Source: Candidatus Krumholzibacteriota bacterium (GTDB lineage: Bacteria; Krumholzibacteriota; Krumholzibacteriia; Krumholzibacteriales; Krumholzibacteriaceae). Taken from it: a stretch of 64,000 nucleotides of DNA. How positions within the stretch are numbered: the stretch's first letter is position 1; the number at the start of each line of letters is the position of its first letter. The DNA lies in assembly GCA_016933255.1 (NCBI GenBank), contig JAFGBF010000015.1, positions 79,725 through 143,724 on the forward strand. Reading direction: 5' to 3'. The notes under the pieces were generated by a model. The model was not told the origin of the DNA and did no database searches. It worked only from the letters and a program-made list of their open reading frames with translations. Of this stretch, positions 1 through 64,000 are shown in pieces. The translations under genes were made by a program, and so were the position numbers.

Positions 1-2
1 GA

Positions 3-650
3 AAGGTCTGTACTGTATCAGGTTCCGGAAACGTCGCGCAGTACGCGACCGAGAAGGCTCTCGACCTTGGCGCCAAGGTCGTATCGATGTCAGATTCAGG
101 CGGAACGATACACGATCCCGATGGTATCGACAGAGAAAAACTGGCATTCCTCATGGAACTCAAGAACGTAAAACGCGGCCGTATCAAGGAATACGCCGAC
201 AAATACGGTGTCAAGTATCTCGAGGGCAAGAGGCCGTGGAATATCAAGTGCGATGTGGCTCTGCCGAGCGCGACCCAGAACGAGATCAATGAGAAAGATG
301 CCAAGGCTCTTATCGATAACGGATGTATCTGCGTATCGGAAGGCGCCAACATGCCCAGCACTCCGGAAGCCATAGAAGTATATCTCGGCGCCAAGATCCT
401 TTACGGTCTCGGTAAGGCTGCCAACGCCGGCGGAGTATCTGTAAGCGGTCTGGAGATGTCCCAGAACAGCCTGCGTTACAACTGGACCCGTGAAGAGGTA
501 GACCAGAAACTTCTCGGCATCATGAAGGCGATTCACGAGCAGTGTGTCGAGTATGGCAAAAAGGGCGATTTCGTCAATTATGTCGACGGCGCCAATATTG
601 CCGGATTTATCAAGGTCGCCGATTCAATGATCGACCAGGGACTGGTGTAG
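3..650 (+). CDS. gdhA: Glutamate dehydrogenase, C-terminal part. The 5' end lies outside the window and the reading frame opens at nt 3.
   Basis: The in-frame translation from nt 3 reads KVCTVSGSGNVAQYATEKALDLGAKVV, a Rossmann GxGxxG/A motif typical of the NAD(P)-binding domain of Glu/Leu/Phe/Val dehydrogenases. The ORF continues to a stop at 650, and the supplied ORF starts at an internal Met. Confidence 0.8.
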   Translation, partial: KVCTVSGSGNVAQYATEKALDLGAKVVSMSDSGGTIHDPDGIDREKLAFLMELKNVKRGRIKEYADKYGVKYLEGKRPWNIKCDVALPSATQNEINEKDAKALIDNGCICVSEGANMPSTPEAIEVYLGAKILYGLGKAANAGGVSVSGLEMSQNSLRYNWTREEVDQKLLGIMKAIHEQCVEYGKKGDFVNYVDGANIAGFIKVADSMIDQGLV

Positions 651-722
651 TAAATATTGATAACCGGTCCAGGAGGAGCATCGGGTCGTTTCGAACAGCT
701 CCAGCTGGACAGGTCGATGAAG

Positions 723-757
723 AAGCCGGACGCTTGTATGCGCCCGGCTTTGTTATT
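723..757 (+). terminator. Putative rho-independent terminator downstream of gdhA.
   Basis: Stem AAGCCGGaCG / CGcCCGGCTT with one mismatch and an 8-nt loop, followed by TGTTATT. Confidence 0.45.
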
Positions 758-943
758 AGCGCATCCGGCCGTTTTTACCGGACACCGGCAGAACCGGATT
801 CTGTTTTCTGGACAACCGAATCCGTGAGTGTTACATTACGGAGACATATATATGCTGCGGGGAGTTCATCCGGCATCCATTTCAGCATATCATAAGGATC
901 TGAAACCGGATTACCCTGGGTGTTTTTTTGGAAGGATGGAAAA

Positions 944-1978
944 ATGAAAAAACTACTGGCTCTAGCACTGCCGATAGTGGCTCTTGCGTTATTACTCGGA
1001 GGCTGCGGCAAGGACGGGGAAAAAGATATGTCATCAGAGCTTAAAGCAGGCGATGTCGCGGGTGCGAACCAGGATGAAATCGTGGCGACTGTTAATGGCG
1101 AAGAGATCCTTGCCAGCAGCGTGGCGAAAGAGCAGAGCATGCTGGCACAGCAGATGGCCGGCAGGGTCGATCCCTCTCAGATGCAGGCCATGGCTGCAGG
1201 GCTGAAACAGCAGGCTTTCGTTAATATCGTGAAAAGGATCTTGCTGAGGCAGGCTGCCGACAAAGAGGGCCTGACAGTATCGGAAGCAGAGAAGACTGCG
1301 AAAATAGAGGTTGTTAAAGGCAATTTCCCTTCCGAGGAGGAATTTAACGCTCAGCTGGGGATCAGCGGTTTGACATACGAAGCATTTGAAAAAGAGATCG
1401 AATATACCGTAAAGGTCGAAAAGCTGATTGAAAAGCTTTCAGCTGATATTGAAGAAACGACGATCAAGGACGCGAAAAATTTCTATGATTCGAATACGGA
1501 TCAATTTAAAAATCCCGAACGGGTCAAGGCGAGCCATATACTTATCAAGACCGCGGCTGACGACTCCGAAGAGATCAAGGCAGAAAAGAGAAAAAGGATC
1601 GAAGATCTGCTGGTAAGGGTCAAGGGCGGCCAGAAATTTGCCGATGTTGCTTCTGAAAACTCGGATTGTCCAAGCAGCAAGAATGGCGGAGACCTCGGAT
1701 TTTTCAGTAGAGGCCAGATGGTAAAGCCTTTTGAAGACGCTGCATTCGAGCTTGAAAAGGGAGAGATCAGCGGCATCGTCGAAACAAGATTCGGGTACCA
1801 TATCATCATGTTGACAGAGAAAGAACCGGCGAATACGACTCCTTTCGATGAGATCAGTAATGATATAGTCGAGTATCTATTCAGCATGAAGAAGCAGATG
1901 GAAGTCGAAAAATATATTCAGGCTCTCAAGGATCTTGCCGAGATTGAATATTCGGATTCCACATTGATGATCCAGTAG
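944..1978 (+). CDS. PpiC-type (parvulin) peptidyl-prolyl cis-trans isomerase, a SurA/PrsA-like lipoprotein.
   Basis: Signal peptide with lipobox (MKKLLALALPIVALALLLGGCG). Parvulin core ASHILIK...GGDLGFF...GYHII. RBS GGAAGGATGG lies upstream of the ATG at 944; the supplied ORF starts earlier, at 920. Confidence 0.8.
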   Translation: MKKLLALALPIVALALLLGGCGKDGEKDMSSELKAGDVAGANQDEIVATVNGEEILASSVAKEQSMLAQQMAGRVDPSQMQAMAAGLKQQAFVNIVKRILLRQAADKEGLTVSEAEKTAKIEVVKGNFPSEEEFNAQLGISGLTYEAFEKEIEYTVKVEKLIEKLSADIEETTIKDAKNFYDSNTDQFKNPERVKASHILIKTAADDSEEIKAEKRKRIEDLLVRVKGGQKFADVASENSDCPSSKNGGDLGFFSRGQMVKPFEDAAFELEKGEISGIVETRFGYHIIMLTEKEPANTTPFDEISNDIVEYLFSMKKQMEVEKYIQALKDLAEIEYSDSTLMIQ

Positions 1979-2009
1979 TATTTGTGCGGGTTGTTGAATA
2001 GAACCAGGG

Positions 2010-4163
2010 ATGGAAGAATCATACTTACTGAAGATCGCCTCGATCCTTGGGGTGGATGTATCAAGGGTGAGGGCGGCCAGCAGGCTGCTTGACGAGGGGG
2101 GGACTGTACCTTTTATCGCCAGGTACAGGAAAGAGGCTACCGGTTCGCTCGATGAGGTGGCGATAACCGATATCAGGGAGCTTGGAGCAAGGTTTAAGGC
2201 TCTTGATGAGCGAAAGAGATCTATACTGGAATCCCTGGAAGAGAGAGGCCTTCTCGACGACGAACTTCGCGGCAGGGTCCTGTCTGCCGACAATTTGACC
2301 CTTCTCGAAGATATCTATCTTCCCTACAGGCCGAAAAGAAGGACCCGGGCGACGATCGCGAGGGAGAAGGGCCTTGAGCCTCTTGCCGAGCTTCTGTTCA
2401 GGCAGGACCCCAGGCTCTCTGTCGATCCGGTGAAGGAAGCGGCCGGATTTATCAATTCTGAAATCGGCGTCGATTCGGCGGAAGATGCTCTTGAGGGTGC
2501 GAGGGATATAATCGCCGAAATGATCAGCGAGGAAAAAGACGCAAGGGCCGCGCTCCGTGATCTCTATATGTCAAGGGGCATGATCTTTTCTTCAGAGGTG
2601 AAGTCGTCCGGAGAGGGAAGGGAAAAGTACAGAGACTACTTTGACTGGAGCGAACCGGTCAAGAGCGCACCGTCTCACCGGATTCTGGCGATCTTCCGCG
2701 CAGAGAAAGAAAAACATATCAGGCTGTCGATAGCTCCGCCCGAAGGAGAGGCGGTCGATCTTCTGCTGAAGCGTTTTGTCACTTCGGAATCGGAGGCTTC
2801 AAGGCAGGTTGCGATGGCGGTCGAGGATGGATTTAAAAGGCTCCTTTCCGTCTCGATAGCGGCCGGTATAAGAAAAGAGATGAAGGAGCGTGCAGACAGG
2901 GAAGCAATAAGGGTCTTTTCGGAAAATCTGAGAGAACTTCTTCTGGCTCCTCCGCTCGGCAGCAGGATCGTCCTAGCAGTTGACCCCGGATTCAGGACAG
3001 GGTGCAAGATAGTATGCCTGGGAAGGCAGGGGCAACTCCTTCATCACGATACGATCTTTCCGCACTCAGGCAGGGCTAAAGAGGAAGAATCGAAAAAAAA
3101 GATTATCGGACTTTGCGGCAGATTTAATATTGAAGCCGTAGCGATAGGAAATGGAACGGCAAGCAGGGAGACTGAAGCGTTTTTCCGCGGTATCGGCCTG
3201 AGCAGCGAAATAGACGTTATCGTGGTCAATGAATCGGGAGCCTCTATATATTCCGCTTCGAAAGCGGGGCGCGAGGAATTTCCGGATCATGATATTACCG
3301 TCAGGGGTTCTGTTTCGATAGGCAGGCGTCTGATGGATCCGCTGGCCGAGCTGGTAAAGATAGATCCCAAATCGATCGGAGTAGGACAATATCAGCATGA
3401 TGTCAACCAGGCTTCTCTGAAAAAAGGACTTGATGACGTCGTAATAAGCTGCGTAAACAGTGTCGGAGTAGATGTCAATACGGCAAGCAGTCATCTGCTT
3501 GCGTACGTTTCGGGGCTGGGTCCGGTACTCGCTGGTAATCTTGTCAAGCACAGAGAAAAGAACGGGCCGTTCAGATCGAGGAGACAACTGACTGATGTTC
3601 CCAGATTCGGTGAGCGCGCGTTTTTGCAGGCCGGCGGTTTTCTAAGGGTTACAGGCGGGGATAATATTCTCGATTCGAGTGCCGTTCATCCGGAAAGTTA
3701 TGAGATCGTCTATTCGATGGCTGACGATGTCGGGTGCAGTGTCGAGGAACTGGTTGCTGACGGCCAAAAAAGGGCAGAGATAGAGTTGGAGAGATATACT
3801 TCGGAAAAAACTGGAATGCCCACTCTGATCGATATTATGGACGAACTGGCGAGGCCTGGGAGAGATCCCAGGGAAAAGTTCGAACTCTTCAGATTTTCTG
3901 ACGAGGTAGGAAAGATCGAGGATGTTGAAAAAGGAATGATACTGCCCGGAATAGTGACCAACGTCACTGCATTCGGGGCTTTTGTCGATATCGGTGTCCA
4001 CCAGGATGGACTGGTTCATATCAGCCAGCTTTCAGACCGCTTTGTAAAAGATCCTTCGGAGATAGTACGCGTAGGGAAAAAAGTCCGGGTCATCGTAACC
4101 GACGTGGACCTGCAGAGAAAAAGGATCTCCCTGTCGATGAAAAACCTGGGAAGCGGAAAATGA
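2010..4163 (+). CDS. tex: Transcription accessory protein Tex (YqgF/RuvC-like, HhH and C-terminal S1 domains).
   Basis: 717 aa. N-terminal LLDEGGTVPFIARYRKE matches the Tex signature. There is a YqgF-like segment and a C-terminal S1 domain (GMILPGIVTNVTAFGAFVDIG...GLVHISQL). Confidence 0.85.
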   Translation: MEESYLLKIASILGVDVSRVRAASRLLDEGGTVPFIARYRKEATGSLDEVAITDIRELGARFKALDERKRSILESLEERGLLDDELRGRVLSADNLTLLEDIYLPYRPKRRTRATIAREKGLEPLAELLFRQDPRLSVDPVKEAAGFINSEIGVDSAEDALEGARDIIAEMISEEKDARAALRDLYMSRGMIFSSEVKSSGEGREKYRDYFDWSEPVKSAPSHRILAIFRAEKEKHIRLSIAPPEGEAVDLLLKRFVTSESEASRQVAMAVEDGFKRLLSVSIAAGIRKEMKERADREAIRVFSENLRELLLAPPLGSRIVLAVDPGFRTGCKIVCLGRQGQLLHHDTIFPHSGRAKEEESKKKIIGLCGRFNIEAVAIGNGTASRETEAFFRGIGLSSEIDVIVVNESGASIYSASKAGREEFPDHDITVRGSVSIGRRLMDPLAELVKIDPKSIGVGQYQHDVNQASLKKGLDDVVISCVNSVGVDVNTASSHLLAYVSGLGPVLAGNLVKHREKNGPFRSRRQLTDVPRFGERAFLQAGGFLRVTGGDNILDSSAVHPESYEIVYSMADDVGCSVEELVADGQKRAEIELERYTSEKTGMPTLIDIMDELARPGRDPREKFELFRFSDEVGKIEDVEKGMILPGIVTNVTAFGAFVDIGVHQDGLVHISQLSDRFVKDPSEIVRVGKKVRVIVTDVDLQRKRISLSMKNLGSGK

Positions 4164-4210
4164 TGTTTCCGGGAGCCGGCAGGATTCATATCCCTTACGA
4201 GACTGCATTT

Positions 4211-6757
4211 TTACTTTGTCTTTGATTTTTTTCTGGCAGGCTTTCCGGGGCTGACCGGATCAGTTTTCTTTTTCGGCCTGTCATAAGGGATGGTGTATGT
4301 CTGTGCTTTCCAGATATCTCTGTTATACTCCTGAATCGTCCGGTCTGATGAAAACTTGCCCATGCGGGCTACGTTGAGGATCGCTTTTTCTATCCACCCG
4401 GTTCTGCCGTAGTAAGTCTTTCCAGCCCTGATCTGGCACTCTCCGTATGATTCAAAATCAGCGAGCGTAAGAAAATGATCAGTATTGAGAAGGTTGGAGA
4501 TAAGGGAACCAAAAAGTCCGGGTTCTGCCGGGGAGAAAAACCCGCGGCTTATCATGTCGACCGTCTCTTTAAGAAGAGGATTTTTATCATAATACGCCCG
4601 GGCATTGTATGTCGGAGCCATTTCCCTTATCTCATCTGCTGTATGCCCGAAGATAAAGATATTCTCTTTTCCGACCTCTTCAAGTATCTCGATATTGGCT
4701 CCGTCGAGTGTTCCTATCGTAAGTGCTCCATTCAGAGACAGTTTCATGTTTCCCGTTCCGGATGCTTCGTAGCCGGCAGTGGATATCTGCTCCGACAGGT
4801 CGGCGGCTGGAATGATCTTTTCAGCGAGAGAGACGCAGTAGTTGGGAAGAAAGACTACCTTTATAATGCCTTTCGTTACTGGATCACGGTTTATGATCTC
4901 GGCGGCATGGCATATAAGCTTGATGACCATCTTTGAAATATAGTAGTCAGGGGCAGTCTTTCCGGCGAAAAAGAATGTGCGCGGGTGCATCTCGAATCCG
5001 CTCTCGTTTTTCAATCTGAGCCAGCAGGTTATGACATGAAGGATATTGAGCATCTGTCTTTTGTATTCATGTATCCTCTTGATCTGGACATCGAATATCG
5101 AATCCGGGTCGATTTCCTCTCCCGTAAGATCGAGGGTCATGCCTGCAAGCCCTTCCTTGTTCGTTTTTTTGATACGGTCGAATGCTTTCTGGAAATCCGG
5201 ATCTGCAGCCAGAGGTTCGATCTTGCGTATCTGCGACAGGTCGCTTACCCAGCCATCTCCTATATGTTTCGTTATCAATCCGGCCAGTTCGGGGTTTGCC
5301 GCAAGCAGCCACCTTCTTGGTGTGATGCCGTTGGTTTTGTTGTTTATTCTTCCCGGAAACACTTCTTCAAATTCCCGGAAGATCCCCTCTTTTAAAAGTT
5401 TTGTGTGGAGGGCGGCCACTCCGTTTACTGAATGGGACCCCACGATCGCCAGATGAGCCATACGGATCCTTTTGCTGCTATCTTCGCCTATGATCGACAA
5501 GCGGCTTGCGCGGCCTTTGTCTTCCTTGAAGCGGATCGATACGTCTTTGAGGAACAGACGGTTGATCTCATAGACGATCTCCATGTGCCGCGGCAGGAGT
5601 GTCCCGAAGATCTCCACAGGCCATTTTTCAAGAGCTTCTGAAAGGATCGTGTGATTTGTATAGGCGCATGTCTTTGTAGTTATCTCCCATGCTTTATTCC
5701 ATTCGATCTGATATTCATCCACAAAGATCCTCATAAGTTCAAGGATCGCCAGCGAGGGATGCGTATCGTTCAGCTGAATGGCGACTTTTTTGTGAAAATC
5801 GTGGAAGCCCTTATGATTTACAAGATAGCGGCGGATAATATCCTGTATGGAGCAGGATACGAAAAAATACTGTTGTTTAAGGCGAAGTTCCCGTCCTACG
5901 AAGTTGCTGTCATTAGGATACAGAACCTTCGAGATATTCTCCGAGATGTTTTTTTCCTCTACAGCTTTCAGATAGTCGCCATGCTGAAAATAATTGAGAT
6001 CGAATTCGTTGGATGCTCTCGAGGACCAGAGACGCATCGTGTTGACGGTGTAGTTGTCGTATCCGCAGACCGGGGTGTCATACGCTATACCTATGACATC
6101 GTCGGTATCGACCCATTCTTTTTTCAGCTGACCGTCGGGCCATTTTGAGGTATTGATCTTACCGTAGAATTTAACGGGGAAACTGTACTCCGGTCTCTCT
6201 ATCTCCCATGGATTTCCAAATTTAAGCCATGAATCGGGAAGTTCTACCTGCCCGAAATCTCTTATTACCTGTTCAAATATGCCGAATTCATATCTTATCC
6301 CGTACCCGTACGCCGGTATTTCCAGAGTCGCCATCGAATCGAGAAAACAGGCGGCCAGTCTTCCCAGTCCTCCGTTTCCAAGCCCCGCGTCAGGTTCCTG
6401 CTCGACAAGTTCGTCAAAGTCGAGGCCCAGGTCTTCCACAGCCTTTTTTGTTTTTTCCAGGAGATCCAGATTGATCAGATTATTTACAAGGGCCCTGCCC
6501 ATCAGGAATTCAGCGGAGAGGTAATAGACGCGTTTGGCGTCCTTGTAGTAATAAAGCTGCTGGGTCTTGATCCACTGTTCGATTATCCTTTCCCGGACGG
6601 TTAAAGCGAGAGAGAAATAGAGGTCCCTGTCAGTGGCGGTATACTGGTCTTTTGAGAGAGAGTATTCGAGATGATTCGCGAAACATTCCTTTATATCCTT
6701 TGTCCTCATCCCCTTATGAAAAATACCGTGTTTTTCAAACAGAGCGCGTTTATCCAT
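4211..6757 (-). CDS. glgP: Glycogen/maltodextrin phosphorylase.
   Basis: 848 aa. Contains the pyridoxal-phosphate lysine motif EASGTGNMKLSLNGALTIGTLDGANIE. The N-terminal region matches alpha-glucan phosphorylases. Confidence 0.9.
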   Translation of the reverse strand: MDKRALFEKHGIFHKGMRTKDIKECFANHLEYSLSKDQYTATDRDLYFSLALTVRERIIEQWIKTQQLYYYKDAKRVYYLSAEFLMGRALVNNLINLDLLEKTKKAVEDLGLDFDELVEQEPDAGLGNGGLGRLAACFLDSMATLEIPAYGYGIRYEFGIFEQVIRDFGQVELPDSWLKFGNPWEIERPEYSFPVKFYGKINTSKWPDGQLKKEWVDTDDVIGIAYDTPVCGYDNYTVNTMRLWSSRASNEFDLNYFQHGDYLKAVEEKNISENISKVLYPNDSNFVGRELRLKQQYFFVSCSIQDIIRRYLVNHKGFHDFHKKVAIQLNDTHPSLAILELMRIFVDEYQIEWNKAWEITTKTCAYTNHTILSEALEKWPVEIFGTLLPRHMEIVYEINRLFLKDVSIRFKEDKGRASRLSIIGEDSSKRIRMAHLAIVGSHSVNGVAALHTKLLKEGIFREFEEVFPGRINNKTNGITPRRWLLAANPELAGLITKHIGDGWVSDLSQIRKIEPLAADPDFQKAFDRIKKTNKEGLAGMTLDLTGEEIDPDSIFDVQIKRIHEYKRQMLNILHVITCWLRLKNESGFEMHPRTFFFAGKTAPDYYISKMVIKLICHAAEIINRDPVTKGIIKVVFLPNYCVSLAEKIIPAADLSEQISTAGYEASGTGNMKLSLNGALTIGTLDGANIEILEEVGKENIFIFGHTADEIREMAPTYNARAYYDKNPLLKETVDMISRGFFSPAEPGLFGSLISNLLNTDHFLTLADFESYGECQIRAGKTYYGRTGWIEKAILNVARMGKFSSDRTIQEYNRDIWKAQTYTIPYDRPKKKTDPVSPGKPARKKSKTK

Positions 6758-6959
6758 CGGGTGCCTCTCCAGACAAGGGTTAGTAAGTCATCTCCTTCGG
6801 GCTTTTCCTCTGCTGTCAGACCAGAGTATCACTAGAGGAAGCGGATTGTCACACATTTTATCGGCTTCAGGCGCCGGGAAGGCAGTTTAAATTATGGGCA
6901 TTCAGTAAAAAAAGATAAAAAACGAATATTCTCTTTGACACAGCGATCGATTTATATAA

Positions 6960-6980
6960 TAATAGTAACAGTTACTATTA
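6960..6980. promoter_or_regulatory. Perfect 10-1-10 palindrome TAATAGTAAC-A-GTTACTATTA. Candidate Fur/PerR-family operator, overlapping or adjacent to a putative promoter (TTGACA 6935-6940, TATAAT 6955-6960).
   Basis: The inverted repeat was read directly from the sequence. It lies about 30 nt upstream of the Fur-family gene start. It is AT-rich and resembles the 7-1-7 / 9-1-9 Fur/PerR box architecture. Confidence 0.55.
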
Positions 6981-7012
6981 GCAAAGGAAGTGTTGTGCAT
7001 ACAAATCTACGC

Positions 7013-7417
7013 ATGACGAAACAGAGGAAAATGATCCTTGACGAGTTGAGACAGGTGACTGTCCATCCTACAGCTGACCAGGTCTATGAATCTGTAAGGA
7101 AAAAGATGCCTGGAATCAGCCTTGGTACAGTCTACAGGAACCTCGATCTTCTTTGCAGGACGGGAATGGCCCGCCGGATAGAAAAGAGCGGGTCTCCGAT
7201 GCGTTATGACGGCGATTTAAGCCTCCACAATCATATTTGCTGTACGAAGTGCGGCAGGGTAGACGATATCAGGGCTATTGATCTGGAAACGGGGCTGGAG
7301 GAAAAAGAGATAATGAAAACCGGCTACCGGTTGATAAAGATAAAGATCGAACTGGCGGGGCTTTGTCCTGAATGCCAGAAATCGGAAGACCGTCTCGAAC
7401 CGAAAGGGCTGGGTTGA
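7013..7417 (+). CDS. Fur-family metalloregulator, PerR-like.
   Basis: Winged-helix N-terminal region (RKMILDEL...HPTADQVY...LGTVYRNLDLL). Two Cys pairs (CCTKCGRV...CPEC) give the structural Zn site. The start is set at ATG 7013; the supplied ORF 6935 would add a non-Fur N-terminal extension. Confidence 0.8.
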   Translation: MTKQRKMILDELRQVTVHPTADQVYESVRKKMPGISLGTVYRNLDLLCRTGMARRIEKSGSPMRYDGDLSLHNHICCTKCGRVDDIRAIDLETGLEEKEIMKTGYRLIKIKIELAGLCPECQKSEDRLEPKGLG

Positions 7418-7420
7418 CAG

Positions 7421-8266
7421 ATGATCGGCGGGGTATTGGAAGATCTCTATACAAGATACAATGACAGGGATTTTGTCGAACCGGACCCCTTGCATTTTCT
7501 TTTCAGGTACGATGATATCCGGGACCGTGAAATTGCGGGGTTGATAGCGTCTTCTCTTGCCTTTGGAAGTGTCGGCCAGATAATGAAGAGCGTGGAAAAG
7601 GTCCTGGGGGTCATGTGCGGTTCGCCGGGGGAATATCTTTCCAGGGCGGACAGGACAGGGATGCGAAAGGAGTTTGAAGGATTCAGGCACAGGTGGGTCG
7701 ATCAGGAAGCGCTGATAAATCTTCTTGACGGTATCAAAACTGCCGTGAGAAAATTCGGAACCCTCGAGAAATGTTTCGCATCCGGATATTCCAATAAGGA
7801 CAGGGATATTGTTCCCGCGCTTACGGCTTTTGTGGACGAGATCATAGGTTCAGGGAAAGTCAATCGGCTGGTCCCTTCTCCATCTCGAGGCAGCGCCTGT
7901 AAAAGGCTGAATCTTTTTCTGAGATGGATGATCCGTTCCGATGGAGTCGATCCGGGGGGCTGGAATATGATCTCATCGTCAAAACTGGTGATCCCCCTTG
8001 ACGTGCATATGCATCGGTTTTCGATACTTCTCGGTTTGACAGAGCGCAATCAGGCAGACCTGAAAACCGCGAGGGAAGTAACAGAAAGTATGAAGATCTT
8101 TTCGCCTGTGGATCCGGTCAAATATGATTTTGCCTTAACCAGGCTCGGGATAAGGCGCGATGATGACAGGGAAAGCCTGCTGATGAGGCTTGGAATCGGT
8201 ATCGACCAGTCGGGAAAGATAAGGCGGGTCATTGAAGGTCAGTCAGAGCGGGGGAGTGTAAGTTGA
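7421..8266 (+). CDS. DUF2400 (TIGR02757) family protein of unknown function.
   Basis: Motifs KRLNLFLRWMIR, IPLDVH and DPVKYDFAL match my recollection of DUF2400 family conservation. It starts 3 nt after the Fur-family stop. Confidence 0.6.
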   Translation: MIGGVLEDLYTRYNDRDFVEPDPLHFLFRYDDIRDREIAGLIASSLAFGSVGQIMKSVEKVLGVMCGSPGEYLSRADRTGMRKEFEGFRHRWVDQEALINLLDGIKTAVRKFGTLEKCFASGYSNKDRDIVPALTAFVDEIIGSGKVNRLVPSPSRGSACKRLNLFLRWMIRSDGVDPGGWNMISSSKLVIPLDVHMHRFSILLGLTERNQADLKTAREVTESMKIFSPVDPVKYDFALTRLGIRRDDDRESLLMRLGIGIDQSGKIRRVIEGQSERGSVS

Positions 8267-9525
8267 AGGAGTTTTTCCTGAATTTTATTCTGGAGCTTTT
8301 CGGGACTCTTAAAGAGATGTCTCCCTATCTGATCTTCGGATTTTTTGTCGCCGGCCTTCTCTCGGTCTTTATCAGGCCCGAGACGGTAGAAAAACATCTT
8401 GGAGGAGGCGGTTTTCTACAGGTGATAAAAGCATCTCTTTTCGGTGTGCCTCTTCCATTGTGTTCGTGCGGAGTCATTCCAGTTGCAGTATCTCTGAGAA
8501 AGCATGGGGCAAGCAGGGGCGCGATGACTTCGTTTCTGATCTCGACTCCCCAGACGGGGATAGACAGCATATTTGTCACTTTGAGCCTGCTTGGGCCCGT
8601 CTATGCCGTATTCAGGCCTATAGTCGCTTTTGTCAGCGGTATCGTCGGAGGAGCAGCGGTAAATATTCTTGTGAAGAACGGTGACGACCAGACTCAGGAA
8701 GTTCCTGTCTGCAGAGACGCCTGCTGTACGGCAGATGGAAACCGACGAAAATTTACGGAAGTCTTTCAATACGCGTTCAGGACCCTTCCGGCTGATATCA
8801 ATAAGGCACTGATCTTCGGTATAGTCATAGCGGGTGTCATCGGGGCCCTTATACCCGATGACTTTCTCACCGGCATTCTCGGAGGCGGGATCGTAGCGAT
8901 GCTGGCGATGATGGCACTCGGGATACCGATCTATGTGTGCGCTACAGCTTCGGTCCCGATCGCGGCGGCCATTATTGCCAAAGGGGTCTCGCCCGGCGCG
9001 GCGCTTGTATTTCTTATGACCGGGCCTGCCACCAACGCCGCTGCCGTTCTGGCGTTGGGAAAGATCCTGGGGAAGAGATCGGCCGTAATATACCTTGCCA
9101 CGCTGGCCGTGTCGGCGGTAACCGCAGGCATTCTTCTCGACCTTGTCTACAGTTCTCCAAATGTAGCTCAACCGGCCGGCATGCCGTTTATGCTTCCGGA
9201 GTGGGTCAAGGTATCGAGCGCGGCAGTACTTTCAGCGGTCATTGCTGCCTCATTCTTCCAAAGGCGGAAGGCGGTTTTTCGGGAAGGCGGCACCGGAGAA
9301 GAAAAAATTATAATCAAGATCGAAGGTATGACATGTCAACATTGCGTTAATAGCATTAAACGCACAATTCTGGAGACTTCCGGCGTGGAAGGCGCGGAGG
9401 TCGATCTGAAAAGAGGTGATGCGGTAATATGGGGAAAACGACTCGATCAGTCCCGGTTTGTTGAATCTTTGGGATCACTGGGATATAAAGTTACCGGACG
9501 GGAAGAATTCCCGCGATCTGAGTGA
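8263..9525 (+). CDS. Permease (COG0701/DUF318-like with a CSCG motif) carrying a C-terminal heavy-metal-associated (HMA) domain.
   Basis: Multi-TM region contains CSCGVIPVA. The C-terminal roughly 70 aa are IKIEGMTCQHCVNSIKRTILETSGVEGAEVDL, a MxCxxC HMA fold. TTG start with GGGGGAG RBS, overlapping the DUF2400 stop by 4 nt. Confidence 0.6.
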   Translation: MKEFFLNFILELFGTLKEMSPYLIFGFFVAGLLSVFIRPETVEKHLGGGGFLQVIKASLFGVPLPLCSCGVIPVAVSLRKHGASRGAMTSFLISTPQTGIDSIFVTLSLLGPVYAVFRPIVAFVSGIVGGAAVNILVKNGDDQTQEVPVCRDACCTADGNRRKFTEVFQYAFRTLPADINKALIFGIVIAGVIGALIPDDFLTGILGGGIVAMLAMMALGIPIYVCATASVPIAAAIIAKGVSPGAALVFLMTGPATNAAAVLALGKILGKRSAVIYLATLAVSAVTAGILLDLVYSSPNVAQPAGMPFMLPEWVKVSSAAVLSAVIAASFFQRRKAVFREGGTGEEKIIIKIEGMTCQHCVNSIKRTILETSGVEGAEVDLKRGDAVIWGKRLDQSRFVESLGSLGYKVTGREEFPRSE

Positions 9526-9569
9526 AATGAAGATGCTTCTTTAATCAACAAAACCGGGGAGGTTTAGCA

Positions 9570-10142
9570 ATGTCTATCAAGGGAACAGAGACTGAAAAAA
9601 ACATTCTGAAAGCGTTTGCGGGGGAGTCGCAGGCGAGAAACCGTTACACCTATTTTGCCTCCCAGGCAAAAAAAGAGGGTTATGTCCAGATCTCTTCGAT
9701 CTTCGAAGAGACAGCCGATCAGGAAAAAGAACACGCAAAACGTCTATTTAAACTTCTTGAAGGCGGAGAGATCGAGATCACCGCGGGTTTTCCTGCAGGA
9801 GTAATCGGGAAGACTGAAGAGAACCTGGCGGAGGCTGCCGGAGGAGAAAATCACGAATGGACTACAATGTATCCGGGCTTTGCGAAAGTGGCCGCTGCGG
9901 AAGGGTTTGATCACATCGCAAAGATCTTCGAAGCGATAGCAGTCGCGGAAAAGCAGCATGAGAAACGTTATAAGGATCTGATGGATAATATCAATTCCGG
10001 GCGCGTTTTCAAACGTGAGGGCGCGGTCGTCTGGCGCTGCCGGAATTGCGGTTATCTGGAAGAGGGAACGGAAGCGCCTGAAATATGTCCGGCATGTGCC
10101 CATCCGAGAGCCCACTTCGAGATCCTTGGAGAGAACTGGTAA
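9570..10142 (+). CDS. rbr: Rubrerythrin.
   Basis: Ferritin-like di-iron domain with E..H motifs, plus a C-terminal rubredoxin-like CxxC...CxxC (WRCRNCGY...CPACAHP). Confidence 0.9.
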
Positions 10143-10193
10143 CAGGATGGAAGTTGTAATCGTCAGTGTGTTTGAATATTTTTTTATGGAGGT

Positions 10194-10577
10194 ATGAAGA
10201 TGGCAAAGAAACTCGAGATCTACAAATGTGAGATGTGCGGAAATATCGTTGAGGTTCTGCATGGAGGAGCGGGAAGGCTGGTATGTTGCGGCGCGAATAT
10301 GAAAAAATTCGATGAACAGACCGCCGATGCTTCGACTGAGAAACATGTCCCGGTAATTGAGAAGATCGACGGCGGATACAAGGTCGTAGTAGGCAGCACT
10401 CCGCACCCGATGGAGGAAAGTCACTGGATAGAATGGATCGAACTTTTGGCCGGGGATATTGCATACAGGACCTTCCTGAATCCCGGTGATGCCGCAGAAG
10501 CGGTCTTTCACACGGACGCTGATAAAGTCTCGGCAAGGGAATACTGCAATGTGCACGGACTCTGGAAAAAGGAGTAG
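10194..10577 (+). CDS. dfx: Desulfoferrodoxin (2Fe superoxide reductase).
   Basis: N-terminal desulforedoxin CxxC..CC ([12 protein letters not shown]...LVCCG). SOR centre II motif EKHVPVIE. Confidence 0.9.
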
Positions 10578-10583
10578 GGTATA

Positions 10584-11102
10584 ATGATATCAGACAAGAT
10601 CATTAAGGCGATGAACGATCAGATAAGGAAGGAGTTTTACTCCTCGTATCTCTATCTTTCAATGGCTTCATATCTCCATAGCAAGGGATTCGACGGGATG
10701 GGGGGCTGGATGCGTGCCCAGGCTATGGAAGAAGCGATTCACGCGATGAAATTTTTCGATCATCTCATTGAAAGGGGCGGAGATGTGGAACTTCAGCCGA
10801 TCGAACAGCCGCCGGCAGAATGGAAATCTCCTTTAGAGGCTTTCAGGGGAGCGCTTGATCATGAAAGAATGATCACTGGAACGATCAATGATCTGTACAA
10901 GATGGCCAGTGATGAAAATGATTATGCCTCCAGGACGATGCTTCAGTGGTTCATCGACGAGCAGATCGAAGAGGAGACAAATGCCGAGAAAAACGTAAGA
11001 ATGCTTGAGATCGCTGGAGAGTCGGGACAGGCTCTGCTTATGATAGACAAGGATCTTGGGGTGAGGATGATGCCCCTCGTTCCATCAGTAAAAGAAGTAT
11101 AG
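10584..11102 (+). CDS. ftn: Non-haem ferritin.
   Basis: 172 aa. Ferritin-like four-helix bundle with E..H ferroxidase residues (EEAIHAMKFFDH). The N-terminus resembles bacterial Ftn. Confidence 0.8.
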   Translation: MISDKIIKAMNDQIRKEFYSSYLYLSMASYLHSKGFDGMGGWMRAQAMEEAIHAMKFFDHLIERGGDVELQPIEQPPAEWKSPLEAFRGALDHERMITGTINDLYKMASDENDYASRTMLQWFIDEQIEEETNAEKNVRMLEIAGESGQALLMIDKDLGVRMMPLVPSVKEV

Positions 11103-11140
11103 GCAGGGGAAGAAGAGGAATTTCGGCAGGAAGGATAACG

Positions 11141-12367
11141 ATGTCAGAGACGTTCAAGGCGGTTCGTATAACGGACGGCGTTTACTGGGTGGGCGCGATA
11201 GACTGGAATATCAGGAATTTTCACGGATACTCCACGTACAGCGGAACGACGTACAACGCTTATCTGGTCATGGCTGAGAAGGTCACACTTATAGATACAG
11301 TCAAGGAACCGTTTAAAAACGAGTTACTTTCGAGGATCTCGTCGGTGATAGATCCCGGGAAGATCGATTATGTCGTCTCAAACCACGCGGAAATGGATCA
11401 TTCGGGATACCTGGGAGAATTTATTGAAAAGTACCGGCCTGAAAAGGTGTTTGCTTCGAAAAAGGGCGTGGAAGCTCTTGAAGACCATTTCGGGATAGGT
11501 GATCAGCTTATTGCGGTCGATGACGGTGAGAAGATAGACCTGGGCAGCGATTCGCTGATCTGCCTTGAAACGAAGATGCTTCACTGGCCTGACAGTATGG
11601 TCACGTATCTGGCAGGCAAAAAGATCCTGTTTTCCCAGGATGGGTTCGGTATGCATCACGCTTCATATGGACGTTTCGATGATATGATCGACGAAAATAT
11701 TCTCAAACGTGAGGCGGCCAAGTATTACGCGAATATCCTCCTGCCTTTTTCCCCTGTCGTAAAGAAAGTCCTGAAGAAAATCGGGGATTCAGGGCTCGAG
11801 ATCGAGATGATTGCTCCCGATCACGGCCCTGTCTGGAGATCAGGTGTGGAGAAGATACTATCACTGTATGATAGATGGGCGTCGAGAGAACTCAGAAAGA
11901 AAGCGGTTATCGCCTGCGATTCGATGTGGGGGTCCACGACTGTGATGGCAAGGGTCATCGGACAGAGCCTGTCGGAGAGTGATGTTGATGTCGCGTATCT
12001 GAATTTGAGCACAGCGCATAGGTCGGATCTTGCCGCTGAGCTTATCGATGCTGGAGCTCTGATAGTCGGTTCACCGACGATCAATGGCACCCTCTTCCCG
12101 ACCGTAGCGGACGCGTTGTACTATATCCGCGGACTGAAGCCGACCGGGATCGTGGGCGCGGCATTCGGATCGTACGGATGGAGTGGAGAGGCGGTCGGAC
12201 AGATCACCGAACTGCTGGAAAAGATGAATATCGATCTTGCAGGAGAAAGCGTTAGGGCAAAATATGTTCCTTCAGGTCATCTGATCGAACGCTGCAGCGA
12301 GCTCGGCCGTGAGGTGGCGAAAAGGCTGGAAGCCCTTCCAAAGAATTTCCCTGGAGAAAAGCCGTAA
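11141..12367 (+). CDS. Flavodiiron protein (FprA / rubredoxin:oxygen oxidoreductase-like).
   Basis: Metallo-beta-lactamase-like di-iron domain (HAEMDHSG) followed by a flavodoxin-like domain. The roughly 400-aa length is typical of class A FDPs. Confidence 0.85.
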   Translation: MSETFKAVRITDGVYWVGAIDWNIRNFHGYSTYSGTTYNAYLVMAEKVTLIDTVKEPFKNELLSRISSVIDPGKIDYVVSNHAEMDHSGYLGEFIEKYRPEKVFASKKGVEALEDHFGIGDQLIAVDDGEKIDLGSDSLICLETKMLHWPDSMVTYLAGKKILFSQDGFGMHHASYGRFDDMIDENILKREAAKYYANILLPFSPVVKKVLKKIGDSGLEIEMIAPDHGPVWRSGVEKILSLYDRWASRELRKKAVIACDSMWGSTTVMARVIGQSLSESDVDVAYLNLSTAHRSDLAAELIDAGALIVGSPTINGTLFPTVADALYYIRGLKPTGIVGAAFGSYGWSGEAVGQITELLEKMNIDLAGESVRAKYVPSGHLIERCSELGREVAKRLEALPKNFPGEKP

Positions 12368-12369
12368 AG

Positions 12370-13230
12370 ATGAAGAGACAGATAATTACAATCGACGAGG
12401 AAAAATGTAACGGGTGCGGGAAATGCCTGCCTAATTGTCCGGAGGGAGCCCTTCAGATAATCGACGGGAAGGCCAGGCTCGTCAGTGATCTTTTCTGCGA
12501 CGGGCTCGGCGCCTGTATCGGGTATTGTCCGGAGGGTGCGATCTCTACGGAGCTTCGCGAAGCAGAAAAGTATGATGAAAAAAAGGTGATGGAAAACATA
12601 ATCCGGCAGGGGCCGAATGTCCTGAAGGCACATCTGAAGCATCTCGTCGACCATGGAGAGACCGATCTTGTTGTGCAGGCGGTCGAGTATCTGAAAGATA
12701 ATGACCACGAAATACCGGAAGAGGCTATCGCTCTTCTTTGCCCTGCCTCGCGTATCTCACCGAAAGGGAACGGACCTGTGTCCGGGTGCCCCGGATCAAG
12801 CGTGGTAGAGATGAAAAGTCCCGGTCTGCAGGAAGAAAAGGGTTATCTGCCGCCATCAAAGTCTATGCTTGATCATTGGCCGGTCCAGATAAAGCTTGTC
12901 CCCTCATCTGCTCCTTTTCTTGACGGCTCGGATCTTGTCATTGTCGCTGATTGCGTTCCTTTTGCGTATGCCGATTTTCATGAAAGGTTCCTGAAGGGTA
13001 GATCCTGCATCGTCGGATGCCCCAAGCTCGATGATGCGGGATACTATCTTGAGAAATTGACGGCGATCTTTTCCAGCAACGATATACGCTCGATCCTTAT
13101 TGCATATATGGAGGTTCCCTGCTGCTCAGGAATGGTCAGGCTTGTAGAACGCGCGCTGGAGGCGTCGGGAAAAGAAATCCCGGTGAGCAGGCAGATGATA
13201 GGAATAAAAGGGGATGAATTGCCGCGCTAG
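12370..13230 (+). CDS. 4Fe-4S dicluster ferredoxin-domain protein with a C-terminal extension of unknown function.
   Basis: Two CxxCxxCxxxCP motifs (CNGCGKCLPNCPEG, CDGLGACIGYCPEG). Start overlaps the FDP stop region (TAAAGATG). Confidence 0.6.
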   Translation: MKRQIITIDEEKCNGCGKCLPNCPEGALQIIDGKARLVSDLFCDGLGACIGYCPEGAISTELREAEKYDEKKVMENIIRQGPNVLKAHLKHLVDHGETDLVVQAVEYLKDNDHEIPEEAIALLCPASRISPKGNGPVSGCPGSSVVEMKSPGLQEEKGYLPPSKSMLDHWPVQIKLVPSSAPFLDGSDLVIVADCVPFAYADFHERFLKGRSCIVGCPKLDDAGYYLEKLTAIFSSNDIRSILIAYMEVPCCSGMVRLVERALEASGKEIPVSRQMIGIKGDELPR

Positions 13231-13263
13231 TTTCAGCAGATAATAAAGGATATCTTCCCGATC

Positions 13264-13734
13264 TTAATCGATATCATCCTGAGACGGTCTGGATCTCGTC
13301 TGCTTGAGCACGCCCCGCTTTTTCTTTTCCCGTAGCCTCAATTCCTTTATAAATCCGGGTGGTTTCCGTTTTTTTCGCGGGGGATCGATCTGAAGGGCCT
13401 CGCGTATCAGTGTCACGAACCTCTCAACGGCCGCATTGCGGTTTGATCCCTGTGTCCTGTGTTTTTGGGAGGATACCCTTAATATCCCGCTTTTGTTTAT
13501 CCTGCCTGCCAGGTTTTCACGAATAAGAGCCGCCTGGGCTTCATCAAGAGCTGAAGAGTTCCCGATATCGAATGTTAGGACAGCCTTGGAATTCACCTTG
13601 TTTACATTCTGTCCTCCAGGCTTGCTGCTGCGGGAGAATCTGAAGATGATCTCATCGTCAGGTATCTCAAGCTCATCGTCTATCCTGACCACGCTATTCT
13701 CCCTGTCATGGGCGATTAATGGATCTATCCTCAT
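13264..13734 (-). CDS. arfB: Alternative ribosome-rescue factor ArfB (peptidyl-tRNA hydrolase with a class-I release-factor GGQ domain).
   Basis: 156 aa. GGQ motif (SKPGGQNVNKVNSKAVL) and a basic C-terminal tail (PPRKKRKPPGFIKELRLREKKKRG). Confidence 0.8.
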   Translation of the reverse strand: MRIDPLIAHDRENSVVRIDDELEIPDDEIIFRFSRSSKPGGQNVNKVNSKAVLTFDIGNSSALDEAQAALIRENLAGRINKSGILRVSSQKHRTQGSNRNAAVERFVTLIREALQIDPPRKKRKPPGFIKELRLREKKKRGVLKQTRSRPSQDDID

Positions 13735-13997
13735 CGAAGATATCGGTTAAAACAGGAGAATGCATCCGAAATCTGACCGCAGCGAAAAATATTCACAAAA
13801 CATACAGGCCTGAAAGTGAGATGTTGAGATATTTATATATATATGGTACCGTGATCGTCCTGATGACGGATGCTGAAAAACCGGCGGAAGGGCAACAATC
13901 ACCCTCTTGCCGTCGTAGGATACATACAGGAAGAGTTTTGCATATCGTCAGGACATTGTTGAAGATAGGGGTCTCTTTCTCAACCGGAGGTGTTTGA

Positions 13998-15728
13998 ATG
14001 AAATCGTTTTTTAAATCGTTTTTCGCCAGTCTGCTGGCGATACTTGTAGTCGTTCTCATAATAGTCACGATCGTCGCGACGAAATCGCAGCAGACTACGA
14101 AAATAGAAGATCATTCCTGGCTTGTCATCGATCTATACGGTGATATTCTGGAATATTCTCCTCCAGCCGGAGTGATGTCGGAGATCGTGGGCGGAAAACC
14201 TGAGACCCTGCAGCGTATCCTCTCAAGCCTTGAAAAGGTCCGCGTAGATGACAGGATAGAAGGAGTCATCATCAAGATGTCGGCGAATAACGGTGCCGGA
14301 CGGGGGATGAAAGAAGAGATCAGGGGCGCGATAGAAAAAGTACAGGAGAGCGGCAAAAAGGTCTACGGCTACTCCGATTCGATGGACAGGAGCCTGTACT
14401 ATCTTGCCAGCGCCTGTGATTCGATATACATGCCTCCGACCGGGTACATATCATTTTTAGGGATTGCGGTGACAACAGAGCATCTTCTGGGTACGCTGGA
14501 AAAACTCGGGATCAAACCGAATATTCACAAGATCAAGGATTATAAAAGCGCCGCCGAGATGATCGTCAGCAAGAAGATGTCTCCCGAAGCGAGAAAAAAC
14601 AAGGAATGGATCATCGATGATTTATGGGATGTCTTCTGTGAGACTCTGGAATCGGATCGCGGGCTTTCAGAAGAAAAGATAATCGAAGCGATGGAGCACG
14701 CCCTCTTTCTCCCGGCTGATGCGGTCGAGTTCGGCCTGATAGACGGGTTGAAATACTGGGATGAGATCGAAGGTATGTTGAAGGGCGAAAAGGATGAAAA
14801 ACTAAAAACGGTAGGTCAGTCCAGATATGCAGAGGAGGATCCTGAAAAGCTTGGATTGAAAGGGGATAAGAAGATCGCCGTCATCCACGCGCAGGGAACG
14901 ATCGGGGGCAGAAAGAACCGTATCGATCCGATGCTGGGTGTAATGATGGGGCATGAATCGATCGTGGCGGAATTTAAAAAGGCGCAGCAGGATGATGATG
15001 TCGCGGCGATCGTCTTTCGTGTCGACAGCGGAGGAGGAGAAAGTCTTGCCAGTGATATGATAGGTCATCAGGTAGAGGTAACGTCCAAAGTCAAACCGGT
15101 GATCGTATCGATGGTCGATGTCGCCGCCTCCGGAGGATATTCGATCTCGTACAGGTCGACAAAGATGATAGCTGACAAGATGACAATAACCGGATCGATA
15201 GGATCGATAAGCGGAAAGATGAATATCAGCGGTTTTAACGACAAGCTCGGGATCTCCCATGATTTTGTTACCAAGGGCCCAAACGGGCTCTTCTATTCCC
15301 CTTACAAGGATTTTTCAGATCAGCAGTGGGAAATATTCAAGGCTGACCACTGGGCTGGATTTAATGAATGGATGCAGTCTGTGGCGGATCATAGGGGAAT
15401 GACATTCGGAGAGGTTGAAAAACTTGCCCACGGCCGGGTATGGACCGGCAGGCAGGCGGTAGAAAACGGCCTGATCGATGAGATCGGCGGGCTTGACCGG
15501 GCGATAGAACTTGCTTGCGCTGAGGCGGGTCTTCCTGAGGATGAAAAGGTTTCGATAGTGCATTTGCCTGAAACAAAGGGATTTCTGGAAGAACTGATGT
15601 CAGGCGGAAGTTTCACGACAGTCGCTGAATATGTGATCTACAGGTATATCAGGGATGACCTTTCAGATACCTGGAATACGATGACTATGGGGACGCAGCA
15701 AAAGGTCGACAGGTTTTTTATAAACTAG
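13998..15728 (+). CDS. sppA: Signal peptide peptidase SppA (protease IV, 67K type).
   Basis: N-terminal TM segment, then duplicated ClpP/crotonase-like S49 domains (VDVAASGGYSISYRSTKMIADKMTITGSIG). Confidence 0.85.
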   Translation: MKSFFKSFFASLLAILVVVLIIVTIVATKSQQTTKIEDHSWLVIDLYGDILEYSPPAGVMSEIVGGKPETLQRILSSLEKVRVDDRIEGVIIKMSANNGAGRGMKEEIRGAIEKVQESGKKVYGYSDSMDRSLYYLASACDSIYMPPTGYISFLGIAVTTEHLLGTLEKLGIKPNIHKIKDYKSAAEMIVSKKMSPEARKNKEWIIDDLWDVFCETLESDRGLSEEKIIEAMEHALFLPADAVEFGLIDGLKYWDEIEGMLKGEKDEKLKTVGQSRYAEEDPEKLGLKGDKKIAVIHAQGTIGGRKNRIDPMLGVMMGHESIVAEFKKAQQDDDVAAIVFRVDSGGGESLASDMIGHQVEVTSKVKPVIVSMVDVAASGGYSISYRSTKMIADKMTITGSIGSISGKMNISGFNDKLGISHDFVTKGPNGLFYSPYKDFSDQQWEIFKADHWAGFNEWMQSVADHRGMTFGEVEKLAHGRVWTGRQAVENGLIDEIGGLDRAIELACAEAGLPEDEKVSIVHLPETKGFLEELMSGGSFTTVAEYVIYRYIRDDLSDTWNTMTMGTQQKVDRFFIN

Positions 15729-15802
15729 ACGATCCCGCGCCAGCAGGATCAGATTCGAATCTGAATCGGGTGTGTGGAAAAATACAGGCCGGGGAGTCCG
15801 CA

Positions 15803-17533
15803 ATGAGCAGTGGTTCGGGAAAATTGAATCTGCTGCCGGTTTTGTTGCCGGCAGTATTCCTTCTTTCTTCGGTGCTTTCCGGAGATGGTTCCGCATATGA
15901 CAGGGTTAGCGGGAGGATGGATGTGTCCAGATCGGAAGTAATAAGTAAAAACGGGATGGTCTGCTCAGCCCATCCTCTGGCTTCTCAGATCGGTATCGAG
16001 ATACTTAAAAAAGGCGGTAATGCTTTCGATGCGGCGATAGCAGTCAACGCTGCGCTTGGGCTTATGGAACCGGTTGCAAACGGGATTGGAGGAGATCTGT
16101 TCGTCATAGTCTGGGATTCAAAGACCCGGAAGCTGTATGGACTTAACGCGAGCGGACGGAGCCCAGGCCTTCTCGATATAGATGAAGTAAAAAAACAGGG
16201 TCATTCAAAGATACCTTATACGGGGATGCTTCCCCAGACTGTTCCAGGCTGCGTCGACGGATGGTTCGAGCTTCATGCAAGATTTGGAAGATTATCGATG
16301 AAGGAACTCCTCGCTCCGGCGATAAGATACGCTGAAGAAGGGTTTCCCGTTACCGAAGTGATCGCGCACTACTGGAAACTCGGTGCCGAAAGGCTCGCGG
16401 AAGAACCAAATTTTGCCTCGACCTATATGCCGGGTGGAAGAGCTCCCGAAAAAGGGGAGATCTTCCGAAATCCAGATCTGGCGAATACATACCGGATGAT
16501 AGCGGAAGAGGGGAGAGATGCCTTCTATCGTGGAAAGATAGCAAAGACGATTGACAGGTTCTCAAGAGATAACGGGGGATATCTTCGGCTGAAGGATCTG
16601 GAGGAACACACCTCTACGTGGGTGGAACCTGTAAGTACGGATTATCGCGGCTATGACGTCTGGGAACTCCCGCCGAACGGTCAGGGTATTGCGGCCCTTC
16701 AGATACTCAATATTCTGGAAGATTATGATCTCTCTTCGCTGGGTTTTGGGTCGGCAGAATATCTTCATCTTCTCATCGAGGCTAAAAAGATCGCCTTTGA
16801 AGACAGGGCAAGGTTTTACGCAGACCCGGAATTTGCCGATATTCCGGTCGAGATGCTGATATCAAAGGAGTATGCGGCCGGCCGGAGGAAACTGATAGAT
16901 ATCGGCAGAGTTCTCAGGGAGATCCCCGCCTCAGATCCGGTACCCGATATGGGAGAAACGACATATCTTGTCGTAGCCGACAAAGAAAGGAACTTTGTAT
17001 CTCTGATACAGAGCAACTATGCCGGTTTTGGATCCGGCCCTGTTCCGGATGGGCTTGGGTTCTGCCTGCAGGACCGAGGGTCCCTCTTCAATCTGGATCC
17101 TGATCATCCAAATTCGCTTCAGCCTCATAAAAGGCCGTTCCACACGATAATTCCCGCGATGGTCAGCAGGAACGGAAAGCCGGTCTTTGCTTTCGGAGTG
17201 ATGGGAGGGTCGATGCAGCCTCAGGGTCACGTGCAGATACTTTGTAATATCATCGATTTTGGAATGGGGATCCAGGAGGCGGGAGATGCGCCCAGGATAA
17301 GGCACTACGGTTCTTCTCAACCGACCGGAGAATTTATGACTGACGGAGGAAGAATCGCTGTTGAATCCGGGTTCGAAGATGCCGTGATCAGGGCGCTGAT
17401 AGAAAAAGGTCACTCGGTTGTCAAGGACAGCGGAGGTTTCGGGGGTTACCAGGGGATCTGGTGGGATCACGAAAATGATCTCCTTATTGCGGGTTCTGAA
17501 TCCAGAAAAGACGGGTGTGCGGCGGGGTATTAA
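15803..17533 (+). CDS. ggt: Gamma-glutamyltranspeptidase.
   Basis: Signal peptide. Autoprocessing/nucleophile Thr motif (GETTYLVVADKERNFVSLIQSNYAGFGSG). Start is set at ATG 15803, which has a GGGGAG RBS. Confidence 0.85.
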   Translation: MSSGSGKLNLLPVLLPAVFLLSSVLSGDGSAYDRVSGRMDVSRSEVISKNGMVCSAHPLASQIGIEILKKGGNAFDAAIAVNAALGLMEPVANGIGGDLFVIVWDSKTRKLYGLNASGRSPGLLDIDEVKKQGHSKIPYTGMLPQTVPGCVDGWFELHARFGRLSMKELLAPAIRYAEEGFPVTEVIAHYWKLGAERLAEEPNFASTYMPGGRAPEKGEIFRNPDLANTYRMIAEEGRDAFYRGKIAKTIDRFSRDNGGYLRLKDLEEHTSTWVEPVSTDYRGYDVWELPPNGQGIAALQILNILEDYDLSSLGFGSAEYLHLLIEAKKIAFEDRARFYADPEFADIPVEMLISKEYAAGRRKLIDIGRVLREIPASDPVPDMGETTYLVVADKERNFVSLIQSNYAGFGSGPVPDGLGFCLQDRGSLFNLDPDHPNSLQPHKRPFHTIIPAMVSRNGKPVFAFGVMGGSMQPQGHVQILCNIIDFGMGIQEAGDAPRIRHYGSSQPTGEFMTDGGRIAVESGFEDAVIRALIEKGHSVVKDSGGFGGYQGIWWDHENDLLIAGSESRKDGCAAGY

Positions 17534-17556
17534 CGAAAGGGCGGGGAAAGACGGAG

Positions 17557-17928
17557 ATGGAATTTGTCGATTCAAAGTTCTTTGATCATTTCATCGATCC
17601 GCGGAATGTCGGTACGATAAAAGATCCCGATGGCACGGGAATGGGCGGGGACGCCTCATGCGGAGACTGGCTGATCGTCATGATAAAGGTCGATAAAAAT
17701 ATGATATCAGAGATAAAATTCCAGTGCAGGGGATGCTCTGCTGCAATAGTCACTTCAAGCGCGATGACTGAACTAGCCCTGGGAAAGTCGATAGAGGAGG
17801 CGCTGAAGATATCAGCCAGGGCCATCGAAGACGAAGTGGGGGGACTGTCCGACGAGAAACGACATTGCTCGATCCTTGGTGAAAGCGCTCTTCGTCAGGC
17901 TATTGAAGATTACCGCGGAAGACAGTGA
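17557..17928 (+). CDS. IscU/NifU N-terminal-domain-like Fe-S cluster scaffold protein.
   Basis: Reads FFDHFIDPRNVG...CGD......CRGCSAAIVTSSAMTELALGKSIEEA with the conserved Cys residues. Start is set at MEF with a GGGGAAAG RBS. Confidence 0.7.
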   Translation: MEFVDSKFFDHFIDPRNVGTIKDPDGTGMGGDASCGDWLIVMIKVDKNMISEIKFQCRGCSAAIVTSSAMTELALGKSIEEALKISARAIEDEVGGLSDEKRHCSILGESALRQAIEDYRGRQ

Positions 17929-18003
17929 TACCGGGAAGTAACGAAAAAACAATCCATAACAGCACACCGAAGCAGAATGGCCTGCTCTGAACGCTTTCTG
18001 CTG

Positions 18004-18624
18004 TCAGGAACCTTTCCTTCTTTCTTTCAGTCTTTCGTGCAGTTCATTATGGAGATACTGCACATACAGTTCCGCTCTCGGTTTCTTGGTTATACGCTTT
18101 ATGGTGATCGACATCCCCGGACCTTTAAGCCAGTAGGTCTTGTACGCCATTTCGATAGTTCCATCGGGAAATGTGCATTTACCGCCGTATCTTTCTTCCA
18201 TGAGTCCCTTGAGGAAATTCAATTTTGAAACATTGTTCTGCCTGTAATAAATGATGATCTCCATCAATCTGCCATCAAGGAAAGTCAGGTGCGCGCGCTC
18301 GACGTCTTTGGAATCCGACAGTACTTTTGAAAACTCGTAGATCTCACCGCGGCTTCCGGTGCGCGGATCATCCAGCTTTTTCCAGGCTATTCTGGACTTA
18401 ACTCGTTCAAAGACCCCTTCTTTCGTCTCGCCAAGGTAGAAACCGTGGATATTCTCGTCAAGGACGGTGACTTTGTCGCCGCCGCATGACGAAAAAGACC
18501 CAATGATAAAAAACATGATCGCGATCAAAACAGCCGATACGGATGATCTGTATCCCCACCGATTATTTCCTGAATCTTTGCTGACAGTAGATATTTTATT
18601 CATCATCACATCATTCCTTTTCAA
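18004..18624 (-). CDS. Hypothetical lipoprotein.
   Basis: N-terminal hydrophobic segment ending in a lipobox-like FSSC. No recognisable domain. Overlaps the upstream transporter stop by 14 nt, so probably the same operon. Confidence 0.4.
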   Translation of the reverse strand: MKRNDVMMNKISTVSKDSGNNRWGYRSSVSAVLIAIMFFIIGSFSSCGGDKVTVLDENIHGFYLGETKEGVFERVKSRIAWKKLDDPRTGSRGEIYEFSKVLSDSKDVERAHLTFLDGRLMEIIIYYRQNNVSKLNFLKGLMEERYGGKCTFPDGTIEMAYKTYWLKGPGMSITIKRITKKPRAELYVQYLHNELHERLKERRKGS

Positions 18625-20149
18625 AATCCGTTTCAGTCTGATTTTTCAGAAGGGTATAGAGCCCGCCTATGCCGATAAGGATCATTATCGTCGACTGGAT
18701 CCAGGTCTTGGGCGGGACGCTTCCTTTGGTGCTGTTGACAAAAAAGACCATCGCGACCGAGAGCACAGTCAAGAGGCCATAGATAAAGAACATGACCTTT
18801 CGGGCTCTTACCCTGGTAGTGACGCTGTCTTCTCCGAACAATTTATTATAAAGGACGAGTCCTAAGGTGGTGACTATACCGAGGGCGGCAAACACGAGCC
18901 AGAAATTCCTGAGAGTACCCTGAGCTCCGGCCATCTGAAGAGGGATCAAACCCGCTGAAAGTGCTTTTTCCTTTATCGGCGACAGAATGGCCCGGTACAT
19001 CTCGCCCCCGACATTGGAGCCTACAAGTGATCCTATCACTCCGTAGAGAAAGGCATATCCCATATAAGTCGCCTTTTTCTCCTGTGGGGCGACGATCCCG
19101 ATATAGCTGTAATATTTTGGATGACACGTCATTTCGCCTATCGAGAAAACAGCGATACCCAGTATGAATATCCATGCGTTCTGCGACATGGCAAGGACAA
19201 AAAATCCCGCTGAACCGATAAGGATCCCGCCGACCATCGTAGGAAGAGGCTTGATATTTTTTACGATCAGATTGACGAAGATCTGAAGCAGGACGATCGT
19301 CCCTGCGTTCACGACGGTGACGTGTTCAGGCCGGAGAGTATAATCCATCCCCATTCTGGCGAAGAATCTTGTGATCGGAGCGGGGTCTATGAAATCCCGA
19401 AGGTACCACAGAACCGAGCCGAAATTCTGGAAATAGAGGATCCAGAAACAGGAATAAACGAATATCAGGAGCATGAACCTTGCGTCGGAAAGAACGGTAA
19501 GAGCTCCCGACAGTACCTCTTTCAGGTTTTTTCTGCTCTCCGGTTTTGGGGGGTCTCTGTAAAGGAACGCAGCTGGAAGAAGCATCAGGGCGCAATAAAT
19601 AGCGCTTATCGTGAATACCCAGCTCCAGCTGAGGCTGTCCCTTATATAACCAGCGACGAGAGGGGCGACCAGAGCGCCGAGGTTTATCATCCAGTAATAG
19701 ACTCCGAATCCAAACCCGGAATTTTTTTCATTTGTCGTACGGGCGATCGTTCCGGAAATAATCGGCTTAAAAAGTCCCGAACCGGTAGCCATGACGAGCA
19801 GGGAGACAAAGATCACTCCGTAAGTATTGACCTGGCCCGCAACGAAATATCCGGCTGCGAGAAGACTGAAAGCGAACAGCAGCATTTTTCTGTAACCGTA
19901 CCGGTCAGCAAGAGCGCCTCCCAGGATAGGGATCACATATGTGACGGCATAAACGAAACTTTGGAGAAGACCCACCATATCTTCCGTAAATCCAAGACCT
20001 CCATTTGCGACTTTTTCAGAAAGGTATATCGCGAGAAGAGCGTTCAGGCCGTAGTATGCTCCACGCTCGAACAGCTCCATGACATTGGCTACCCAGAATG
20101 ACCGCGGAAAGGATCCTATTCCGCTTTTCATCTCAGAACTGTTTTCCAC
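18611..20149 (-). CDS. MFS transporter of the POT/PTR2 family (proton-dependent di/tripeptide transporter).
   Basis: POT signature ELFERGAYYGL (ExxERFxYYG). 12 or more TM segments. 512 aa. Confidence 0.8.
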   Translation of the reverse strand: MENSSEMKSGIGSFPRSFWVANVMELFERGAYYGLNALLAIYLSEKVANGGLGFTEDMVGLLQSFVYAVTYVIPILGGALADRYGYRKMLLFAFSLLAAGYFVAGQVNTYGVIFVSLLVMATGSGLFKPIISGTIARTTNEKNSGFGFGVYYWMINLGALVAPLVAGYIRDSLSWSWVFTISAIYCALMLLPAAFLYRDPPKPESRKNLKEVLSGALTVLSDARFMLLIFVYSCFWILYFQNFGSVLWYLRDFIDPAPITRFFARMGMDYTLRPEHVTVVNAGTIVLLQIFVNLIVKNIKPLPTMVGGILIGSAGFFVLAMSQNAWIFILGIAVFSIGEMTCHPKYYSYIGIVAPQEKKATYMGYAFLYGVIGSLVGSNVGGEMYRAILSPIKEKALSAGLIPLQMAGAQGTLRNFWLVFAALGIVTTLGLVLYNKLFGEDSVTTRVRARKVMFFIYGLLTVLSVAMVFFVNSTKGSVPPKTWIQSTIMILIGIGGLYTLLKNQTETDFEKE

Positions 20150-20312
20150 TTTGATTACTTCCTTTCCCAGGCAGGGACTACCCTGATCTCTACGGACTGT
20201 TGATATCTCCCGGACAGGAGCGCCGGTCAGGAATGGCCTGCAAGAGGTGGCCGGACCCGAAGCGGACGCTTCTGAGCAGGGAATCTATCAAAAATAACGG
20301 GATAATGGTATA

Positions 20313-20349
20313 AAAAAATTGCCCGGCAGAGTCTTGCCGGGCAAAGGAT
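20313..20349 (-). terminator. Rho-independent terminator downstream of the FHA gene.
   Basis: Perfect 10-bp stem TTGCCCGGCA/TGCCGGGCAA with a 6-nt loop. On the minus strand it is followed by TTTTTTTATACC. Confidence 0.7.
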
Positions 20350-20373
20350 TATCGTAGTAATTCTGCATGCGGT

Positions 20374-20874
20374 TCATTGAAAGCGGAATCTCAATTCGTA
20401 GTTGCCGATTCCGATAAGATCATTATTATTGATTTTGATCTTATGGATTTCCTTCCCGTTCAGGTTCGTTCCGTGGCGGCTGTTGAGGTCTTCCAGAAAA
20501 TATGATCCGTTTTCATTTATTATCTGGGCATGCTCGGGAGAGACGAACGAATGATCAAGACAGATATCGCAATCTACGCTACTGCCAAGCAGCGTAGATT
20601 TTTTACTGATCTCTATTTTGAGTCCTGAAAAACATCCATTTGTTATTTCCAGGACTGCTTTGCTTTTTTGCCCGTTTTTTTTCTGATTGCTGTTTTTCGT
20701 TTTATGAATATGTCCGCGTGTAGAATTTTTTGTCGTCACGTTATCACCTTTCATCAATTGAAGCCCAACCACTTTATTGTCATCAAGGTGTCGCGCAGCA
20801 ACCCGCATAAATCGTACCACAGAGAGGAAAAGGGACTGCAGCTGATCATTTGTCCGGGAAAGATGACCGGGCAT
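20374..20874 (-). CDS. FHA-domain protein (phosphothreonine-binding), last gene of the exosortase locus.
   Basis: C-terminal FHA fold (LLGSSVDCDICLDHSFVSPEHAQIINENGSYFLEDLNSRHGTNLNGKEI). Basic N-terminal region. Confidence 0.7.
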   Translation of the reverse strand: MPGHLSRTNDQLQSLFLSVVRFMRVAARHLDDNKVVGLQLMKGDNVTTKNSTRGHIHKTKNSNQKKNGQKSKAVLEITNGCFSGLKIEISKKSTLLGSSVDCDICLDHSFVSPEHAQIINENGSYFLEDLNSRHGTNLNGKEIHKIKINNNDLIGIGNYELRFRFQ

Positions 20875-21131
20875 CCGCGATATAAAAAAGGCGGATATTC
20901 AACTGCTGGAAACTATACGGAACTATCGGAAACCGAATATCGAAACTGCGTCCTAGATCGGCAGCTATCGGATCCAGGCAGATACTTCCGACAGGCAGCC
21001 GATTTTATCAGTCTAAAATTTGCGGGAGGCCGAAAGACTGTTGCTTAATACGACAGAACGGCATCAGAGTGATGATCGGTTTTCAGGTCGAGCTGGTAAA
21101 GGGACGAGATATTAAGGCCGGCCGTCATGCC

Positions 21132-22562
21132 TTACTTTTTCTTCTTGGATGACCTGAAATCCTCAGGGTCGATCTCGTGTTTTTTCATCAGATCGTGAAG
21201 AGTAGGCCGGCTTATCTTGAGTTCCTGCGATGCGGCTGAGACATTCCCGGAGAATCTGAGTAATACATCGATTATCATTCTTTGTTCCAGGTCTTCACGG
21301 GCTTCTTTGAGAGAGACGCCCGCCTCCGGAGGAATACGGGCAGGAGCGGATTCTGCCTGTTTATTTTTTTCGTCTTCAGGGCCGGGAAAAACAAGGTCCA
21401 TGTCCTCCGGCTGAATGATCCTTCCAGATGTCATGATCACAGCTCTCTTGACTCTGTTTTCTAGTTCGCGTACATTTCCGGGCCATGAGTGGCTATAGAG
21501 GACATTGCGCGCCGATTGGCCGAAGGCTCTTACATTTCTTGAGAACTCGGAATTAAAATGATGAAGGAAATGCATCGCAAGCAGGAGTATATCCTGCCCT
21601 CTGTCACGAAGAGGAGGAAGGGATATATTGATCGTGTTTATCCTGTAGTAGAGATCTTCCCTGAAAGTCCTTTCGCCGATCATCTTCGAGAGGTCCCTGT
21701 TAGTAGCGGCGATCACTCTGATATCGAGCTGTATCTGCTGCTGCCCTCCCACTCTTTCTATTACGTGGTCCTGAAGGAATCTGAGGATCTTGACCTGAAG
21801 AGCCAGGGGAAGTTCGCCGATCTCATCGAGAAAGATAGTTCCTCCCTCAGCGATCTCGAATTTTCCCGGTTTTGAAGAGACTGCCCCTGTGAAGCTTCCT
21901 TTTTCATGGCCGAACAATTCGCTCTCAAGCAGATTTTCAGGTATTGCGCCGCAATTGATCGGTATAAAGGGTCTGTTCTTCCGCGGGCTTCTCGCATGTA
22001 TAGCCCTTGCTATAAGCTCCTTGCCGGTCCCGCTTTCACCGGTTATGAGGACCGATACATCGGTGGGAGCTATTTTCTTGACGGCGTCGAATATATCAAG
22101 CATACCCGCAGACATGGATATTATATTTTCGAATTCGTGTCCGCTCCCGGGAGAAGACTTCAGTCTGGTTATCGTCGATTCAAGGGAGTGTATGTAGGAA
22201 GCCCGGCTCAGAATAACGCGGAGTTCATCGATATCCACCGGTTTTGAGTAGAAATCGATAGCGCCCGACGCGAGGGCTCTTAGAGCGTTTTCCTTGTAGT
22301 CGTGGCCTGTTATTACGATGACCTTGATCTGCGGGTCTATCTGCAGGGCCATCTCGAGGATTTGAAACCCCTCAAACTCATCCGTGTCGCCTGTCAGAGA
22401 AAGATCCAGGATCATCAGCTGCGGCGATTCTTCTTTTACAGCATTGACAGCCTCTTCTATGGTGCGGGCCTTGATGACCTCATATTTGTTTTTAAAAGCC
22501 CATTCGAGTTGTTTGAGGATGGTCTCCTCGTCATCGACGATCAAAAGTCTGGGTGATCCCAA
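21132..22562 (-). CDS. prsR: Sigma-54-dependent response regulator (NtrC/AtoC class), PrsR-like.
   Basis: REC domain (LLIVDDEE...D). AAA+ sigma-54 interaction domain (GESGTGKE, GAFTGA) and C-terminal Fis-type HTH. Lies immediately downstream of the PrsK-like kinase. Confidence 0.8.
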   Translation of the reverse strand: MGSPRLLIVDDEETILKQLEWAFKNKYEVIKARTIEEAVNAVKEESPQLMILDLSLTGDTDEFEGFQILEMALQIDPQIKVIVITGHDYKENALRALASGAIDFYSKPVDIDELRVILSRASYIHSLESTITRLKSSPGSGHEFENIISMSAGMLDIFDAVKKIAPTDVSVLITGESGTGKELIARAIHARSPRKNRPFIPINCGAIPENLLESELFGHEKGSFTGAVSSKPGKFEIAEGGTIFLDEIGELPLALQVKILRFLQDHVIERVGGQQQIQLDIRVIAATNRDLSKMIGERTFREDLYYRINTINISLPPLRDRGQDILLLAMHFLHHFNSEFSRNVRAFGQSARNVLYSHSWPGNVRELENRVKRAVIMTSGRIIQPEDMDLVFPGPEDEKNKQAESAPARIPPEAGVSLKEAREDLEQRMIIDVLLRFSGNVSAASQELKISRPTLHDLMKKHEIDPEDFRSSKKKK

Positions 22563-22577
22563 TTGTGCCCCTTCCAG

Positions 22578-24683
22578 TTATTCTGATCCGGTTCCCGGCA
22601 GTATAATCGAGACAGAAGCGCCTTTTCCAGAAAGATTATCGATCGATATAGTGCCTCCATGTGCTTCTGCCATCGATTTACATAGAGCAAGGCCTATGCC
22701 CAGGCCGTTTTTTCGGGTCGAGCTGAATGGCTTGAAAAGGTCGTTTTTAATATAGTCAGGATCGAAGCCCTTTCCAGTATCAGACACATTGAGTCTCAAT
22801 CCGAATGGATCTTCCGAAGTAAGGCGAACCGATATCTTTCCTCCTCTCGGTGTTGCTTCTATCGAATTGAGTATCAGGTTCTCCACAATTCTTTCAATAG
22901 CGGATGGATCGATATCAGCGATTATCTGTTCAGATGGAGAATATTCAAGAGTGATATTTTTAGATCCAGCCATCGGCACAAGCTGTTCTATCTTTTCTCC
23001 TACAAGCGATACCGCTTCTGTCCGTACTCTGTTTACGGCTCCTGAATATTTGTGAGCGTTCAGAGAATTGATCAGGCTCTGCATCCTCTCTATCGATCTT
23101 TTAATCGTTATTATTGTATCTTTCTGAAATTCCTTGTTTTCCATGTTTTCTCTTGCGTTTTCAGCGGTAAGAGAAAGGATCTCGACGGTGTTTTTAAGGT
23201 CATGGATGACGAATGACGCGAACCGGTTGAACGATTCGATCTGTTTCGATTCAAGGAATCTTTCCTCCATAAGGAGGTTGTCAAGGGTGATAGCGGCCTG
23301 GTCGGCGATAGTAGCAAGGAAACTTCGGTCTTCTTCGCTGAAGGGAGCTCCTGTATCCTTTCTGCCCAGAGCTATAAAGCCCTTACACTCCTCCCCGTGG
23401 CCGAGAGGCAGAGCAGACTCGATCCATTCAGGGATATTTTCCGTATCAAGCTCGATTTTTGCTTCTGTCGAGGAGTGTTTCCTCCTGCCGGATCTTTTGT
23501 TAAATACCGTCAATTCGTCAGCTGTACACAGTTCCATCAGCCTGTTTGACGTCTCAGGAGTCCAGTCATCGCCTGTTGCTCCATAAGACGCTTCGATCCC
23601 GTTGTGGATATCGACCCATATGATGCCTCTCTGGACGATCATCGTCTCACAGAGCGATCCGATCGTGTTTGAGAGGAAATCATCTATTGTAAGGCTCGTG
23701 GCCATCAATCTTGAGAAATGACGCCACTCCTTTCGATAATTATAATTCTCAAGATAGAAATTATCATTCAGGAATATTCGAAGCTTTCTTCTCGCCCTTC
23801 CCGACATTCCGACGGCAAGCAGAAGAAATATGATAAAAATCCCTAAAACATAAAGATGGAATCTGTCATATGACATTCCGGCCAGGGCCGAGATCCACGA
23901 TATGATGGCAATCGATATAAAGTAGAGCCCGGCTACCACCACCGACACGGTCGATGATTTTTCTTTCAAAACAGGTGTCCTGATCTCGAATAGATTGTAT
24001 CTCGAATTCGCGTAGATAAAAGTTGTAGTGATGAAAATTATTCCGCAGGTTTCGACTGTCAGGAAACGCCGGTCGACCGAAGATAACGATAAAATCCGGC
24101 TCATTACCACGAAATTCAGAAATGATGCGGTTATTGTGCCGAGCATCGGGTATTTGAGAGTGACCTTGCCCTGGATATTTGCTGCTCTGTATGTGTTTTC
24201 CATGAAGTAGAGATAGCATACATTCACCAGAAGGAAAAAGATCCCGAACCCTTTGCCCAGCCAGGTAAAGACGATCTGATAAAAATATCCGTTTTCCTCG
24301 AAGGATATGCTTCTGATGATATAATGAAGCGGAGTGATGAGGCCGATCGCGGAAAAAATGATCAGAATGGTCAGAATCCCTGTGATCCTGTTTTTCAGCG
24401 GGTTATCTCCACGGTTCCGTGCGAAGAAATAGAAAAACGGAAGACCGAAGGCAGGGGATAATAGAGCGGCCACAAGCAGCAGTCGCAAAAATACCTGCGC
24501 CTGCTCGGGAGAATCCGCCCTTAGCAGAAGTCCCTGTGCGGCGGTGAAGAAAGCCAGGATCAGCGTCGATGGGATAAAGAAAAGTTTCTGATAATTAAAA
24601 CTTCCTCTTGTCAAACCTGCCCACAAAAGGAGGACAAGCAGTCCAGATGCAGTAAATGACAGTAGCGGAGCAAACAGGGTCAT
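22578..24683 (-). CDS. prsK: Sensor histidine kinase with a long polytopic N-terminal domain; PrsK-like (exosortase-system associated).
   Basis: About 300 aa of TM helices, then a cytoplasmic region. HisKA box FVIHDLKNTVEIL. HATPase_c (GLGIGLALCKSMAEAHGG). 701 aa and gene context match TIGR02916-type PrsK. Confidence 0.7.
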   Translation of the reverse strand: MTLFAPLLSFTASGLLVLLLWAGLTRGSFNYQKLFFIPSTLILAFFTAAQGLLLRADSPEQAQVFLRLLLVAALLSPAFGLPFFYFFARNRGDNPLKNRITGILTILIIFSAIGLITPLHYIIRSISFEENGYFYQIVFTWLGKGFGIFFLLVNVCYLYFMENTYRAANIQGKVTLKYPMLGTITASFLNFVVMSRILSLSSVDRRFLTVETCGIIFITTTFIYANSRYNLFEIRTPVLKEKSSTVSVVVAGLYFISIAIISWISALAGMSYDRFHLYVLGIFIIFLLLAVGMSGRARRKLRIFLNDNFYLENYNYRKEWRHFSRLMATSLTIDDFLSNTIGSLCETMIVQRGIIWVDIHNGIEASYGATGDDWTPETSNRLMELCTADELTVFNKRSGRRKHSSTEAKIELDTENIPEWIESALPLGHGEECKGFIALGRKDTGAPFSEEDRSFLATIADQAAITLDNLLMEERFLESKQIESFNRFASFVIHDLKNTVEILSLTAENARENMENKEFQKDTIITIKRSIERMQSLINSLNAHKYSGAVNRVRTEAVSLVGEKIEQLVPMAGSKNITLEYSPSEQIIADIDPSAIERIVENLILNSIEATPRGGKISVRLTSEDPFGLRLNVSDTGKGFDPDYIKNDLFKPFSSTRKNGLGIGLALCKSMAEAHGGTISIDNLSGKGASVSIILPGTGSE

Positions 24684-26170
24684 TTTAGGTCCTTCATTCT
24701 GTTAATATGTTTTTCTGCCTCTTTTGACACATTCGATTCAGGATACATCTCTACGCATCTTTCCAGGGCCTCGACAGCTTTTCCCTTATCACCAAGTTCT
24801 TTCTCATAGATAGACGCGGCCGTAAGGAAACTTTGGGCAAGCCTGGGGTATTGCGGATATCTTGCCGGAAGCGAAAGGAGCCGTTCCGCGGTTTTTTCCC
24901 ATTTTTTCTGCAGAGAGAGAGTCCGGATGAAGTATTCTTCGGCTTTAATTCTTATTCCAGCGTCATATTCTTTTGCAGTCATCATATCATAATGCTCCAG
25001 AGCTCTCTCGTAGGCATTTTTGGCGGCGTCGGCTTCTCCCAGCTTTTCAAAATGCATGGCGATCATGAGCGGAGACTCCATTCCCTGGAAAGTAGTTGGA
25101 AAACTGGTGTATATTGATTTGTAGTGCAGAGAAGCATCTACCCAGTTGCCGCGTTTATCCGAGATATTTGCAAGCTGCCAGGTCGCTTCAACTACTCCGC
25201 TTGCCGATGAAGCATGTTCTTTTATGACCTGATTATATATTTTTTCAGCTTCATCGTATCTCTTTGCCTCCTGGTGTATCTGTCCGAGCATCAGTAGCGC
25301 GGTGACCGTCTCCTGCGAATCAGGGAATTCTTTGATTATGGCCGTCAGGATCGAAGCTGCTTTATCCTGATTGCCAAACCCGTCCATCTCTATCTTTGCT
25401 TCAATGAACATTATCGACGGCCTGTCTTTTACCGTAGGGTATTGTTCCTCCATCTCCTTCAGGAGAGCCATGGCACTATCCCATTTCCGCTGTTCGAGCA
25501 GGGCTGTGACCAGGTTAAACCTTGTCTCTTTGAGAAGGGAAGGGTCCGCCGTTGTAGATATTATATCTCTGTATATCATTTCGCCCCTGCTCAGCCAGGC
25601 AGATCTTTTATTTTTCATATCCGGGCCTAAGTACAGTTTTGAGAGCCTGATAGGGACGAGAAGATACCTTCTGTTCATCATCGATGTCTTTTCGATATCC
25701 CCGCTGCCGAGAAATTCATCCGAAAACTTTTCAAATAGTGATATTGCCGATGGAATATCCCCGATCTGTTCGGATATGAACGCTGAGGACCAAAGAGCGT
25801 TGGCACGGGCTTTGGGGATATTGCCGGAAATGGAGTAAGCTTTTTGAAAATCATCGATAGCGCTCTTAAGGCTGCCTGTCCGGAATTCGAGCTCGGCAAG
25901 CTCCATTTGAGAGGAAACAACTATCAACTCCATGCCGTCGACGCTGTCGGCGTATGATGAATACCGATCTACTATCGAACGGTAGCTTTCTACGGTTCTG
26001 TCCACGAATTCCCTGTTCGTGGTGCCTGAAGGGAGTTCACGGTTCAGTTTTCTGGCATGGAAAAGTTCTTTTTCCGCTTTATAGAGCAGTGATTTTTCTT
26101 CGCTCGAGCACGCAAAGACCATAGCGGCCATCAGCAGGACAGCTGCCAACAGATTCATTCTTTTTTTCAT
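24680..26170 (-). CDS. TPR-repeat lipoprotein, possibly a short PrsT-like protein.
   Basis: Signal peptide plus lipobox (LLMAAMVFACSS). Multiple TPR-like helical repeats. 4-nt overlap with the prsK start. Confidence 0.55.
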   Translation of the reverse strand: MKKRMNLLAAVLLMAAMVFACSSEEKSLLYKAEKELFHARKLNRELPSGTTNREFVDRTVESYRSIVDRYSSYADSVDGMELIVVSSQMELAELEFRTGSLKSAIDDFQKAYSISGNIPKARANALWSSAFISEQIGDIPSAISLFEKFSDEFLGSGDIEKTSMMNRRYLLVPIRLSKLYLGPDMKNKRSAWLSRGEMIYRDIISTTADPSLLKETRFNLVTALLEQRKWDSAMALLKEMEEQYPTVKDRPSIMFIEAKIEMDGFGNQDKAASILTAIIKEFPDSQETVTALLMLGQIHQEAKRYDEAEKIYNQVIKEHASSASGVVEATWQLANISDKRGNWVDASLHYKSIYTSFPTTFQGMESPLMIAMHFEKLGEADAAKNAYERALEHYDMMTAKEYDAGIRIKAEEYFIRTLSLQKKWEKTAERLLSLPARYPQYPRLAQSFLTAASIYEKELGDKGKAVEALERCVEMYPESNVSKEAEKHINRMKDLK

Positions 26171-26212
26171 TCTTCCTCCAGTGGTTTGATAAAGCCCGGG
26201 ATATTTAAAATG

Positions 26213-27097
26213 TCAATTCAGTCTGTTTTTCATCCTTTGCAGGAATATTACTGTTCCTCCTGCTGTTATAAGATATATGGATATCATCTCAATGACTGAT
26301 GAGACGATGTAATTGTGAATAATAAAATCGGGAGAGAGCCTTGTGGCGATCAATGCCGATTTAATGCTGATAAATGTCGTCGGGACCGTGAGAATGAACG
26401 GGATAAAAACAATAAAGAATGTCGTAGCTGGGCAATTCCAGGCGATACTTATGCTTACCCTGAAAGATCTAAAGAGGTTTGAATCGTAAAGCAGGATTGC
26501 CGGAGTAGTGTACAGGAATAACCCCTGAATAGCGAGGGCAACAGCCATACTGACGGCATAAACGGTATTACCCGCAATCGGGCTCAGACTGGCTCTGAAA
26601 TTTCCCGCGAGAAAAAATACGAGAAAGATGAAAAGGGAAGCAAATAAAGAGATCAGAAACAGCTGAAGATATTTCCCGAACGCAGCCCGGAATGCCCCGG
26701 CAAACGATAACGACCTCCCGGTGATCCCGCTGTATATGAGGACTGTCGTTGCACCCTGGAAAATTATATTTATGAATATTTCAACGAATATATCGACGCG
26801 GTCAAGAATGGGCTGCATCAGTACGATATGATCCGGAAAATGACCGAGGTCTGAGCTGGAGAGGCCGCCTATAAAGAGAGCCCAGAAGGATGATGAAGGC
26901 GGATCGAGGCTTGAAAGATATGAGATCAGGATGCCGAGATGGAGGATAAGAAAAAAGAAAGATGGAACGGCGATCCGAAAATCTTTCAGGATCGATACAG
27001 AAGTGTGGAATGTATTTATGGTTTCCTTGAATCCTCCGGCATAATCAAACCGTTTCCCAGGAGCTCCGCCGTCAATAATGAGTCTTTTCGACATCAA
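26213..27097 (-). CDS. Polytopic integral membrane protein of unknown function (about 8 TM) inside the exosortase operon.
   Basis: 294 aa with strongly hydrophobic segments throughout. ATGA overlap with the EpsI stop. No recognisable catalytic motif. Confidence 0.45.
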   Translation of the reverse strand: MMSKRLIIDGGAPGKRFDYAGGFKETINTFHTSVSILKDFRIAVPSFFFLILHLGILISYLSSLDPPSSSFWALFIGGLSSSDLGHFPDHIVLMQPILDRVDIFVEIFINIIFQGATTVLIYSGITGRSLSFAGAFRAAFGKYLQLFLISLFASLFIFLVFFLAGNFRASLSPIAGNTVYAVSMAVALAIQGLFLYTTPAILLYDSNLFRSFRVSISIAWNCPATTFFIVFIPFILTVPTTFISIKSALIATRLSPDFIIHNYIVSSVIEMISIYLITAGGTVIFLQRMKNRLN

Positions 27098-27786
27098 TCC
27101 TCGTTTCTTTGCTCTACAGGCGATGCTGATTTCAGGGCTGACATTATATCGGGGCTTATTCTTTCGATGAATCTCAACATCGTTTTTTCGGTCTTTTCGT
27201 CGCCTCCCGGCCTAACGCCTGTAGAAAAGCGGATAAACGACGCAGCCTGGGGGCGGGAAAGAAGTGTGTTCTTCATCTGATGATATTTCAACGAAAATTC
27301 ATCGGGGATGGCTTTACCGTTCATACTGAACCAGTAGATGACCAGCCTGTGGGATTTCCCGTCTGTTATTACCAATCGCTTGACGCTTTCCAGCTCATTG
27401 TTGAGATTTATCTCGATCCGGTCTTCCTTTATGATATCCCAGCCGGCACCAGGGTAACAATGTTTTGGAGAATGGATCTGCGAATTTTCCTGCTGCCGGG
27501 CGAAATACCCGAGAAAGAGTTCTATCTTTATCCCCGTTTCTCCGGTATATGAACGTACAAGCGTTGTATCTGCTCCCAGAACCCTCAGAGATTCGATCCC
27601 GATATAATAGTCATCGGAGAGATACGATCCCGTCTCTGCCGGTATGAGGCTGAAATCCGGCAAAGGAGCCTCTTCAATATCTCTTTTACGCAATCGGTGC
27701 GTATAGATCGTCAGCAATAGGAGTATTACAACAATGATGACCAGGCTGTTCAGTTTTATTTTATCCATTTCAATATCCTGATACAA
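27094..27786 (-). CDS. epsI: Exosortase-associated EpsI-family protein.
   Basis: N-terminal TM helix then a periplasmic domain. Overlaps the exosortase gene end; the likely true start is ATG 27768 (MDKIK). EpsI is canonically adjacent to exosortases. Confidence 0.55.
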   Translation of the reverse strand: MYQDIEMDKIKLNSLVIIVVILLLLTIYTHRLRKRDIEEAPLPDFSLIPAETGSYLSDDYYIGIESLRVLGADTTLVRSYTGETGIKIELFLGYFARQQENSQIHSPKHCYPGAGWDIIKEDRIEINLNNELESVKRLVITDGKSHRLVIYWFSMNGKAIPDEFSLKYHQMKNTLLSRPQAASFIRFSTGVRPGGDEKTEKTMLRFIERISPDIMSALKSASPVEQRNED

Positions 27787-28610
27787 AGAAGAAGCAGTAG
27801 GAGCCCGGCTGCAAAGACTATCAAGCCTGAAATCTCATGAATCGTTCCATCAGCAAATTCGGGTCCTATCGTGTAGGCTCCCAGTGCTGTTACAGTCAGG
27901 CGGATCGCATTTGCTGCTATCGCTACAGGTATCGATAACGCCACGAGAATGACGTTTTTCGTTTTAGAAAATCCGGAAAAAATCGTAAGAATAACAGCGA
28001 TCGTAACCATAGTCATAAGGGAACGCAGTCCGCTGCAGGCGGCGACTACTTCCAGGGTATATCCGGGAAGATGGAGTATATTGCCTTTTCTTATGACGCT
28101 TACTCCGGTTGACTGGAGGATATAAGTGCTTAACCTGGCGCTGAAAAGCTGCATAGGGAAGGTGAGTCTGTAGTAAATGATATATGGCAAAGGAACAGCC
28201 AGCACCAGAAAGAGGACAGGGAAGGCGACAATTCTGAAGATCCCCGATCCCATAAGAAAAAGAACGCTTCCCAGTATAAGGAGCGGAAAAGATATGCGGG
28301 ATGAAAAAAGCTCTGAAGCTGCCGTGCCGGCTACAAGCAGCAGAGCTGATACAAATATTATTAAAAGCCCCGTATAATAGTATCCTCCATCTGGATTTTT
28401 TCTCAGTTCCCTGCGCCGTTTCCAGAGAATAAAAACCGAGACGACAGGGATAACGATCCCGTGCTGATAATTCGGGTCATCTATCCATTGCCTGAACAGG
28501 CTGGTAATGACAGGGGAATACATTACGGATATCAGAACCAGACTCATGCCGAGCAGTATTCTTTTAAGGAGCAGAGTGCTGTTCCCCTCTTGCCTGGATA
28601 TATCGGACAA
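27756..28610 (-). CDS. xrt: Exosortase (EpsH/Xrt family transpeptidase).
   Basis: 284 aa, about 8 TM. Conserved active-site motif VVAACSGLRSLMTM (Cys and Arg). TTG start with an AAAGGAG RBS. Confidence 0.8.
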   Translation of the reverse strand: MSDISRQEGNSTLLLKRILLGMSLVLISVMYSPVITSLFRQWIDDPNYQHGIVIPVVSVFILWKRRRELRKNPDGGYYYTGLLIIFVSALLLVAGTAASELFSSRISFPLLILGSVLFLMGSGIFRIVAFPVLFLVLAVPLPYIIYYRLTFPMQLFSARLSTYILQSTGVSVIRKGNILHLPGYTLEVVAACSGLRSLMTMVTIAVILTIFSGFSKTKNVILVALSIPVAIAANAIRLTVTALGAYTIGPEFADGTIHEISGLIVFAAGLLLLLLCIRILKWIK

Positions 28611-28703
28611 CCTGTCTCCTTTATTACGATACGACTTAAGTACTGTAGAATCTTAAAGGGTGCTGCCCCGCGTTGGCAAGAAGAATGAGCCGGTCAGACT
28701 CCG

Positions 28704-28740
28704 CAATAAAAAAACGGACGCAGGTGATTCTGCGTCCGTT
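28704..28740 (-). terminator. Strong rho-independent terminator between the PEP-CTERM substrate genes and the exosortase.
   Basis: Perfect 11-bp stem AACGGACGCAG/CTGCGTCCGTT with a 6-nt loop. On the minus strand it is followed by TTTTTTTATT. Confidence 0.75.
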
Positions 28741-28767
28741 CGAGGCCTGCAAGAAAAAGAAGTGTAA

Positions 28768-29475
28768 TCACGTTTTCTTTTTCTTTCTCAGAAGAGGAGT
28801 TATCCCGAGAAGTCCCAGGCCCAAAAGGCTGAGTGTGCCAGGTTCAGGAACCGCAAAACAACTTGAATCGTGGGAATTGGGGCTGACATAGCATTTACCG
28901 TTTGAATCCATCCCTATCGCGTCAAAGTTTACATAATCGAACCCGCTGACAACGATATCGAGTAACACTTCATCTCCCCAACCCGGTTCATGGATCCATC
29001 CTTCTTCGTAATGCCACGCCTTTGCCATAGAGTTATTTATTCTTCCGGCATCATAAAAATTGAAATTTTTGATGCTCGGAAGCATAGTCTTCACATACCA
29101 GTCCGGAGCGGCCGCAGCCAGTCCGGGGTCGCCGTAGTTGTAGAATGTGTTGATCTCGATTCCGTTGATCCATACAGTCCCGGATTGTCCTGTCGGAGTA
29201 TTTATGACGACAAAGACATCCATATAATCATACGCCGGGGGAGAGGTCACCAGATCTATAGATGGAGTCACTTCGGGAAGTGTTTCCCAGTACCCGACAA
29301 CTTTCAGCTCAAAATTGGCTGATGTAGAGATCCATGAGTCCTCATCCTCGAGGGCATAATTTGCGTAGTAGTCAGAGCCTGTAATATAGGTCTGAAGCCT
29401 TGGGACCGCTGAGGCAGAATCGGCAATTAGAGACCCGGCCAATACCGCTACGGTCAGAAGTAAAATCTTTTTCAT
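28768..29475 (-). CDS. PEP-CTERM sorting-domain protein, paralog B.
   Basis: Signal peptide MKKILLLTVAVLAGS. C-terminus VPEPGTLSLLGLGLLGITPLLRKKKKT (PEP motif, TM helix, basic tail). GGAGG RBS before ATG 29475. Confidence 0.85.
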   Translation of the reverse strand: MKKILLLTVAVLAGSLIADSASAVPRLQTYITGSDYYANYALEDEDSWISTSANFELKVVGYWETLPEVTPSIDLVTSPPAYDYMDVFVVINTPTGQSGTVWINGIEINTFYNYGDPGLAAAAPDWYVKTMLPSIKNFNFYDAGRINNSMAKAWHYEEGWIHEPGWGDEVLLDIVVSGFDYVNFDAIGMDSNGKCYVSPNSHDSSCFAVPEPGTLSLLGLGLLGITPLLRKKKKT

Positions 29476-29516
29476 TCGTATCCTCCGCACACAGTTTATA
29501 GTAATCAGCATTATCA

Positions 29517-30230
29517 TTATTTTTTCTTTCTCAGAAGAGGAGTTATCCCGAGAAGTCCCAGGCCCAAAAGGCTGAGCGTGCCAGGTTCAGGAACAGGATA
29601 GAAAGCTGTCGCATCGCAATCCCACGGATTGGTGTAGGTCACGCCTCTCGCGTCGAGTCCTATAGCGTCAAAATGTGTCCAGGAGAATCCCTTGGTCACG
29701 ACTTTAAAATCGATTTCCTGGCCATGTCCGGGAAGCTGAGGTGTACCGTCAATGTGGTCATAATAGTACGCCTGATGCTGGTTGTCGAGACCACCCTCAA
29801 TCTCATAGAAATTGAACTTTCCAAAGAGAGCCGGAGGAGCAATCCGCAGATACCACGCAGGGTTTGTTTCGTCAGGCACCGCATCGCAGTAGTTATAGAA
29901 AGTGCTGATCTCCACTCCGTCTATCCAGACTGTCCCCGACTGGCACATCGGGACGCTGATCGCGATCCAGGTTCTCATCTGATCACGTTCCGGATAAGCT
30001 GAGCCCACATTCAGAGGGGAGTCCGGATTAATGTCCTCTTCCCAGTACCCCACGACCCTCAGGTCGAATTCCTGCGAATATGTGACAAACGAATACTGGT
30101 CGAGCAGGCTGTGGAATTGTTCGTATTCTGAACCAACTATATAGGTCTGGAGCCTGGGGACCGCTGCGGCAGAGCCGGTAAAGAGCGCCAGAACAAGCAA
30201 AATGCCGGCAAAAGAAGTGACTTTCTTCAT
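29517..30230 (-). CDS. PEP-CTERM sorting-domain protein, paralog A.
   Basis: Signal peptide MKKVTSFAGILLVLALFTGSAAA. Identical C-terminal VPEPGTLSLLGLGLLGITPLLRKKK. Shares internal motifs with paralog B (VPRLQTYI, TVWI.G.EI.TFYNY). Confidence 0.85.
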   Translation of the reverse strand: MKKVTSFAGILLVLALFTGSAAAVPRLQTYIVGSEYEQFHSLLDQYSFVTYSQEFDLRVVGYWEEDINPDSPLNVGSAYPERDQMRTWIAISVPMCQSGTVWIDGVEISTFYNYCDAVPDETNPAWYLRIAPPALFGKFNFYEIEGGLDNQHQAYYYDHIDGTPQLPGHGQEIDFKVVTKGFSWTHFDAIGLDARGVTYTNPWDCDATAFYPVPEPGTLSLLGLGLLGITPLLRKKK

Positions 30231-30298
30231 ATTTTTCTCTCTCAGGTGTCGGAATCGGTTATAATAAGCGAAATTATCCTATCTATGCCGGTAGTACC

Positions 30299-30313
30299 GC
30301 AATCTGCGTGCCA
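30299..30313 (-). promoter_or_regulatory. Sigma-54 (RpoN) promoter driving the PEP-CTERM gene pair.
   Basis: The minus strand reads TGGCAC-gcaga-TTGC, a perfect match to the -24/-12 consensus TGGCAC-N5-TTGC. It sits about 70 nt upstream of the ATG at 30230. Confidence 0.75.
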
Positions 30314-30393
30314 TTTTTGAAATCATTTGTATCATGTTATATAACAACATGTTATTGGTCTGCTCTATTGTTTCTGAAAGGGAGCCGGCAAAA

Positions 30394-30429
30394 GTGTAAA
30401 AGATGCCGACAGTCAGGCACCTTTTACAC
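30394..30429. promoter_or_regulatory. Inverted repeat GTGTAAAAG-N18-CTTTTACAC. Candidate enhancer (UAS) for the sigma-54 promoter and/or terminator hairpin of the upstream gene.
   Basis: Perfect 9-bp arms with a nested TGCC/GGCA. It lies 80-115 bp upstream of the -24 element, across an AT-rich bendable spacer, and about 25 nt downstream of the stop of the 30452..31054 gene. Confidence 0.5.
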
Positions 30430-30451
30430 CGTATGCCAGATGATCTTGGGG

Positions 30452-31054
30452 TCAGCGGCTTTTTCGGGTTCTTGTCGATCCAAGCGATCCGAACGAGGAA
30501 CTTCTGCTTCTTCTCGTGCTTGAACTGAATCTTGATCCAAAACCTGGGCTGTTCCTCATCGAGCCGCGGCGTACGCTGGTGTTTATGTTGATATTTACAG
30601 GGTTTACGGTCTGGCGCCGATTTCCTCCCCGGACTATGCTCGAGGGCGAAGCCATCATCCCCGTGCCTCGAGAAGCTCCATTTCTCGTCCTGCTTGTCTG
30701 AGGCATAAAGGAGCCGGATATTCCTTTATGGGTATAGCCGGAAGCTTTGAGATCCGCACTCCATCCGGTCCTCTGCTGGCGCATATTTCTGTTTCCTGCC
30801 AGCGCTGCCGGCCTTCTGAACTCTTGAGATGACCTTTCGATCCCGGTCGACCAGCCGGCAGGCCCGGTTTTTCTTGAACTGATTACAGATGAACGGGTCA
30901 CAGCTTTCTGCCAGTCTCTGTCGACTGCATCGCTCTGGTTTTTAGCCCACTTTGAGAATTCACTGTTTTCCTTTGCGCAGGCATCGGTGCCGGCAAAGAA
31001 CAACGGATTTATTACAATAACCAGCAACACTGCGGTTGCGATCAAGTAACGCAT
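30452..31054 (-). CDS. Secreted, Arg/Ser/Gly-rich low-complexity protein of unknown function.
   Basis: Clear signal peptide (MRYLIATAVLLVIVINPLFFAGTDA). The rest is basic and disordered (SRFSSSTRRSRSSSFGSLGSTRTRKSR). Preceded by a near-consensus sigma-70 promoter. Confidence 0.5.
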   Translation of the reverse strand: MRYLIATAVLLVIVINPLFFAGTDACAKENSEFSKWAKNQSDAVDRDWQKAVTRSSVISSRKTGPAGWSTGIERSSQEFRRPAALAGNRNMRQQRTGWSADLKASGYTHKGISGSFMPQTSRTRNGASRGTGMMASPSSIVRGGNRRQTVNPVNININTSVRRGSMRNSPGFGSRFSSSTRRSRSSSFGSLGSTRTRKSR

Positions 31055-31170
31055 GACAACTTCCTAACATCTATCTGATACGGATATACAAAGAATGCGG
31101 ATTTAGAAAACACCAACTGTACGCAGAGTCTTAGAAGAGGAGAGAATCTTCTAATTCGTTTACTACAGAA

Positions 31171-31199
31171 ATTGTACCATACCTCGCCGGATATGTCAA
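31171..31199 (-). promoter_or_regulatory. Sigma-70 promoter (TTGACA-17-TACAAT) for the 30452..31054 gene.
   Basis: The minus strand reads TTGACAtatccggcgaggtatggTACAAT. Leader of about 110 nt to the ATG. Confidence 0.6.
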
Positions 31200-31337
31200 C
31201 CTCACGAAGATATCGGCGAGATTGAATATTATCTTTTCCGACTTTTTTCGGTACCATGATCCGATACTGAATAAGGAGCGCGCGCTTTTCAGCGGTCATG
31301 CTAAAATCATAAAAAAATATATCCGGGACATCCCCCC

Positions 31338-31366
31338 TTGACTTTTATTATGACTCCGATTATGTT
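31338..31366 (+). promoter_or_regulatory. Sigma-70 promoter (TTGACT-17-TATGTT) for the downstream glutamate dehydrogenase.
   Basis: Hexamers with 17-nt spacing read directly from the sequence. About 40 nt upstream of the ATG, which has an AAAGGAG RBS. Confidence 0.55.
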
Positions 31367-31407
31367 GCCTGCGTCAGGTAGCTCTTAATCGGAAAGGAGA
31401 ATTAATA

Positions 31408-32694
31408 ATGACTGATAAGTCGTTTAATCCCTTTGAGATGGCTCAGACGCAGTTCGACAGCATCGCGGACAAGCTTGACCTGGATGAAGGAACGAGAGAA
31501 CTTCTGCGATATAACCAGAGAGAGTATCATGTGAGCATTCCGGTGCGCATGGATGATGGCACTGTTAAAGTATTCAGGGGTTTCAGAGTTCAGCATAATG
31601 ATTCAAGAGGCCCGGCAAAGGGAGGTATTCGTTTTCATCCGATGGAGACTATAAATACCGTGCGGGCCCTGGCTATGTGGATGACATGGAAGTGCGCTGT
31701 CGTGGATATTCCTTTAGGCGGGGCAAAGGGCGGAGTCATATGCGATCCGCATAACCTGAGTGCCCGGGAACAGGAAGGGATATGCAGGGGGTGGATCCGC
31801 CAGTTATCCAGGGATCTCGGTCCCCTGAACGATGTTCCGGCACCGGATGTCATGACAACCCCCCAGCATATGCTATGGATGCTGGACGAATTCGAGACTA
31901 TCAGGGGGTCCAAACTCCCCGGGTTTATTACGGGCAAGCCAGTGGGTATGGGCGGTTCGATGGGCAGGACCGAGGCTACCGGCTATGGCGTGATATTCAA
32001 CGTCCGTGAGGCTCTGAAGGAACTGAAGATCCCTCCAGCAGATACAACCGCGAGCATTCAGGGTTTTGGCAATGTCGCGCAATACGCCATTGAACTATAT
32101 AACCAGATATGGGGAAAGGTCGTTTGCGTATCCTGCTGGGACCAGAAGGATCAGATTTCCTATTCTTTCAAGAAACTTGACGGTATCGATCTCGTAGAAT
32201 TAAAAGGTATTACCGATCGTTTTGGGGGCATCGACAAGAAGAAAGCTGAAAAATCAGGCTATGAGATCCTCCCGGGAGATGCCTGGATAGAACAGGAAGT
32301 CGATATTCTCATCCCCGCTGCGCTTGAAAACCAGATTACCGGGGAAAATGTCGGGAGAATCAGCGATAAGGTAAAGATTATCGCCGAAGGGGCCAATGGC
32401 CCGACGACGCCGGATGCCGACAAGGAAATATCAAGCCGAAAGATTTTTATGATTCCCGATCTTCTGGCTAATGCCGGAGGCGTAACGTGCAGTTATTTTG
32501 AGCAGGTTCAGTGTAACATGAACTATTTCTGGGAGAAAGACGAAGTTCTTGGTAAGCTCGACACCAAGATAACAAACGCGTTCAACGCCGTAAACGGACT
32601 GGCCAAATCCAAAAAACTGTATATGCGTGACGCTGCTTATGTTATAGCTGTGGGCCGGGTAGTCGAAGCTTGCAGGGAACGTGGTTGGGTCTAA
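31408..32694 (+). CDS. gdh: Glutamate dehydrogenase (hexameric, about 430-aa class).
   Basis: Catalytic lysine motif IPLGGAKGGVICDP. Rossmann GFGNVAQYA. 428 aa. Confidence 0.9.
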   Translation: MTDKSFNPFEMAQTQFDSIADKLDLDEGTRELLRYNQREYHVSIPVRMDDGTVKVFRGFRVQHNDSRGPAKGGIRFHPMETINTVRALAMWMTWKCAVVDIPLGGAKGGVICDPHNLSAREQEGICRGWIRQLSRDLGPLNDVPAPDVMTTPQHMLWMLDEFETIRGSKLPGFITGKPVGMGGSMGRTEATGYGVIFNVREALKELKIPPADTTASIQGFGNVAQYAIELYNQIWGKVVCVSCWDQKDQISYSFKKLDGIDLVELKGITDRFGGIDKKKAEKSGYEILPGDAWIEQEVDILIPAALENQITGENVGRISDKVKIIAEGANGPTTPDADKEISSRKIFMIPDLLANAGGVTCSYFEQVQCNMNYFWEKDEVLGKLDTKITNAFNAVNGLAKSKKLYMRDAAYVIAVGRVVEACRERGWV

Positions 32695-32926
32695 AACCGG
32701 ATCGGCCCCCGTTCAAGCCTGAGAAACGTATAAATCAAGGGCTCAAGTCGAGGTTCCTTTCGCTGCAGTGGAACATGCAATGTCAATGACGGCTTGACAG
32801 ATCCCGGCATATTGGATCAAGGTTCGCGAAAAGGGTGTTCGGGTTTTTATTTGCCGGCTCTCTTATTGTTATTCGAGGAAGACTGGTTTCGATATTCTTT
32901 GCGGTTCCAGCAAGAGGTAACCTCTG

Positions 32927-34693
32927 ATGGCTAGGAACAAATACAGCCCTCACCAAGGTTCGCTGGTGCCGTTCGACCGCGATTTTTTCTCCAGTGCCCA
33001 CAGATTTACATATATCGGAAAAGGGGAACTTGGGGGAAAGGCTCACGGACTGGCGGAAATCAAGGGTGTAATCGAATCGGGGATCATCGACAGGTTTTCT
33101 CCGGATATTTCCGTGACAATACCCACGTTAACAGTTATTACCACAGAATATTTCGATCTGTTCATGAAACAGAATGACCTCTACGATATAGCCTACTCCG
33201 GCCAAAGCGATGATCTGATAGCGCACGCTTTTCAGAATGCTCACATGCCTGTACAGATTGTGGGTGATTTGAGAGCTTTGGTACAACAGGTCCATACACC
33301 TCTGGCCGTACGTTCTTCGAGCATGCTCGAGGACGCCATGTTTGAACCGTTTGCCAGTGTCTACGGAACTAAAATGATACCTAACAACCAGCCTGACGTT
33401 GATTCGCGGTTCAGAAAACTGGTCGAAGCCGTCAAATATGTGTATGCGTCGACCTTTTTCAAGGCGGCTGGAAATTATATGAAGGCAACGCATCACTCCA
33501 CCCTGGACGAAAAGATGGCGGTTATTATACAGGAAGTAGTCGGTTCAAGGTGGGGGGAGCGATTCTATCCCCAGGTATCAGGCGTAGTACGCTCATACAA
33601 TTTTTATCCGTTCGGAAACGCTTCGCCGGAAGATGGAGTCGTGGATCTTGCCCTGGGTCTTGGGAGGATGATTGTCGACGAAGGAGTTGCGTGGTCGTAT
33701 TCTCCCTCCTTTCCAAAAGCCTGCCCGCCGTTTAATTCCGTAAGCGATATGCTGAAAAACACCCAGACGCGGTTCTGGGCGGTCAATATGCAGGCTCCCG
33801 AGGCTTACAACCCGATTGACGAAATAGAATATATGGAAAAATTCGATCTGGCGGCGGCAGAGTACGACGGCTCGCTCGCCTTCATAGCTTCGACGTTCGA
33901 TTCACAGGACGGCAGAATCTCCGCCGGCATCGGTGTCAAGGGGCCGAGGGTCATCGATTTCGCGCCGATTCTCAAATCCAGGATGATACCGCTGAATGAA
34001 CTTCTGGAAACACTTCTCAAGACGAGCGAAGACCGTTTGGGTACGAGGGTCGAGATCGAGTTCGCCGTGCGTTTGGACAGAAAGGAATGTTCTCCGGCCG
34101 AGTTCGGGTTCCTTCAGATAAGACCGATGGTCGTGGCAGAAGCGGAAGTCGATCTGAGCCACGATGATTTAAGAGCAGATAACGTTCTGGCCGCGTCGGA
34201 GACTGTTCTTGGCAACGGCGTTCTCGATACGGTCAAGGATATTGTATTTGTCGATCCGGAACGGTTCGATGTGAGTAGATCGAGGGAAATTGCAGAGGAA
34301 TTGGAGAAATTCAACGAGACGCTTGTAGGCTCAAACAGGCCTTATCTTCTGATAGGATTCGGCAGGTGGGGGACTTCGGATCCATCTTGCGGAATACCCG
34401 TGGCATTTGATCAGATATCCGGAGCGAAGGTGATAATCGAATCTTCTCTCCCGAACCTGACTTTCCAGCTCAGTCAGGGGTCTCATTTTTTCCACAACGT
34501 TACGAGCTTCAAGATTTTTTACTTCTCTCTGCATCACAGGGGCGAGTACGACGTCAACTGGGAATGGTTAAAAAAACAAAAAGTGGTAAGTGCGACTGAG
34601 CACCTGAAGCATGTCGAGCTTGCTTCTGCCCTCACGGCCAAGGTCGACGGCAGGAACGGCAGGGGAGTCATATATTATGAAAAAGAAGAATAA
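32927..34693 (+). CDS. PEP/pyruvate-binding (PPDK_N, ATP-grasp-like) domain protein lacking phosphohistidine and PEP-utilising domains.
   Basis: GGKAHGLAEI and VRSSSMLEDAMFEPFASVYGT are typical of the nucleotide-binding N-domain of PEP synthase/PPDK/rifampin phosphotransferase. No TSHAA-type swivel-domain motif was found. Confidence 0.65.
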   Translation: MARNKYSPHQGSLVPFDRDFFSSAHRFTYIGKGELGGKAHGLAEIKGVIESGIIDRFSPDISVTIPTLTVITTEYFDLFMKQNDLYDIAYSGQSDDLIAHAFQNAHMPVQIVGDLRALVQQVHTPLAVRSSSMLEDAMFEPFASVYGTKMIPNNQPDVDSRFRKLVEAVKYVYASTFFKAAGNYMKATHHSTLDEKMAVIIQEVVGSRWGERFYPQVSGVVRSYNFYPFGNASPEDGVVDLALGLGRMIVDEGVAWSYSPSFPKACPPFNSVSDMLKNTQTRFWAVNMQAPEAYNPIDEIEYMEKFDLAAAEYDGSLAFIASTFDSQDGRISAGIGVKGPRVIDFAPILKSRMIPLNELLETLLKTSEDRLGTRVEIEFAVRLDRKECSPAEFGFLQIRPMVVAEAEVDLSHDDLRADNVLAASETVLGNGVLDTVKDIVFVDPERFDVSRSREIAEELEKFNETLVGSNRPYLLIGFGRWGTSDPSCGIPVAFDQISGAKVIIESSLPNLTFQLSQGSHFFHNVTSFKIFYFSLHHRGEYDVNWEWLKKQKVVSATEHLKHVELASALTAKVDGRNGRGVIYYEKEE

Positions 34694-37600
34694 TATTACT
34701 GACGATCTTATCAAGTCTTTTCTCGAGAGGGAGAAGGAACTCAAATGCCTATATCAGATCGAGGAGATCCTCAAGAAGTCAAACAGTGATCAGGATCAGA
34801 TTTACAGCAGGATTCTCGAGGCAATTCCGCTTGGGTTCCAGTATCCCGAAGTCTGCAGTGTCAGGATAACGATCGGAACCGAGATAATCGAACCGAAGGG
34901 TCTCACCGAGACCAGATGGGTTTTGAAAACCGACATTCCGGTGCAGGAAAAGAAGGCCGGTGAAATCAGCGTCTATTATTCAAAGGAAATGCCGAGGGAA
35001 GACGAAGGCCCTTTTCTCAAACACGAAAAAAGGTTGCTGGAAGCAATTGCCGACCGGCTCGGCAGTTCTATCCTGCACAAACGGCTGAGAGACGCCGAAG
35101 CGGTGGAACTCGGCCAGGAGCCCGAGGAAGAATCACATGAATGGCAAGTAGTGTTAAACCTCCTGAGGCATACGGACAAGAATCTTTTTATAAGTCTTTC
35201 CGAAAGAATGTTGAATCATCTCAGCTGGACTGGAATATCGGAGATAGAGAATATCGAACTGGACTTCAGTAAGGTACAATTGGATGCAGATGAAGGTCTG
35301 AACAGGGAAAGCAACAGACCCGACAAGAGGCGAAAGGTCGAACTGTCAGAGACCGTGTGCGAACAGATATTTAAAGTCGCCGCAAAACACTACACCGACC
35401 AGACCATACTGGATTATCTGCAGAGATGGATTGCGGACGACAAGCTGAAATTCCTGGCTCATATTTCTAACCGCAATTTTAACTTGTCGGAGATCATCGA
35501 CGCTATAAGGCGCTATCGGGATATCGCCCGCGAGGGCATCGAGCTTTCTCCCGTCGCGAGGGAAGGTGTTTTAGTCTCGCTGATAAGAAGATTCTTTTCC
35601 AGTCAGCTGAACTACATCAGGTTGGCCAAAAATTATGTTAGAAATAATGATTTTTTTGATGTCGTTGACAGGATAATTTTTACCAAGGACAGCCACGGAA
35701 GGTTGGGAGGCAAAAGTGCGGGCCTTTTCCTGGCAGAAGCGATAATAAAAAAATCCGAAGACTCCAGCGATCTTTTGAGGTCGGTTAAATTTCCCAGAAG
35801 CTGGCATATCACCTCGGATGTTATTCTGGGATTCCTTAAATACAATAATATGGATGAGGTGGTGGAACAGAAATACAAAGAGATAAACCAGATCCGCCAG
35901 GAATATCCCTATGTCATCCAAACCTTTAAAAATGGCCATTTCCCTCCGGAAGTCGTGCAGGGGCTTTCGATGGTTCTCGATGAATTCGACGAAAGGCCAT
36001 TGATAGTAAGAAGTTCGAGTCTTCTCGAAGACAGCCTGGGCGCCGCGTTTTCAGGCAAATACAAGAGCCTTTTTCTGGCAAATCAAGGGAGCAAACAGCA
36101 TAGGCTCGAAGCGCTTATCGACGCGATTGCGGAGGTCTATTCATCTATCTTCGGTCCTGATCCGATAGAGTACAGGGCGGAACGGAACCTCCTCGATTTC
36201 GCCGAGGAGATGGGTATCATTATTCAGGAGGTCGTGGGTAAAAAGATCGGAGATTATTTCTTACCGGCTTTTGCGGGTGTTGCCTTCAGCAGGAACGATT
36301 TCAGATGGTCTCCCAGAATAAAGAGGGAAGACGGCCTCATGCGTCTCGTTCCCGGACTAGGGACACGTGCAGTGGACAGGATAAGCGAGGATTATCCTGT
36401 CCTTATCGCCCCCGGGCAGCCGGGGTTGAGGGTAAATGTGACAGCCGAAGAAATCGTATACTATTCTCCCAAGAAAATAGATGTAATAAATTTGAAAACA
36501 AACTCCTTTGAGACGATCGATATTAAGGATCTGCTGAAGAAGCATGGGCCTGAGCTGCCGCTCGTAAATAAGATAATATCCAAATTTGAAGACGATCATT
36601 TAAAAAAGCCTCTTGCAATGAGCGTTGATTTCGAGAAGGATGACCTCGCGGTCACTTTCGATGGGATAATCAATGATTCAGACCTGATCAAGCAGGTCAA
36701 CGGACTTCTGAAACTGCTTGAAAACAAACTGGAGTCATCGGTTGACATAGAGTTCGCCCATGACGGGGAAGATTTTTATCTTCTTCAGTGCAGGCCGCAG
36801 AGTTTCAACGAAGACTCCGCTCCAGCGGCCATTCCCAAGAATATCCCTGATGAGAAGGTCGTATTTTCGGCTCACAAGTATATCTCTAACGGCCGCGTTC
36901 CCGACCTTACTCACATCGTTTATGTAGATCCCCAGAAGTACTCGGAACTGGGCAGCAAGGAGGATCTCATAGCTGTCGGCAAGGCTGTTGGGGAACTGAA
37001 CAAACTTTTACCAAAACGGCAGTTTATCCTTATGGGGCCGGGGCGATGGGGAAGCCGGGGAGATATCAAACTCGGTGTCAGTGTTTCCTATTCAGATATT
37101 AATAACACCGCGGTACTGGTGGAAATCGCGAAGAAAAAAGGGAACTATATGCCTGATCTTTCATTCGGCACACATTTTTTCCAGGATCTTGTCGAAGGTC
37201 AGATCCGATATCTTCCGCTTTATCCAGACAACGTTAAGAACACGTTTAATGAAAGGTTCCTGTTGGGTTCGAAAAGTATACTTGCGGATATTCTGCCTAA
37301 ATATTCCTCACTCTCGGATGTGATAAGGCTGATTGACGTTCCGAAGGTCACCGGTGGGCTCGTTTTCAGGGTTCTGATGAACGCTGATTTAGGTGAAGCA
37401 CTGGGTATTCTGGATGAAGCTGGAAAAGAAACAGACGTCGATGACGTAGAGATCGTAGATATTGAAATTCCGTCAAAAAAGTACTGGTTATGGAGATTGC
37501 GCATGGCTGAGCAGATCGCATCTGAACTCGATCCGGATCGTTTCGGAGTTGCGGGTTTCTATGTTTTCGGAAGCACGAAAAATGCCACGGCGGGATTGAA

Positions 37601-37856
37601 GAGCGATATCGATATAATGCTGCATTTTCAGGGCACAAAGCAGCAGCGAAAGGATCTTATGACATGGCTGGAAGGATGGAGCCTCTGCCTGGATGAAATC
37701 AATTACTTAAGGACCGGCTACAGGATCGGCGGTTTGCTCGATGTCCATATTATTACAGATGATGATATCAGGGACAGAACGAGTTATGCTGTAAAGATCG
37801 GGGCAGTTACTGACGCCGCCAGGGAAATCCCGATGAAGGGGAAAGAACGGGCCTAG
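34677..37856 (+). CDS. Large multidomain protein: N-terminal domain of unknown function, a PPDK_N-like ATP-grasp domain, and a C-terminal Pol-beta-superfamily nucleotidyltransferase domain.
   Basis: GGKSAGLFLAE and VRSSSLLEDSLGAAFSGKYKS are the PPDK_N motifs. C-terminal FYVFGSTKNATAGLKSDIDIMLHF is an NTase GS...D.D motif. Shares a GRWG...G(S/T)HFF block with the upstream paralog. ATG 34677 has an AGGGGAG RBS and overlaps the upstream stop by 17 nt. Confidence 0.65.
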   Translation: MKKKNNITDDLIKSFLEREKELKCLYQIEEILKKSNSDQDQIYSRILEAIPLGFQYPEVCSVRITIGTEIIEPKGLTETRWVLKTDIPVQEKKAGEISVYYSKEMPREDEGPFLKHEKRLLEAIADRLGSSILHKRLRDAEAVELGQEPEEESHEWQVVLNLLRHTDKNLFISLSERMLNHLSWTGISEIENIELDFSKVQLDADEGLNRESNRPDKRRKVELSETVCEQIFKVAAKHYTDQTILDYLQRWIADDKLKFLAHISNRNFNLSEIIDAIRRYRDIAREGIELSPVAREGVLVSLIRRFFSSQLNYIRLAKNYVRNNDFFDVVDRIIFTKDSHGRLGGKSAGLFLAEAIIKKSEDSSDLLRSVKFPRSWHITSDVILGFLKYNNMDEVVEQKYKEINQIRQEYPYVIQTFKNGHFPPEVVQGLSMVLDEFDERPLIVRSSSLLEDSLGAAFSGKYKSLFLANQGSKQHRLEALIDAIAEVYSSIFGPDPIEYRAERNLLDFAEEMGIIIQEVVGKKIGDYFLPAFAGVAFSRNDFRWSPRIKREDGLMRLVPGLGTRAVDRISEDYPVLIAPGQPGLRVNVTAEEIVYYSPKKIDVINLKTNSFETIDIKDLLKKHGPELPLVNKIISKFEDDHLKKPLAMSVDFEKDDLAVTFDGIINDSDLIKQVNGLLKLLENKLESSVDIEFAHDGEDFYLLQCRPQSFNEDSAPAAIPKNIPDEKVVFSAHKYISNGRVPDLTHIVYVDPQKYSELGSKEDLIAVGKAVGELNKLLPKRQFILMGPGRWGSRGDIKLGVSVSYSDINNTAVLVEIAKKKGNYMPDLSFGTHFFQDLVEGQIRYLPLYPDNVKNTFNERFLLGSKSILADILPKYSSLSDVIRLIDVPKVTGGLVFRVLMNADLGEALGILDEAGKETDVDDVEIVDIEIPSKKYWLWRLRMAEQIASELDPDRFGVAGFYVFGSTKNATAGLKSDIDIMLHFQGTKQQRKDLMTWLEGWSLCLDEINYLRTGYRIGGLLDVHIITDDDIRDRTSYAVKIGAVTDAAREIPMKGKERA

Positions 37857-38719
37857 ATAAGTTCACGGCTTACTTCGTCAATCTTTTTCAGGTCGAATCT
37901 TACTAGGGCGAGTTCCGGCCCGTCATGCGCGGCCGATATTGCAAGCGTCCTTCCTATATGGCATTTCCAGGAACCCGTGATTCGGGCTGATTCATGAATG
38001 TGGCCGTGCATCGTCAGCAATGGCTGTTTTTCCTCGATGAACCTGCCTATGGCTATGCTTCCGACATGAACATCCAAAGGGGCATGATCGACCTTCATGC
38101 CGTCCAGCGCGGCTCGGTCGAGACTTGTCCCGTAGGGAGGAGCATGGAAGAGAAAAATGGCGTTTTCCAGGGCAAGGCCTTCCGTCAGTTTTTCAAGATC
38201 GGCTCTGATCGTACCGTATCTCAACTCGTCGATATCCGCTGGTGTCGACCGGTTCCCTTCCTCCGGTGAAATGCAACCCGGATCTACATACCGGGAGATA
38301 TCATACTTTTCCCAGTCTTTAAGATGAAAAGGTGTCGGAGGTATATAGGAGTATCCAAAAACACGCCGTCCGAGGTGTTCGATGTTTGTTCCGTGAATAT
38401 AGCTCAAAAGGCCTTCTTTCGAGGCCTCGATCATCGATTGCTCATCATAACGCCCGTCGTCGTTTCCCAGGATTGCGAATATCCTCGGGTACGATTTGCC
38501 GAGGTTGTCACGGAGGATCTCCAGCTTCTTGAAAAGGTATCCGTTCAGAAATCCTTCGTGTCCAAAATCCGAGCTTAGCGCATGAGGCAGGATATCTCCG
38601 CCGATAAATATCGTCCCGGGCTTTTCTCTCTCCAGCGCGGAGAATAATCTGGTGAATCTTTCCCTCTTTCCGTGAAGGTCGGAAATAAAAAAACATTTCG
38701 TGTTCTGTCTCAGACTCAT
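37853..38719 (-). CDS. Calcineurin-like metallophosphoesterase.
   Basis: Motifs D.H, GD, GNDD/GNHE-like and GH.H (ISDLHG, GGDILPH, ILGNDDG, MHGHIH). Confidence 0.75.
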   Translation of the reverse strand: MSLRQNTKCFFISDLHGKRERFTRLFSALEREKPGTIFIGGDILPHALSSDFGHEGFLNGYLFKKLEILRDNLGKSYPRIFAILGNDDGRYDEQSMIEASKEGLLSYIHGTNIEHLGRRVFGYSYIPPTPFHLKDWEKYDISRYVDPGCISPEEGNRSTPADIDELRYGTIRADLEKLTEGLALENAIFLFHAPPYGTSLDRAALDGMKVDHAPLDVHVGSIAIGRFIEEKQPLLTMHGHIHESARITGSWKCHIGRTLAISAAHDGPELALVRFDLKKIDEVSRELI

Positions 38720-38861
38720 CTTGAAATTATCCTCGCTGTTCCGGCCGGTAAATCGATGCGCTATAGCAGAGCCGAATCATTAGTGGCAAAAGAATCGTGA
38801 CTATTTCCCTTCTGAAAATGAATAAGTTCGGAAGATGGAAAGGGTCCGAGGGAAATATTTT

Positions 38862-40190
38862 TCAGCATTTATCCAGATATCTGTCTATCTCCCAATCAGT
38901 GACGGCTGACTTGAATTCCTGTGACTCCAGTTCCTTGGTGTTGGCGTATTTAGTCGTAAGATCTTCGCCGAGAAGATCTCTCATCAGATCGCTTTTTCTA
39001 AAAAGGAGAACAGCTTCCTCGAGGGTCTGCGGCAGAATATCTATACCCATTGCTTTCAGTTCGCTGTCAGTCTTCTCATAAACGCTGTCTTCCATCTCGG
39101 GGGCCAGTTCCATCCTGTTCTTTATTCCATCAAGGCCGGCTTTAAGGATCGCAGCGAAAAGAAGGTATGGTGAGGCACTCGGATCGGGACACCTCAGTTC
39201 CGCCCTGATCGAGGATTCCCTTTCCTTCGCGAAATGGGGGATACGGACAAGGGAAGACCTGTTTTTACTTCCCCAGCAGATATAGACCGGTGCTTCATAC
39301 CCCGAAACAAGGCGCTTGTACGAGTTTACTGTAGGGTTGGTCAGAGCGCACATCCCTTTTATGTTGGCGAGGAGCCCGGCTATAAAATTCTTGGCCAGGG
39401 GAGAGAGCCTGTTGGGGTCTTCGGCGTCATAGAAGGCAGGGGTGCCGTCTGTTCCGAAAAGGGAACAGTGCACATGCATTCCGTTGCCGGCCTTGCCGTA
39501 GATAGGTTTGGGCATGAATGAAGCTATCAGTCCCCTTTTGTGAGCTATCGATTTTATGATCTTTTTCAGAATGACCACATTATCTGCCGTACTCAAAGCG
39601 TCGCCGTATCTGAACCCTACTTCGTGCTGCCCGACTCCGACCTCGTGATGGGCCCTTTCTGAATCGATCCCGAATACCTTCAAAGCCTGCATGATCTCTT
39701 TTCGGATATCGCTGCCGATATCCTTGGCCGAGGAGTCGAAATATGATCCCGTATCGAATTCCGGAGTGGTGAAACCACCGTTTTCTGTCTTCTTGAAGAG
39801 GTAGAATTCTACCTCCGGGCCGACGTTGAACAGATATCCCATATCGCGGGCTTCGGCGATGATCTTTTTAAGAACGGCTCTGGGGTCTCCGCTGAAGAGG
39901 TTTCCGTCTGGAGTATATACCTCGCACATGAATCTTGCGGTTTTTCTGCTGTCATCGTCTCCTGGAAGAACTGCGTATGTATCCAGCTCCGGCTTGAGGT
40001 ACATATCACTTTCTTTGGTCCTTGCAAATCCTCTTATCGAAGAACCGTCGAACCAGATCCCCTTGTCAGCGGCTACAGCAAGGTTCTCGATCGGGATCTC
40101 GATCGATTTCAGTACTCCGAATATGTCGGTAAATTCCAGCTCTACAAAGACGACTCCGTCTGACATCGCCTTTTTTATCGTATCGTTCAC
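38862..40190 (-). CDS. glnA: Glutamine synthetase (short GSI-alpha-like, 442 aa).
   Basis: KPIYGKAGNGMHVHCSLF ATP-binding signature. GTG start with a GGAGG RBS. Confidence 0.85.
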   Translation of the reverse strand: MNDTIKKAMSDGVVFVELEFTDIFGVLKSIEIPIENLAVAADKGIWFDGSSIRGFARTKESDMYLKPELDTYAVLPGDDDSRKTARFMCEVYTPDGNLFSGDPRAVLKKIIAEARDMGYLFNVGPEVEFYLFKKTENGGFTTPEFDTGSYFDSSAKDIGSDIRKEIMQALKVFGIDSERAHHEVGVGQHEVGFRYGDALSTADNVVILKKIIKSIAHKRGLIASFMPKPIYGKAGNGMHVHCSLFGTDGTPAFYDAEDPNRLSPLAKNFIAGLLANIKGMCALTNPTVNSYKRLVSGYEAPVYICWGSKNRSSLVRIPHFAKERESSIRAELRCPDPSASPYLLFAAILKAGLDGIKNRMELAPEMEDSVYEKTDSELKAMGIDILPQTLEEAVLLFRKSDLMRDLLGEDLTTKYANTKELESQEFKSAVTDWEIDRYLDKC

Positions 40191-40362
40191 CAGGCTACCT
40201 CCAGAATCCAGTCGGCCTCTCGGGGCGGGTCATATCTGTTTGAAATATCTTTTCCAAGGCTTGATCTTGAAAGTCTTACTCTATGGAGTTTTTTTTCTTA
40301 TGTCTATGAAAATTTTCGGGGGCCGCAGGCTGATAAGACTGCAGCCCCCGTCTCAAGAAAAT

Positions 40363-41223
40363 CTAGAGGAAACTGTATGAAAGGCCGAGAGCGACAGACT
40401 GGTAGATCTGACGCCTCTTGGATATGTCTCTGTCATAAAATATCCTGAAATTAAAATTCACGTTCAGGTATTTGGAGATCTTCGTCGTAAAGACGTTATC
40501 CCAGTTGAGATCGGTCTCATTGAAAGCTTCAAGCGTGGAAAAAAGCTCCAGTTTTGAAGTGAACAATGAATTTTCAGAGATCTTCCAGTTAACATCCGTC
40601 ACCAACTCGGCGCCGATCTCGTTTTTCGTCTTTTCGATGCCGTCAGTATCGGGATCATCCGCGTAAGGCACGGGGTAATCGCTGGTAATAGTCTGTTTCA
40701 TCGCGGCACCGAGCCTGGTCGCCACAATATCGTTCGGCTTATATCCCAGGCCTACGCTTTCCCTGAAATACCCCGGGTCCATAAATGCCGAGATCTGTGT
40801 CTTAGGTTCGGTATCATAGTTATAACCTGCCGCAAACTGGGTCTCGCCGTTAACGGCGGCGTAAGGATTGACGTGGAGATTCAGCTTGTATGTAAATACG
40901 CTCTCGAGTTTTATCTCGTCTATCGATTTGCGTTGATCCTCATCTCCGGTCTTCGTCGACCCGTATCCGAACTTGCCGGAGTTCGCCCAGTTGGTCTTTT
41001 CCTGGTCGTTAACGAATTTGAAGTTAAGAAAAAATTGCCAGGCCAGCGAATTTTCACCGCCCTGCGCCCAATTATCAAAACTCGTCTGCGTCAGATTGGC
41101 CCCGCCGACCATCTCTTTTTGCCAGCCGTATTCCGGCTCCTTCGCGGATTCTTCCTGAGCAGAGAGACAACTGCTCAAAAAACCCAGAATTAGAAACGCA
41201 AGTACAACAATTCTCAGCTTCAT
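40363..41223 (-). CDS. Putative outer-membrane beta-barrel protein.
   Basis: Signal peptide (MKLRIVVLAFLILGFLSSCLSAQ). Alternating amphipathic strands rich in Y/G/N. C-terminal aromatic end (...SYSFL). Confidence 0.4.
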   Translation of the reverse strand: MKLRIVVLAFLILGFLSSCLSAQEESAKEPEYGWQKEMVGGANLTQTSFDNWAQGGENSLAWQFFLNFKFVNDQEKTNWANSGKFGYGSTKTGDEDQRKSIDEIKLESVFTYKLNLHVNPYAAVNGETQFAAGYNYDTEPKTQISAFMDPGYFRESVGLGYKPNDIVATRLGAAMKQTITSDYPVPYADDPDTDGIEKTKNEIGAELVTDVNWKISENSLFTSKLELFSTLEAFNETDLNWDNVFTTKISKYLNVNFNFRIFYDRDISKRRQIYQSVALGLSYSFL

Positions 41224-41290
41224 CCGATGCTCCTTACTACTTGAAAGTACAAAAAACTACAAAACGATTCCTTGCCCTGCGAAGGGCGGT

Positions 41291-42112
41291 TTAAGCCTCA
41301 TGCTTGTACAAATGCACGTCCTGCTGCGGGAACGGAATAGATATCCCTGCCTTGTCAAATTCCAGTTTCACCTTTTCGTGAATATCGAAATACAATCCCC
41401 AATAATCAGCACTGCCGCACCAGGGGCGAACGACGAAATTGACCGAGCTGTCACCCAATTCGGAAACTGCGACCGTAGGCGCGGGATCGTCCAGCACCCG
41501 GCTGTCGCCTTTTAGGATCGCTTCCAGCGTTTCCTTTGCCTTTTTGATGTTGTCTGAATATGCGATACCGAAGGTCATATCGATGCGCCGGATCGATTCA
41601 GTTGAGAAGTTTGTAATACTTCCGTTTGATAATGCCCCGTTGGGAATTATGATCGTCTTGTTGTCCGGTGTCTTCATGATCGTATTGAAAATCTGAATCT
41701 CCTTAATTGTTCCTGTATGACCGCCTGCATCGACAAAATCACCGACTTTATAAGGCTTGAACAGCAATATCAATACCCCTCCGGCAAAGTTTGCAAGGCT
41801 GCCCTGCAGCGCAAGGCCGACAGCCAGTCCGGCAGCGCCCAGGATCGCGATAAACGAAGTCATCTGGATGCCTATCATCGAGGCGACGCTTATCACGAGC
41901 ATTACCTTGAGAATGATCCTGATCAGGCTCAACAAAAAGCTTCGCAAAGACAGATCGATCTTGCTCCGCTCCATCCCCTTGGAGAATGTCTTGCCTAATA
42001 ATCTGATGATCCAGAGACCTATTACCAGGGTCACCATGGCCATCAGTAATTTCGGGCCATAGCTCATCAAAAGCTCCATAGCTTTGTCCGAGTAAGTCTG
42101 CAAACCTTCCAT
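41291..42112 (-). CDS. mscS: Small-conductance mechanosensitive channel, MscS family.
   Basis: Three N-terminal TM helices, then the conserved beta-domain PYKVGDFVDAGGHTGTIKEIQIFNTIMKTPDNKTIIIPNG. Confidence 0.85.
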   Translation of the reverse strand: MEGLQTYSDKAMELLMSYGPKLLMAMVTLVIGLWIIRLLGKTFSKGMERSKIDLSLRSFLLSLIRIILKVMLVISVASMIGIQMTSFIAILGAAGLAVGLALQGSLANFAGGVLILLFKPYKVGDFVDAGGHTGTIKEIQIFNTIMKTPDNKTIIIPNGALSNGSITNFSTESIRRIDMTFGIAYSDNIKKAKETLEAILKGDSRVLDDPAPTVAVSELGDSSVNFVVRPWCGSADYWGLYFDIHEKVKLEFDKAGISIPFPQQDVHLYKHEA

Positions 42113-42242
42113 GCGAGAAACCTCCGTGCCTGAAATGAAGTGAGTCTTCTTAAGAAACGCCGATTTAACCGCTCTCGGGTCAAGAAATCACAAACGATTA
42201 TTATACGCAAGTCATTTTTAGGGTGTTACGATCGAGGTCCGA

Positions 42243-44603
42243 TCATCTAAGAAGGACGGCCTTGCGGCTTATCGTTTTTCCGCCGGCCTTGAGCCTATAG
42301 AAATATACTCCGCTCGAAAGATTTTCCGGGGTCCACCTCACAGTATGTTCCCCGGCGTCAAGATCATCGCAACGGAGGCATTCCACTTCCCTTCCAGCGG
42401 CGTCATAGACGCGAAGGTCGACCCGGCAACTATTTTTCAGGAAAAAGCAGATCTCCGTTCCCGGGTTGAAAGGGTTGGGGTAGTTCTGATAAAGGGCGGT
42501 TACGGCGGGGATATCCCCGGAATCAACGGTAAGGGTATCTCTGTAGAACTGCCGGTTATGGGCTGTAACTGTGATTATAAGCGAGTCGACTTCGTCCGTA
42601 ACGGGTACCGACAATGGTAGTGACAGACTTCCTCCGGGCCCGGCGATTCCCCTGCCGTAACAGATGCCGTTCCAGTACAACGCGCCGAGGCTTCCCTCTT
42701 CTTCTGTTTCTACCGGGAAAGAGACCGTACTCCTCTCGATACTGGCGTTGTGGGCCACCACCATCTGGGAAGGGGTATCGGTCCAGCCGTCCATCGCAGG
42801 GTCTCCGAGCAGATTAAGGCAGTAGAAGCACCACCTGTGGGCCCCCGATTCATATTCATCCGGGAGATCGACGAACGCGGCTGTCTCGTCTTTTGAGCGC
42901 TGGTTGGCAGATCCGAGGTCCGTATATCCTTCCGTGAAGACTGCGTCGAAAAACTCTCGCTGGAAGTGATGGGATGGGCCGTTTGTCGATCCTTCCGTGA
43001 ACCATCCGTAGCGGGAGTTGCCGACAAAGGCGGAAGCGAATCTGTTTATGCCAAGGAACTTTTCCGCTATACAGTCTAAATCGAATGCCCCTGCGTAACA
43101 ACCGTATGTATTTACGATAGGGAATTTCGCCGTTATCCCGTCATTCGTAAAGTTGGTCTCGTTGACATCGCTTATCGACAACCTCATCACTGAATTTGTG
43201 TTGGAATGACCTGCATGGCATATCCAGTTTGTTCCGGCGTTGACCTCTGCGTAGACGTCAGATTTGTACCAGTATTCGAGCTCCCTGTCATAATATTTCG
43301 TGATATTGAAATCCGGCGGGAACCCTGTCGTTGAGAATCCATATGCCGTACAGGTGCCGACCAGCTGATCCATTTCGTCTCCGCCATATGTCAATGGATC
43401 GCTGAACATCTCTTCACCGAGCAGGAGAAGATTTCTTGACTGTCCCGTTACGGGAGACTCCTGATAGCTGGCAGTCTTGTAAATGAATGTCGCCGCCTCC
43501 TCCTGTGAATCGACCGGTGCTCTGCCTATCGAGATATCGGAGAAGAGGTCTTCCTCTCCAGCTTCACCCCATTCATCGTCGGAATCCGTGTTCCAGTCTC
43601 CGTCAAGGGCGGCATAGTAGATATCCGCCGGGATGTCGGGATCATAATAGACCGACGATGAATAGACCGAGCAGGACAACCCTCTGTACGGGACAGTCGC
43701 GGGAGCTCCCGGATTCCCGTCTCCGGCAAGCAGGACGTGGGTTATTCCGCTGGCGGCGTATTCTTCTATGATCGCGTTACGGATCCTTTCCTGTGTGTCA
43801 TTTCCCGGAAAAGCACCGATAATATATTCGACTGTCATGATCTCCGAGCGCATTCCCCTTCTTGTATAGAACTCCTTCAGAGGAATAAAATCATTTTCCA
43901 GTATCGCCTTTGTTATTATCAGATATTCGTATTCATCACCCGCTGGCAGTATCGGCCCACTTATTCTGTCATAAAAAGCCTCCGCGGAAGGATTGTCGAT
44001 CAGACCTTCCAGATATTTTATTGTGGGAGCATCGGAACGCAGTAAAGACAACGCTTCAGAACTTTTTTCGGAAGGGATAGTCTCTACGATCACTTCTACT
44101 TCGCTGTAATATCCGACCCGGTTTGCCGAAGGGAGAAACCCGGCGGGAGTGAAAGACCCCGTTACGATAGGGTGCCCGCGGTAGTAGTGCGTCCTCGGTC
44201 CCGAGGATGGCGGGTGGATCCATTCTGCCGATGAATATGCGGTCTCGTTGTAGAGAAAAGCGCTTTCCGAACCTTCCGCCTCTATCCCGGGGAGAGGGTG
44301 CTGTCTCGGGCGCAGGATAATCTCTTTATCGATATCTTTCCATCCCCGGCGGTTGAACGATATAGCCGACGCGGCTTCTCCGGGAGGAAGAAGGATCCTT
44401 ATCCCCCGAAATGGAAAACTCGGACCGCCTGCTTTTCCCGCCTGAATCGTTGAAGGGAAGAAGAGGAGGGAAAAACCATCCTGAGAAGTCTCGATCCGCG
44501 GTTCGCTGAAACGATAGGTTACAGAGACCTGCCGTGCTTTGGTTGAAAAAGGAAAAGAGGCGATAAGCAGAGCCGAAGCTGCTACAAGCGGCAATCTCTT
44601 CAT
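42243..44603 (-). CDS. Secreted cysteine-peptidase-like protein (gingipain/C25-like, clan CD His/Cys dyad) with a T9SS C-terminal sorting domain.
   Basis: The C-terminus YPNPFNPGTEICFFL...LRVYDAAGREV...SGVYFYRLKAGGKTISRKAVLLR matches the Por/T9SS CTD pattern. The core has CHAGHS and YGCYAG motifs compatible with a clan CD dyad. Signal peptide present. Confidence 0.55.
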   Translation of the reverse strand: MKRLPLVAASALLIASFPFSTKARQVSVTYRFSEPRIETSQDGFSLLFFPSTIQAGKAGGPSFPFRGIRILLPPGEAASAISFNRRGWKDIDKEIILRPRQHPLPGIEAEGSESAFLYNETAYSSAEWIHPPSSGPRTHYYRGHPIVTGSFTPAGFLPSANRVGYYSEVEVIVETIPSEKSSEALSLLRSDAPTIKYLEGLIDNPSAEAFYDRISGPILPAGDEYEYLIITKAILENDFIPLKEFYTRRGMRSEIMTVEYIIGAFPGNDTQERIRNAIIEEYAASGITHVLLAGDGNPGAPATVPYRGLSCSVYSSSVYYDPDIPADIYYAALDGDWNTDSDDEWGEAGEEDLFSDISIGRAPVDSQEEAATFIYKTASYQESPVTGQSRNLLLLGEEMFSDPLTYGGDEMDQLVGTCTAYGFSTTGFPPDFNITKYYDRELEYWYKSDVYAEVNAGTNWICHAGHSNTNSVMRLSISDVNETNFTNDGITAKFPIVNTYGCYAGAFDLDCIAEKFLGINRFASAFVGNSRYGWFTEGSTNGPSHHFQREFFDAVFTEGYTDLGSANQRSKDETAAFVDLPDEYESGAHRWCFYCLNLLGDPAMDGWTDTPSQMVVAHNASIERSTVSFPVETEEEGSLGALYWNGICYGRGIAGPGGSLSLPLSVPVTDEVDSLIITVTAHNRQFYRDTLTVDSGDIPAVTALYQNYPNPFNPGTEICFFLKNSCRVDLRVYDAAGREVECLRCDDLDAGEHTVRWTPENLSSGVYFYRLKAGGKTISRKAVLLR

Positions 44604-44877
44604 TGCTCCCTTTCTGTCATGATCCGGAATATAGTCTCAGCAAGGGGAGTATAACAAATTTTATCCCCGTTCGGGGAAAAAGATTTTTTCCGTTAATTCT
44701 TCTGATGAATAGGGGGGATGAGGCGAAACATCGATGACTTGTCATGAAAAAAGATAGAATGCCCTAATTGATTTCGGTTATTATCTGCAGGTTGTATAAA
44801 AACGATGCGGCTTCAAGGCGGTCCTGATCTTTGCGGGCGTTCCGGCCCGCAGCCGAGGGCTGACAGGAAGGAAGATC

Positions 44878-46248
44878 ATGAAATCGATAATTAGTGATGT
44901 GCGCAAGAGGGATCCGGCAAAGAGTGCTGCGGTAAAGGTGATCCTCCTGGTGTCTGCGGCATTGTGTGTTTACGGTCCCCTTGCCGGAAGTTCCATTGCT
45001 GGTGAAACGGACACCTTTAAGTGGGGTTTCGATGAAAGGATAAGACAGACATATATCGAAAACGGATTCGACCTGTGGGATGATGCTTCCGATGACTGGA
45101 ATTTCATAAGGGTCCGAACGCGGCTTTGGTGTCAGTGGAAGCCTGCGGGCGGCGTGATCCTTGATGCGGGCCTGAACAATGAGCACAGGCACTGGTTCAA
45201 GTCGACAAGAGGATACGAGGATGACGACTTCGAGATCAACGAGCTGGTATTCGAAAAACTGTGTCTTTCTATCAACGATATCCTCGGGTATCCGGTCAGT
45301 ATCATAGCGGGGCGTCAGAATATAATGTACGGCGAGGGGTTTCTGTTTATGGACGGAGGGCCCCTGGATGGTTCCCGCACAGGGTATTTCAACGCTGTGA
45401 GGATGAGGGTGGAGAAGGATAAGAGATCTTTTGAACTCCATCTGCTCTCGGACCCTTCATGGGACAAGTATCTTCCGACGCTGAACTGCCAGAGGCAGCC
45501 GCTTATCGAATACGACGAGACGGGAGCCGGGATCTACTATACCGATCAGTCCCTGGAAAAACATAAGATCGAAGGATACTACTTCTACAAAAATGAAAAA
45601 GATGAAGACGGCCTGGTCCCGGAAAGTGACATCCATACGATAGGAGGCAGGCTGAGCGGTAAAACCGGCGGCTGTTTCAGCTATGCTTCCGAGTGGGCTT
45701 TTCAGCTGGGAGGGTACGGTAATGCCGATAGAAAGGGGTTCGGGGGATATCTTCACGGTACGTTTCTCTCGGATTCCAGGATGAACCCGTCTCTTACAGT
45801 GGGAGTCATATATCTTTCCGGAGACGATCCGGAGACGGAAGATTATGAAGGATGGGACCCCCTTTACAGCCGCTGGCCGAAATGGAGCGAATTATATATC
45901 TACACCCTTGCCACCACTGGAAAGGGTGTCGCATACTGGGAAAACCTCTTCGCTCCGAATATAAAGCTGACTCTAAAACCGCTGGAGGATATGACCGCCG
46001 AAGCCTCTTTATACTATATGAACTCACCCGAAGATCCTCCAGCTGACGGCCGGGATCTTCCGGGTCTGGGACCTGTCTTCGGCGAAGGAAGGGTGCGGGG
46101 TTTTCTTTCGGCTGTAAAGATCAGTTACAAGATGAACAAAAACATCTCAGGCCATCTTCTCTGGGAAAGATTCGATCCTGGAGATTATTATAACGAGGGG
46201 ACTGATACGGCAAATTTCCTCAGGTGGGAACTCTTCTACAATTTCTAG
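44878..46248 (+). CDS. Alginate-export-family (AlgE-like) outer-membrane beta-barrel protein.
   Basis: Signal peptide. N-terminal KWGFDERIRQTY...IRVRTRLW resembles the Alginate_exp family start. Y/G-rich beta-strand periodicity. Confidence 0.45.
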   Translation: MKSIISDVRKRDPAKSAAVKVILLVSAALCVYGPLAGSSIAGETDTFKWGFDERIRQTYIENGFDLWDDASDDWNFIRVRTRLWCQWKPAGGVILDAGLNNEHRHWFKSTRGYEDDDFEINELVFEKLCLSINDILGYPVSIIAGRQNIMYGEGFLFMDGGPLDGSRTGYFNAVRMRVEKDKRSFELHLLSDPSWDKYLPTLNCQRQPLIEYDETGAGIYYTDQSLEKHKIEGYYFYKNEKDEDGLVPESDIHTIGGRLSGKTGGCFSYASEWAFQLGGYGNADRKGFGGYLHGTFLSDSRMNPSLTVGVIYLSGDDPETEDYEGWDPLYSRWPKWSELYIYTLATTGKGVAYWENLFAPNIKLTLKPLEDMTAEASLYYMNSPEDPPADGRDLPGLGPVFGEGRVRGFLSAVKISYKMNKNISGHLLWERFDPGDYYNEGTDTANFLRWELFYNF

Positions 46249-46251
46249 GTA

Positions 46252-46410
46252 ATGAAAGGCTGGTGTGCAATGGGTCCGTTCAACATGCCATGGATGACTT
46301 TTTCGGCATTTATCGTTATCGGCGTAAGTATCGCCGTGTCGATCATATGGGCAATAAACGATATAAAGAAAGATCCTGACAATGACCGGGTCACCGAAAG
46401 GAGGAAATGA
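46252..46410 (+). CDS. Small (52-aa) single-TM membrane protein coupled to the symporter, YhdT/DUF997- or DUF3311-like.
   Basis: Not in the supplied ORF list because it is under 60 aa. Sequence MKGWCAMGPFNMPWMTFSAFIVIGVSIAVSIIWAINDIKKDPDNDRVTERRK. Its 3' end (GAAAGGAGGAAATGA) supplies the RBS for the symporter TTG start. Confidence 0.45.
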   Translation: MKGWCAMGPFNMPWMTFSAFIVIGVSIAVSIIWAINDIKKDPDNDRVTERRK

Positions 46411-46411
46411 T

Positions 46412-47854
46412 TTGAGTCTGATATCATCCTGTATCATAGTACTTGTCCTCTATCTCTCGGTACTGATCGGAATCGGGATCTGGAGCGTAAAAAAAACGAA
46501 GTCTGCGGAAGATTTCATCCTCGGGGGCAGATCGTTCGGCCCCTGGGTGACGGCCCTTTCTTTTATCGCCGTTTATTTCAGCTCGGTACTTATCATCGGC
46601 GGCGGCGCGTTCGGCTTCAAGTTCGGTATGGGGACTATATGGATCGGAGCGATCAACGTTCTTGTCGGATGCACGCTCTGCTGGATCGTTCTCGGAAAAA
46701 GAGTCCGCCTTTTCACCGAGAGGATGGGAGTCAATACGATATCGGGATTTTTCGCCAAGAGGTATCAATCCCCGGCTGCCGGTATCTTCTCAGCCCTGAT
46801 AGTATTCCTTTTTCTGATCATTTATAATGTCAGCGTGGTCAAAGGCATGGCTAATTCGTTCGAAGTCCTGATGGATATGCCTTACTGGGCGGGGGTGATG
46901 ATATCGGGACTCGTGATCGTCTTCTATGTGGCGCTCGGCGGGTACAAGGCGGTAGTCTGGACCGGTCTGATACAGGCATGGGTGATGATATTCAGCCTCC
47001 TGCTTCTTACCTTCAGGACGGTCGGGGCTGTCGGAGGCCTTAGCGCAGGGATGAAAAAACTTGGCGATATCGGCCCCGGATATGTCAATACTCCGGGCGT
47101 CTGGGGCTGGGCCGGGCTTGTAAGCTTCTGTCTTGTGGTAAGTCTCGGTGTCTGGGGAATGCCGCAGCTTCTGATCAGGTTCTATTCGATAAAAGAAAGC
47201 AAGACATTCAGGCTTGGAACGGTGATCGTCACTGTCGGGGCCTCTATTGCCGTCCTTCCTTATCTTAACGGGGCATTCGCCAGGATACTGATTCCGGCAC
47301 TGGACAACCCTGATCTTGCGATCCCCCAGCTTTCAAGGCTCGTACTTTCTCCCTGGGGGGCTGCGATCCTTCTGGCAGGTGTGATTGCGGCCGGGATGTC
47401 GACCTTTGCGGGAGTCCTGATCATCATATCGAGTTCTCTTGTCAGGGATGTCTACCGCAACGGTCTGGGAAAAAAGTTGACGGGGGCCCAGGAGATCATG
47501 GCGAACAGGATTGTCAGCGCCTCGGTCGGGATCATAGCTCTTCTGATAGCTATGAAGCCGCCGGCTCTGATCCTTGTCCTGACCGGTTTTGCGTGGGCTG
47601 TGATAGCTTCGACGAACCTCTGGCCGCTTCTTTTCGGGCTTTACTGGAAGGGAGCCAGCAGAATGGGGGCCTTTGCCTCTATGATCGCCGGTTCGGCTAC
47701 GGCCATAATATGGACCTGGCTCAAAAAGCCTTTCGGCATCCATGGATTCATAGCGGGGACGTCGGTGAGTTTTATTGTGATACTCGTTGTGAGCCTGGTG
47801 AAAAGATGGACACCGCCTCCTCAACTGATAGAGAAGATCTGGGGAGAGGAATAA
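46412..47854 (+). CDS. Sodium:solute symporter (SSS family, PanF/PutP-like).
   Basis: LGGRSFGPWVTALSFIAVYFSS is the SSF N-terminal signature, with about 13 TM. Start is set at TTG 46412, 9 nt after the GGAGG. The supplied ORF starts at ATG 46382, inside the small upstream ORF. Confidence 0.75.
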   Translation: MSLISSCIIVLVLYLSVLIGIGIWSVKKTKSAEDFILGGRSFGPWVTALSFIAVYFSSVLIIGGGAFGFKFGMGTIWIGAINVLVGCTLCWIVLGKRVRLFTERMGVNTISGFFAKRYQSPAAGIFSALIVFLFLIIYNVSVVKGMANSFEVLMDMPYWAGVMISGLVIVFYVALGGYKAVVWTGLIQAWVMIFSLLLLTFRTVGAVGGLSAGMKKLGDIGPGYVNTPGVWGWAGLVSFCLVVSLGVWGMPQLLIRFYSIKESKTFRLGTVIVTVGASIAVLPYLNGAFARILIPALDNPDLAIPQLSRLVLSPWGAAILLAGVIAAGMSTFAGVLIIISSSLVRDVYRNGLGKKLTGAQEIMANRIVSASVGIIALLIAMKPPALILVLTGFAWAVIASTNLWPLLFGLYWKGASRMGAFASMIAGSATAIIWTWLKKPFGIHGFIAGTSVSFIVILVVSLVKRWTPPPQLIEKIWGEE

Positions 47855-47908
47855 AGATTCCGCCTCCATCCGCTGGATATTATCGGTATGCCTGATGAAA
47901 TTAATAAA

Positions 47909-47932
47909 AGGCCCCTCCATCTGGAGGGGCCT
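47909..47932. terminator. Bidirectional intrinsic terminator between the convergent symporter and tricorn genes.
   Basis: Stem AGGCCCCTCC/GGAGGGGCCT, 10-11 bp. T-rich on the minus-strand side (TTTTATTAATTTC). Confidence 0.65.
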
Positions 47933-47994
47933 TGTCTGAGTATCCGCTGCTGCTCGGCACGGAACTCGATGACAGCGATCTTCGATCCTGCTGC

Positions 47995-50900
47995 CTAACT
48001 CTTATCCGGATCCTTTCCGACTTTGGGAAGCCTGGGAGGATCATTCTTGATCTTTTCCATCAGGTATTCGATAGCCTTCTCCAGCTGCGGATCACGGCCG
48101 TCGACTACAAGGTCCGGACGGTTATCGACTTTGATGTCAGGTTTCACGCCTACCCTTTCCACATCATATTCGCCGCCGAGGTTTATGAACCCTATCGAAG
48201 GCGTCGAAAAGAACCCTCCGTCCATCAGGGGGATATTCCTGTTATATCCGACAAGCCCCCCCCATGTAGTCATCCCGATAAGGGGACCGAGCCCGGCCTG
48301 TTTGAAATAATAGGGGAAGGCGTCTCCGCCGGAACCCGCGTATCCGTTTATCACGCACGCCAGGTGCCCGTTGACTGCTATCCCAGGGGTCTTGCCCGGC
48401 TTATAGTCGCGTCTTTTGAACAGATTCGTCAGTTTCGTTCCCAATTTGTCGATAAAATAGTTCGGGATCCATCCGCCGCTGTTGTAGCGGACATCGACAA
48501 TTATCCCTTCCATATCGGTCTGGGGGTAGAAATATTTTCCGAACTCCATCAGACCCTGAACGGTGGTGTTCGGAACATGGAGATACCCGATCTTGCCGCC
48601 GCTTGCTTTGAGGACCTTCTGCCGATTGTTCTCTACCCAATCGGCGTATCGAACGTTCGTGTCGTTTGTCGCCGGTTCGACGGTTACTTCCCTGGCATCT
48701 TTACCTGACGGGTCGGCGCTGACCTTCAGTTTGACCTGATGGCCGGCCAGGTTTTCAAGCAGAGCATGCGGATTGCCTGGATTGACAAGATCATGTCCGT
48801 TTATCGATAGCAGGTATTCACCCTCCTTGACATCTACTCCCGGGAGCGAAAGGGGAGAAACGAAATTCTTATCCCAGTTTCTTCCGTCATATATCTTGCT
48901 GATCCTGTACCTTTCGCTTCCCTTATCTACTTCGAAATCACATCCCAGGTAGCCTCCGCCCACGAAGGGGGGGGGCGGGCCTGAACGGGCTCCGCCGAAA
49001 ACATAGGCGTGGCCGACATTCAGCTCTGCCTGCATCTCCCCGATTATATACGTAAGATCGTTCCTGCTGGTCAGATAAGGAAGGAAGACTTCGTAACGTT
49101 TTTTGATCTTGTTCCAGTCGACGCCATGCATATTCTCGACATAAAAGAAATCTCTTTCCAGCCTCCACGCTTCGTAGAAGATCTGGTTCCATTCGGCCTG
49201 TGGGTCGACCTTCATCGTCAGGTTCGTGCTGATGCTGCCGTCTCCGACATTTTTGCCGGCCGCAACGTCGATGATCCCATAGACGCCAAGTGCGCTGTAG
49301 ATTATCTTCGAACCGTTAGAGGAGAGGGCATAGCTCTGTATTCCGCTGATGATCGTCTTCGATTCGCGTTCTTTGATATCGAAGTATTTTAGCGTCCCTG
49401 TGACAGGCCCGACGTCGTCGAACGAGATTACTCCGGCCCTGAGTGGAAGTTCGCCGTATATGATTTTGCCCGAAACGGCATTGAGCCCGCCATAATTTCC
49501 CGATCCTATCGGGAGGGAGACGATCCTGTCACCCAGGCCATCCAGATCGATCTTGATCTTTTCGTCTTTCTTCTCAGCTTCGTCTTTCTTTTCGTCCTTA
49601 TCCTTTTCCTCTTTTTCCTTGTCCGCTTTATCTCCCTCTTTGTCTTCTTCCTTTATCTCGACCTCGTCACTTTCCGGAGCGAGAAGGGACGCGGTGTCCT
49701 TGGCGAGGGTAAGAACGCAGATATTGGTCGGAGTGACATAATCGAAGTCGAGTTCGAAGGTGTGAAACTTGATATTGATCGTCCTGTCGGAAAGAAAAAA
49801 CAAATATTTCCCGTCAGGACCGAAAACGGGCGAATAATCGTTATAGAGATCGCTTGTCACCCTGTGATTCTTATCTTCACCGACATCGTAAAGAAAGATC
49901 GACCTGAACCCGTTATCGGCATTCTTCGCATAGACGATCCATTTGCTGTCGGATGACCAGTTATAGTCTCCAAGATCCCACCATTCGTCGCGGTCGACCT
50001 TGACTATCTTCTTCGAATCTATTCCCACATAGTAAAGGTGTCCGGTCTGATCGAAGAAAGAGACATTCTTGCTGTCGGGGGACCATTCGATATCGAATGG
50101 AAATCCACCCATGCCTGTGGTGATCTTCTCTTCTTCCCCTGAGCCGTCCGGTTTCCTCAGGTAAAGCTCGTATTCACCAGTCCTGTCAGAGAGGTAAGCA
50201 ACCCAATTTCCATCCGGAGAAAAAGCGGGGCTGCGTTCGCGAATCCCTGGAGTCTCAGTCAGGTTGCGAACCTCTCCTTTTTCCGCGGGCACGGAAAAGA
50301 TATCGCCTCTTGCGCCGAAGACAGCCCGCTTGCCTCCGGCAGATACGTTGAACGAACGGATCATGTCTCCAGCGCTGGTGTACGAGTGCCGTTTAAGGTT
50401 ATGCTCGGAGCGTGCGATTATATCGAGTTTTTTCGTTTTTTCAGTATTCAGATCGAGAACGTAGAGATAGCCGGCGTTCTCATAGACGATCCGGCCGTCT
50501 CCGAGGCTCGGCCATTTGACATCGTATTCCTTGTGATCCGTTATCTTCCTGACCTTCTTTGTCGCGAGGTCATAGCAGAAGATATTCATCGTGTAGTCGC
50601 GATCGGAGATAAAATATATCTTGTCCTTATACCACATAGGAAAGGCGTCGGTCCCGTCGTATTCCGTGATCTTTTCGGCGGCGTTCTTATCGAAGTCATA
50701 AATCCAGACGTTCTGTTCCATACCGCCGCGGTAACGTTTCCATGTCCGGAATTCCCTGGATATCCGGTTGTAGGCTATCTTTTTTCCGTCTGGAGAATAT
50801 GAAGTGAGTTCTCCCTCAAAGAGAGGCAGTTCTTCAGGATACCCTCCTTCGACATCGATAGTGTAAAGCCTGTTGTAACGCGGCCCGGGGTTGGTTTTCG

Positions 50901-51291
50901 CTTCCTTGCTGCTCCTGAAGAGTATCTTTTTTCCATCCGGGTGCCAGTCCAGTGTTATATCAGCCTTCGGGTGAAATGTTAATCTTTTGGGGATCCCGCC
51001 GATAGTGGGGATCGTATATACGTCGAAATTTCCGTCGTATCCCGCGGAGAATGCGATCGTTTTTCCATCAGGGGAGAATTTCGGGAATGCCTCTCCTCCT
51101 ATGTGAGTCGTCAGGAGTGATGCCACTCCTCCGGATGAAGATACCATCCAAAGGTCTCCACCATACGAGAAGACGATATTTTCCCCGTAAATATCGGGGT
51201 AGCGCATGAGGCGGCTTTCCTCTGCGGCGTTAAGCGTGACTGCAATAAAAAGAAAAGCAGCAAGCAACGCCAGAATTCCTTTCTTGCCCAT
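47995..51291 (-). CDS. Tricorn-protease-like peptidase (S41 family with PD40/WD40-like beta-propellers).
   Basis: 1098 aa with a signal peptide. Repeated PD40-like beta-propeller segments. C-terminal S41-like catalytic region. Internal K/E-rich low-complexity insert. Confidence 0.65.
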   Translation of the reverse strand: MGKKGILALLAAFLFIAVTLNAAEESRLMRYPDIYGENIVFSYGGDLWMVSSSGGVASLLTTHIGGEAFPKFSPDGKTIAFSAGYDGNFDVYTIPTIGGIPKRLTFHPKADITLDWHPDGKKILFRSSKEAKTNPGPRYNRLYTIDVEGGYPEELPLFEGELTSYSPDGKKIAYNRISREFRTWKRYRGGMEQNVWIYDFDKNAAEKITEYDGTDAFPMWYKDKIYFISDRDYTMNIFCYDLATKKVRKITDHKEYDVKWPSLGDGRIVYENAGYLYVLDLNTEKTKKLDIIARSEHNLKRHSYTSAGDMIRSFNVSAGGKRAVFGARGDIFSVPAEKGEVRNLTETPGIRERSPAFSPDGNWVAYLSDRTGEYELYLRKPDGSGEEEKITTGMGGFPFDIEWSPDSKNVSFFDQTGHLYYVGIDSKKIVKVDRDEWWDLGDYNWSSDSKWIVYAKNADNGFRSIFLYDVGEDKNHRVTSDLYNDYSPVFGPDGKYLFFLSDRTINIKFHTFELDFDYVTPTNICVLTLAKDTASLLAPESDEVEIKEEDKEGDKADKEKEEKDKDEKKDEAEKKDEKIKIDLDGLGDRIVSLPIGSGNYGGLNAVSGKIIYGELPLRAGVISFDDVGPVTGTLKYFDIKERESKTIISGIQSYALSSNGSKIIYSALGVYGIIDVAAGKNVGDGSISTNLTMKVDPQAEWNQIFYEAWRLERDFFYVENMHGVDWNKIKKRYEVFLPYLTSRNDLTYIIGEMQAELNVGHAYVFGGARSGPPPPFVGGGYLGCDFEVDKGSERYRISKIYDGRNWDKNFVSPLSLPGVDVKEGEYLLSINGHDLVNPGNPHALLENLAGHQVKLKVSADPSGKDAREVTVEPATNDTNVRYADWVENNRQKVLKASGGKIGYLHVPNTTVQGLMEFGKYFYPQTDMEGIIVDVRYNSGGWIPNYFIDKLGTKLTNLFKRRDYKPGKTPGIAVNGHLACVINGYAGSGGDAFPYYFKQAGLGPLIGMTTWGGLVGYNRNIPLMDGGFFSTPSIGFINLGGEYDVERVGVKPDIKVDNRPDLVVDGRDPQLEKAIEYLMEKIKNDPPRLPKVGKDPDKS

Positions 51292-51561
51292 TTATTTTTC
51301 CCTTCAGGGTTAGGGTGAACAGAACAAGGATCCAGGACTCGGGACCCTGGGTATTTGTAATTATTAATACTGCCTGGAGAGAAAATAGTTTCATTAATTT
51401 TCAGATGAAACTGTAACTCCCTTGAAAATCAACATGTTGCCTGTGTCGCGTCAAAGGTTAAGAGGGCCTTTGCTGTTTCTCCTGGTGATATCAGGTTGTA
51501 CTATTCAGTTTCTTCAGATAGAGTAGACCTGTTAAACGGCTAATGATATGAGGTGAAAGAG

Positions 51562-54030
51562 ATGAGAATGAAGAAAAAGAATCTGCTTATCGGAGTCCTT
51601 ATTGCCGCTGTGATCGTTCTTGCGGCAAGTATATTTCTTAGGGTCATCCTTACAAAGGAAAGGCTCGCCGCAATGATCGTCCCAAGGCTCGAGAAAGCGG
51701 TCGATGCCAGTATCGAAATCGGTGATATCGGGATCCGATTTCCCTTCGGTTTCGGTGTCGATATCGGAAAGATGACATTTGTCAAGGAATTGCCGGGGAC
51801 AGGTACGATCCGGTTCGATTCTGAAAAGATTACGGTAGACGCATCGCTCATCAGCCTTATCCGGCGCAACCCCGAGATCAAGAGGGTATCTGTAAAGAAC
51901 GGTTCATTATTATCTTCTCTGTCCGAAAAAGAGATAGACCTGGCTCTTATCGGATTCGAAGCAGGTCTATCGGTGCTGCCGGATGGAAATTCTTACAATA
52001 TCGATGCCGATATATCCATATCCGGGATAGAAGCGGAGAAGAAAAATGAGGAAGGAAAATTCAGGGTCGAGAATGTATCGATCAGCTGCAAGGCTGTATC
52101 GAACAGGTCTTTCGATTCCATTAAAATCGACGACGCGGCGGTTGATATAAACGGTCTTATAAAGGCGGTTGTGAGCGGTCAGGTGAACAGCCTTAACGGA
52201 AAAAGAGAATTATCCCTGAGGATAGACAGCGATCCGATCGAAGCCGTGCCTCTTATGGGCTGGGTCCTCGGACTCGATCTCAGGCCGTTTGTGCCTTCGA
52301 TGAAGGAAGGGGTTATCGCGGCAGATCTTCCCGCGGATCTTGCCGGAGGGAGGGTCTCGTTCAGTGCCGATCTCGCGGGAGATCCGGCTGTCCCCGGGGA
52401 GCTTGCCGTAAACGGGGCGGTTATGGCGGAAGGGTTGATCCTGGAGCCTCGCGATATAGCCCTGCCTGTCGTCATCGACGGGACCATAAAGATTTCGGAT
52501 AAGGTGATCAGCAGTGAAAAGATCACCGCCTCTGCCGGGAAATCATCTGCAACAGCGGGTTTCAGCTTGAAGCCATCCGGGGACGGTCCTGAAAAACGGG
52601 CTGATTTCTCATGCATTATCGATCTTGATGGGGGTGATCTGTCAAAAGGACTTCCAGATGGCGCATCGCCTGTGGCTGGAAAGATCATGGCGGATATCCG
52701 CGGTGGAGGGACGCCAGCGGTTTTTTCTTCCCTCTTTCCAGGCGGAGATGGCGGGATTCCTCGCGAAGCGATCGAAAGTGCGTGGAAAGATATCGAACTT
52801 AAAGGTACGTTGAAGATCGAGAATGCAGGAATGAAATCCCCCGACGGTCTGGTCGTTATATCCGGATTTAAGGGATCGGCGAATATAATGAAGGGAAGTA
52901 TCGATCAGGTAAAAGCGGAATTTCTCTTAAATGGCAGCCGATACAGCGCGAAGGCTTCTCTAAACGGGATCATGCCGGCGATAGCGGAACTTAAGGTGAT
53001 AGAGGAGAAAAAAGAGGTTACCGGATTTGCGGAGATTCTGGATTCGGTTAAAAATATTCCGAAGATATCACTTGAAGTATCGGGCCGGGCGCTTGACCTT
53101 CGTCCTTTTTCCAGGGAAGCCGAAAAGAGGAAAAAAATCTCCAAAAGCGCTGCCGTAAAGAAAGAAAATGAGACTGCCGAAAAGAATCTTTTCGGAGGGG
53201 CTCTTCTGTTTCTTTTCGATTGCAGCGCAGGGATGAAGGTGGATACTCTTTATACCGAAAAAGCGCTTTTAAGCGCTGTTTCCGGAGCGGGCAGGATCAG
53301 AAGGGGAAAAATACTGATCGATCCTTTGTCATTTGATTATGCCGGCGGAAAGGGTAATGGAACCGCGTCGATCGACCTCAGGGATCCGGAGTCTGTCAAA
53401 TCGAAATTCAATCTGGCATTCTCCGGTGTCGAAGCTGGAAGAGCCCTATCTCCCCTTCACAATATGGGGAATCTCGTCTCAGGCAAATTTTCTTTCAGTA
53501 CGAAAGGGGAGCTAAGCTCCGGGCCTGACATAGATCTCTTGAAGACGATCTCCGTTCTCGGCAACGCGTCATCCGAGGGCGGCAAGATCGATCTTTCGAA
53601 ATTCATCTCGCCTGTCTCGAATATCGCTGGATTTGACCTGTCGGCAATTGAAAAGGTCGATTTTCACAAATGGGCGGGCAATTTTTTTATAGAAAAGGGG
53701 AGGCTCGGTACCGATGACTGGAAGATAGATTCTTCCAGCGGAAACTGGGATGTAAACGGAAGTTTCGGTTTTGACGGGACCCTCGATTACAAGGCCAGAC
53801 TATTCATGACTCCGCAGATGCAGAAAAAGATCAAAGATTTGAATAAATACAGGGATCTCATTGATCTTTTTCGCGATGAAAAGGGAAATCTTATCCTTGA
53901 TCTTGATGTCAGCGGGAATTCAAAAACTCCGAAGGTCGGGATCGATCAGAGCAGAGCCCAGAAAAAGGCTGGAGAAAAACTGCTTGAGGGAATCAAAAAA
54001 GGGATAGGCGACCTGTTTAAAAAGGAATGA
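51562..54030 (+). CDS. AsmA-family (AsmA/TamB-like) envelope protein.
   Basis: N-terminal signal-anchor (LLIGVLIAAVIVLAASIFL), then a long beta-rich periplasmic region. ATG 51562 follows AGGTGAAAGAG. Confidence 0.45.
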   Translation: MRMKKKNLLIGVLIAAVIVLAASIFLRVILTKERLAAMIVPRLEKAVDASIEIGDIGIRFPFGFGVDIGKMTFVKELPGTGTIRFDSEKITVDASLISLIRRNPEIKRVSVKNGSLLSSLSEKEIDLALIGFEAGLSVLPDGNSYNIDADISISGIEAEKKNEEGKFRVENVSISCKAVSNRSFDSIKIDDAAVDINGLIKAVVSGQVNSLNGKRELSLRIDSDPIEAVPLMGWVLGLDLRPFVPSMKEGVIAADLPADLAGGRVSFSADLAGDPAVPGELAVNGAVMAEGLILEPRDIALPVVIDGTIKISDKVISSEKITASAGKSSATAGFSLKPSGDGPEKRADFSCIIDLDGGDLSKGLPDGASPVAGKIMADIRGGGTPAVFSSLFPGGDGGIPREAIESAWKDIELKGTLKIENAGMKSPDGLVVISGFKGSANIMKGSIDQVKAEFLLNGSRYSAKASLNGIMPAIAELKVIEEKKEVTGFAEILDSVKNIPKISLEVSGRALDLRPFSREAEKRKKISKSAAVKKENETAEKNLFGGALLFLFDCSAGMKVDTLYTEKALLSAVSGAGRIRRGKILIDPLSFDYAGGKGNGTASIDLRDPESVKSKFNLAFSGVEAGRALSPLHNMGNLVSGKFSFSTKGELSSGPDIDLLKTISVLGNASSEGGKIDLSKFISPVSNIAGFDLSAIEKVDFHKWAGNFFIEKGRLGTDDWKIDSSSGNWDVNGSFGFDGTLDYKARLFMTPQMQKKIKDLNKYRDLIDLFRDEKGNLILDLDVSGNSKTPKVGIDQSRAQKKAGEKLLEGIKKGIGDLFKKE

Positions 54031-54107
54031 CCGTATCGAAGTATGATCTTTGGCTGATATCCGTATCATTGATATGGAGACGATATACCGCCCTGACCGG
54101 AATAAAA

Positions 54108-54147
54108 AACCCCCGGGAAGATCTGTTGTCAGGCTTTTCCCGGGGGA
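54108..54147. terminator. Bidirectional terminator between the convergent AsmA-like and Ig-like lipoprotein genes.
   Basis: 10-bp stem CCCCCGGGAA/TTCCCGGGGG, flanked by an A-run on the plus strand (T-run on the minus strand). Confidence 0.6.
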
Positions 54148-54172
54148 TCGGATTTCAGATTTTCTGATCTTG

Positions 54173-55027
54173 TCAGTCGGCGATAGTAAAGTTGACGGCT
54201 GCAGAGCGGCCCTCGACCTCGACGAGACTTTTTAAAGCATCGCAGGAAGCGATAATGGGACGATCAGAAGAAACTGCATCAGGGTTCGCAAGAATCTTGA
54301 ATGAAATATTGTCAAGATCCTCGAAAAGTACCAGACCAAAGCTGGCTACGAGGATAGGACCCTGAAACGCTTCGTACATCTCTCTTTCAAAGGCGACCGC
54401 CATTCCGGCGAAAGGATCACCCATCGATACGGAGACGTAGCTTGGGAATGAAACATATGTGTGAGAATACTGTGTTCCAAGACCAAGTGGGTTGTCATCG
54501 CTGTCATACATGTTGATCATGAACTCAGTTGCTGAGGCGCAACCGACTTCGCATTCTTCAAGCATGATAAAGATATGACAATCAAGTGCGGAAAACGCGC
54601 CGGTTTCTGCACCGCATACTGACGCTTCTTCGTCAAAGAAGATGGCCAGTGAAGGGTTCGACGGAACATCGACGTTCAGTGTCAATTCCGCTGTTGCCGA
54701 GTGCGGTGTGTCGGCAGCATCAAAACATTCTACGCTGAATGTATGCTCCTCGACCGATTCCAGCATCCCGACTATCTTACCATCGGTTGAAAGACTTATG
54801 CCGGACGGCAAAGTCGAGCCAACAGCAAGGGACCAGGTGTAGGGCGCTGTTCCGCCAGTTGCTTCGAGGGTGAAATTGTAAGGTGTACAAGTGTAACCCT
54901 GCGAAAGCTCTGTCGTTGATACTTCCAACTCCTCAGGGGTCGGAGTAACGGTTGTGCTATCATCCGAGCAGGAAATAATTATACCGCTCAATGATAAAAC
55001 TAACAGGACTGCGAAGACCTTCCTCAT
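54173..55027 (-). CDS. Lipoprotein with putative Ig-like domain(s).
   Basis: Start set at MRKVFAVLLVLSLSGIIISCSDD, which has an AAGGAGG RBS. The Ig-like segment reads YTCTPYNFTLEATGGTAPYTWSL. Confidence 0.5.
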   Translation of the reverse strand: MRKVFAVLLVLSLSGIIISCSDDSTTVTPTPEELEVSTTELSQGYTCTPYNFTLEATGGTAPYTWSLAVGSTLPSGISLSTDGKIVGMLESVEEHTFSVECFDAADTPHSATAELTLNVDVPSNPSLAIFFDEEASVCGAETGAFSALDCHIFIMLEECEVGCASATEFMINMYDSDDNPLGLGTQYSHTYVSFPSYVSVSMGDPFAGMAVAFEREMYEAFQGPILVASFGLVLFEDLDNISFKILANPDAVSSDRPIIASCDALKSLVEVEGRSAAVNFTIAD

Positions 55028-55452
55028 GATGAGACCTCCTTCTCTTCGAGTGAGTCCATTATTGTCCCCTCGGGCTCTTTTCAGCAACCTGTGTGCCAAT
55101 TCCTGCAATAGTGATTTGTGTCAGTGTAAACGTCCTTCTTATAAGGAGATATACGTATAAGCCCCTGTCCGCCCCGCAGCCTTTATATCCTTTTTGAATT
55201 CTCATTATGCCATGAATGGCCTTATAGTGTGTTCTGGTACTGAGATGTCTTTAATTCAACTTCAGGCTGTACAGTAAGGACCAGATAGGGAAGCGGAAAA
55301 AGAAGATGAATAGATCTTTGCCTGCAGGTGTATCGATATGTGGAGCAATCAATGATTGTGGCTGTCTTCAATAACAGATATACTGTGCAGCGGACAGAGG
55401 ACAAAAGGTTTGGGGCTGAGTTTCCATTTCGGCCCCGGAATGGAGGATAGAA

Positions 55453-56004
55453 ATGGTCGTGTGGATAATTCTGATAGCAGCGGTCGTCTTTCTGTTTATC
55501 GCTATCGGGCTCTATAATACGCTGGTCCGGTTGAGGAAAAGATGCGATAACGGATGGGCACAGATCGACGTTCAGCTTAAGAGGCGCTATGATCTTATTC
55601 CCAATCTGATTGAGACGGTAAAGGGGTATATGGCGCACGAAAAAAGCGTGCTGGAAAATGTGACGAAGGCAAGGCAGCAGGCGATCGACGTCTCCGGAGT
55701 AAAGGATCAGGCGAAGGCCGAGAATATGCTTACCAGCACTTTGAGGACGCTTTTTGCCGTATCGGAGAACTATCCCGATCTCAAAGCGAACACAAATATG
55801 CTTGCTATGCAGGAAGAGCTCGTTTCTACAGAAAACAAGATCTCTTTCGCAAGGCAGCATTATAACGATTGCGTGATGGTCTATAATACGAGGACCGAGA
55901 CGGTTCCTTCAAATATCGTCGCATCGGTCTTCGGATTCAAACAGGCCGATTTCTTCGAACTCGAGGATGAGGCCCAGCGGGAAGCTCCGAAGGTGAGTTT
56001 TTGA
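55453..56004 (+). CDS. lemA: LemA-family protein.
   Basis: N-terminal TM, then LYNTLVRLRKRCDNGWAQIDVQLKRRYDLIPNL, which is LemA-typical. GGAGGA RBS. Confidence 0.85.
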   Translation: MVVWIILIAAVVFLFIAIGLYNTLVRLRKRCDNGWAQIDVQLKRRYDLIPNLIETVKGYMAHEKSVLENVTKARQQAIDVSGVKDQAKAENMLTSTLRTLFAVSENYPDLKANTNMLAMQEELVSTENKISFARQHYNDCVMVYNTRTETVPSNIVASVFGFKQADFFELEDEAQREAPKVSF

Positions 56005-56070
56005 TCGGAGCGTCAGATATCCGAAAAGGTCTGGACCGTTGAAACGCAGAATCAGGGAGTCACGATCGGT

Positions 56071-56958
56071 ATGATGTATGATAATATATCGGCAAACAAA
56101 AGAAATTCCTGGCTGCTGGTCATCTCTGTGACTGTCTTTCTGCTTATTCTAGGATATTTCCTCGGCGATTTTTACGGCAGCGGTTACTTCGGTATGGGGC
56201 TTGCCGTGACGTTCGCCGTGATCTCGGCGCTGCTGAGTTATTATGGCGGCGACAAGATGATCCTGGGAATGAGCAAGGCGCTGAGAATCGAGAAAAAGGA
56301 CTATCCCCAGCTTTTTAATGTGGTGGAGGAGCTTTCTATCGCGGCAGGAGTTCCGGTTCCCGCAATATATGTGATAGACGATACCGCTCCCAACGCTTTT
56401 GCGACCGGAAGGGATCCGGGGCACTCCGCAGTCGCGATAACCACGGGGCTATTGGAAAAGCTCGATCGCGACGAGCTTCAGGGGGTCATGGCTCACGAGC
56501 TTTCGCATATAGGGAACAGGGATATACTCTTTTCGATGATGGTCGGGATCATGGTCGGTTCGATAGTGTTGATAAGTGATTTTTTTCTCAGATCGGTATT
56601 CTGGGGGGGAGGAAGGAAAAAAAGCAGGGACAAAGGGGGGAGCGGTCCCATGATAATAATAGCGCTTCTTCTCGCGATCCTGGCACCGATCTTCGCAAAG
56701 ATCCTTCAGCTTGCCGTGTCCAGACAGCGCGAATACCTTGCTGATGCTTCCGCCGTTCAGCTGACCCGCTATCCAGCCGGGCTGGCCTCAGCTCTGAAAA
56801 AGATCTCTTCCGACGAAGAGGTCCTTGAAGTGGCCAACAGGGCGACTCAGCACATGTATATAGTCAATCCGATAAAGCCGTTTGAAAAAAGGGCAAAATC
56901 GCTTTTCAGCACTCATCCTCCGATAGAAGAGCGCATCACAAGGCTTGAAAACATGTAA
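56071..56958 (+). CDS. htpX: M48 zinc metalloprotease, HtpX homolog.
   Basis: HEXXH (HELSHIGNRD). Four TM segments. Canonical lemA-htpX pairing. Confidence 0.85.
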   Translation: MMYDNISANKRNSWLLVISVTVFLLILGYFLGDFYGSGYFGMGLAVTFAVISALLSYYGGDKMILGMSKALRIEKKDYPQLFNVVEELSIAAGVPVPAIYVIDDTAPNAFATGRDPGHSAVAITTGLLEKLDRDELQGVMAHELSHIGNRDILFSMMVGIMVGSIVLISDFFLRSVFWGGGRKKSRDKGGSGPMIIIALLLAILAPIFAKILQLAVSRQREYLADASAVQLTRYPAGLASALKKISSDEEVLEVANRATQHMYIVNPIKPFEKRAKSLFSTHPPIEERITRLENM

Positions 56959-57038
56959 GAAGAATGCCTCTTCCCCGGGCCAGCGGCTGGTTGGCTGGAG
57001 ATACCGCCTCGGCTGACCTCTTGTGCCGCCGCAGGTCC

Positions 57039-58004
57039 TCAGTCGATAATAAGCTTCCCTTTTTCCATCAGGATCTTTCCATCGAGTTCGACTGTCGGTT
57101 CCTTTACGATCCCGTCAAGGTGGATCGGCACGTCGATAGTCCCGCCCATAGACATATTATTCCCAAGTGCTATATGGATCGTACCCATTACCTTTTCGTC
57201 CTCAAGGATATTTCCGATTATCCTGGCGGCGTCATTTGTGCCGATACCGAGTTCCGCGACATTGAAGGCGAGCTTTCCTGCCGCTTTCAGTTTGCGCCTT
57301 AGCTCATCCGCCTCGGGACCGCCCGTTATTTCCACAGCCAGACCTTTCTCGACCCTGATAGATATCGGAGTCTTGTCTCTCAGGTCTCCGATCCCTGCCA
57401 TCGATCCGTCGACGATGAAGATCCCGGATGATCCTCCTTCCGCCGGCCTCATATACGCCTCTCCGGAGGGAAGGTTTCCGAACGACCCAGGCCCGTGTAT
57501 CAGCCCGGTCGATGCGATGGCATCTATGCCGCCGAGAGGGAGGATGATGTCAGTCCCGGCCTCGGTAGTTACGCGGGCGGATTCCGCTTTCGTTAGCAGT
57601 TCGGTGACTTTTTCAGTCCTTTCGGCGATCGCGTAGTAGTCGGCGTTAAGGCAGCGGATCATGGTGTCACGGGTTATCCCCGGCATAGTAGCGACTCTGG
57701 CTCCGTTAGAACAGGCGTTTCTCCGCGCCGCCGTATGCGTAAGGGATTTTGAAGCCGGTATCAGTACCGCATCTGCTTCGATCATCGCTTTTGATACGAT
57801 ATCAGGAGGTTCTTCTCCGTTTCTGCCGAGAGGCGACATCTCCAGAAGAACGGTAACGGCTCCAGTTGAACGTCCCGCTTCGGCAAGGCCTTCTCCGATC
57901 TCGATCAGTTCCGTATCGGTCACGACGAGAAAAACCTCTCCGGCTTTGACTTTTAAACAGTCTTTTACGGCGATCATAGAGGCGTCGAATAATGCCTTGT
58001 CCAT
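57039..58004 (-). CDS. Aminopeptidase, M29 (aminopeptidase T/S)-like, short form.
   Basis: The N-terminal region resembles the M29 start. C-terminal HIALGNNMSMGGTIDVPIHLDG resembles the M29 metal-binding region. At 321 aa it is shorter than canonical M29 (370-410 aa). Confidence 0.4.
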   Translation of the reverse strand: MDKALFDASMIAVKDCLKVKAGEVFLVVTDTELIEIGEGLAEAGRSTGAVTVLLEMSPLGRNGEEPPDIVSKAMIEADAVLIPASKSLTHTAARRNACSNGARVATMPGITRDTMIRCLNADYYAIAERTEKVTELLTKAESARVTTEAGTDIILPLGGIDAIASTGLIHGPGSFGNLPSGEAYMRPAEGGSSGIFIVDGSMAGIGDLRDKTPISIRVEKGLAVEITGGPEADELRRKLKAAGKLAFNVAELGIGTNDAARIIGNILEDEKVMGTIHIALGNNMSMGGTIDVPIHLDGIVKEPTVELDGKILMEKGKLIID

Positions 58005-58097
58005 AAAGTTTCTTCCTTTCGATTACAGGTGTCCGGTCCACTCTTTGGCTGTAGGGAATTTATTCGGGGAAAAATGCAGCCGACTGGAGCTCATGAT

Positions 58098-59093
58098 TCA
58101 CCTTTCAAACAGATCAGGGGCAGGTGCGGTCACATCTACTGTATTTTCCCGATCGGGATGGAGGAATGATATTTTCCAGGCATGCAGCATCAATCGTTTT
58201 GCTCCGTTCCGCGATCCGTAAAGCTGGTCTCCCTCGACAGGGCAGCCGATCGACGACAGGTGGACCCTGATCTGATGGGTCCGCCCGGTCGTTATCCTTA
58301 TCTCTACAAGAGACCTGTTTCCAGGCATGACTTTTTTAACAAGATAAAAAGTCTCGGCTTTTCTTCCATCACTGTCGATCCGGCTTCTCGATCCCGTTCT
58401 TTTTTGCGTCTTTATCAACGCGGTGATCCTTCCCTCTTCAGGGTCGGGTATCCCTTCGACTACCGCCAGATAGACTTTTTTCAGACGCGAGTTTTTTATC
58501 TCATCACTAAGCCTTCTCGCCGCCTTTCGGGTCTTGGCGATGATAAGGGCTCCGCTTGTCCCCATATCCAGTCTGTGAACAGGAGTGGGATAGAAGATCC
58601 CGCCTTCATCGGGGACAATCCTGTCTGTTTTTTGATAGTATTCCCCGAGAAGGTCCAGAAGCGAACCTTTTTCCTTTTCGTTTCCAGGTTGAACGGGAAG
58701 CCCCGGAGGCTTGTTTATTACCATAAGATCGTCATCTTCATATAGGATCTGAATCCCGGCCCCGATCGAGCCGAATCTTTCTCTTAAAGATTCGGAAGAC
58801 TCCTCATCGAGATACAGAAAGCCCGAAGTAGGCCTTTTGGCCGGAACTCTTCTTTTTTCATCCGGTTTGTCCGGGATCTCGACTATATCTCCGGCGGAAA
58901 GCCTTGTTTTTCCATTTGCCGGGTGTCCGTTCAGGAGGATCTGTTTTTTTCTTATCATCTGCTGGGCTGCGGAAAAGGAGAGGCCGTCGTAAACCGCCCT
59001 GATGAACCTGTCAAGCCGGGCGTCTTCCCATTCATCTGTTATTGTCTGCTTTTTCATAACAGCTGTCACTGCCCGGCCGTTTTGCGCCCGCAT
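58098..59093 (-). CDS. RluA-family pseudouridine synthase with an N-terminal S4 domain (RluD-like).
   Basis: Catalytic motif HRLDMGTSGALIIAKT. S4-like N-terminus. ATG 59093 is preceded by a GAGGAG RBS formed by the last codons of the upstream macro-domain gene. Confidence 0.8.
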   Translation of the reverse strand: MRAQNGRAVTAVMKKQTITDEWEDARLDRFIRAVYDGLSFSAAQQMIRKKQILLNGHPANGKTRLSAGDIVEIPDKPDEKRRVPAKRPTSGFLYLDEESSESLRERFGSIGAGIQILYEDDDLMVINKPPGLPVQPGNEKEKGSLLDLLGEYYQKTDRIVPDEGGIFYPTPVHRLDMGTSGALIIAKTRKAARRLSDEIKNSRLKKVYLAVVEGIPDPEEGRITALIKTQKRTGSRSRIDSDGRKAETFYLVKKVMPGNRSLVEIRITTGRTHQIRVHLSSIGCPVEGDQLYGSRNGAKRLMLHAWKISFLHPDRENTVDVTAPAPDLFER

Positions 59094-59867
59094 TCACTCC
59101 TCTTCATCACATTTTTCAAGGAGAAGTACTATAGCCTCTATCGTGTCTTCATTCTCATCGGCGATTATTATTTTCGTGATATTTTCAGCATTGTGTTCCT
59201 TTATTCCTCCGATTACCGCGGCGGCAGCGTCGGATGGAGGTATTTTCCCGGCTCCGCTGGAGAATCCGGGGCAGGCGACTGTCTGTGCCTCGAGTTTTTC
59301 GGCAAGTTCAAGTGCCGAAAGAAGAGCTGAACGAAGCCGGCCGGGATCGGATGAGATGCCGGCAGTGTTGATATGTATGATATTCGAGGCAGGGATCGTT
59401 CCCGGTCCCGTCGATACGGCAGATCCGGGATCGATCGGGGCGGATGACATCAATTCCTTCTCTATTTCGATCCCTCCCATTTCCTTTATCTTTGCGGCTG
59501 TCTCCGAGGTCATCGATCCGTCGCCTGCGCAAGGGGAAATGACAGCATCAGCAAATACTTCCGACGGCGCGGATTTCCTTACTGAAATCCCCACGTCTCC
59601 AATACCTGTCACGTAGCGGTCCTCATCCATCGCTATTCCTGCAAGGATCACGTCGGGACGTTTCTTGAAGTCGGATATCAGCGTGTTTCCTTTTTTTGCT
59701 ATAGACCCCGCTATCCTGAATACCTCTTCCGCGCCGATCTCTTCCTGGTCATAGGCGAGAAGCTTTTCGGAGAGGGTGTCTATAAGTCTTCTGCTTCTAT
59801 TTTCTCTTATCATATCGACGAACCTTTGTTTGCGTTCATCTCTTTCACTGTCTGCTTCCCAGAACAT
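59094..59867 (-). CDS. Macro-domain protein with an N-terminal extension of about 85 aa.
   Basis: Macro-like blocks ADAVISPCAGDGSMTSETAAKI...TGPGTIPASNIIHINTAG...TVACPGFSSGAGKIPPSDAAAAV...IIIADENED. GGAGG RBS. Confidence 0.55.
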   Translation of the reverse strand: MFWEADSERDERKQRFVDMIRENRSRRLIDTLSEKLLAYDQEEIGAEEVFRIAGSIAKKGNTLISDFKKRPDVILAGIAMDEDRYVTGIGDVGISVRKSAPSEVFADAVISPCAGDGSMTSETAAKIKEMGGIEIEKELMSSAPIDPGSAVSTGPGTIPASNIIHINTAGISSDPGRLRSALLSALELAEKLEAQTVACPGFSSGAGKIPPSDAAAAVIGGIKEHNAENITKIIIADENEDTIEAIVLLLEKCDEEE

Positions 59868-60034
59868 CGTCTATCCTCCGCGCAATTGTTCACCGAAATA
59901 CTGCCTGTCTGTCGTTATATCTCAAAAAATCGCATAATTCCATGCATAAATTGAATATTCCAATTAAGACTTTTCTGGTATATTATTGATTCCTGAATAA
60001 ACGAAAGGATCGCCGTTTTTTTGAAAGGAGAGTC

Positions 60035-62146
60035 ATGAACCGAGGGAAGGCAATGCTGATGCTGCTCGCGGCCGCGTTCACGGTTATTTTTGCCGCGCAT
60101 CCTGCGGCTTCAGAAGAAAGCAGGATCCCATGGATGCCGAAAGATATCTGGCAGCTGAAAAGGATCAGTGACAGTCATATTTCCCCCGACGGGAAATGGA
60201 TAGCATATGTTGTTACGGCAACTGACTACGAGGAGAATAAAAGCGACTCCGATATATGGGTCATCTCTTCTTCCGGCGGAGATCCCAGAAAGATGACAAA
60301 TTCTCCAAAAGGTGATAATCACCCAAGATGGTCGCCAGACGGAAGGAGCATCGCTTTTCTCTCGTCGCGGGGGGAATCAAGACAGGTCTATATAATTCCC
60401 TTTGACGGCGGAGAAGCCAGAAAGATAACAGACTTTCCGGGCGGTATCGGTGAACTGGAATGGCTCCCGTCAGGAGATGGATTTGTATTTACAGGGCGTA
60501 TATATCCGGATTGCCCCGATCCTGATTGTGTTGTAGAGAGGGACAAAGAGATAGAGGAAAGAAAAGTGACCGCGATGGTCCATAGAAAGCTCCTCTATCG
60601 CCACTGGGATACTTATGATGACGGCAAGGTTCAGCACATTTTTACCGTCTCCACAGACGGGGGAGATCCGGTCGATCTTACTCCCGGCCTTAGATTTGAC
60701 GCACTTACGTACTGGCTCGCTTCAGCCGGGTGTGATCTTGATATCAGTCCTGACGGCAGGATGGTCTATTTTTCGGGAAAACAGGACGAGGATCAGGCCG
60801 TTTCGTATAATGAGGAGATCTGGAGTGTTTCTGTAGCCGGCGGGGAAGTTAAAAAGGTCACATCGAACCTCGCCGCCGACAGTCATCCCCGGGTCTCGCC
60901 GTGCGGCAAGTATCTTGCGTGGAGAGGCACGCGCAGGCCGGGATATGAATCGGACAGGTATGAGTTGATGGTGATGGATCTTCCTGATGGAGAGCCGAGG
61001 AGCCTGACGAGTGATTTCGACAGAAGCGTATCGTCTCTTTTCTGGAGTCATGACGGCAGGAAGATATACTTTACCGCGGAAGATCAGGCGAATATCGATC
61101 TGTTCAGCGTAAAGCTTAAAGGCGGAACGGTAGAGAAGGTCGTCAGTGAGAAGAATGCGGGAAAGGGATACCACCTTGGTTTTGACGCGGGGCCTAAGGA
61201 CAGATTCTTTACCTACCTGTATCGGCCGATGAAACACTATTACGAGATATTCAGGATCGATGCGGGAGGCGGAAATAACAAAAAGATCACTGATCTCAAT
61301 GGCGGACTTTATGCCAAATATCATTTTCCCGACGCGGAGGAGATCTGGTATGAAGGAGCCGGAGGGACGAAGATCCACGGGTTCCTTGTCAAGCCGATGA
61401 ATTTCGATCCCGATGGTCAGTATCCGATGCTGGTGAGGATCCACGGCGGGCCGCAGCAGATGTTTGGATACGCGTACAGGACGGAATACGCGGTATTTTC
61501 CGGCGCGGGTTATGCAGTCTTCTTCTGCAATCCAAGAGGATCTACAGGCTACGGGACGGAGATCTGCGACGGGATCAATTATGACTGGGGCGGAAAGGTG
61601 ATCGAGGATATAAAGAGCGGAGTACGCCACGTCCTTGAAAACAATGAATGGATCGACGAAAAGAAGGTCGGCGCCTGGGGAGGGTCGTTCGGAGGATTCG
61701 TATGCAACTGGCTGCAGGGGCATAACAGCGACGGGATGTTCTCTGTCCTTGTCACTCACGCAGGAGAAGCGGACCAGTGGAGTTCATACGGTTCCACCGA
61801 GGAGCTGTGGTTTCCCGAATGGGAATTCGGCGGGACTCCATGGGATACTCCAGAATTGACTGATGAACTGTCGCCGATCCGCTACGCGAAAAATTTCTCC
61901 ACTCCTCATCTGATAATCCATGGAGATCTTGACTACAGGGTACCTGTCACAGGGGGTGAGCAGATGTTCACCGCTCTTCAGAGGCAGGGAGTTCCTTCAA
62001 AGATGATCCGTTATCCGGATGAGAATCACTGGATCCTTCAGCCGCATAACGCAAGATTCTGGTATGCGTCGATTCTCGACTGGTTCGATCAGTGGTTGAA
62101 AAGAGACGGAGAGGAAAAGCCGATCGAAGGGTTCGAAGATATCTAG
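60035..62146 (+). CDS. S9-family serine peptidase (prolyl oligopeptidase / acylaminoacyl-peptidase-like) with an N-terminal beta-propeller.
   Basis: Signal peptide. PD40-like repeats. Catalytic Ser in GGSFGGF, with Asp/His in the C-terminal alpha/beta-hydrolase domain (HGDLDYRVP, ENHW). Confidence 0.85.
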   Translation: MNRGKAMLMLLAAAFTVIFAAHPAASEESRIPWMPKDIWQLKRISDSHISPDGKWIAYVVTATDYEENKSDSDIWVISSSGGDPRKMTNSPKGDNHPRWSPDGRSIAFLSSRGESRQVYIIPFDGGEARKITDFPGGIGELEWLPSGDGFVFTGRIYPDCPDPDCVVERDKEIEERKVTAMVHRKLLYRHWDTYDDGKVQHIFTVSTDGGDPVDLTPGLRFDALTYWLASAGCDLDISPDGRMVYFSGKQDEDQAVSYNEEIWSVSVAGGEVKKVTSNLAADSHPRVSPCGKYLAWRGTRRPGYESDRYELMVMDLPDGEPRSLTSDFDRSVSSLFWSHDGRKIYFTAEDQANIDLFSVKLKGGTVEKVVSEKNAGKGYHLGFDAGPKDRFFTYLYRPMKHYYEIFRIDAGGGNNKKITDLNGGLYAKYHFPDAEEIWYEGAGGTKIHGFLVKPMNFDPDGQYPMLVRIHGGPQQMFGYAYRTEYAVFSGAGYAVFFCNPRGSTGYGTEICDGINYDWGGKVIEDIKSGVRHVLENNEWIDEKKVGAWGGSFGGFVCNWLQGHNSDGMFSVLVTHAGEADQWSSYGSTEELWFPEWEFGGTPWDTPELTDELSPIRYAKNFSTPHLIIHGDLDYRVPVTGGEQMFTALQRQGVPSKMIRYPDENHWILQPHNARFWYASILDWFDQWLKRDGEEKPIEGFEDI

Positions 62147-62150
62147 GAGA

Positions 62151-63740
62151 TCATTTTTTTTCTGCGGGGAAGCCGAGAAGTTCAAGACCCTTCCCGGCCT
62201 GCCTGTTTTGCGGGTATATCTTAATAGCTTCTTCGAAGGATGCCCGCGCTCTTACTCTATCTCCCTGGGCGGAATAGATGGACCCCAGGCGGACAAGGTT
62301 TTGAGATTCTCCCAACGGGGTATCTTCGGCTACGGTTGTGTTGACCAGCTTCGCGATAAGTAGAAATGCCGCTACCATGAGGGTCGCGTGTATCCACTGC
62401 TTTCCGGCGAAAAGTTTCAGTATGCCGGCGGCGCCCGCGCCCGCAAATGGAATAAGGAAAACAAGCACTGGCAGCCTGTATCTCGCGAGGATATAGAATA
62501 TGACGCCCGCCGCAAAATAGGTCATTACCCCGCCATAGAGCAGCATCAATCTTCTCCATCGTCCGCGGGAGATGAAGATCCCTGTAAGGGCAAGAGGCGC
62601 CACGATCCCGAAATTGAATAGAGGCAGGATCAGGATTCCCCCGAACCTGCGGTGGAAGTCGAGACTTTCGATATTCGCTCTTTCGTATTTGTTCCAGAAG
62701 AATATCGATTTCATTCTGAGAAGATCGGCCCATTTTCCGGTATTTTCCAGACTCGATTCGATCCCCTCTCTCATCCAGAAATCTGAGACCTCAGAGTGTG
62801 TAAGTTCTCTCCCTGTCTCTGACGATGCGATATCATGCATTTTCCGATTCTGTTCTTCGGGGGTCCCTCCGAGAGACCGCCCCCTGTAAGTCGGAACAGA
62901 GTAGAATCCTGTCGATTCGGGATTGTTGCCTATATAGAAGTTTATACCGCCTCCCGTGGTGAGAGGGATGAATTCGCCGGTCAGTCTGGCATTTCTGATA
63001 GTGAGAGGGGCCATCGCTATGACGAGGCCGAAAACAAGGATCACGGAATTGACTGATAATGTCCTTAAGGCTGCCGCCCATTCCCGTTTTCGATTTGCAA
63101 GGACGCCTCCCTCGAATTTTCTTATCCTTAAAAGCAGGTGTACGATGGCAAAAGGAAGCAGAAGAAGAGCAACGGGTTTTGTGATGACTGAAAGGCCGAG
63201 TATAAATCCCGCCAGCAGCAGTCTCGGTCCGGTCGGGTAGCGGCTGTCAGGGATCATCAGAAATAAGAAGAGGGAATTGAGAAACAGAATAAGCGTGGCA
63301 GGAGCGAGCACTCCCTCATAGAAGATAGCAGGCAGATACAGGGCAGAGATCGTTCCCGCGAGGATCCCGGCAGTCGATGAACGGAAGAGCCTTCTTGTCG
63401 ATGCCATGATGAATCCGCAGGTCAGTGTCCCGAGAAGGGCGTGGACGGTCCTGACAGCTGTAAGATCCGGACCGAAGATCCTGTAGATCAAAGAAACGAA
63501 CCACGGAAAAAACGGAGCCTGCATGAACTGCGTCGATCCGGGATCTCCTCCCCATACGAGTGCTTTTGCCCACCTGTCGTAGATTGCGGCGTCAAGGACC
63601 AGGTTGCCTGCCAGGGGGTTTAGTTTTGTCGTGAATATAACGTGTGATATGCGCATGGCGAGAGCGATGAAGATCACAAGCGAAGCGAGAAAAGATTCGC
63701 TGATAAAGAGCCTGCTGTTATCTTTTTTGCCTTGTAGCAC
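62151..63740 (-). CDS. GT39/ArnT-PMT-like polytopic glycosyltransferase with C-terminal TPR repeats.
   Basis: About 11 TM helices, with periplasmic loops rich in R/D. The C-terminal soluble region has TPR-like repeats (YSAQGDRVRARASFEEAIKIYPQN). Confidence 0.5.
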   Translation of the reverse strand: MLQGKKDNSRLFISESFLASLVIFIALAMRISHVIFTTKLNPLAGNLVLDAAIYDRWAKALVWGGDPGSTQFMQAPFFPWFVSLIYRIFGPDLTAVRTVHALLGTLTCGFIMASTRRLFRSSTAGILAGTISALYLPAIFYEGVLAPATLILFLNSLFLFLMIPDSRYPTGPRLLLAGFILGLSVITKPVALLLLPFAIVHLLLRIRKFEGGVLANRKREWAAALRTLSVNSVILVFGLVIAMAPLTIRNARLTGEFIPLTTGGGINFYIGNNPESTGFYSVPTYRGRSLGGTPEEQNRKMHDIASSETGRELTHSEVSDFWMREGIESSLENTGKWADLLRMKSIFFWNKYERANIESLDFHRRFGGILILPLFNFGIVAPLALTGIFISRGRWRRLMLLYGGVMTYFAAGVIFYILARYRLPVLVFLIPFAGAGAAGILKLFAGKQWIHATLMVAAFLLIAKLVNTTVAEDTPLGESQNLVRLGSIYSAQGDRVRARASFEEAIKIYPQNRQAGKGLELLGFPAEKK

Positions 63741-63753
63741 AGCGTTCCCTCTT

Positions 63754-64000
63754 CAGTCTTCCTCGTTTGAGTAATCCTCTGCGATAATATCTTCCACGTG
63801 ACGTTTGTCTTCATCTGTTTTAACAAGTTCCAGCACATGTTCAAATTCTTTTTTTACCGATGTCTCGAATCCCTCGATCATTTTCATCGTTCTCTTCCCG
63901 CTGTTGGCTCTGGTAAAACGCATTTTTCTCAGGAGGGATTCGTAGGATTTGTCAGATGTATAGGAAATAAGCGCATATCTGGCGACGAATATTCCGCATT
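63754..64000 (-). CDS. Hypothetical protein. The 5' end is undetermined; the ORF is open to the window edge.
   Basis: The minus-strand frame reads ...RKMRFTRANSGKRTMKMIEGFETSVKKEFEHVLELVKTDEDKRHVEDIIAEDYSNEED* with stop complement TCA at 63754-63756. It lies 13 nt from the upstream glycosyltransferase start. It is not in the supplied ORF list. Confidence 0.3.

Follow-up and report, generated by a model that had tools for sequence, protein, structure and literature searches.

A conserved sigma-54 promoter with an upstream PEP-CTERM box in front of two PEP-CTERM genes of an exosortase cassette in Candidatus Krumholzibacteriota

The window, i.e., the whole stretch of 64 kb that was analysed, contains a cassette of genes on the minus strand that is devoted to PEP-CTERM proteins and their sorting. 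The cassette encodes, in this order, two choice-of-anchor-N (coaN) PEP-CTERM proteins (paralogs A and B), an exosortase, EpsI, a multi-pass membrane protein without any family match, a TPR protein, the sensor histidine kinase PrsK, the response regulator PrsR and an FHA-domain protein. The genes on which the analysis is centred, together with the terminator that separates them, are:

29517..30230, minus strand: paralog A, choice-of-anchor-N PEP-CTERM protein of 237 amino acids, predicted first gene of the sigma-54 transcript
28768..29517, minus strand: paralog B, choice-of-anchor-N PEP-CTERM protein of 249 amino acids, the start of which overlaps the stop of paralog A in the sequence TAATG
28702..28741, minus strand: predicted intrinsic terminator with a 12-bp GC-rich stem followed by seven T (hairpin 28741-28712)
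28610-27756, minus strand: exosortase (TIGR02602, 194.7 against a cut-off of 105.55)
27786-27094, minus strand: EpsI, overlapping the exosortase gene
22578..24683, minus strand: prsK, sensor histidine kinase (TIGR02916, 311 bits against 300), syntenic in the orthologous cassettes
21132..22562, minus strand: prsR, sigma-54 enhancer-binding response regulator and predicted activator (TIGR02915, 564 bits against 502.6)

An NCBI protein of a Candidatus Krumholzibacteriota MAG is 100% identical to paralog A, which matches NF038141 (44.5, cut-off 40) and PF07589 (27.2, cut-off 20.7), while paralog B matches NF038141 (55 against 40) and TIGR02595 (20.4 against 16). The coaN family comprises approx. 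126 clusters, all of them from Krumholzibacteriota, Latescibacterota or unclassified MAGs. The AlphaFold2 model of paralog A displays a beta-sandwich (pLDDT 85) between the signal peptide and the PEP-CTERM helix, and a fold search against the PDB returned weak matches (TM 0.2-0.33) to Ig-like beta-sandwich domains of adhesins and biofilm-matrix proteins. The model fits the idea that CoaN is a surface or matrix protein, without being decisive.

The order coaN-xrt-epsI-unk-TPR-prsK is conserved in nearly all orthologous loci. The exosortase and EpsI reading frames score 196 and 83 bits, respectively, against the 425 bits required for Exosortase W (NF038142), which is a fused exosortase-EpsI protein, whereas the two genes are split here. 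The TPR protein is not an equivalog of PrsT (31 bits against a cut-off of 312). PrsR had been described in the first-pass annotation as a sigma-54 enhancer-binding protein encoded in the same locus, and this description holds: the gene lies in one minus-strand cluster with prsK, and its product matches TIGR02915 over profile positions 1-444 of 445, comprising the receiver, AAA+ and Fis-type HTH domains. The receiver aspartates (D10, D11, D53) and the Walker A motif GESGTGKE are present, and the sigma-54 contact loop GSFTGA is a one-residue variant of GAFTGA that retains F and T. PrsR is the only enhancer-binding protein (EBP) encoded in the window.

The region upstream of paralog A contains the following elements:

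30299..30313, minus strand: sigma-54 -24/-12 element TGGCACgcagaTTGC, identical to TGGCAC-N5-TTGC at 10/10 consensus positions
30342..30354, minus strand: IHF-core-like block TAACATGTTGTTA, 8/9 positions in comparison to WATCAANNNNTTR on the opposite strand, centred at approx. -61 from the predicted start
30395..30411, minus strand: enhancer (UAS) TGTCGGCATCTTTTACA, the motif 1 of the 'PEP-CTERM box' and predicted PrsR site, recognised by a position weight matrix (PWM) and by orthologs
30394..30429, minus strand: inverted repeat with 14-nt arms, GTGTAAAAGGTGCC-N8-GGCATCTTTTACAC, the 3' arm of which is the enhancer box
30247..30263, plus strand: second, inverted copy of the enhancer box, TGTCGGAATCGGTTATA (coding strand ...TATAACCGATTCCGACA), recognised by the PWM

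A perfect -24/-12 element about 70 nt upstream of paralog A had been proposed from the sequence of this locus, and all parts of this proposal that are accessible to computation hold. In aaaaaTGGCACgcagaTTGCggtac, the sequence of the minus strand, TGGCAC occupies 30313-30308 and TTGC 30302-30299, and the GG and GC dinucleotides are exactly 10 bp apart. The distance from TTGC to the ATG of paralog A (30230) is 68 nt, the element is intergenic and it points towards the gene. The 64-kb window contains two exact matches to TGGCAC-N5-TTGC, one at 30299 and one at 55084 and each on the minus strand, in comparison to 0.06 expected, and two matches were reached in 0/100 shuffles of the window. No EBP gene adjoins the other perfect sigma-54 promoter at 55084.

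Phylogenetic footprinting was performed with 39 loci that contain coaN homologs with 38-55% amino acid identity and that stem from species-representative genomes, i.e., Krumholzibacteriota and Latescibacterota MAGs. A GG/GC element with at least 8/10 matching positions is located 64-78 nt before the start codon in 38 of the 40 coaN upstream regions. Of the two exceptions, one is the internal paralog B of the window, which lacks a separate upstream region, and the other one is the leading gene of a triple array (L038), where the enhancer box is nevertheless present. When the upstream regions are stacked on the -24 element, discrete conserved blocks are seen, and the information content drops to zero beyond -100. 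Short motifs do arise randomly, and variants of the consensus with one mismatch are not enriched in the window (4 observed, 1.8 expected), but a chance match without promoter function is effectively refuted by an element that is so rarely expected, intergenic, correctly oriented and correctly spaced, and that is maintained at a set distance in 38 of 40 orthologous regions while its flanks are randomised. Judged by its conservation, the motif at 30299-30313 is thus confirmed as a real and evolutionarily conserved sigma-54 promoter for the two PEP-CTERM genes, from which transcription is predicted to start near 30287 and which is expected to depend on RpoN. No RpoN family match was found among the scanned reading frames of the window and no RpoN-box peptide in the 1.57 Mb that were examined (window and fetched loci); this sequence includes little DNA of Krumholzibacteriota, and its lack of rpoN is therefore uninformative. 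The presence of sigma-54 in the Krumholzibacteriota genome is consequently deduced only from the EBP and the promoters.

The main evidence for an involvement of PrsR is the 17-bp box TGTCGGCATCTTTTACA, which had been overlooked in the first-pass annotation. Its centre is located at approx. -116 from the predicted start and the box lies 81 nt upstream of TGGCAC. In the anchored ortholog stack, the family form of the 17-mer is TGTCGGAATnnTTTACA; it starts at -97/-98 (overall -96 to -100) in 36/36 orthologs with enough sequence, and the spacer between box and promoter is fixed at 80-81 nt in the coaN family. A PWM was derived from the upstream box of 33 orthologs, a set that includes the window's own copy and excludes near-duplicates. 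On this PWM, the box scores 31.5 bits and is the sole strong match in the 64-kb window; further strong matches were absent from approx. 400 kb of related loci. In essentially every orthologous locus, one cassette combines the box with the prsKR genes. These results suggest that phosphorylated PrsR would bind at 30411-30395 and that it would activate the coaN promoter directly.

The box is also the 3' arm of the inverted repeat at 30429-30394, which would form a stable hairpin as RNA (-31.4 kcal/mol, z -6.5). The repeat was considered as a palindromic PrsR site and rejected, because the closest relatives alone retain its upstream arm (67-76% identity) and because it lies behind the stop codon of a conserved upstream gene (31054-30452). 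The poor conservation of the arm and its position behind the stop codon rather argue that the repeat is probably the intrinsic terminator of this gene, which has merged with the enhancer. Distant orthologs display a separate GC-rich hairpin with a T-run immediately 5' of the box, and the presumed fusion of terminator and enhancer is specific to the subclade of the window.

The spacer between the box and TGGCAC, for which an AT-rich sequence of about 80 nt had been proposed, measures 81 nt and contains 67% A+T, with 74% in the promoter-proximal 50 nt and 51% in the window. The direct CATGTTAT repeats that had been linked to an IHF-type bending region are present on the plus strand at 30333 and 30348, as is TTATATAA on the minus strand from 30344, but the repeats themselves are not conserved. 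The conserved feature of the spacer is instead tAAc...TTg (YAAC-N3-TTG) at -40 in the ortholog stack. This block resembles the IHF core, for which matches of at least 8/9 were found in 16/36 ortholog spacers in comparison to 9.3% of shuffles; the positions of the matches cluster at -40, and the match of the window (8/9) is located at -41. The assumption of a bending region is therefore reasonable when it is transferred from the repeats to the conserved block, and IHF or another protein may bend the DNA at this site.

Downstream of the two coaN genes, the terminator hairpin 28741-28712 starts 27 nt past paralog B and is of high predicted stability (-26.4 kcal/mol, z -5.6). A hairpin with a T-run is found after the last coaN copy in 33/39 loci and its stem sequences differ, and this retention argues that the insulation of the substrate transcript is under selection. 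As the terminator follows paralog B, the sigma-54 unit is likely to consist of coaN A and coaN B only, and the exosortase and prsKR genes would therefore lie outside of this unit and would be expressed separately. In the gap that separates paralog B from the exosortase gene, the promoter scan proposed a single candidate, a weak sigma-70-like match (9/12) at 28679-28650.

The arrangement of box and promoter corresponds to a bipartite element described for proteobacterial PEP-CTERM genes by Haft et al. (2006, BMC Biol 4:29, PMC1569441). In that study, motif 1 is 17 nt long with TTTACA at its 3' end, motif 2 is a 17-nt sigma-54 site with a mean distance of 71 nt to the start codon, and the spacer has a mean length of 62.8 nt and a maximum of 92 nt. 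The motifs were found only in Proteobacteria, where their phylogenetic profile matches that of PrsR, PrsK and PrsT, and motif 1 was predicted to be the PrsR site (PMC1569441). The window shares with this system the 17-nt motif with TTTACA, a spacer within the published range (81 nt), a comparable distance to the ATG (68 nt), a PEP-CTERM gene downstream, a small transcription unit, and the equivalogs of PrsK and PrsR. Motif 1 was compared by its published description, and the identity of its 5' half rests on a beta-proteobacterial locus (L067) and on boxes retrieved with GTCGGNNTTNNTTACA. The beta-proteobacterial locus consists of CGTCGGATTTTCTTACA, 61 nt, TGGCACatctcTTGC, 54 nt and a PEP-CTERM gene. 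A scan of metagenomes with the composite pattern returned at least 120 loci; among the 120 matches listed, 49 of the 86 judgeable boxes precede a reading frame with a PEP-CTERM tail, in comparison to 87/1,856 (4.7%) of all reading frames in these loci. In contrast to the published system, the host in the present case is Candidatus Krumholzibacteriota, the TPR protein does not qualify as PrsT, a single substrate family appears to head an exosortase cassette instead of many scattered genes, and a second, inverted box is present in the leader.

Experimental data are available for two related systems. The pepA gene of Aquincola tertiaricarbonis RN12 is RpoN1-dependent and its start site was mapped experimentally (PMC9850573). 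It shares with the coaN promoter TGGCAC at -24, a predicted enhancer upstream, and PrsK/PrsR in the same genome, whereas its -12 element is CTGCTT instead of the consensus TTGC; start site and RpoN dependence are measured in Aquincola and predicted here (PMC9850573). In Desulfovibrio vulgaris, a DAP-chip experiment with the PrsR homolog DVUA0057 showed enrichment of the five PEP-CTERM targets that had been predicted for it, but did not validate a binding motif (PMC3333781). DVUA0057 and the PrsR of the window are both sigma-54-dependent response regulators, and the targets of DVUA0057 are PEP-CTERM genes, but DVUA0057 is plasmid-encoded and has several scattered targets (PMC3333781).

The inverted copy of the box in the leader is centred at approx. 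+32 from the predicted start and 148 bp, centre to centre, from the upstream box. Read on the coding strand, the leader block is conserved as TATAA-N6-CCGACAC, and the motif CGAC is invariant across an alignment of 26 leaders. The PWM matches the reverse strand of the leader in 33/36 orthologs, always at the same place (+45..+47 to +68..+70, counted from the T of TGGCAC), with scores of mostly 6-25 bits (two at 0.4 and 2.6) against 2.9 bits or less in forward-strand controls. Three orthologs carry an exact TGTCG-N6-TTTACA at this position. By comparison, unrelated loci (L040-L080, approx. 1 Mb read on both strands) gave only ten PWM matches of at least 9 bits. The window's leader copy is degenerate in its 3' half, where TTATA stands in place of TTTACA, and its affinity for PrsR is therefore uncertain. 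The idea that PEP-CTERM boxes in general have an inverted leader copy was rejected, because no leader of the 120 metagenomic boxes listed scored above 4.9 bits.

In the classical NtrC/NifA layout, a UAS approx. 100-120 bp upstream is combined with an IHF bend midway and a -24/-12 promoter. The coaN promoter resembles this layout, with the IHF-like block in the place of the bend, and its box displays the outer symmetry TGT-N11-ACA in comparison to TGT-N10-ACA for NifA. Unlike NtrC/NifA promoters, it has one enhancer copy upstream and a second one downstream of the start in inverted orientation. Enhancer sites downstream of the transcription start are known from the ftr sites of FlbD at flagellar sigma-54 promoters of Caulobacter. 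The likeness is limited to the downstream position, because the regulator branch and the motif differ, and FlbD is regarded as a lead only.

The leader block deserves a comparison of two readings. As it is transcribed and located 15-20 nt before the ribosome-binding site, it could act at the RNA level, as a site for a protein or an sRNA, or it could be a nested promoter of the sigma-70 type, in which TATAA is the -10 element: TATAA(T) is like a -10 hexamer and a weakly conserved tGAA is found approx. 20 nt upstream. The presumed spacing of -35 and -10 would then be approx. 19 nt, which speaks against such a promoter, and in the leader of the window the promoter scan reported no sigma-70-like minus-strand site. 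A structured RNA element was rejected, because an Rfam search of the leader returned noise only (E-values of 3.9 and above), RNAalifold predicted 0 pairs for the 26 leaders, and the leader of the window folds worse than shuffles (z +1.4); a single-stranded RNA site would be invisible to such a folding test. Neither form of this reading accounts for the opposite strand, which fits the enhancer PWM with the same internal spacing in 33/36 orthologs, in three of them exactly, and we regard a role in RNA or as a sigma-70 promoter as rather improbable, though it deserves more weight than the alternatives discussed below. Because the PWM-matching copy is fixed in position, the RNA-structure account fails and a sigma-70-like site is lacking, a DNA site is favoured, and the leader copy is most likely a second site for PrsR, as judged from its pattern and position. 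Such a site might serve as a co-enhancer or as an operator.

For the promoter as a whole, two further alternatives concern the activator and the extent of the transcript. The coaN promoter could be activated by another EBP that is encoded elsewhere, with PrsR serving other targets. Only 64 kb of the genome are visible, and the perfect promoter at 55084 without an adjoining EBP indicates that further EBPs probably exist; in addition, the binding of PrsR is still a prediction for every box in Krumholzibacteriota. On the other hand, the box is of the form whose phylogenetic profile tracks PrsR in Proteobacteria (PMC1569441), a PrsR homolog enriched predicted PEP-CTERM targets in vitro (PMC3333781), and the box shares one cassette with prsKR and has no other strong match in the related loci. 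Control by a foreign EBP is accordingly considered very unlikely. Somewhat less remote, but still unlikely, is a read-through from the sigma-54 promoter into the whole cassette, by which PrsK/PrsR would activate their own synthesis and that of the exosortase in a positive feedback. Such a long transcript would be in line with the genes between 30230 and 21132 all being on one strand with short gaps, and with the weakness of the sole candidate promoter before the exosortase gene. Intrinsic terminators are also seldom 100% efficient. It is contradicted by the strong hairpin with its U7 right after paralog B and by the equivalent terminators in the orthologous loci. Moreover, most PEP-CTERM genes are single-gene units (Haft 2006, PMC1569441).

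The reading that we consider quite probable is a sigma-54-dependent promoter of a two-gene unit, in which coaN A and B are the dedicated PEP-CTERM substrates of the adjoining exosortase. The sequence elements, conserved and fixed in their spacing as observed, would operate as follows. Phosphorylated PrsR would bind to the 17-bp box with its centre approx. 116 bp upstream of the start, and the AT-rich, IHF-like block near -61 would bend the DNA such that the PrsR oligomer reaches the closed sigma-54 holoenzyme at -24/-12. ATP hydrolysis by PrsR would then open the promoter. The transcript would start near 30287 and would run through an unstructured leader of 57 nt and the two translationally coupled genes to the terminator 28741-28712, while the exosortase-epsI-TPR-prsK-prsR genes beyond the terminator would be expressed separately. 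The leader box at approx. +32 might help PrsR to oligomerise from either side of the promoter or might act as an operator. As a tentative extension that we consider possible but doubtful, the promoter may be clamped between the two inverted PrsR boxes in one looped complex, which is switched by phosphorylation between an activating hexamer and a shut-off state. Such a two-box clamp would constitute a built-in switch that is undescribed for PEP-CTERM regulons and uncommon among sigma-54 promoters.

The regulatory wiring that had been deduced from the promoter and the presence of PrsR is supported by these data, but its principle is not new: the connection of PrsK/PrsR and sigma-54 via a bipartite box has been known since 2006 (PMC1569441), and RpoN dependence was demonstrated in Aquincola (PMC9850573). 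In this respect, the finding is confirmatory more than surprising. New is the occurrence in a candidate phylum, and the 80-81-nt spacing, the fusion of terminator and enhancer and, above all, the inverted leader box are lineage-specific. Since the window and its orthologs stem from Krumholzibacteriota and Latescibacterota MAGs and not from Proteobacteria, the known range of the motif is widened, and the proteobacterial cis-element of 2006 would be much older or more mobile than reported. Among the papers that were searched, none joins Krumholzibacteriota with PEP-CTERM or sigma-54. The analysis provides a coordinate-level regulatory map of a PEP-CTERM/exosortase cassette that is self-contained and belongs to an uncultured candidate phylum. 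With one regulator pair, one promoter, one substrate family and one exosortase, the cassette is compact and would be convenient for heterologous reconstitution, which would allow the study of exosortase sorting and of PrsK signaling. The inverted leader enhancer at its fixed position is a testable oddity for the mechanics of sigma-54 promoters.

The spacing between box and promoter also differs between the coaN family and the metagenomic boxes. Among the metagenomic matches listed, spacers of 62-64 nt (74 boxes), 74-76 nt (35 boxes) and 85 nt (2 boxes) were found, and the 80-81 nt of the coaN family never occurred. A difference by whole helical turns was considered and rejected, because the coaN spacer deviates by approx. 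18 bp from the 62-64 class and by approx. 6 bp from the 74-76 class. As a separate observation on the spacer, 22/36 orthologs contain a TGGGG-N5-7-CCCCA palindrome between the box and the tAAc...TTg block, which is missing in the window and its closest relatives.

Array structure differs between the window and some of its relatives. Some relatives carry three coaN copies in a row (loci L038, 4337-7498, and L201, 1760-4465), in which a separate enhancer box and -24/-12 element stand before every copy, or before copies one and two. In the window, paralog B lacks both an enhancer box and a -24/-12 element of its own, and paralogs A and B are translationally coupled through a TAATG overlap.

In 22 of 36 coaN orthologs, a TGGGG-N5-7-CCCCA palindrome lies downstream of the enhancer box and ahead of the IHF-like block, at -70 to -54 from TGGCAC among the homolog loci L001-L039 (e.g., L007, 5850-5866). 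The window, where the equivalent stretch is 30383-30367, and its closest relatives lack the palindrome. It may serve as the site of some second dimeric factor.

The following features lie in and around the promoter region and the exosortase cassette:

31199-31171, near-consensus sigma-70-like promoter preceding the ORF at 30452-31054
30452-31054, minus strand, unannotated ORF of 200 aa
27094-28610, minus strand, exosortase and EpsI as separate ORFs with a 31-nt overlap
26213-27097, minus strand, conserved multi-pass membrane protein of 294 aa between epsI and the TPR gene
20374-20874, minus strand, FHA-domain protein gene, about 260 nt after prsR

The 200-aa product, for which no family match was found, starts with a signal-peptide-like stretch, after which comes a very basic low-complexity region rich in Ser, Arg and Gly. 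In several orthologs the ORF is conserved, again immediately 5' of the box. Taken together, exosortase and EpsI align collinearly with two models of fused proteins, XrtW and XrtD, with scores below both cut-offs, and the same split occurs in the relative L201; this appears to be an exosortase subtype without an existing name. The membrane protein gene is found in essentially every orthologous cassette, and its product has no Pfam or NCBIfam match. The FHA-domain gene gives a hint of Ser/Thr phosphorylation tied to the two-component system, as its input or its output.

A sigma-54-type element also precedes a gene whose product has no PEP-CTERM tail:

55084-55098, minus strand, second perfect TGGCAC-N5-TTGC (TGGCACacaggTTGC), exact consensus

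This element lies 56 nt ahead of the ATG of a minus-strand gene (55027-54173), whose lipoprotein-like product contains a He_PIG Ig domain and lacks a PEP-CTERM tail. About 55 nt upstream there is an inverted repeat, CTTATA-N12-TATAAG; the element has neither a motif-1 box nor an adjoining enhancer-binding protein gene. Among the metagenome loci, boxes with a 74-76-nt spacer often stand 220-300 nt in front of a lipoprotein gene (L084, L096, L129, L137, L142, L148, L164, L196); its product is about 270 aa long and ends in ...RGKTDRFVLRFKKPE. Because it lacks a PEP-CTERM tail, this lipoprotein may represent a second class of PrsR-type targets; alternatively, the interval between box and lipoprotein may hold a small gene or RNA that has escaped recognition.

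A protein linked to another surface-sorting system is encoded elsewhere in the window:

42243-44603, minus strand, PorU-like protein with a T9SS C-terminal sorting domain

The genome therefore has two surface-sorting systems, type IX and PEP-CTERM/exosortase.

Follow-up and report, generated by a model that had tools for sequence, protein, structure and literature searches.

A predicted PrsR enhancer that may double as the 3' arm of an intrinsic terminator upstream of PEP-CTERM genes in Candidatus Krumholzibacteriota

How should a short palindrome be read when it lies just beyond the end of one gene and, at the same time, about 100 bp upstream of the sigma-54 promoter of the next? The case considered here comes from a 64,000-nt stretch of the genome of a Candidatus Krumholzibacteriota bacterium (GCA_016933255.1, JAFGBF010000015.1:79725-143724), which is referred to below as the window. 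An earlier reading, made from the sequence alone, described a perfect 9-bp inverted repeat at this place, with a nested TGCC...GGCA and a secreted-protein gene immediately upstream, and proposed that it might be an enhancer site for the activator PrsR, the terminator of the upstream gene, or both. The descriptive part of that sequence-only reading holds throughout. The repeat GTGTAAAAG-N18-CTTTTACAC is found at exactly 30394-30429 with perfect 9-bp arms, its centre is 98 nt and its proximal edge 80 nt upstream of the TGGCAC of the sigma-54 promoter, and its distal arm begins 22 nt past the stop codon (TGA) of a 200-aa ORF. The nested TGCC/GGCA is present as well and lengthens the arms to 14 nt (30394-30407 and 30416-30429) around an 8-nt spacer. 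Within these longer arms 13/14 positions are complementary (93%), and the sole mismatch, A:C on the plus strand, is a G·U pair in minus-strand RNA.

All of the genes around the repeat are on the minus strand (Table 1). Following the direction of transcription, one meets a sigma-70-like promoter, the 200-aa ORF, the repeat, an AT-rich block, the sigma-54 promoter and two PEP-CTERM genes; past this two-gene operon come a canonical terminator, exosortase, EpsI, a membrane protein, a TPR protein, PrsK and PrsR. The last two are encoded 6-9 kb downstream of the promoter, in one gene string with exosortase and EpsI. Encoded between PrsK and the exosortase genes, the TPR protein (24680-26170, minus strand) passes the YbgF/CpoB model (92.5 against 90.1), and it scores 31 bits against a cutoff of 312 for PrsT, the TPR lipoprotein of TIGR02917; a canonical PrsT is not evident at this locus. 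The product of the first PEP-CTERM gene ends in VPEPGTLSLLGLGLLGITPLLRKKK, and the true start of the second gene is probably the methionine of MKKILLL.

Table 1. Features around the inverted repeat, in window coordinates
Feature	Position	Strand	Remarks
PrsR, sigma-54-dependent response regulator	21132..22562	-	TIGR02915, 564 bits against a cutoff of 502.6
PrsK histidine kinase	22578..24683	-	TIGR02916, 311 bits against a cutoff of 300
Canonical intrinsic terminator ending the two-gene operon	28712..28741	-	dG -20.9 kcal/mol, T8 tail
PEP-CTERM paralogue, operon gene 2	28768..29517	-	
PEP-CTERM 'choice-of-anchor N' gene 1	29517..30230	-	driven by the sigma-54 promoter
Inverted, degenerate second box TGTCGGAATCGGTTATAA	30247..30264	+	transcribed leader, about +24 to +41
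Sigma-54 promoter TGGCACgcagaTTGC	30299..30313	-	TGGCAC-N5-TTGC (-24/-12); TTGC to ATG 68 nt
AT-rich palindromes and repeats TAACATGTTGTTATATAACATG	30330..30356		between box and sigma-54 promoter
UUUU run	30390..30393	-	immediately 3' of the hairpin, sense transcript
Inverted repeat, 14-nt arms and 8-nt spacer	30394..30429	-	14-15 bp hairpin in minus-strand RNA
PEP-CTERM box (Haft motif 1) TGTCGGCATCTTTTACAC	30394..30411	-	predicted PrsR upstream activating sequence, about -124 to -107
Distal arm GTGTAAAAGGTGCC	30416..30429	-	complementary to the box, lineage-specific
Upstream 200-aa gene	30452..31054	-	signal-peptide-like N-terminus, Arg/Ser-rich tail
Near-consensus sigma-70-type promoter of the 200-aa gene	31171..31199	-	TTGACA-17-TACAAT with TG, extended -10, 11/12 matches

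The 200-aa protein upstream of the repeat has no match in NCBIfam and belongs to no known family. Its homologues share 52-81% amino-acid identity, and the position of its gene is kept in the relatives whose loci were examined. The hexamers of the sigma-70-type promoter are also kept across the subclade to which the window belongs, with one position varying. Among relatives, conservation is higher in the leader of the gene, about 115 nt long, than in its coding sequence (for example in AGAAGATTCTCTCCTCTTCT, TTCTAAATCCGC and TATCCGTATCAGATAGATGTAAGGAAG), and the leader may be a regulatory RNA (within 31055-31199, minus strand); a search of 29400-31500 against Rfam at E<=1 returned nothing. One relative, L119 (ENA ERZ23491372), has an intergenic region and a 200-aa gene close to those of the window (78% amino-acid identity). 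Only one PEP-CTERM gene is present there, sharing about 51% identity with the first paralogue of the window, and exosortase comes directly after it, so the copy number of the PEP-CTERM gene varies within the subclade.

Judged from composition by itself, the repeat is of modest significance. Perfect 9-bp inverted repeats with a spacer of 3-30 nt occur 35 times in the window against 8.6 +/- 3.5 in shuffled sequence, and repeats with 14-nt arms and no more than one mismatch occur at two places against 0.33 expected, at least one being present in 9/40 shuffles. The only other repeat of this longer kind, AAAAAGATCAAAGA...TCATTGATCTTTTT with a spacer of 20-22 nt, is at 53823-53871, inside or near the end of an 825-aa ORF (51553-54030). 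The dyad itself is single-copy within the window, and GTGTAAAAG with up to one mismatch shows no enrichment window-wide (12 occurrences against 8.2 expected). What marks the repeat as non-random is the comparison with its relatives, since both arms are invariant in six related sequences among which 48% of intergenic columns are invariant overall.

The two arms turn out to have quite different histories, and the proximal arm is the more widespread. An alignment of the PEP-CTERM protein, run against GTDB species genomes, recovered 38 true homologues, which come from MAGs of Krumholzibacteriota and Latescibacterota. Of these 38 loci, 25 carry TGGCAY-N5-TTGC about 85 nt ahead of the ATG, the other 13 being mostly second genes of tandem pairs or truncated by their contigs. 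Once the upstream regions of the 25 had been lined up by their TGGCA only, so that no motif was prescribed, nearly all of them displayed an 18-nt motif, TGTCGGAATnnTTTACAC, whose end lies 80 ±1 nt upstream of TGGCA. All told, this box keeps its fixed distance of 80 ±1 nt in about 30 promoters of the two phyla, approximately 27 of them outside the window's subclade, and in the latter the 45 nt that precede the box show no conserved sequence. A position weight matrix was built from 28 sites, with the window and its close relatives left out (training range 20.7-29.5 bits), and carries more than 1.4 bits of information at 11/18 positions. The box of the window scores 24.0 bits and is the only strong match in 64 kb, the runner-up reaching 13.3. 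It is asymmetric: its 18 nt hold the promoter-proximal arm and a further 4 nt of the repeat's spacer, that is, half of the 'loop'.

Two further observations arose from this comparison. Most promoters outside the subclade (L001-L037 and L081; gctGGGGGatatCCCCCaac in L007) include a GGGG-N5-7-CCCC dyad about 10 nt downstream of the box, and in L023 its counterpart has changed symmetrically to GCG...CGC. This dyad has been lost from the subclade of the window, which gained the distal arm; the corresponding region of the window is 30370-30390. Separately, a second perfect sigma-54 site in the window (TGGCAC-N5-TTGC, 55098-55084, minus strand) was considered as a PrsR target and rejected, for it has GTTTACAC 26 nt upstream but no match to the box matrix. 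It precedes a lipoprotein-like gene that starts at about 55027 and has no NCBIfam family, and is presumably served by another bEBP (bacterial enhancer-binding protein).

The identity of the box is suggested by earlier work on the PEP-CTERM system. In the description by Haft et al. 2006 (BMC Biol 4:29, PMC1569441), PEP-CTERM genes of Proteobacteria are preceded by a 17-nt 'motif 1' with TTTACA at its 3' end; a spacer of 62.8 ± 10.6 nt (range 32-92) leads to a 17-nt sigma-54 motif, 'motif 2', and the start codon lies about 71 nt further on. The authors report that the phylogenetic profile of the DNA site pointed to PrsR, PrsK and PrsT. RpoN and PrsK/PrsR are required for PEP-CTERM gene transcription in Zoogloea and Aquincola (PMC9012009, PMC9850573). 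In the searchable literature only this genetic dependence on PrsK/PrsR and RpoN was found, and no study of direct PrsR binding to any PEP-CTERM box.

The site in the window agrees closely with the published description of motif 1. It reads TGTCGGCATCTTTTACA(C), 17-18 nt ending in TTTACA(C), its distance of 80 nt from the promoter falls within the range of 32-92, and it lies in an intergenic region of 221 nt, with the start codon of a PEP-CTERM gene about 70 nt beyond TGGCAC-N5-TTGC (the exact distance is in Table 1). PrsR and PrsK, both above their equivalog cutoffs, are encoded beside exosortase and EpsI; of the three proteins in the profile, PrsT is the one not evident at this locus. The identification draws on the text description of motif 1 and on one beta-proteobacterial example: in the MAG locus L067, CGTCGGATTTTCTTACA is followed after a 61-nt spacer by TGGCACatctcTTGC, before a PEP-CTERM protein. 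Having this form of the box with a 61-nt spacer in a beta-proteobacterium, L067 bridges the proteobacterial and Krumholzibacteriota versions, and its spacer differs from that of the window-type promoters by 19-20 nt, close to two helical turns. That said, the systems are not the same in every respect. The motif in that description is confined to Proteobacteria, whereas the window belongs to Candidatus Krumholzibacteriota; the spacer there is about 63 ±11 nt, whereas here it is rigid at 80 ±1 nt. Window-type promoters also add an inverted box in the leader, discussed below, and in the window's subclade the box is in addition the 3' arm of a hairpin.

Taken together, these comparisons make the 18-nt box very probably a PrsR enhancer. 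Binding of PrsR here is something that we infer, and the comparative argument for it is well supported. The proposal of the sequence-only reading, that the dyad is a candidate PrsR enhancer, therefore stands in one part and falls in another: a PrsR-type box does lie here, at a fixed distance from a conserved sigma-54 promoter and with PrsR and PrsK encoded at the locus, but the 9-bp dyad does not appear to be the binding unit, as approximately 27 promoters have the box without a distal arm. The same reading had suggested looking for further copies of the dyad in the genome and had counted uniqueness against a PrsR site. Dyad and box are indeed single-copy in the 64-kb window, and the box recurs in orthologous promoters elsewhere. 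Uniqueness is not a valid refutation, however, because the PrsR regulon may consist of this operon alone, and it is the orthologous promoters that supply the evidence.

Several features of the promoter recall better studied members of the same activator family. The NifA upstream activating sequence is TGT-N10-ACA, and NtrC binds 17-bp dyads at glnAp2. The window box has an outer TGT-N11-ACA, is located some 100-125 bp before a -24/-12 promoter with an AT-rich region intervening, and would be served by PrsR, a Fis-type HTH activator of the NtrC family. Unlike the NtrC and NifA sites, the box is asymmetric at its inner positions (TGTCGG against TGTAAA), and in place of tandem sites there is one upstream site with a partner downstream of the start site. 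The intervening AT-rich block consists of overlapping palindromes and direct repeats (CATGTTAT, present twice, and AACATGTT) and aligns with a block, tAAc...Tt...ata.aa, that is conserved at other loci. It is a candidate DNA-bending, IHF-like region, and inspection of 30318-30356 by eye gave no convincing match to the IHF consensus WATCAANNNNTTR.

The distal arm has a far narrower distribution. Homologues of the PEP-CTERM protein and the 200-aa protein led to the syntenic loci, and the full repeat was found in six distinct sequences (the window, L085, L118, L119, L120 and L082/83/84). It is absent from L121 and L081, which keep the 200-aa gene and have the box, and from the approximately 27 other promoters. 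Within the subclade both arms are invariant in 6/6 sequences, the G·T position included, while the flanks have diverged and the loop is 8 or 9 nt long with a variable 5' part (TGAC, CAAAC, CCAAC, AAAC or GCAAC). Invariance extends furthest in ACTGTCGGCATCTTTTACACTTTT (24 nt), followed by the distal arm (12+2), ATTCCGACAC (10) and AAAATGGCA (9), and the chance of 14 invariant columns in the distal arm, estimated from these six sequences, is 0.48^14, or about 3e-5. On this pattern the distal arm is a recent, lineage-specific addition under strong selection.

The arrangement as a symmetric operator was examined and failed: the distal half is missing in the ~27 box-bearing promoters, and within the subclade its spacing from the box shifts by 1 bp. 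Two forms of such symmetry were also tried and rejected. As a full inverted box, the distal arm has a gapless matrix score below 0 bits on the plus strand, and a GAC-N-GTC symmetry in the loop occurs in the window sequence only and is absent in relatives.

What, then, might the distal arm be for? As sense, minus-strand RNA the repeat folds into a hairpin with a 14-15 bp stem (dG -22.4 kcal/mol, z -5.6), and with flanks included the plus-strand RNA folds less well (-23.9 against -31.4). The hairpin energies of -22.4, -21.2 and -24.4 kcal/mol compare with that of the operon's own canonical terminator (-20.9). Both the G·U pair and the U-run are found on the sense strand only, and the TTTT that follows the stem never varies within the subclade but does elsewhere. 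The sigma-70-type promoter of the 200-aa gene points at the box, and the short distance from the stop codon of that gene leaves no room for another terminator. At the other promoters a canonical terminator lies 7-75 nt upstream of the box in 11/27, and in L001 it abuts the box. The distal arm, moreover, complements the variable inner positions of the subclade's own box (GGCATC with GGTGCC), and a hairpin tolerates a change of 1 bp in its loop.

Not every feature is that of a textbook terminator. The window has, like intrinsic terminators, a stem-loop of about -22 kcal/mol at 22 nt past a stop codon, with a U-run and strand-specific features; it differs from them in having 4 U only, a stem base that is A/U-rich below a G+C-rich top, and a 3' arm that a second function also constrains. 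Short U-tracts (UUUUG/A) occur in 5/6 subclade sequences. A simple terminator scan makes no call on the UUUUG tail of the window and calls a terminator in L082, where the tail is TTTTT (UUUUUCU). ACACTTT also occurs in about 30% of the other loci, so the T-run belongs in part to the flank of the box, with or without a hairpin. In the nearest outgroups with the 200-aa gene, L121 and L081, no recognisable terminator was found, and termination may therefore be non-essential. On balance the hairpin is predicted to be the intrinsic terminator of the 200-aa gene. The earlier suggestion that it doubles as the upstream gene's terminator thus draws support from the strength of the stem and the UUUU that follows, and is weakened by the shortness of that U-tract and the silence of the scan in the window.

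These observations can be joined in an explanation with two layers. At the level of DNA, the box would act as the upstream activating sequence of the sigma-54 promoter: phosphorylated PrsR would bind it, loop across the AT-rich block to the sigma-54 RNA polymerase, and through this contact switch on the two PEP-CTERM genes. At the level of RNA, the window and its five closest sequenced relatives have gained, at a distance of 8-9 nt on the upstream side, a 14-nt complement of the box. Once the 200-aa gene is transcribed, this distal arm would pair with the box to form the hairpin, which is followed by UUUU and would terminate the transcript, insulating a tightly regulated sigma-54 promoter from read-through. 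The palindrome is most probably an enhancer borrowed for the 3' arm of a terminator, and not a symmetric operator. As a whole, the proposal that a PrsR enhancer has been recruited as the 3' arm of an intrinsic terminator is the one towards which we lean, if only by a little.

An alternative is that the whole dyad constitutes an extended or bipartite PrsR site, in which the distal arm would serve as a further TTTTACAC half-site in inverted orientation, bringing in an extra PrsR dimer and helping the activator ring to assemble, the hairpin being incidental. NtrC-type bEBPs often need two dimer sites, and the 3' half of the box, its most conserved part, recurs perfectly but inverted in the distal arm. 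Loss of the GGGG-N-CCCC dyad from the subclade suggests that something may have been replaced, and two unrelated PEP-CTERM promoters, L093 and L097, have GTGTAAA 20-26 nt upstream of the box. The invariance of the arm would fit contact by a protein as well as pairing in RNA, and the two are not formally separated by these sequences. Against this, the negative matrix score and the shifting distance noted above are awkward for a protein site, approximately 27 other promoters work with nothing conserved in the 45 nt upstream of the box, and the half-site centres are 28 bp apart, compared with about 11 bp for a dimer site. The match of the arm to the variable inner positions of the subclade box is likewise expected of pairing and not of a consensus half-site. 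Overall a bipartite site seems unlikely, though not negligibly so.

The homologue search with the 200-aa gene added three more intergenic sequences, in which the arms were identical, leaving no compensatory change to analyse; the box function holds the proximal arm constant, so that the distal arm can show none. Metagenomes were also scanned for GTGTAAA-N20-30-TTTACAC-N74-86-TGGCAY-N5-TTGC in a search for hairpin-bearing relatives, and the 32 loci that resulted included zero members of the subclade and gave no covariation data. Most of them precede glgA or unrelated genes, and two, the L093 and L097 just mentioned, precede PEP-CTERM genes and have box-like proximal sites. Dyads of the form TGTAAA...TTTACA near sigma-54 promoters are therefore not specific to PrsR. 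This lack of specificity also counts against a bipartite PrsR site, as GTGTAAA-N-TTTACAC in this setting belongs mostly to other regulons.

The glgA loci form a group of their own. In soil metagenomes, the glycogen synthase gene glgA is preceded by TGGCACACGCCTTGC in L086, L089, L091, L094, L096, L100, L107, L108 and L117 (also L090, L095 and L112), with a perfect 9-bp dyad, GTGTAAAAA-N20-TTTTTACAC, about 80 nt upstream; the interior of this dyad lacks self-complementarity. The arrangement resembles a sigma-54-dependent glgA regulon with an enhancer of its own.

A second alternative keeps the hairpin at work in RNA but makes it something other than, or not mainly, a terminator: a 3'-end stabiliser or processing site, or a leaky attenuator. 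In the attenuator version, sigma-70 transcripts would read into the PEP-CTERM genes, possibly modulated by template-bound PrsR acting as a roadblock. The combination of a strong stem with a short U-tract and an A/U-rich base is what such a role might look like, the outgroups do without a terminator, and the box in read-through RNA would be complementary to an element of the leader, ATTCCGACA (30261-30247). Yet canonical terminators occupy the analogous position in 11/27 other loci, and the L082 variant has a tail of 5 U, and we regard such a role as fairly improbable. That the repeat is a terminator only, or a chance palindrome, and has no enhancer role is very improbable indeed, for although hairpins after stop codons are usually terminators and 9-bp inverted repeats are common in the window, the proximal arm is part of an 18-nt motif that keeps its fixed distance from a sigma-54 promoter at about 27 loci with no hairpin.

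The two-layer explanation leaves aside one further element, the inverted and degenerate second box in the transcribed leader of the PEP-CTERM operon. In the window this leader box scores 10.8 bits and is the third-best match to the matrix. Across L001-L037, L081-L085, L119 and L120, the best antisense match lies 34-35 nt after the -12 TGC in 29/33 distinct promoters and reaches up to 22.5 bits, and the invariance of ATTCCGACAC in the subclade adds to the evidence for it. The centres of the leader box and the upstream box are 147 bp apart, or 14 helical turns.

Binding sites for bEBPs on both sides of a sigma-54 promoter have precedents in the Caulobacter FlbD ftr elements and in the low-affinity NtrC 'governor' sites at glnAp2, which can activate or limit transcription. 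The likeness is one of layout, with sites distal to the promoter and sites proximal to or downstream of it, and there is no sequence relationship; the boxes described here, by contrast, are inverted, stand at a fixed 147 bp, and include a downstream member in the transcribed leader. It is conceivable, if rather doubtful, that PrsR clamps or loops the promoter between two inverted boxes (at about -115 and +33), combining activation with a governor or roadblock function, and that, in the subclade where the upstream box is also the terminator arm, PrsR occupancy and sigma-70 read-through are physically coupled. In variants of this coupling, PrsR on its site could aid termination, or polymerases that terminate there could dislodge it. 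If true, this would be a new regulatory architecture for a bEBP, in an uncultured phylum.

The findings refine a known system and do not overturn current understanding. The PEP-CTERM box, predicted in 2006 from proteobacterial genomes, is new for this phylum, and its presence in Krumholzibacteriota and Latescibacterota shows that the PrsK/PrsR-sigma-54 circuit has been kept, together with its cis element, well outside the Proteobacteria. With TGTCGGAATnnTTTACAC at 80 nt from TGGCA there is now a sharp consensus for regulon prediction in uncultured lineages, and the leader box offers a concrete hypothesis on how a PrsR-type bEBP engages its promoter. In the proposed overlap of enhancer and terminator, one sequence would be open to two readings, the activator taking it as duplex DNA and the polymerase as RNA.

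Follow-up and report, generated by a model that had tools for sequence, protein, structure and literature searches.

PEP synthase (PpsA), PPDK and rifampin phosphotransferase (RPH) use ATP, bound at a PPDK_N ATP-grasp domain, to charge the histidine of a swivelling domain with a phosphoryl or pyrophosphoryl group. We know of no characterised PPDK_N-family enzyme that phosphorylates a protein: those described so far have small molecules or glucans as substrates. In Enzyme I-Ntr (PtsP), where a GAF domain binds glutamine and 2-oxoglutarate and so reports nitrogen/carbon status, the phosphate comes from PEP via a TIM barrel and is passed to NPr. The glutamine synthetase (GS) adenylyltransferase GlnE and the PII uridylyltransferase GlnD, both built on a Pol-beta-fold nucleotidyltransferase (NTase), respond to 2-oxoglutarate and glutamine, and MntA, a type VII TA antitoxin with a ~100-aa minimal NTase core, AMPylates the protein HepT. 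AceK, PDRP and PSRP embody another concept, the dedicated, adjacently encoded enzyme that reversibly modifies one central metabolic enzyme, with writer and eraser in one polypeptide. Glutamate dehydrogenase (GDH), one of two points at which ammonium enters biomass and a main exit point in amino-acid fermenters, is controlled in bacteria by protein partners (GarA, APRTh in Thermus, interplay with GltC); to our knowledge, no dedicated covalent regulator of GDH has been described in bacteria. In the two-component dikinases HpeHI, PpsAB and CreHI the ATP-grasp and the His-carrier lie on two polypeptides and a phosphatase comes later in the system; in hydroxyphenylethanone catabolism HpeHI is followed by HpeD (PMC12167813).

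Here we analyse a pair of genes, A and B, in a 64,000-nucleotide stretch of a Candidatus Krumholzibacteriota genome (the window, to which all coordinates refer). Like PpsA and PPDK, their products have a homologous PPDK_N domain with all nucleotide- and Mg-binding residues, followed by what is predicted to be a swivelling β/β/α domain with an essential-looking His at a helix N-terminus. Unlike PpsA and PPDK, they have no TIM barrel, have gained sensor and NTase domains and are paired with GDH, and their His domain has no detectable PF00391 similarity, with SxG[ST]HFF for GGxTSHAA and an inserted GRWG loop. RPH and the HpeHI/PpsAB/CreHI group provide the best structural matches to the ATP-grasp (5hv3, 9goj), but have a small-molecule-binding (rifampin-binding-like) domain and only one ATP-grasp subunit, whereas A and B both carry ATP-grasp and His domain and no acceptor-binding domain. 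The coupling of an N-terminal GAF-like putative sensor to a predicted phosphohistidine carrier domain in B recalls Enzyme I-Ntr, which, however, has neither NTase nor GDH linkage. GlnE and GlnD share the NTase fold and are otherwise a functional analogy only, in the reversible modification of a nitrogen enzyme or regulator: neither GlnE nor GlnD_UR_UTase domains were matched in A or B by Pfam or NCBIfam, an ATP-grasp/His core is added, and the proposed target is GDH, not GS or PII. B resembles MntA in its ~100-aa minimal NTase core with GS-x10-DxD, but scores 17 bits against the NCBIfam MntA model (cutoff 60), has no HEPN partner and has its NTase fused to a 930-aa sensor/dikinase body. With AceK, PDRP and PSRP the proposed arrangement has the concept in common; the folds are unrelated, and the metallophosphoesterase found here is a separate protein that co-varies with A. 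We suggest that A and B are probably an undescribed on/off switch for a step of central nitrogen metabolism.

Results

Gene A (32927-34693, + strand) encodes a 588-aa dikinase-core protein comprising an ATP-grasp and a C-terminal His-bearing domain, and gene B (34677-37856, + strand) a multidomain protein of 1059 aa. The TAA of A occupies 34691-34693, giving the 17-nt overlap reported in a first-pass annotation of this DNA. The longest open reading frame of B begins at 34611. The alignment with homologues sets in at the ATG at 34677 (M1 is conserved), and GGGGAG lies 9 nt before it. Residues 323-849 of B can be aligned with A (26% identity, E 2e-35), and GGK, VRSSSxLED, EIEF, LQxRP, GRWG and G(S/T)HFF are present and are invariant over 42-45 homologues, including the GRWG...G(S/T)HFF block to which the annotation had drawn attention. 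A-B fusion proteins of 1631-1647 aa also exist.

Both proteins have the PPDK_N ATP-grasp that the annotation recognised. In A it covers residues 34-407 (Pfam E 4e-33), with K38, R129, E376/E378, Q397 and R399 invariant in the homologue alignment; in B it covers residues 342-723 (35700-36845, + strand; PF01326, E 3.5e-58), with K346, R445, E692, Q704 and R706 equally invariant. This is the PPDK_N domain with catalytic Lys/Arg/Glu/Gln/Arg expected of a PEP-utilising dikinase. Searching the PDB by sequence with A gave no useful match, and by structure the ATP-grasp of B matched RPH (5hv3, E 2e-15), PEP synthase (2ols) and HpeI (9goj), with Foldseek E values over these three families of 2e-15 to 4e-10. 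Pfam found no PEP-utilizers or TIM-barrel family in A or B, and the sequence has no room for the PEP-utilising barrel, whose absence had been noted; Pfam, NCBIfam and Foldseek agree that an acceptor-binding domain (TIM barrel or rifampin-binding) is absent.

Beyond the ATP-grasp, A continues with a domain of predicted swivelling β/β/α fold (residues 408-588, 34148-34690, + strand) that bears a GFGRWG loop and SQGSH520FFHN, the codon of His520 being 34484-34486. Its paralogue in B (residues ~725-915, 36849-37421, + strand) bears GPGRWGS and SFGTH833FFQD, with His833 encoded at 37173-37175; the motif residues are invariant (n = 45 homologues), several polar residues (R, D, E) of this GRWG/HFF domain are likewise invariant, and the full-length B model has low pLDDT across it. 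Sequence comparison did not recover a PF00391-type swivel: a PDB profile search returned chance matches only (FNIP repeats, longin domains), hhalign against PpsA swivel fragments gave a probability of 0.07, and Foldseek on the His-domain model found nothing significant. The earlier statement that no phosphohistidine swivel domain is present thus holds at the level of Pfam, but is doubtful at the level of fold, and A and B probably carry a cryptic, His-bearing swivel-like domain.

The N-terminal ~330 aa of B, previously listed as unknown, consist of a GAF-like putative sensor and a helical region. The GAF-like module (residues ~8-140, 34698-35096, + strand) matches the GAF structures 3p01 and 6oei with a Foldseek probability of 1.0 and E values of only 0.04-0.07; no Pfam family, GAF included, matches it directly, and a PDB search by sequence found nothing. 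A paralogous tandem copy in one related protein (P0242) does match PF01590 (E 1.2e-7), and tandem copies of the B-type module are found in Ser/Thr kinases, MCPs, hybrid histidine kinases and GGDEF proteins (7614 matches). The linker that follows (residues ~141-341, 35097-35699, + strand) is predicted from the secondary structure of the model to be all-helical, and matches neither Pfam nor, by sequence, the PDB.

B ends, as first proposed, with an NTase (37482-37826, + strand): NTP_transf_2 (PF01909) scores 22.8 bits on residues 946-990 (cutoff 21), and 26.8 bits when the tail alone is searched. The motif is G965-S966-x10-D977-I-D979, correcting the annotated spacing GS-x9-DIDIML to GS-x10-DIDIML. 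Taking as hallmarks of a minimal Pol-beta-type NTase the pattern hG[GS]-x9-13-Dh[DE]h and a third downstream carboxylate on an α-β-turn-β-α-β core, we find all of them in the B tail, with D1022 as the third carboxylate and the order of secondary structures taken from the model. The catalytic residues FGS-x10-DID and D1022 are invariant in homologues, and the Foldseek matches are AAD(9) (6xz0) and a Sulfolobus NTase (2rff).

All three flanking genes named in the annotation are in place. Upstream lies a 428-aa GDH of the hexameric family-II type (31408-32694, + strand; ELFV_dehydrog_N E 1e-52, ELFV_dehydrog E 9e-66), whose best PDB match is Thermococcus GDH (1euz, E 5e-118). Convergent with B, with stop codons overlapping by 4 nt, is a divergent metallophosphoesterase of 288 aa (37853-38719, - strand), the candidate eraser. 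Its Pfam matches are weak (Metallophos_2 and Metallophos_3, E 0.02-0.05), its match to the NCBIfam PRK09453 phosphodiesterase (E 5.5e-6) is under the cutoff, and a sequence search of the PDB gave nothing useful; its orthologues have precomputed Metallophos matches, and DxH, GD, GNDD, LFHxPP and HGHxHE are kept in 38 homologues, the calcineurin-like set of metal motifs with GNDD in place of GNH[DE]. Further downstream lies a type I GS (38862-40190, - strand). Between 29000 and 42000 Rfam detected no RNA element, and a promoter/terminator scan found sites no more numerous than in shuffled sequence.

Homologues of B (51-89% identical) occur in at least 597 GTDB species. We sampled the neighbourhood in 80 species-level genomes from more than 10 phyla, of which 71 loci could be evaluated for GDH; GDH adjoins B, directly upstream of A/B, in 70 of these. 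The pair also travels with the metallophosphoesterase, which is present at 41 of 52 loci with A and at none of 10 without it (Fisher p = 3e-6; counts from a tblastn-based table, an ORF-based classification being too noisy to use). Some 18% of loci lack both A and the phosphoesterase, a co-loss seen in at least six B lineages, and at four loci (L021, L041, L045, L090) the four genes remain clustered despite rearrangement. No other conserved neighbour was found across the 80 loci, and GS was a neighbour in none; we reject it as a component of the module and regard its adjacency here as coincidental. Median pairwise identity across phyla is ~73% for GDH and ~53% for A, B and the phosphoesterase, and a mirror-tree comparison of GDH with B is uninformative (r = 0.43). 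We saw no fusion of GDH with A or B, and a cluster-member look-up for cultured carriers returned MAG names only.

More divergent relatives of B keep company with a different enzyme. Four of the five examined follow not GDH but a GOGAT-type cluster of a NuoF/GltD fusion, a ferredoxin and a Glu_synthase (PF01645) that is non-homologous to GDH, a replacement that links B to the 2-oxoglutarate/glutamate step. At one locus (L093) an alkaline phosphatase lies convergently downstream, at the position of the metallophosphoesterase in GDH cassettes. Members of the subfamily linked to Glu_synthase have substitutions of the ATP-grasp Arg/Gln, and some have neither His domain nor NTase, so that core catalysis is not universal; truncated (~710 aa) and catalytically degenerate relatives nonetheless retain the enzyme linkage.

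In related cores the fusion partners are four GAF-like modules or REC-like domains, layouts typical of regulators, not of pathway enzymes, and one related core adjoins GDH (L081). Multi-sensor cores with no GDH nearby immediately precede LuxR-type regulators that have a pseudo-receiver domain. In a manual receiver alignment to a NarL sequence in which we take D59 to be the phospho-acceptor position, two of these regulators (L091, L092) have T or V at that site and lack D13/D14. We therefore reject canonical His-to-Asp two-component pairing of the related cores with their adjacent, pseudo-receiver regulators; the GDH cassette contains no receiver protein.

Discussion

The reading we favour, tentatively, is that the module is a signal-controlled, ATP-dependent phosphoryl- or nucleotidyl-transfer switch, with the phosphoesterase as eraser, acting on the neighbouring glutamate-forming enzyme. 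As part of the same explanation, and held with the same reserve, gdh, A, B and the phosphoesterase would be one functional cassette with B at its core. The GAF-like module of B would sense a metabolite, with 2-oxoglutarate, glutamine or an energy-state signal as obvious candidates. Its PPDK_N domain would use ATP to place a phosphoryl or pyrophosphoryl group on the invariant H833 of the swivel-like domain, as in PPDK, PEP synthase and RPH, and the group might then pass to a protein, not a small molecule, most likely the co-encoded GDH. The minimal NTase of B may add a second, nucleotidyl modification or control the first; A, as a sensor-less paralogue of the catalytic core (H520), may work in complex with B; and the metallophosphoesterase would take the modification off. 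In this scheme the His phosphorylation, the role of GDH as acceptor, the group moved by the NTase and the sense in which GDH activity would change are all inferred. Support for the switch comes from the near-universal adjacency of GDH or, instead, of a GOGAT-like analogue; from the invariance in the GDH-linked family of the ATP-grasp Lys/Arg/Glu/Gln/Arg, the His and the NTase GS...DxD...D; from a phosphoesterase that keeps every metal-binding motif; and from the A-B fusions, the co-loss of A and phosphoesterase and the use of the core in signal-transduction architectures. Because homologues carry only generic or wrong names and the GDH linkage extends over more than 10 phyla, the writer/eraser proposal of the first-pass annotation remains the best hypothesis, strengthened by the linkage to gdh and the phosphoesterase and with GS removed from it.

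Several points count against the switch: no PPDK_N-family enzyme is known to modify a protein, the cores linked to Glu_synthase are partly degenerate, some 18% of loci do without A and the phosphoesterase, and neither A nor B was seen fused to GDH. Moreover, a B recognising the surface of GDH would need retargeting to the unrelated Glu_synthase, for which a shared metabolite is the simpler account. A and B may instead, though we consider it unlikely, be a small-molecule dikinase/nucleotidyltransferase whose substrate is one of the reactants or cofactors of the 2-oxoglutarate/glutamate reaction, with the phosphoesterase completing the pathway in the manner of HpeD after HpeHI; ATP-driven activation of 2-oxoglutarate, of glutamate or of a nicotinamide cofactor would be examples. 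One module accompanies two non-homologous enzymes with only substrates in common, the acceptors of characterised PPDK_N enzymes are all small molecules or glucans, and the invariant polar residues of the GRWG/HFF domain might make up a binding site. There is precedent, too, for phosphorylation with a later dephosphorylation (PMC12167813). Yet an acceptor-binding domain is not recognisable, the surroundings show no further conserved pathway enzyme or transporter, and a canonical GDH such as this one has no need of an activated substrate. ATP-grasp residues are degenerate in Glu_synthase-linked members, and the heavy sensor decoration (one to four GAF-like modules, REC-like domains) speaks for signalling, as does the pairing with transcription factors. 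That B, alone or together with A, attaches non-covalently to the GDH hexamer as an allosteric regulator, ATP binding or autophosphorylation and the sensor serving only as a conformational switch with no group transferred to GDH, seems quite unlikely. Protein-partner control of bacterial GDHs is known, the truncated and degenerate relatives keep their enzyme, and the stronger conservation of GDH is compatible with a constrained interaction surface; but the catalytic residues of ATP-grasp, His domain and NTase are all invariant in the GDH-linked family, and a phosphoesterase dedicated to the module and inherited with it implies that some phospho- or nucleotidyl group is covalently attached somewhere.

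The multi-sensor cores upstream of LuxR-type regulators, and the NTase fold that second-messenger synthases also have, would suit a module that modifies another protein (a transcription factor or global nitrogen regulator) or makes a signalling nucleotide, gdh being its co-transcribed output. We think this improbable: a regulator gene is conserved in none of the 80 GDH cassettes, the enzyme partner is exchanged for a functional analogue and not lost, and a ~100-aa minimal NTase core is too small for known cyclic-nucleotide synthases. Modification of an antibiotic or xenobiotic by an RPH-like phosphotransferase and an ANT-like nucleotidyltransferase, the alternative raised by the annotation, could draw on the RPH matches of the ATP-grasp and on AAD(9) among the NTase matches, but is very unlikely, as the NCBIfam RPH model NF041857, with its cutoff of 999, scores A at 16 bits and B at 26 bits, the rifampin-binding domain is missing, the Foldseek alignments span only the ATP-grasp (~400 columns), and B has a sensor domain and a strict housekeeping synteny with GDH over more than 10 phyla. 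A genuine PEP synthase or PPDK, as the database names "pyruvate, water dikinase" and "pyruvate, phosphate dikinase" would have it, is refuted to near certainty by domain content: there is no PEP/pyruvate-binding TIM barrel (PEP-utilizers_C), and the PEP_synth models give 25-52 bits against cutoffs of 598-740. We also rejected a defence system, since PADLOC matches to PDC-S09/PDC-S10 cover only ~40-60 residues (E 1e-6) and the context is housekeeping.

A bolder extension of the covalent switch, which we hold to be rather doubtful, is that A and B are the first members of a new class of dikinase-type kinases that act on proteins through a histidine phosphocarrier, forming with NTase and phosphoesterase a metabolite-sensing, reversible covalent switch on GDH or its GOGAT-like analogue. 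Such a switch would be the glutamate-node counterpart of GS adenylylation by GlnE, spread across Acidobacteriota, Planctomycetota, Ignavibacteria/Bacteroidota, Zixibacteria, Calditrichota, Gemmatimonadota, Krumholzibacteriota and others. If the switch works by post-translational modification, it would add a regulatory layer to nitrogen and carbon balance and put the PEP-synthase-type dikinase mechanism to a new biochemical use, in which the acceptor is a protein.

In no fewer than 597 species, most of which are abundant in the environment and little studied, this strongly conserved cassette brings GDH together with a phosphoesterase and an ATP-grasp/His/NTase enzyme that has a sensor-like domain. 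Literature searches turned up nothing on the A/B module or on DUF5752, and no curated family describes the module, in line with the earlier statement that the architecture has no described function. Source names are generic or wrong ("PEP/pyruvate-binding domain-containing protein", "pyruvate, water dikinase"), and the GAF-like module escapes Pfam despite its thousands of recurrences in signalling proteins. Routine automatic annotation of such proteins as "pyruvate, water dikinase" or PPDK can give false gluconeogenesis calls in MAG reconstructions.

Conserved Gene Cassette

The genes for glutamate dehydrogenase (GDH), A (a 588-aa PPDK_N protein), B (a 1059-aa GAF-like/PPDK_N/NTase protein) and a metallophosphoesterase form a cassette, a functional unit whose centre is the 2-oxoglutarate/glutamate step. 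The window has a match of 100% identity in a protein from a Candidatus Krumholzibacteriota MAG. In it, a flanking GDH gene (31408-32694) accompanies the A reading frame (32927-34693, + strand) and B; a divergent metallophosphoesterase gene (37853-38719) is convergent with B, and a type I glutamine synthetase (GS) gene (38862-40190) also flanks the pair.

One genome per GTDB species was scanned with a degenerate pattern, and at least 597 species encode B. We sampled the neighbourhoods of the best 80 of these at least 597 loci (B 51-72% identical), which were labelled Krumholzibacteriota, Zixibacteria, Ignavibacteria/Bacteroidota, Acidobacteriota (several classes), Planctomycetota, Calditrichota, Gemmatimonadota, Myxococcota, Spirochaetes, Cloacimonadota, Fermentibacteria, Eisenbacteria and Delongbacteria. 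The first-pass annotation had placed the pair in a GDH/GS nitrogen neighbourhood. By tblastn with the window neighbours, GDH was adjacent in 70 of 71 loci with enough flank, nearly always directly upstream and on the same strand, and GS was near B in none of the best 80 loci. A lies directly upstream of B in about 60 loci (gap -13 to +105 nt), and fusions of the two (1631-1647 aa) occur, the homologue P0077 being A (53% identity) then B in a single protein. The phosphoesterase, whose family keeps DxH, GD, GNDD, LFHxPP and HGHxHE motifs, likewise travels with the pair, directly downstream and convergent in 41 of the 52 evaluable loci with A; none of the 10 loci that lack A has it (Fisher p = 3e-6). 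A-less B proteins occur in at least six separate lineages with A-containing nearest relatives, which argues for repeated joint loss of A and the phosphoesterase. When the flanking ORFs were clustered all against all, no other conserved neighbour emerged.

The GDH is of the canonical hexameric family-II type (best PDB match Thermococcus GDH, E 5e-118). Across phyla, cassette GDHs (loci L001-L080) have a median pairwise identity of 73%, the figure for A, B and the phosphoesterase being 53%; this unusually high conservation would fit either an interaction constraint or horizontal spread of the cassette as a whole.

Domain Architecture of A and B

The genes overlap by 17 nt, as first annotated, with the stop codon of A at 34691-34693 and the start of B at ATG 34677 (MKKKNN...; + strand); homologues align from this Met, M1 is conserved, and GGGGAG precedes it by 9 nt. 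The longest reading frame of B (+) starts at 34611, which is 66 nt ahead of the true one (window 34611-34676); longest-ORF gene calling would add 22 spurious residues and extend the overlap from 17 to 83 nt.

Pfam searches bore out most of the architecture read from the sequence: PPDK_N lies on both proteins, at residues 34-407 of A (E 4e-33) and 342-723 of B (E 3.5e-58), NTP_transf_2 lies at the end of B (residues 946-990, over the gathering score), and PEP-utilizers and TIM-barrel families are absent from both. A aligns to residues 323-849 of B (26% identity, E 2e-35), and the shared region extends beyond the ATP-grasp, through the GRWG...G(S/T)HFF block already noticed as common to the pair. 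Invariant in 42-45 homologues are ATP-grasp residues of B (K346, R445, E692, Q704, R706) and A (K38, R129, E376/E378, Q397, R399), GxGRWG...SxG[ST]HFF, with its His at B H833 and A H520, and the NTase residues G965-S966-x10-D977-x-D979 and D1022. Foldseek against the PDB, run on an AF2 model of B with pLDDT 75, matched the ATP-grasp to rifampin phosphotransferase (E 2e-15), to PEP synthase and to HpeI, and the C-terminus to the minimal nucleotidyltransferases AAD(9) and 2rff.

NCBIfam PEP synthase, PigC and RPH models cover the ATP-grasp part alone, at 15-52 bits versus cutoffs of 500-1350. With the RPH model so far under its cutoff, the Pfam and NCBIfam results effectively exclude RPH-like antibiotic modification, the alternative first proposed; a genuine PEPS/PPDK is also effectively excluded, as the TIM-barrel family is absent and the PEP synthase models are far under cutoff.

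The N-terminus of B, previously described as an unknown domain, matches GAF domains 3p01 and 6oei in its model (probability 1.0, Foldseek against PDB). This GAF-like module spans residues ~8-140 (~130 residues; window 34698-35096). Searching the whole library by HMMER with residues 1-335 of B matched 7614 proteins, many with 2-5 tandem copies, among them Ser/Thr kinases, MCPs, hybrid histidine kinases, GGDEF, STAS and other PPDK_N proteins; proteins with the module include P0242, P0245, P0279, P0282, P0330 and P0354. The module is a signalling building block. The copy in B matches no Pfam model, and the module looks like an uncatalogued sensor-domain family.

Predicted Fold of the GRWG/HFF Domain

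The most conserved stretch of B (GRWG...GTHFF) has a pLDDT below 50 in the full-length AF2 model, whereas residues 395-588 of A, modelled alone from a joint A+B alignment, reached pLDDT 88.5 and pTM 0.87; the difference in confidence may reflect a mobile domain or partner dependence. The lowest-confidence part of the B model is residues 790-843 (window ~37044-37205). In the modelled A domain, the His is the first residue of a helix. Most other top matches of this domain belong to the "swivelling beta/beta/alpha" fold of SCOP, among them LD-carboxypeptidase, PA and GroEL apical domains, LeuD/aconitase, putative cyclases, RraA-like proteins and the fumarase C-terminal domain. A PDB profile search and Foldseek were both negative for a swivel domain here, and hhalign against a PpsA swivel alignment gave a probability of 0.07. 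We judge the swivelling-fold assignment to be sound. That the domain belongs to the phosphohistidine superfamily is plausible, though unproven, the assignment of the His domain being at fold level only. By this fold-level match the first-pass statement that the proteins have no swivel domain is probably wrong, a revision to which the sequence searches and Foldseek lend no backing.

Distant Relatives and Partner Exchange

Loci of distant relatives were found by exact sequence look-up. In rearranged cassettes all four genes are still clustered, with GDH and phosphoesterase on the opposite strand at locus L090 and split or extended A/B forms at L085 and L089. At L081, the gene after GDH encodes a protein that combines two REC-like domains with PPDK_N and a GRWG/GTHFF domain and has no NTase; it faces another in which four GAF-like modules and a REC-like domain accompany PPDK_N and a GRWG/GSHFF domain; this core lacking an NTase indicates that the NTase is dispensable, and that sensor-plus-core is the constant.

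Of the five B relatives examined that diverge most, four (28-33% identity, N-terminal region) lie downstream not of GDH but of a Glu_synthase cluster (L082 1-4085; L086 1-5860; L093 485-6868; L095 2-1435), composed of a NuoF/GltD fusion (~1060 aa), a ferredoxin (small 2Fe-2S/4Fe-4S protein) and a stand-alone Glu_synthase FMN domain (PF01645). A NuoE-like gene is present in two of the four (L086, L093), and no glutamine-amidotransferase gene was called in the recovered part of these clusters. The cluster carries out the 2-oxoglutarate-to-glutamate conversion of GDH through an enzyme not homologous to it, and may be a glutamate synthase that depends on ammonia or bifurcates electrons. The fifth relative, P0299 (L084), has neither a GDH nor a Glu_synthase gene on its 6.5-kb contig.

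ATP-grasp Arg/Gln are substituted in the Glu_synthase-linked subfamily, and two members end after the ATP-grasp. The LLQxRP motif is degenerate in P0291 and P0316 (LLQCSAQ, LLECQP), and in P0291 GRWG is gone (CPPLW) and the NTase motif intact; judged by these substitutions, the ATP-grasp of this subfamily may be a pseudo-enzyme. At L093 an alkaline-phosphatase-family gene (9226-9710, - strand) lies convergent downstream of the B-like gene, at the metallophosphoesterase position of GDH cassettes, and is a second, unrelated phosphatase linked to the module.

Multi-sensor PPDK_N-core proteins P0356 and P0373 (1378-1524 aa) are encoded with regulators at L091 62-5307 and L092 7001-11801, a LuxR-type (REC-like + GerE) regulator gene lying 2-15 nt downstream. 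In a manual alignment with NarL, the regulators' receivers lack the phospho-acceptor Asp, having T or V at the position of NarL D59. Core and regulator may form a non-canonical sensor/regulator pair.

Proposed Function

We propose that a His-phosphocarrier (dikinase-type) writer and the NTase would act on the adjacent glutamate-forming enzyme, and that the phosphoesterase would remove the modification as eraser, a tentative reading to which we give slightly less than an even chance. The idea of a writer and eraser on a nitrogen-assimilation target is thereby favoured, and GS, missing from the sampled loci, drops out of the module. The heavy sensor decoration, the missing acceptor-binding domain, the invariant catalytic residues, the A-B fusion and the co-inherited hydrolase suit a covalent-modification system under signal control better than they suit a pathway enzyme. 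Three points weigh against this reading: no PPDK_N enzyme is known to act on a protein, the His domain is assigned at fold level only, and a shared metabolite would explain the partner switch from GDH to Glu_synthase more simply. The last point sustains the rival, in our view unlikely, that A and B are a small-molecule enzyme at the 2-oxoglutarate/glutamate step. We consider it quite unlikely that B is a purely allosteric regulator, and improbable that A and B are a signalling enzyme with another target.

We regard it as doubtful that the cassette represents a categorically new kind of regulatory system for the glutamate node, of dikinase type and directed at a protein. Known small-molecule dikinases have been summarised (PMC12167813). 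Literature searches gave nothing on the present architecture, in keeping with the initial impression that it had no described function, and no curated family covers the whole module as Pfam architecture, NCBIfam equivalog or PADLOC model; the parts belong to known superfamilies.

Neighbouring Genes and Database Annotation

Upstream of gdh (21132-30230, - strand) lies a cluster of exosortase (EpsH), DUF3485 and two PEP-CTERM proteins, also with a TPR protein, a GAF-containing histidine kinase and a sigma-54 response regulator (PrsK/PrsR-like); its position next to the cassette is not conserved in other genomes. Downstream of GS (40363-44603, - strand) are genes for a DUF3078/DUF481 outer-membrane beta-barrel protein, an MscS channel and a C25 (gingipain-like) peptidase that ends in a T9SS sorting tail; in other genomes none of these is linked to the cassette. 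By tblastn in the best 80 loci, neither DUF3078 nor the small upstream ORF ever lay near B, and MscS did so in one locus only. B homologues including P0017, P0022, P0028 and P0008 are labelled "pyruvate, water dikinase" or "pyruvate, phosphate dikinase" in JGI/NCBI, with the PEP-binding domain absent, and such labels can lead metabolic reconstructions of MAGs to call PEP synthase or gluconeogenesis falsely.
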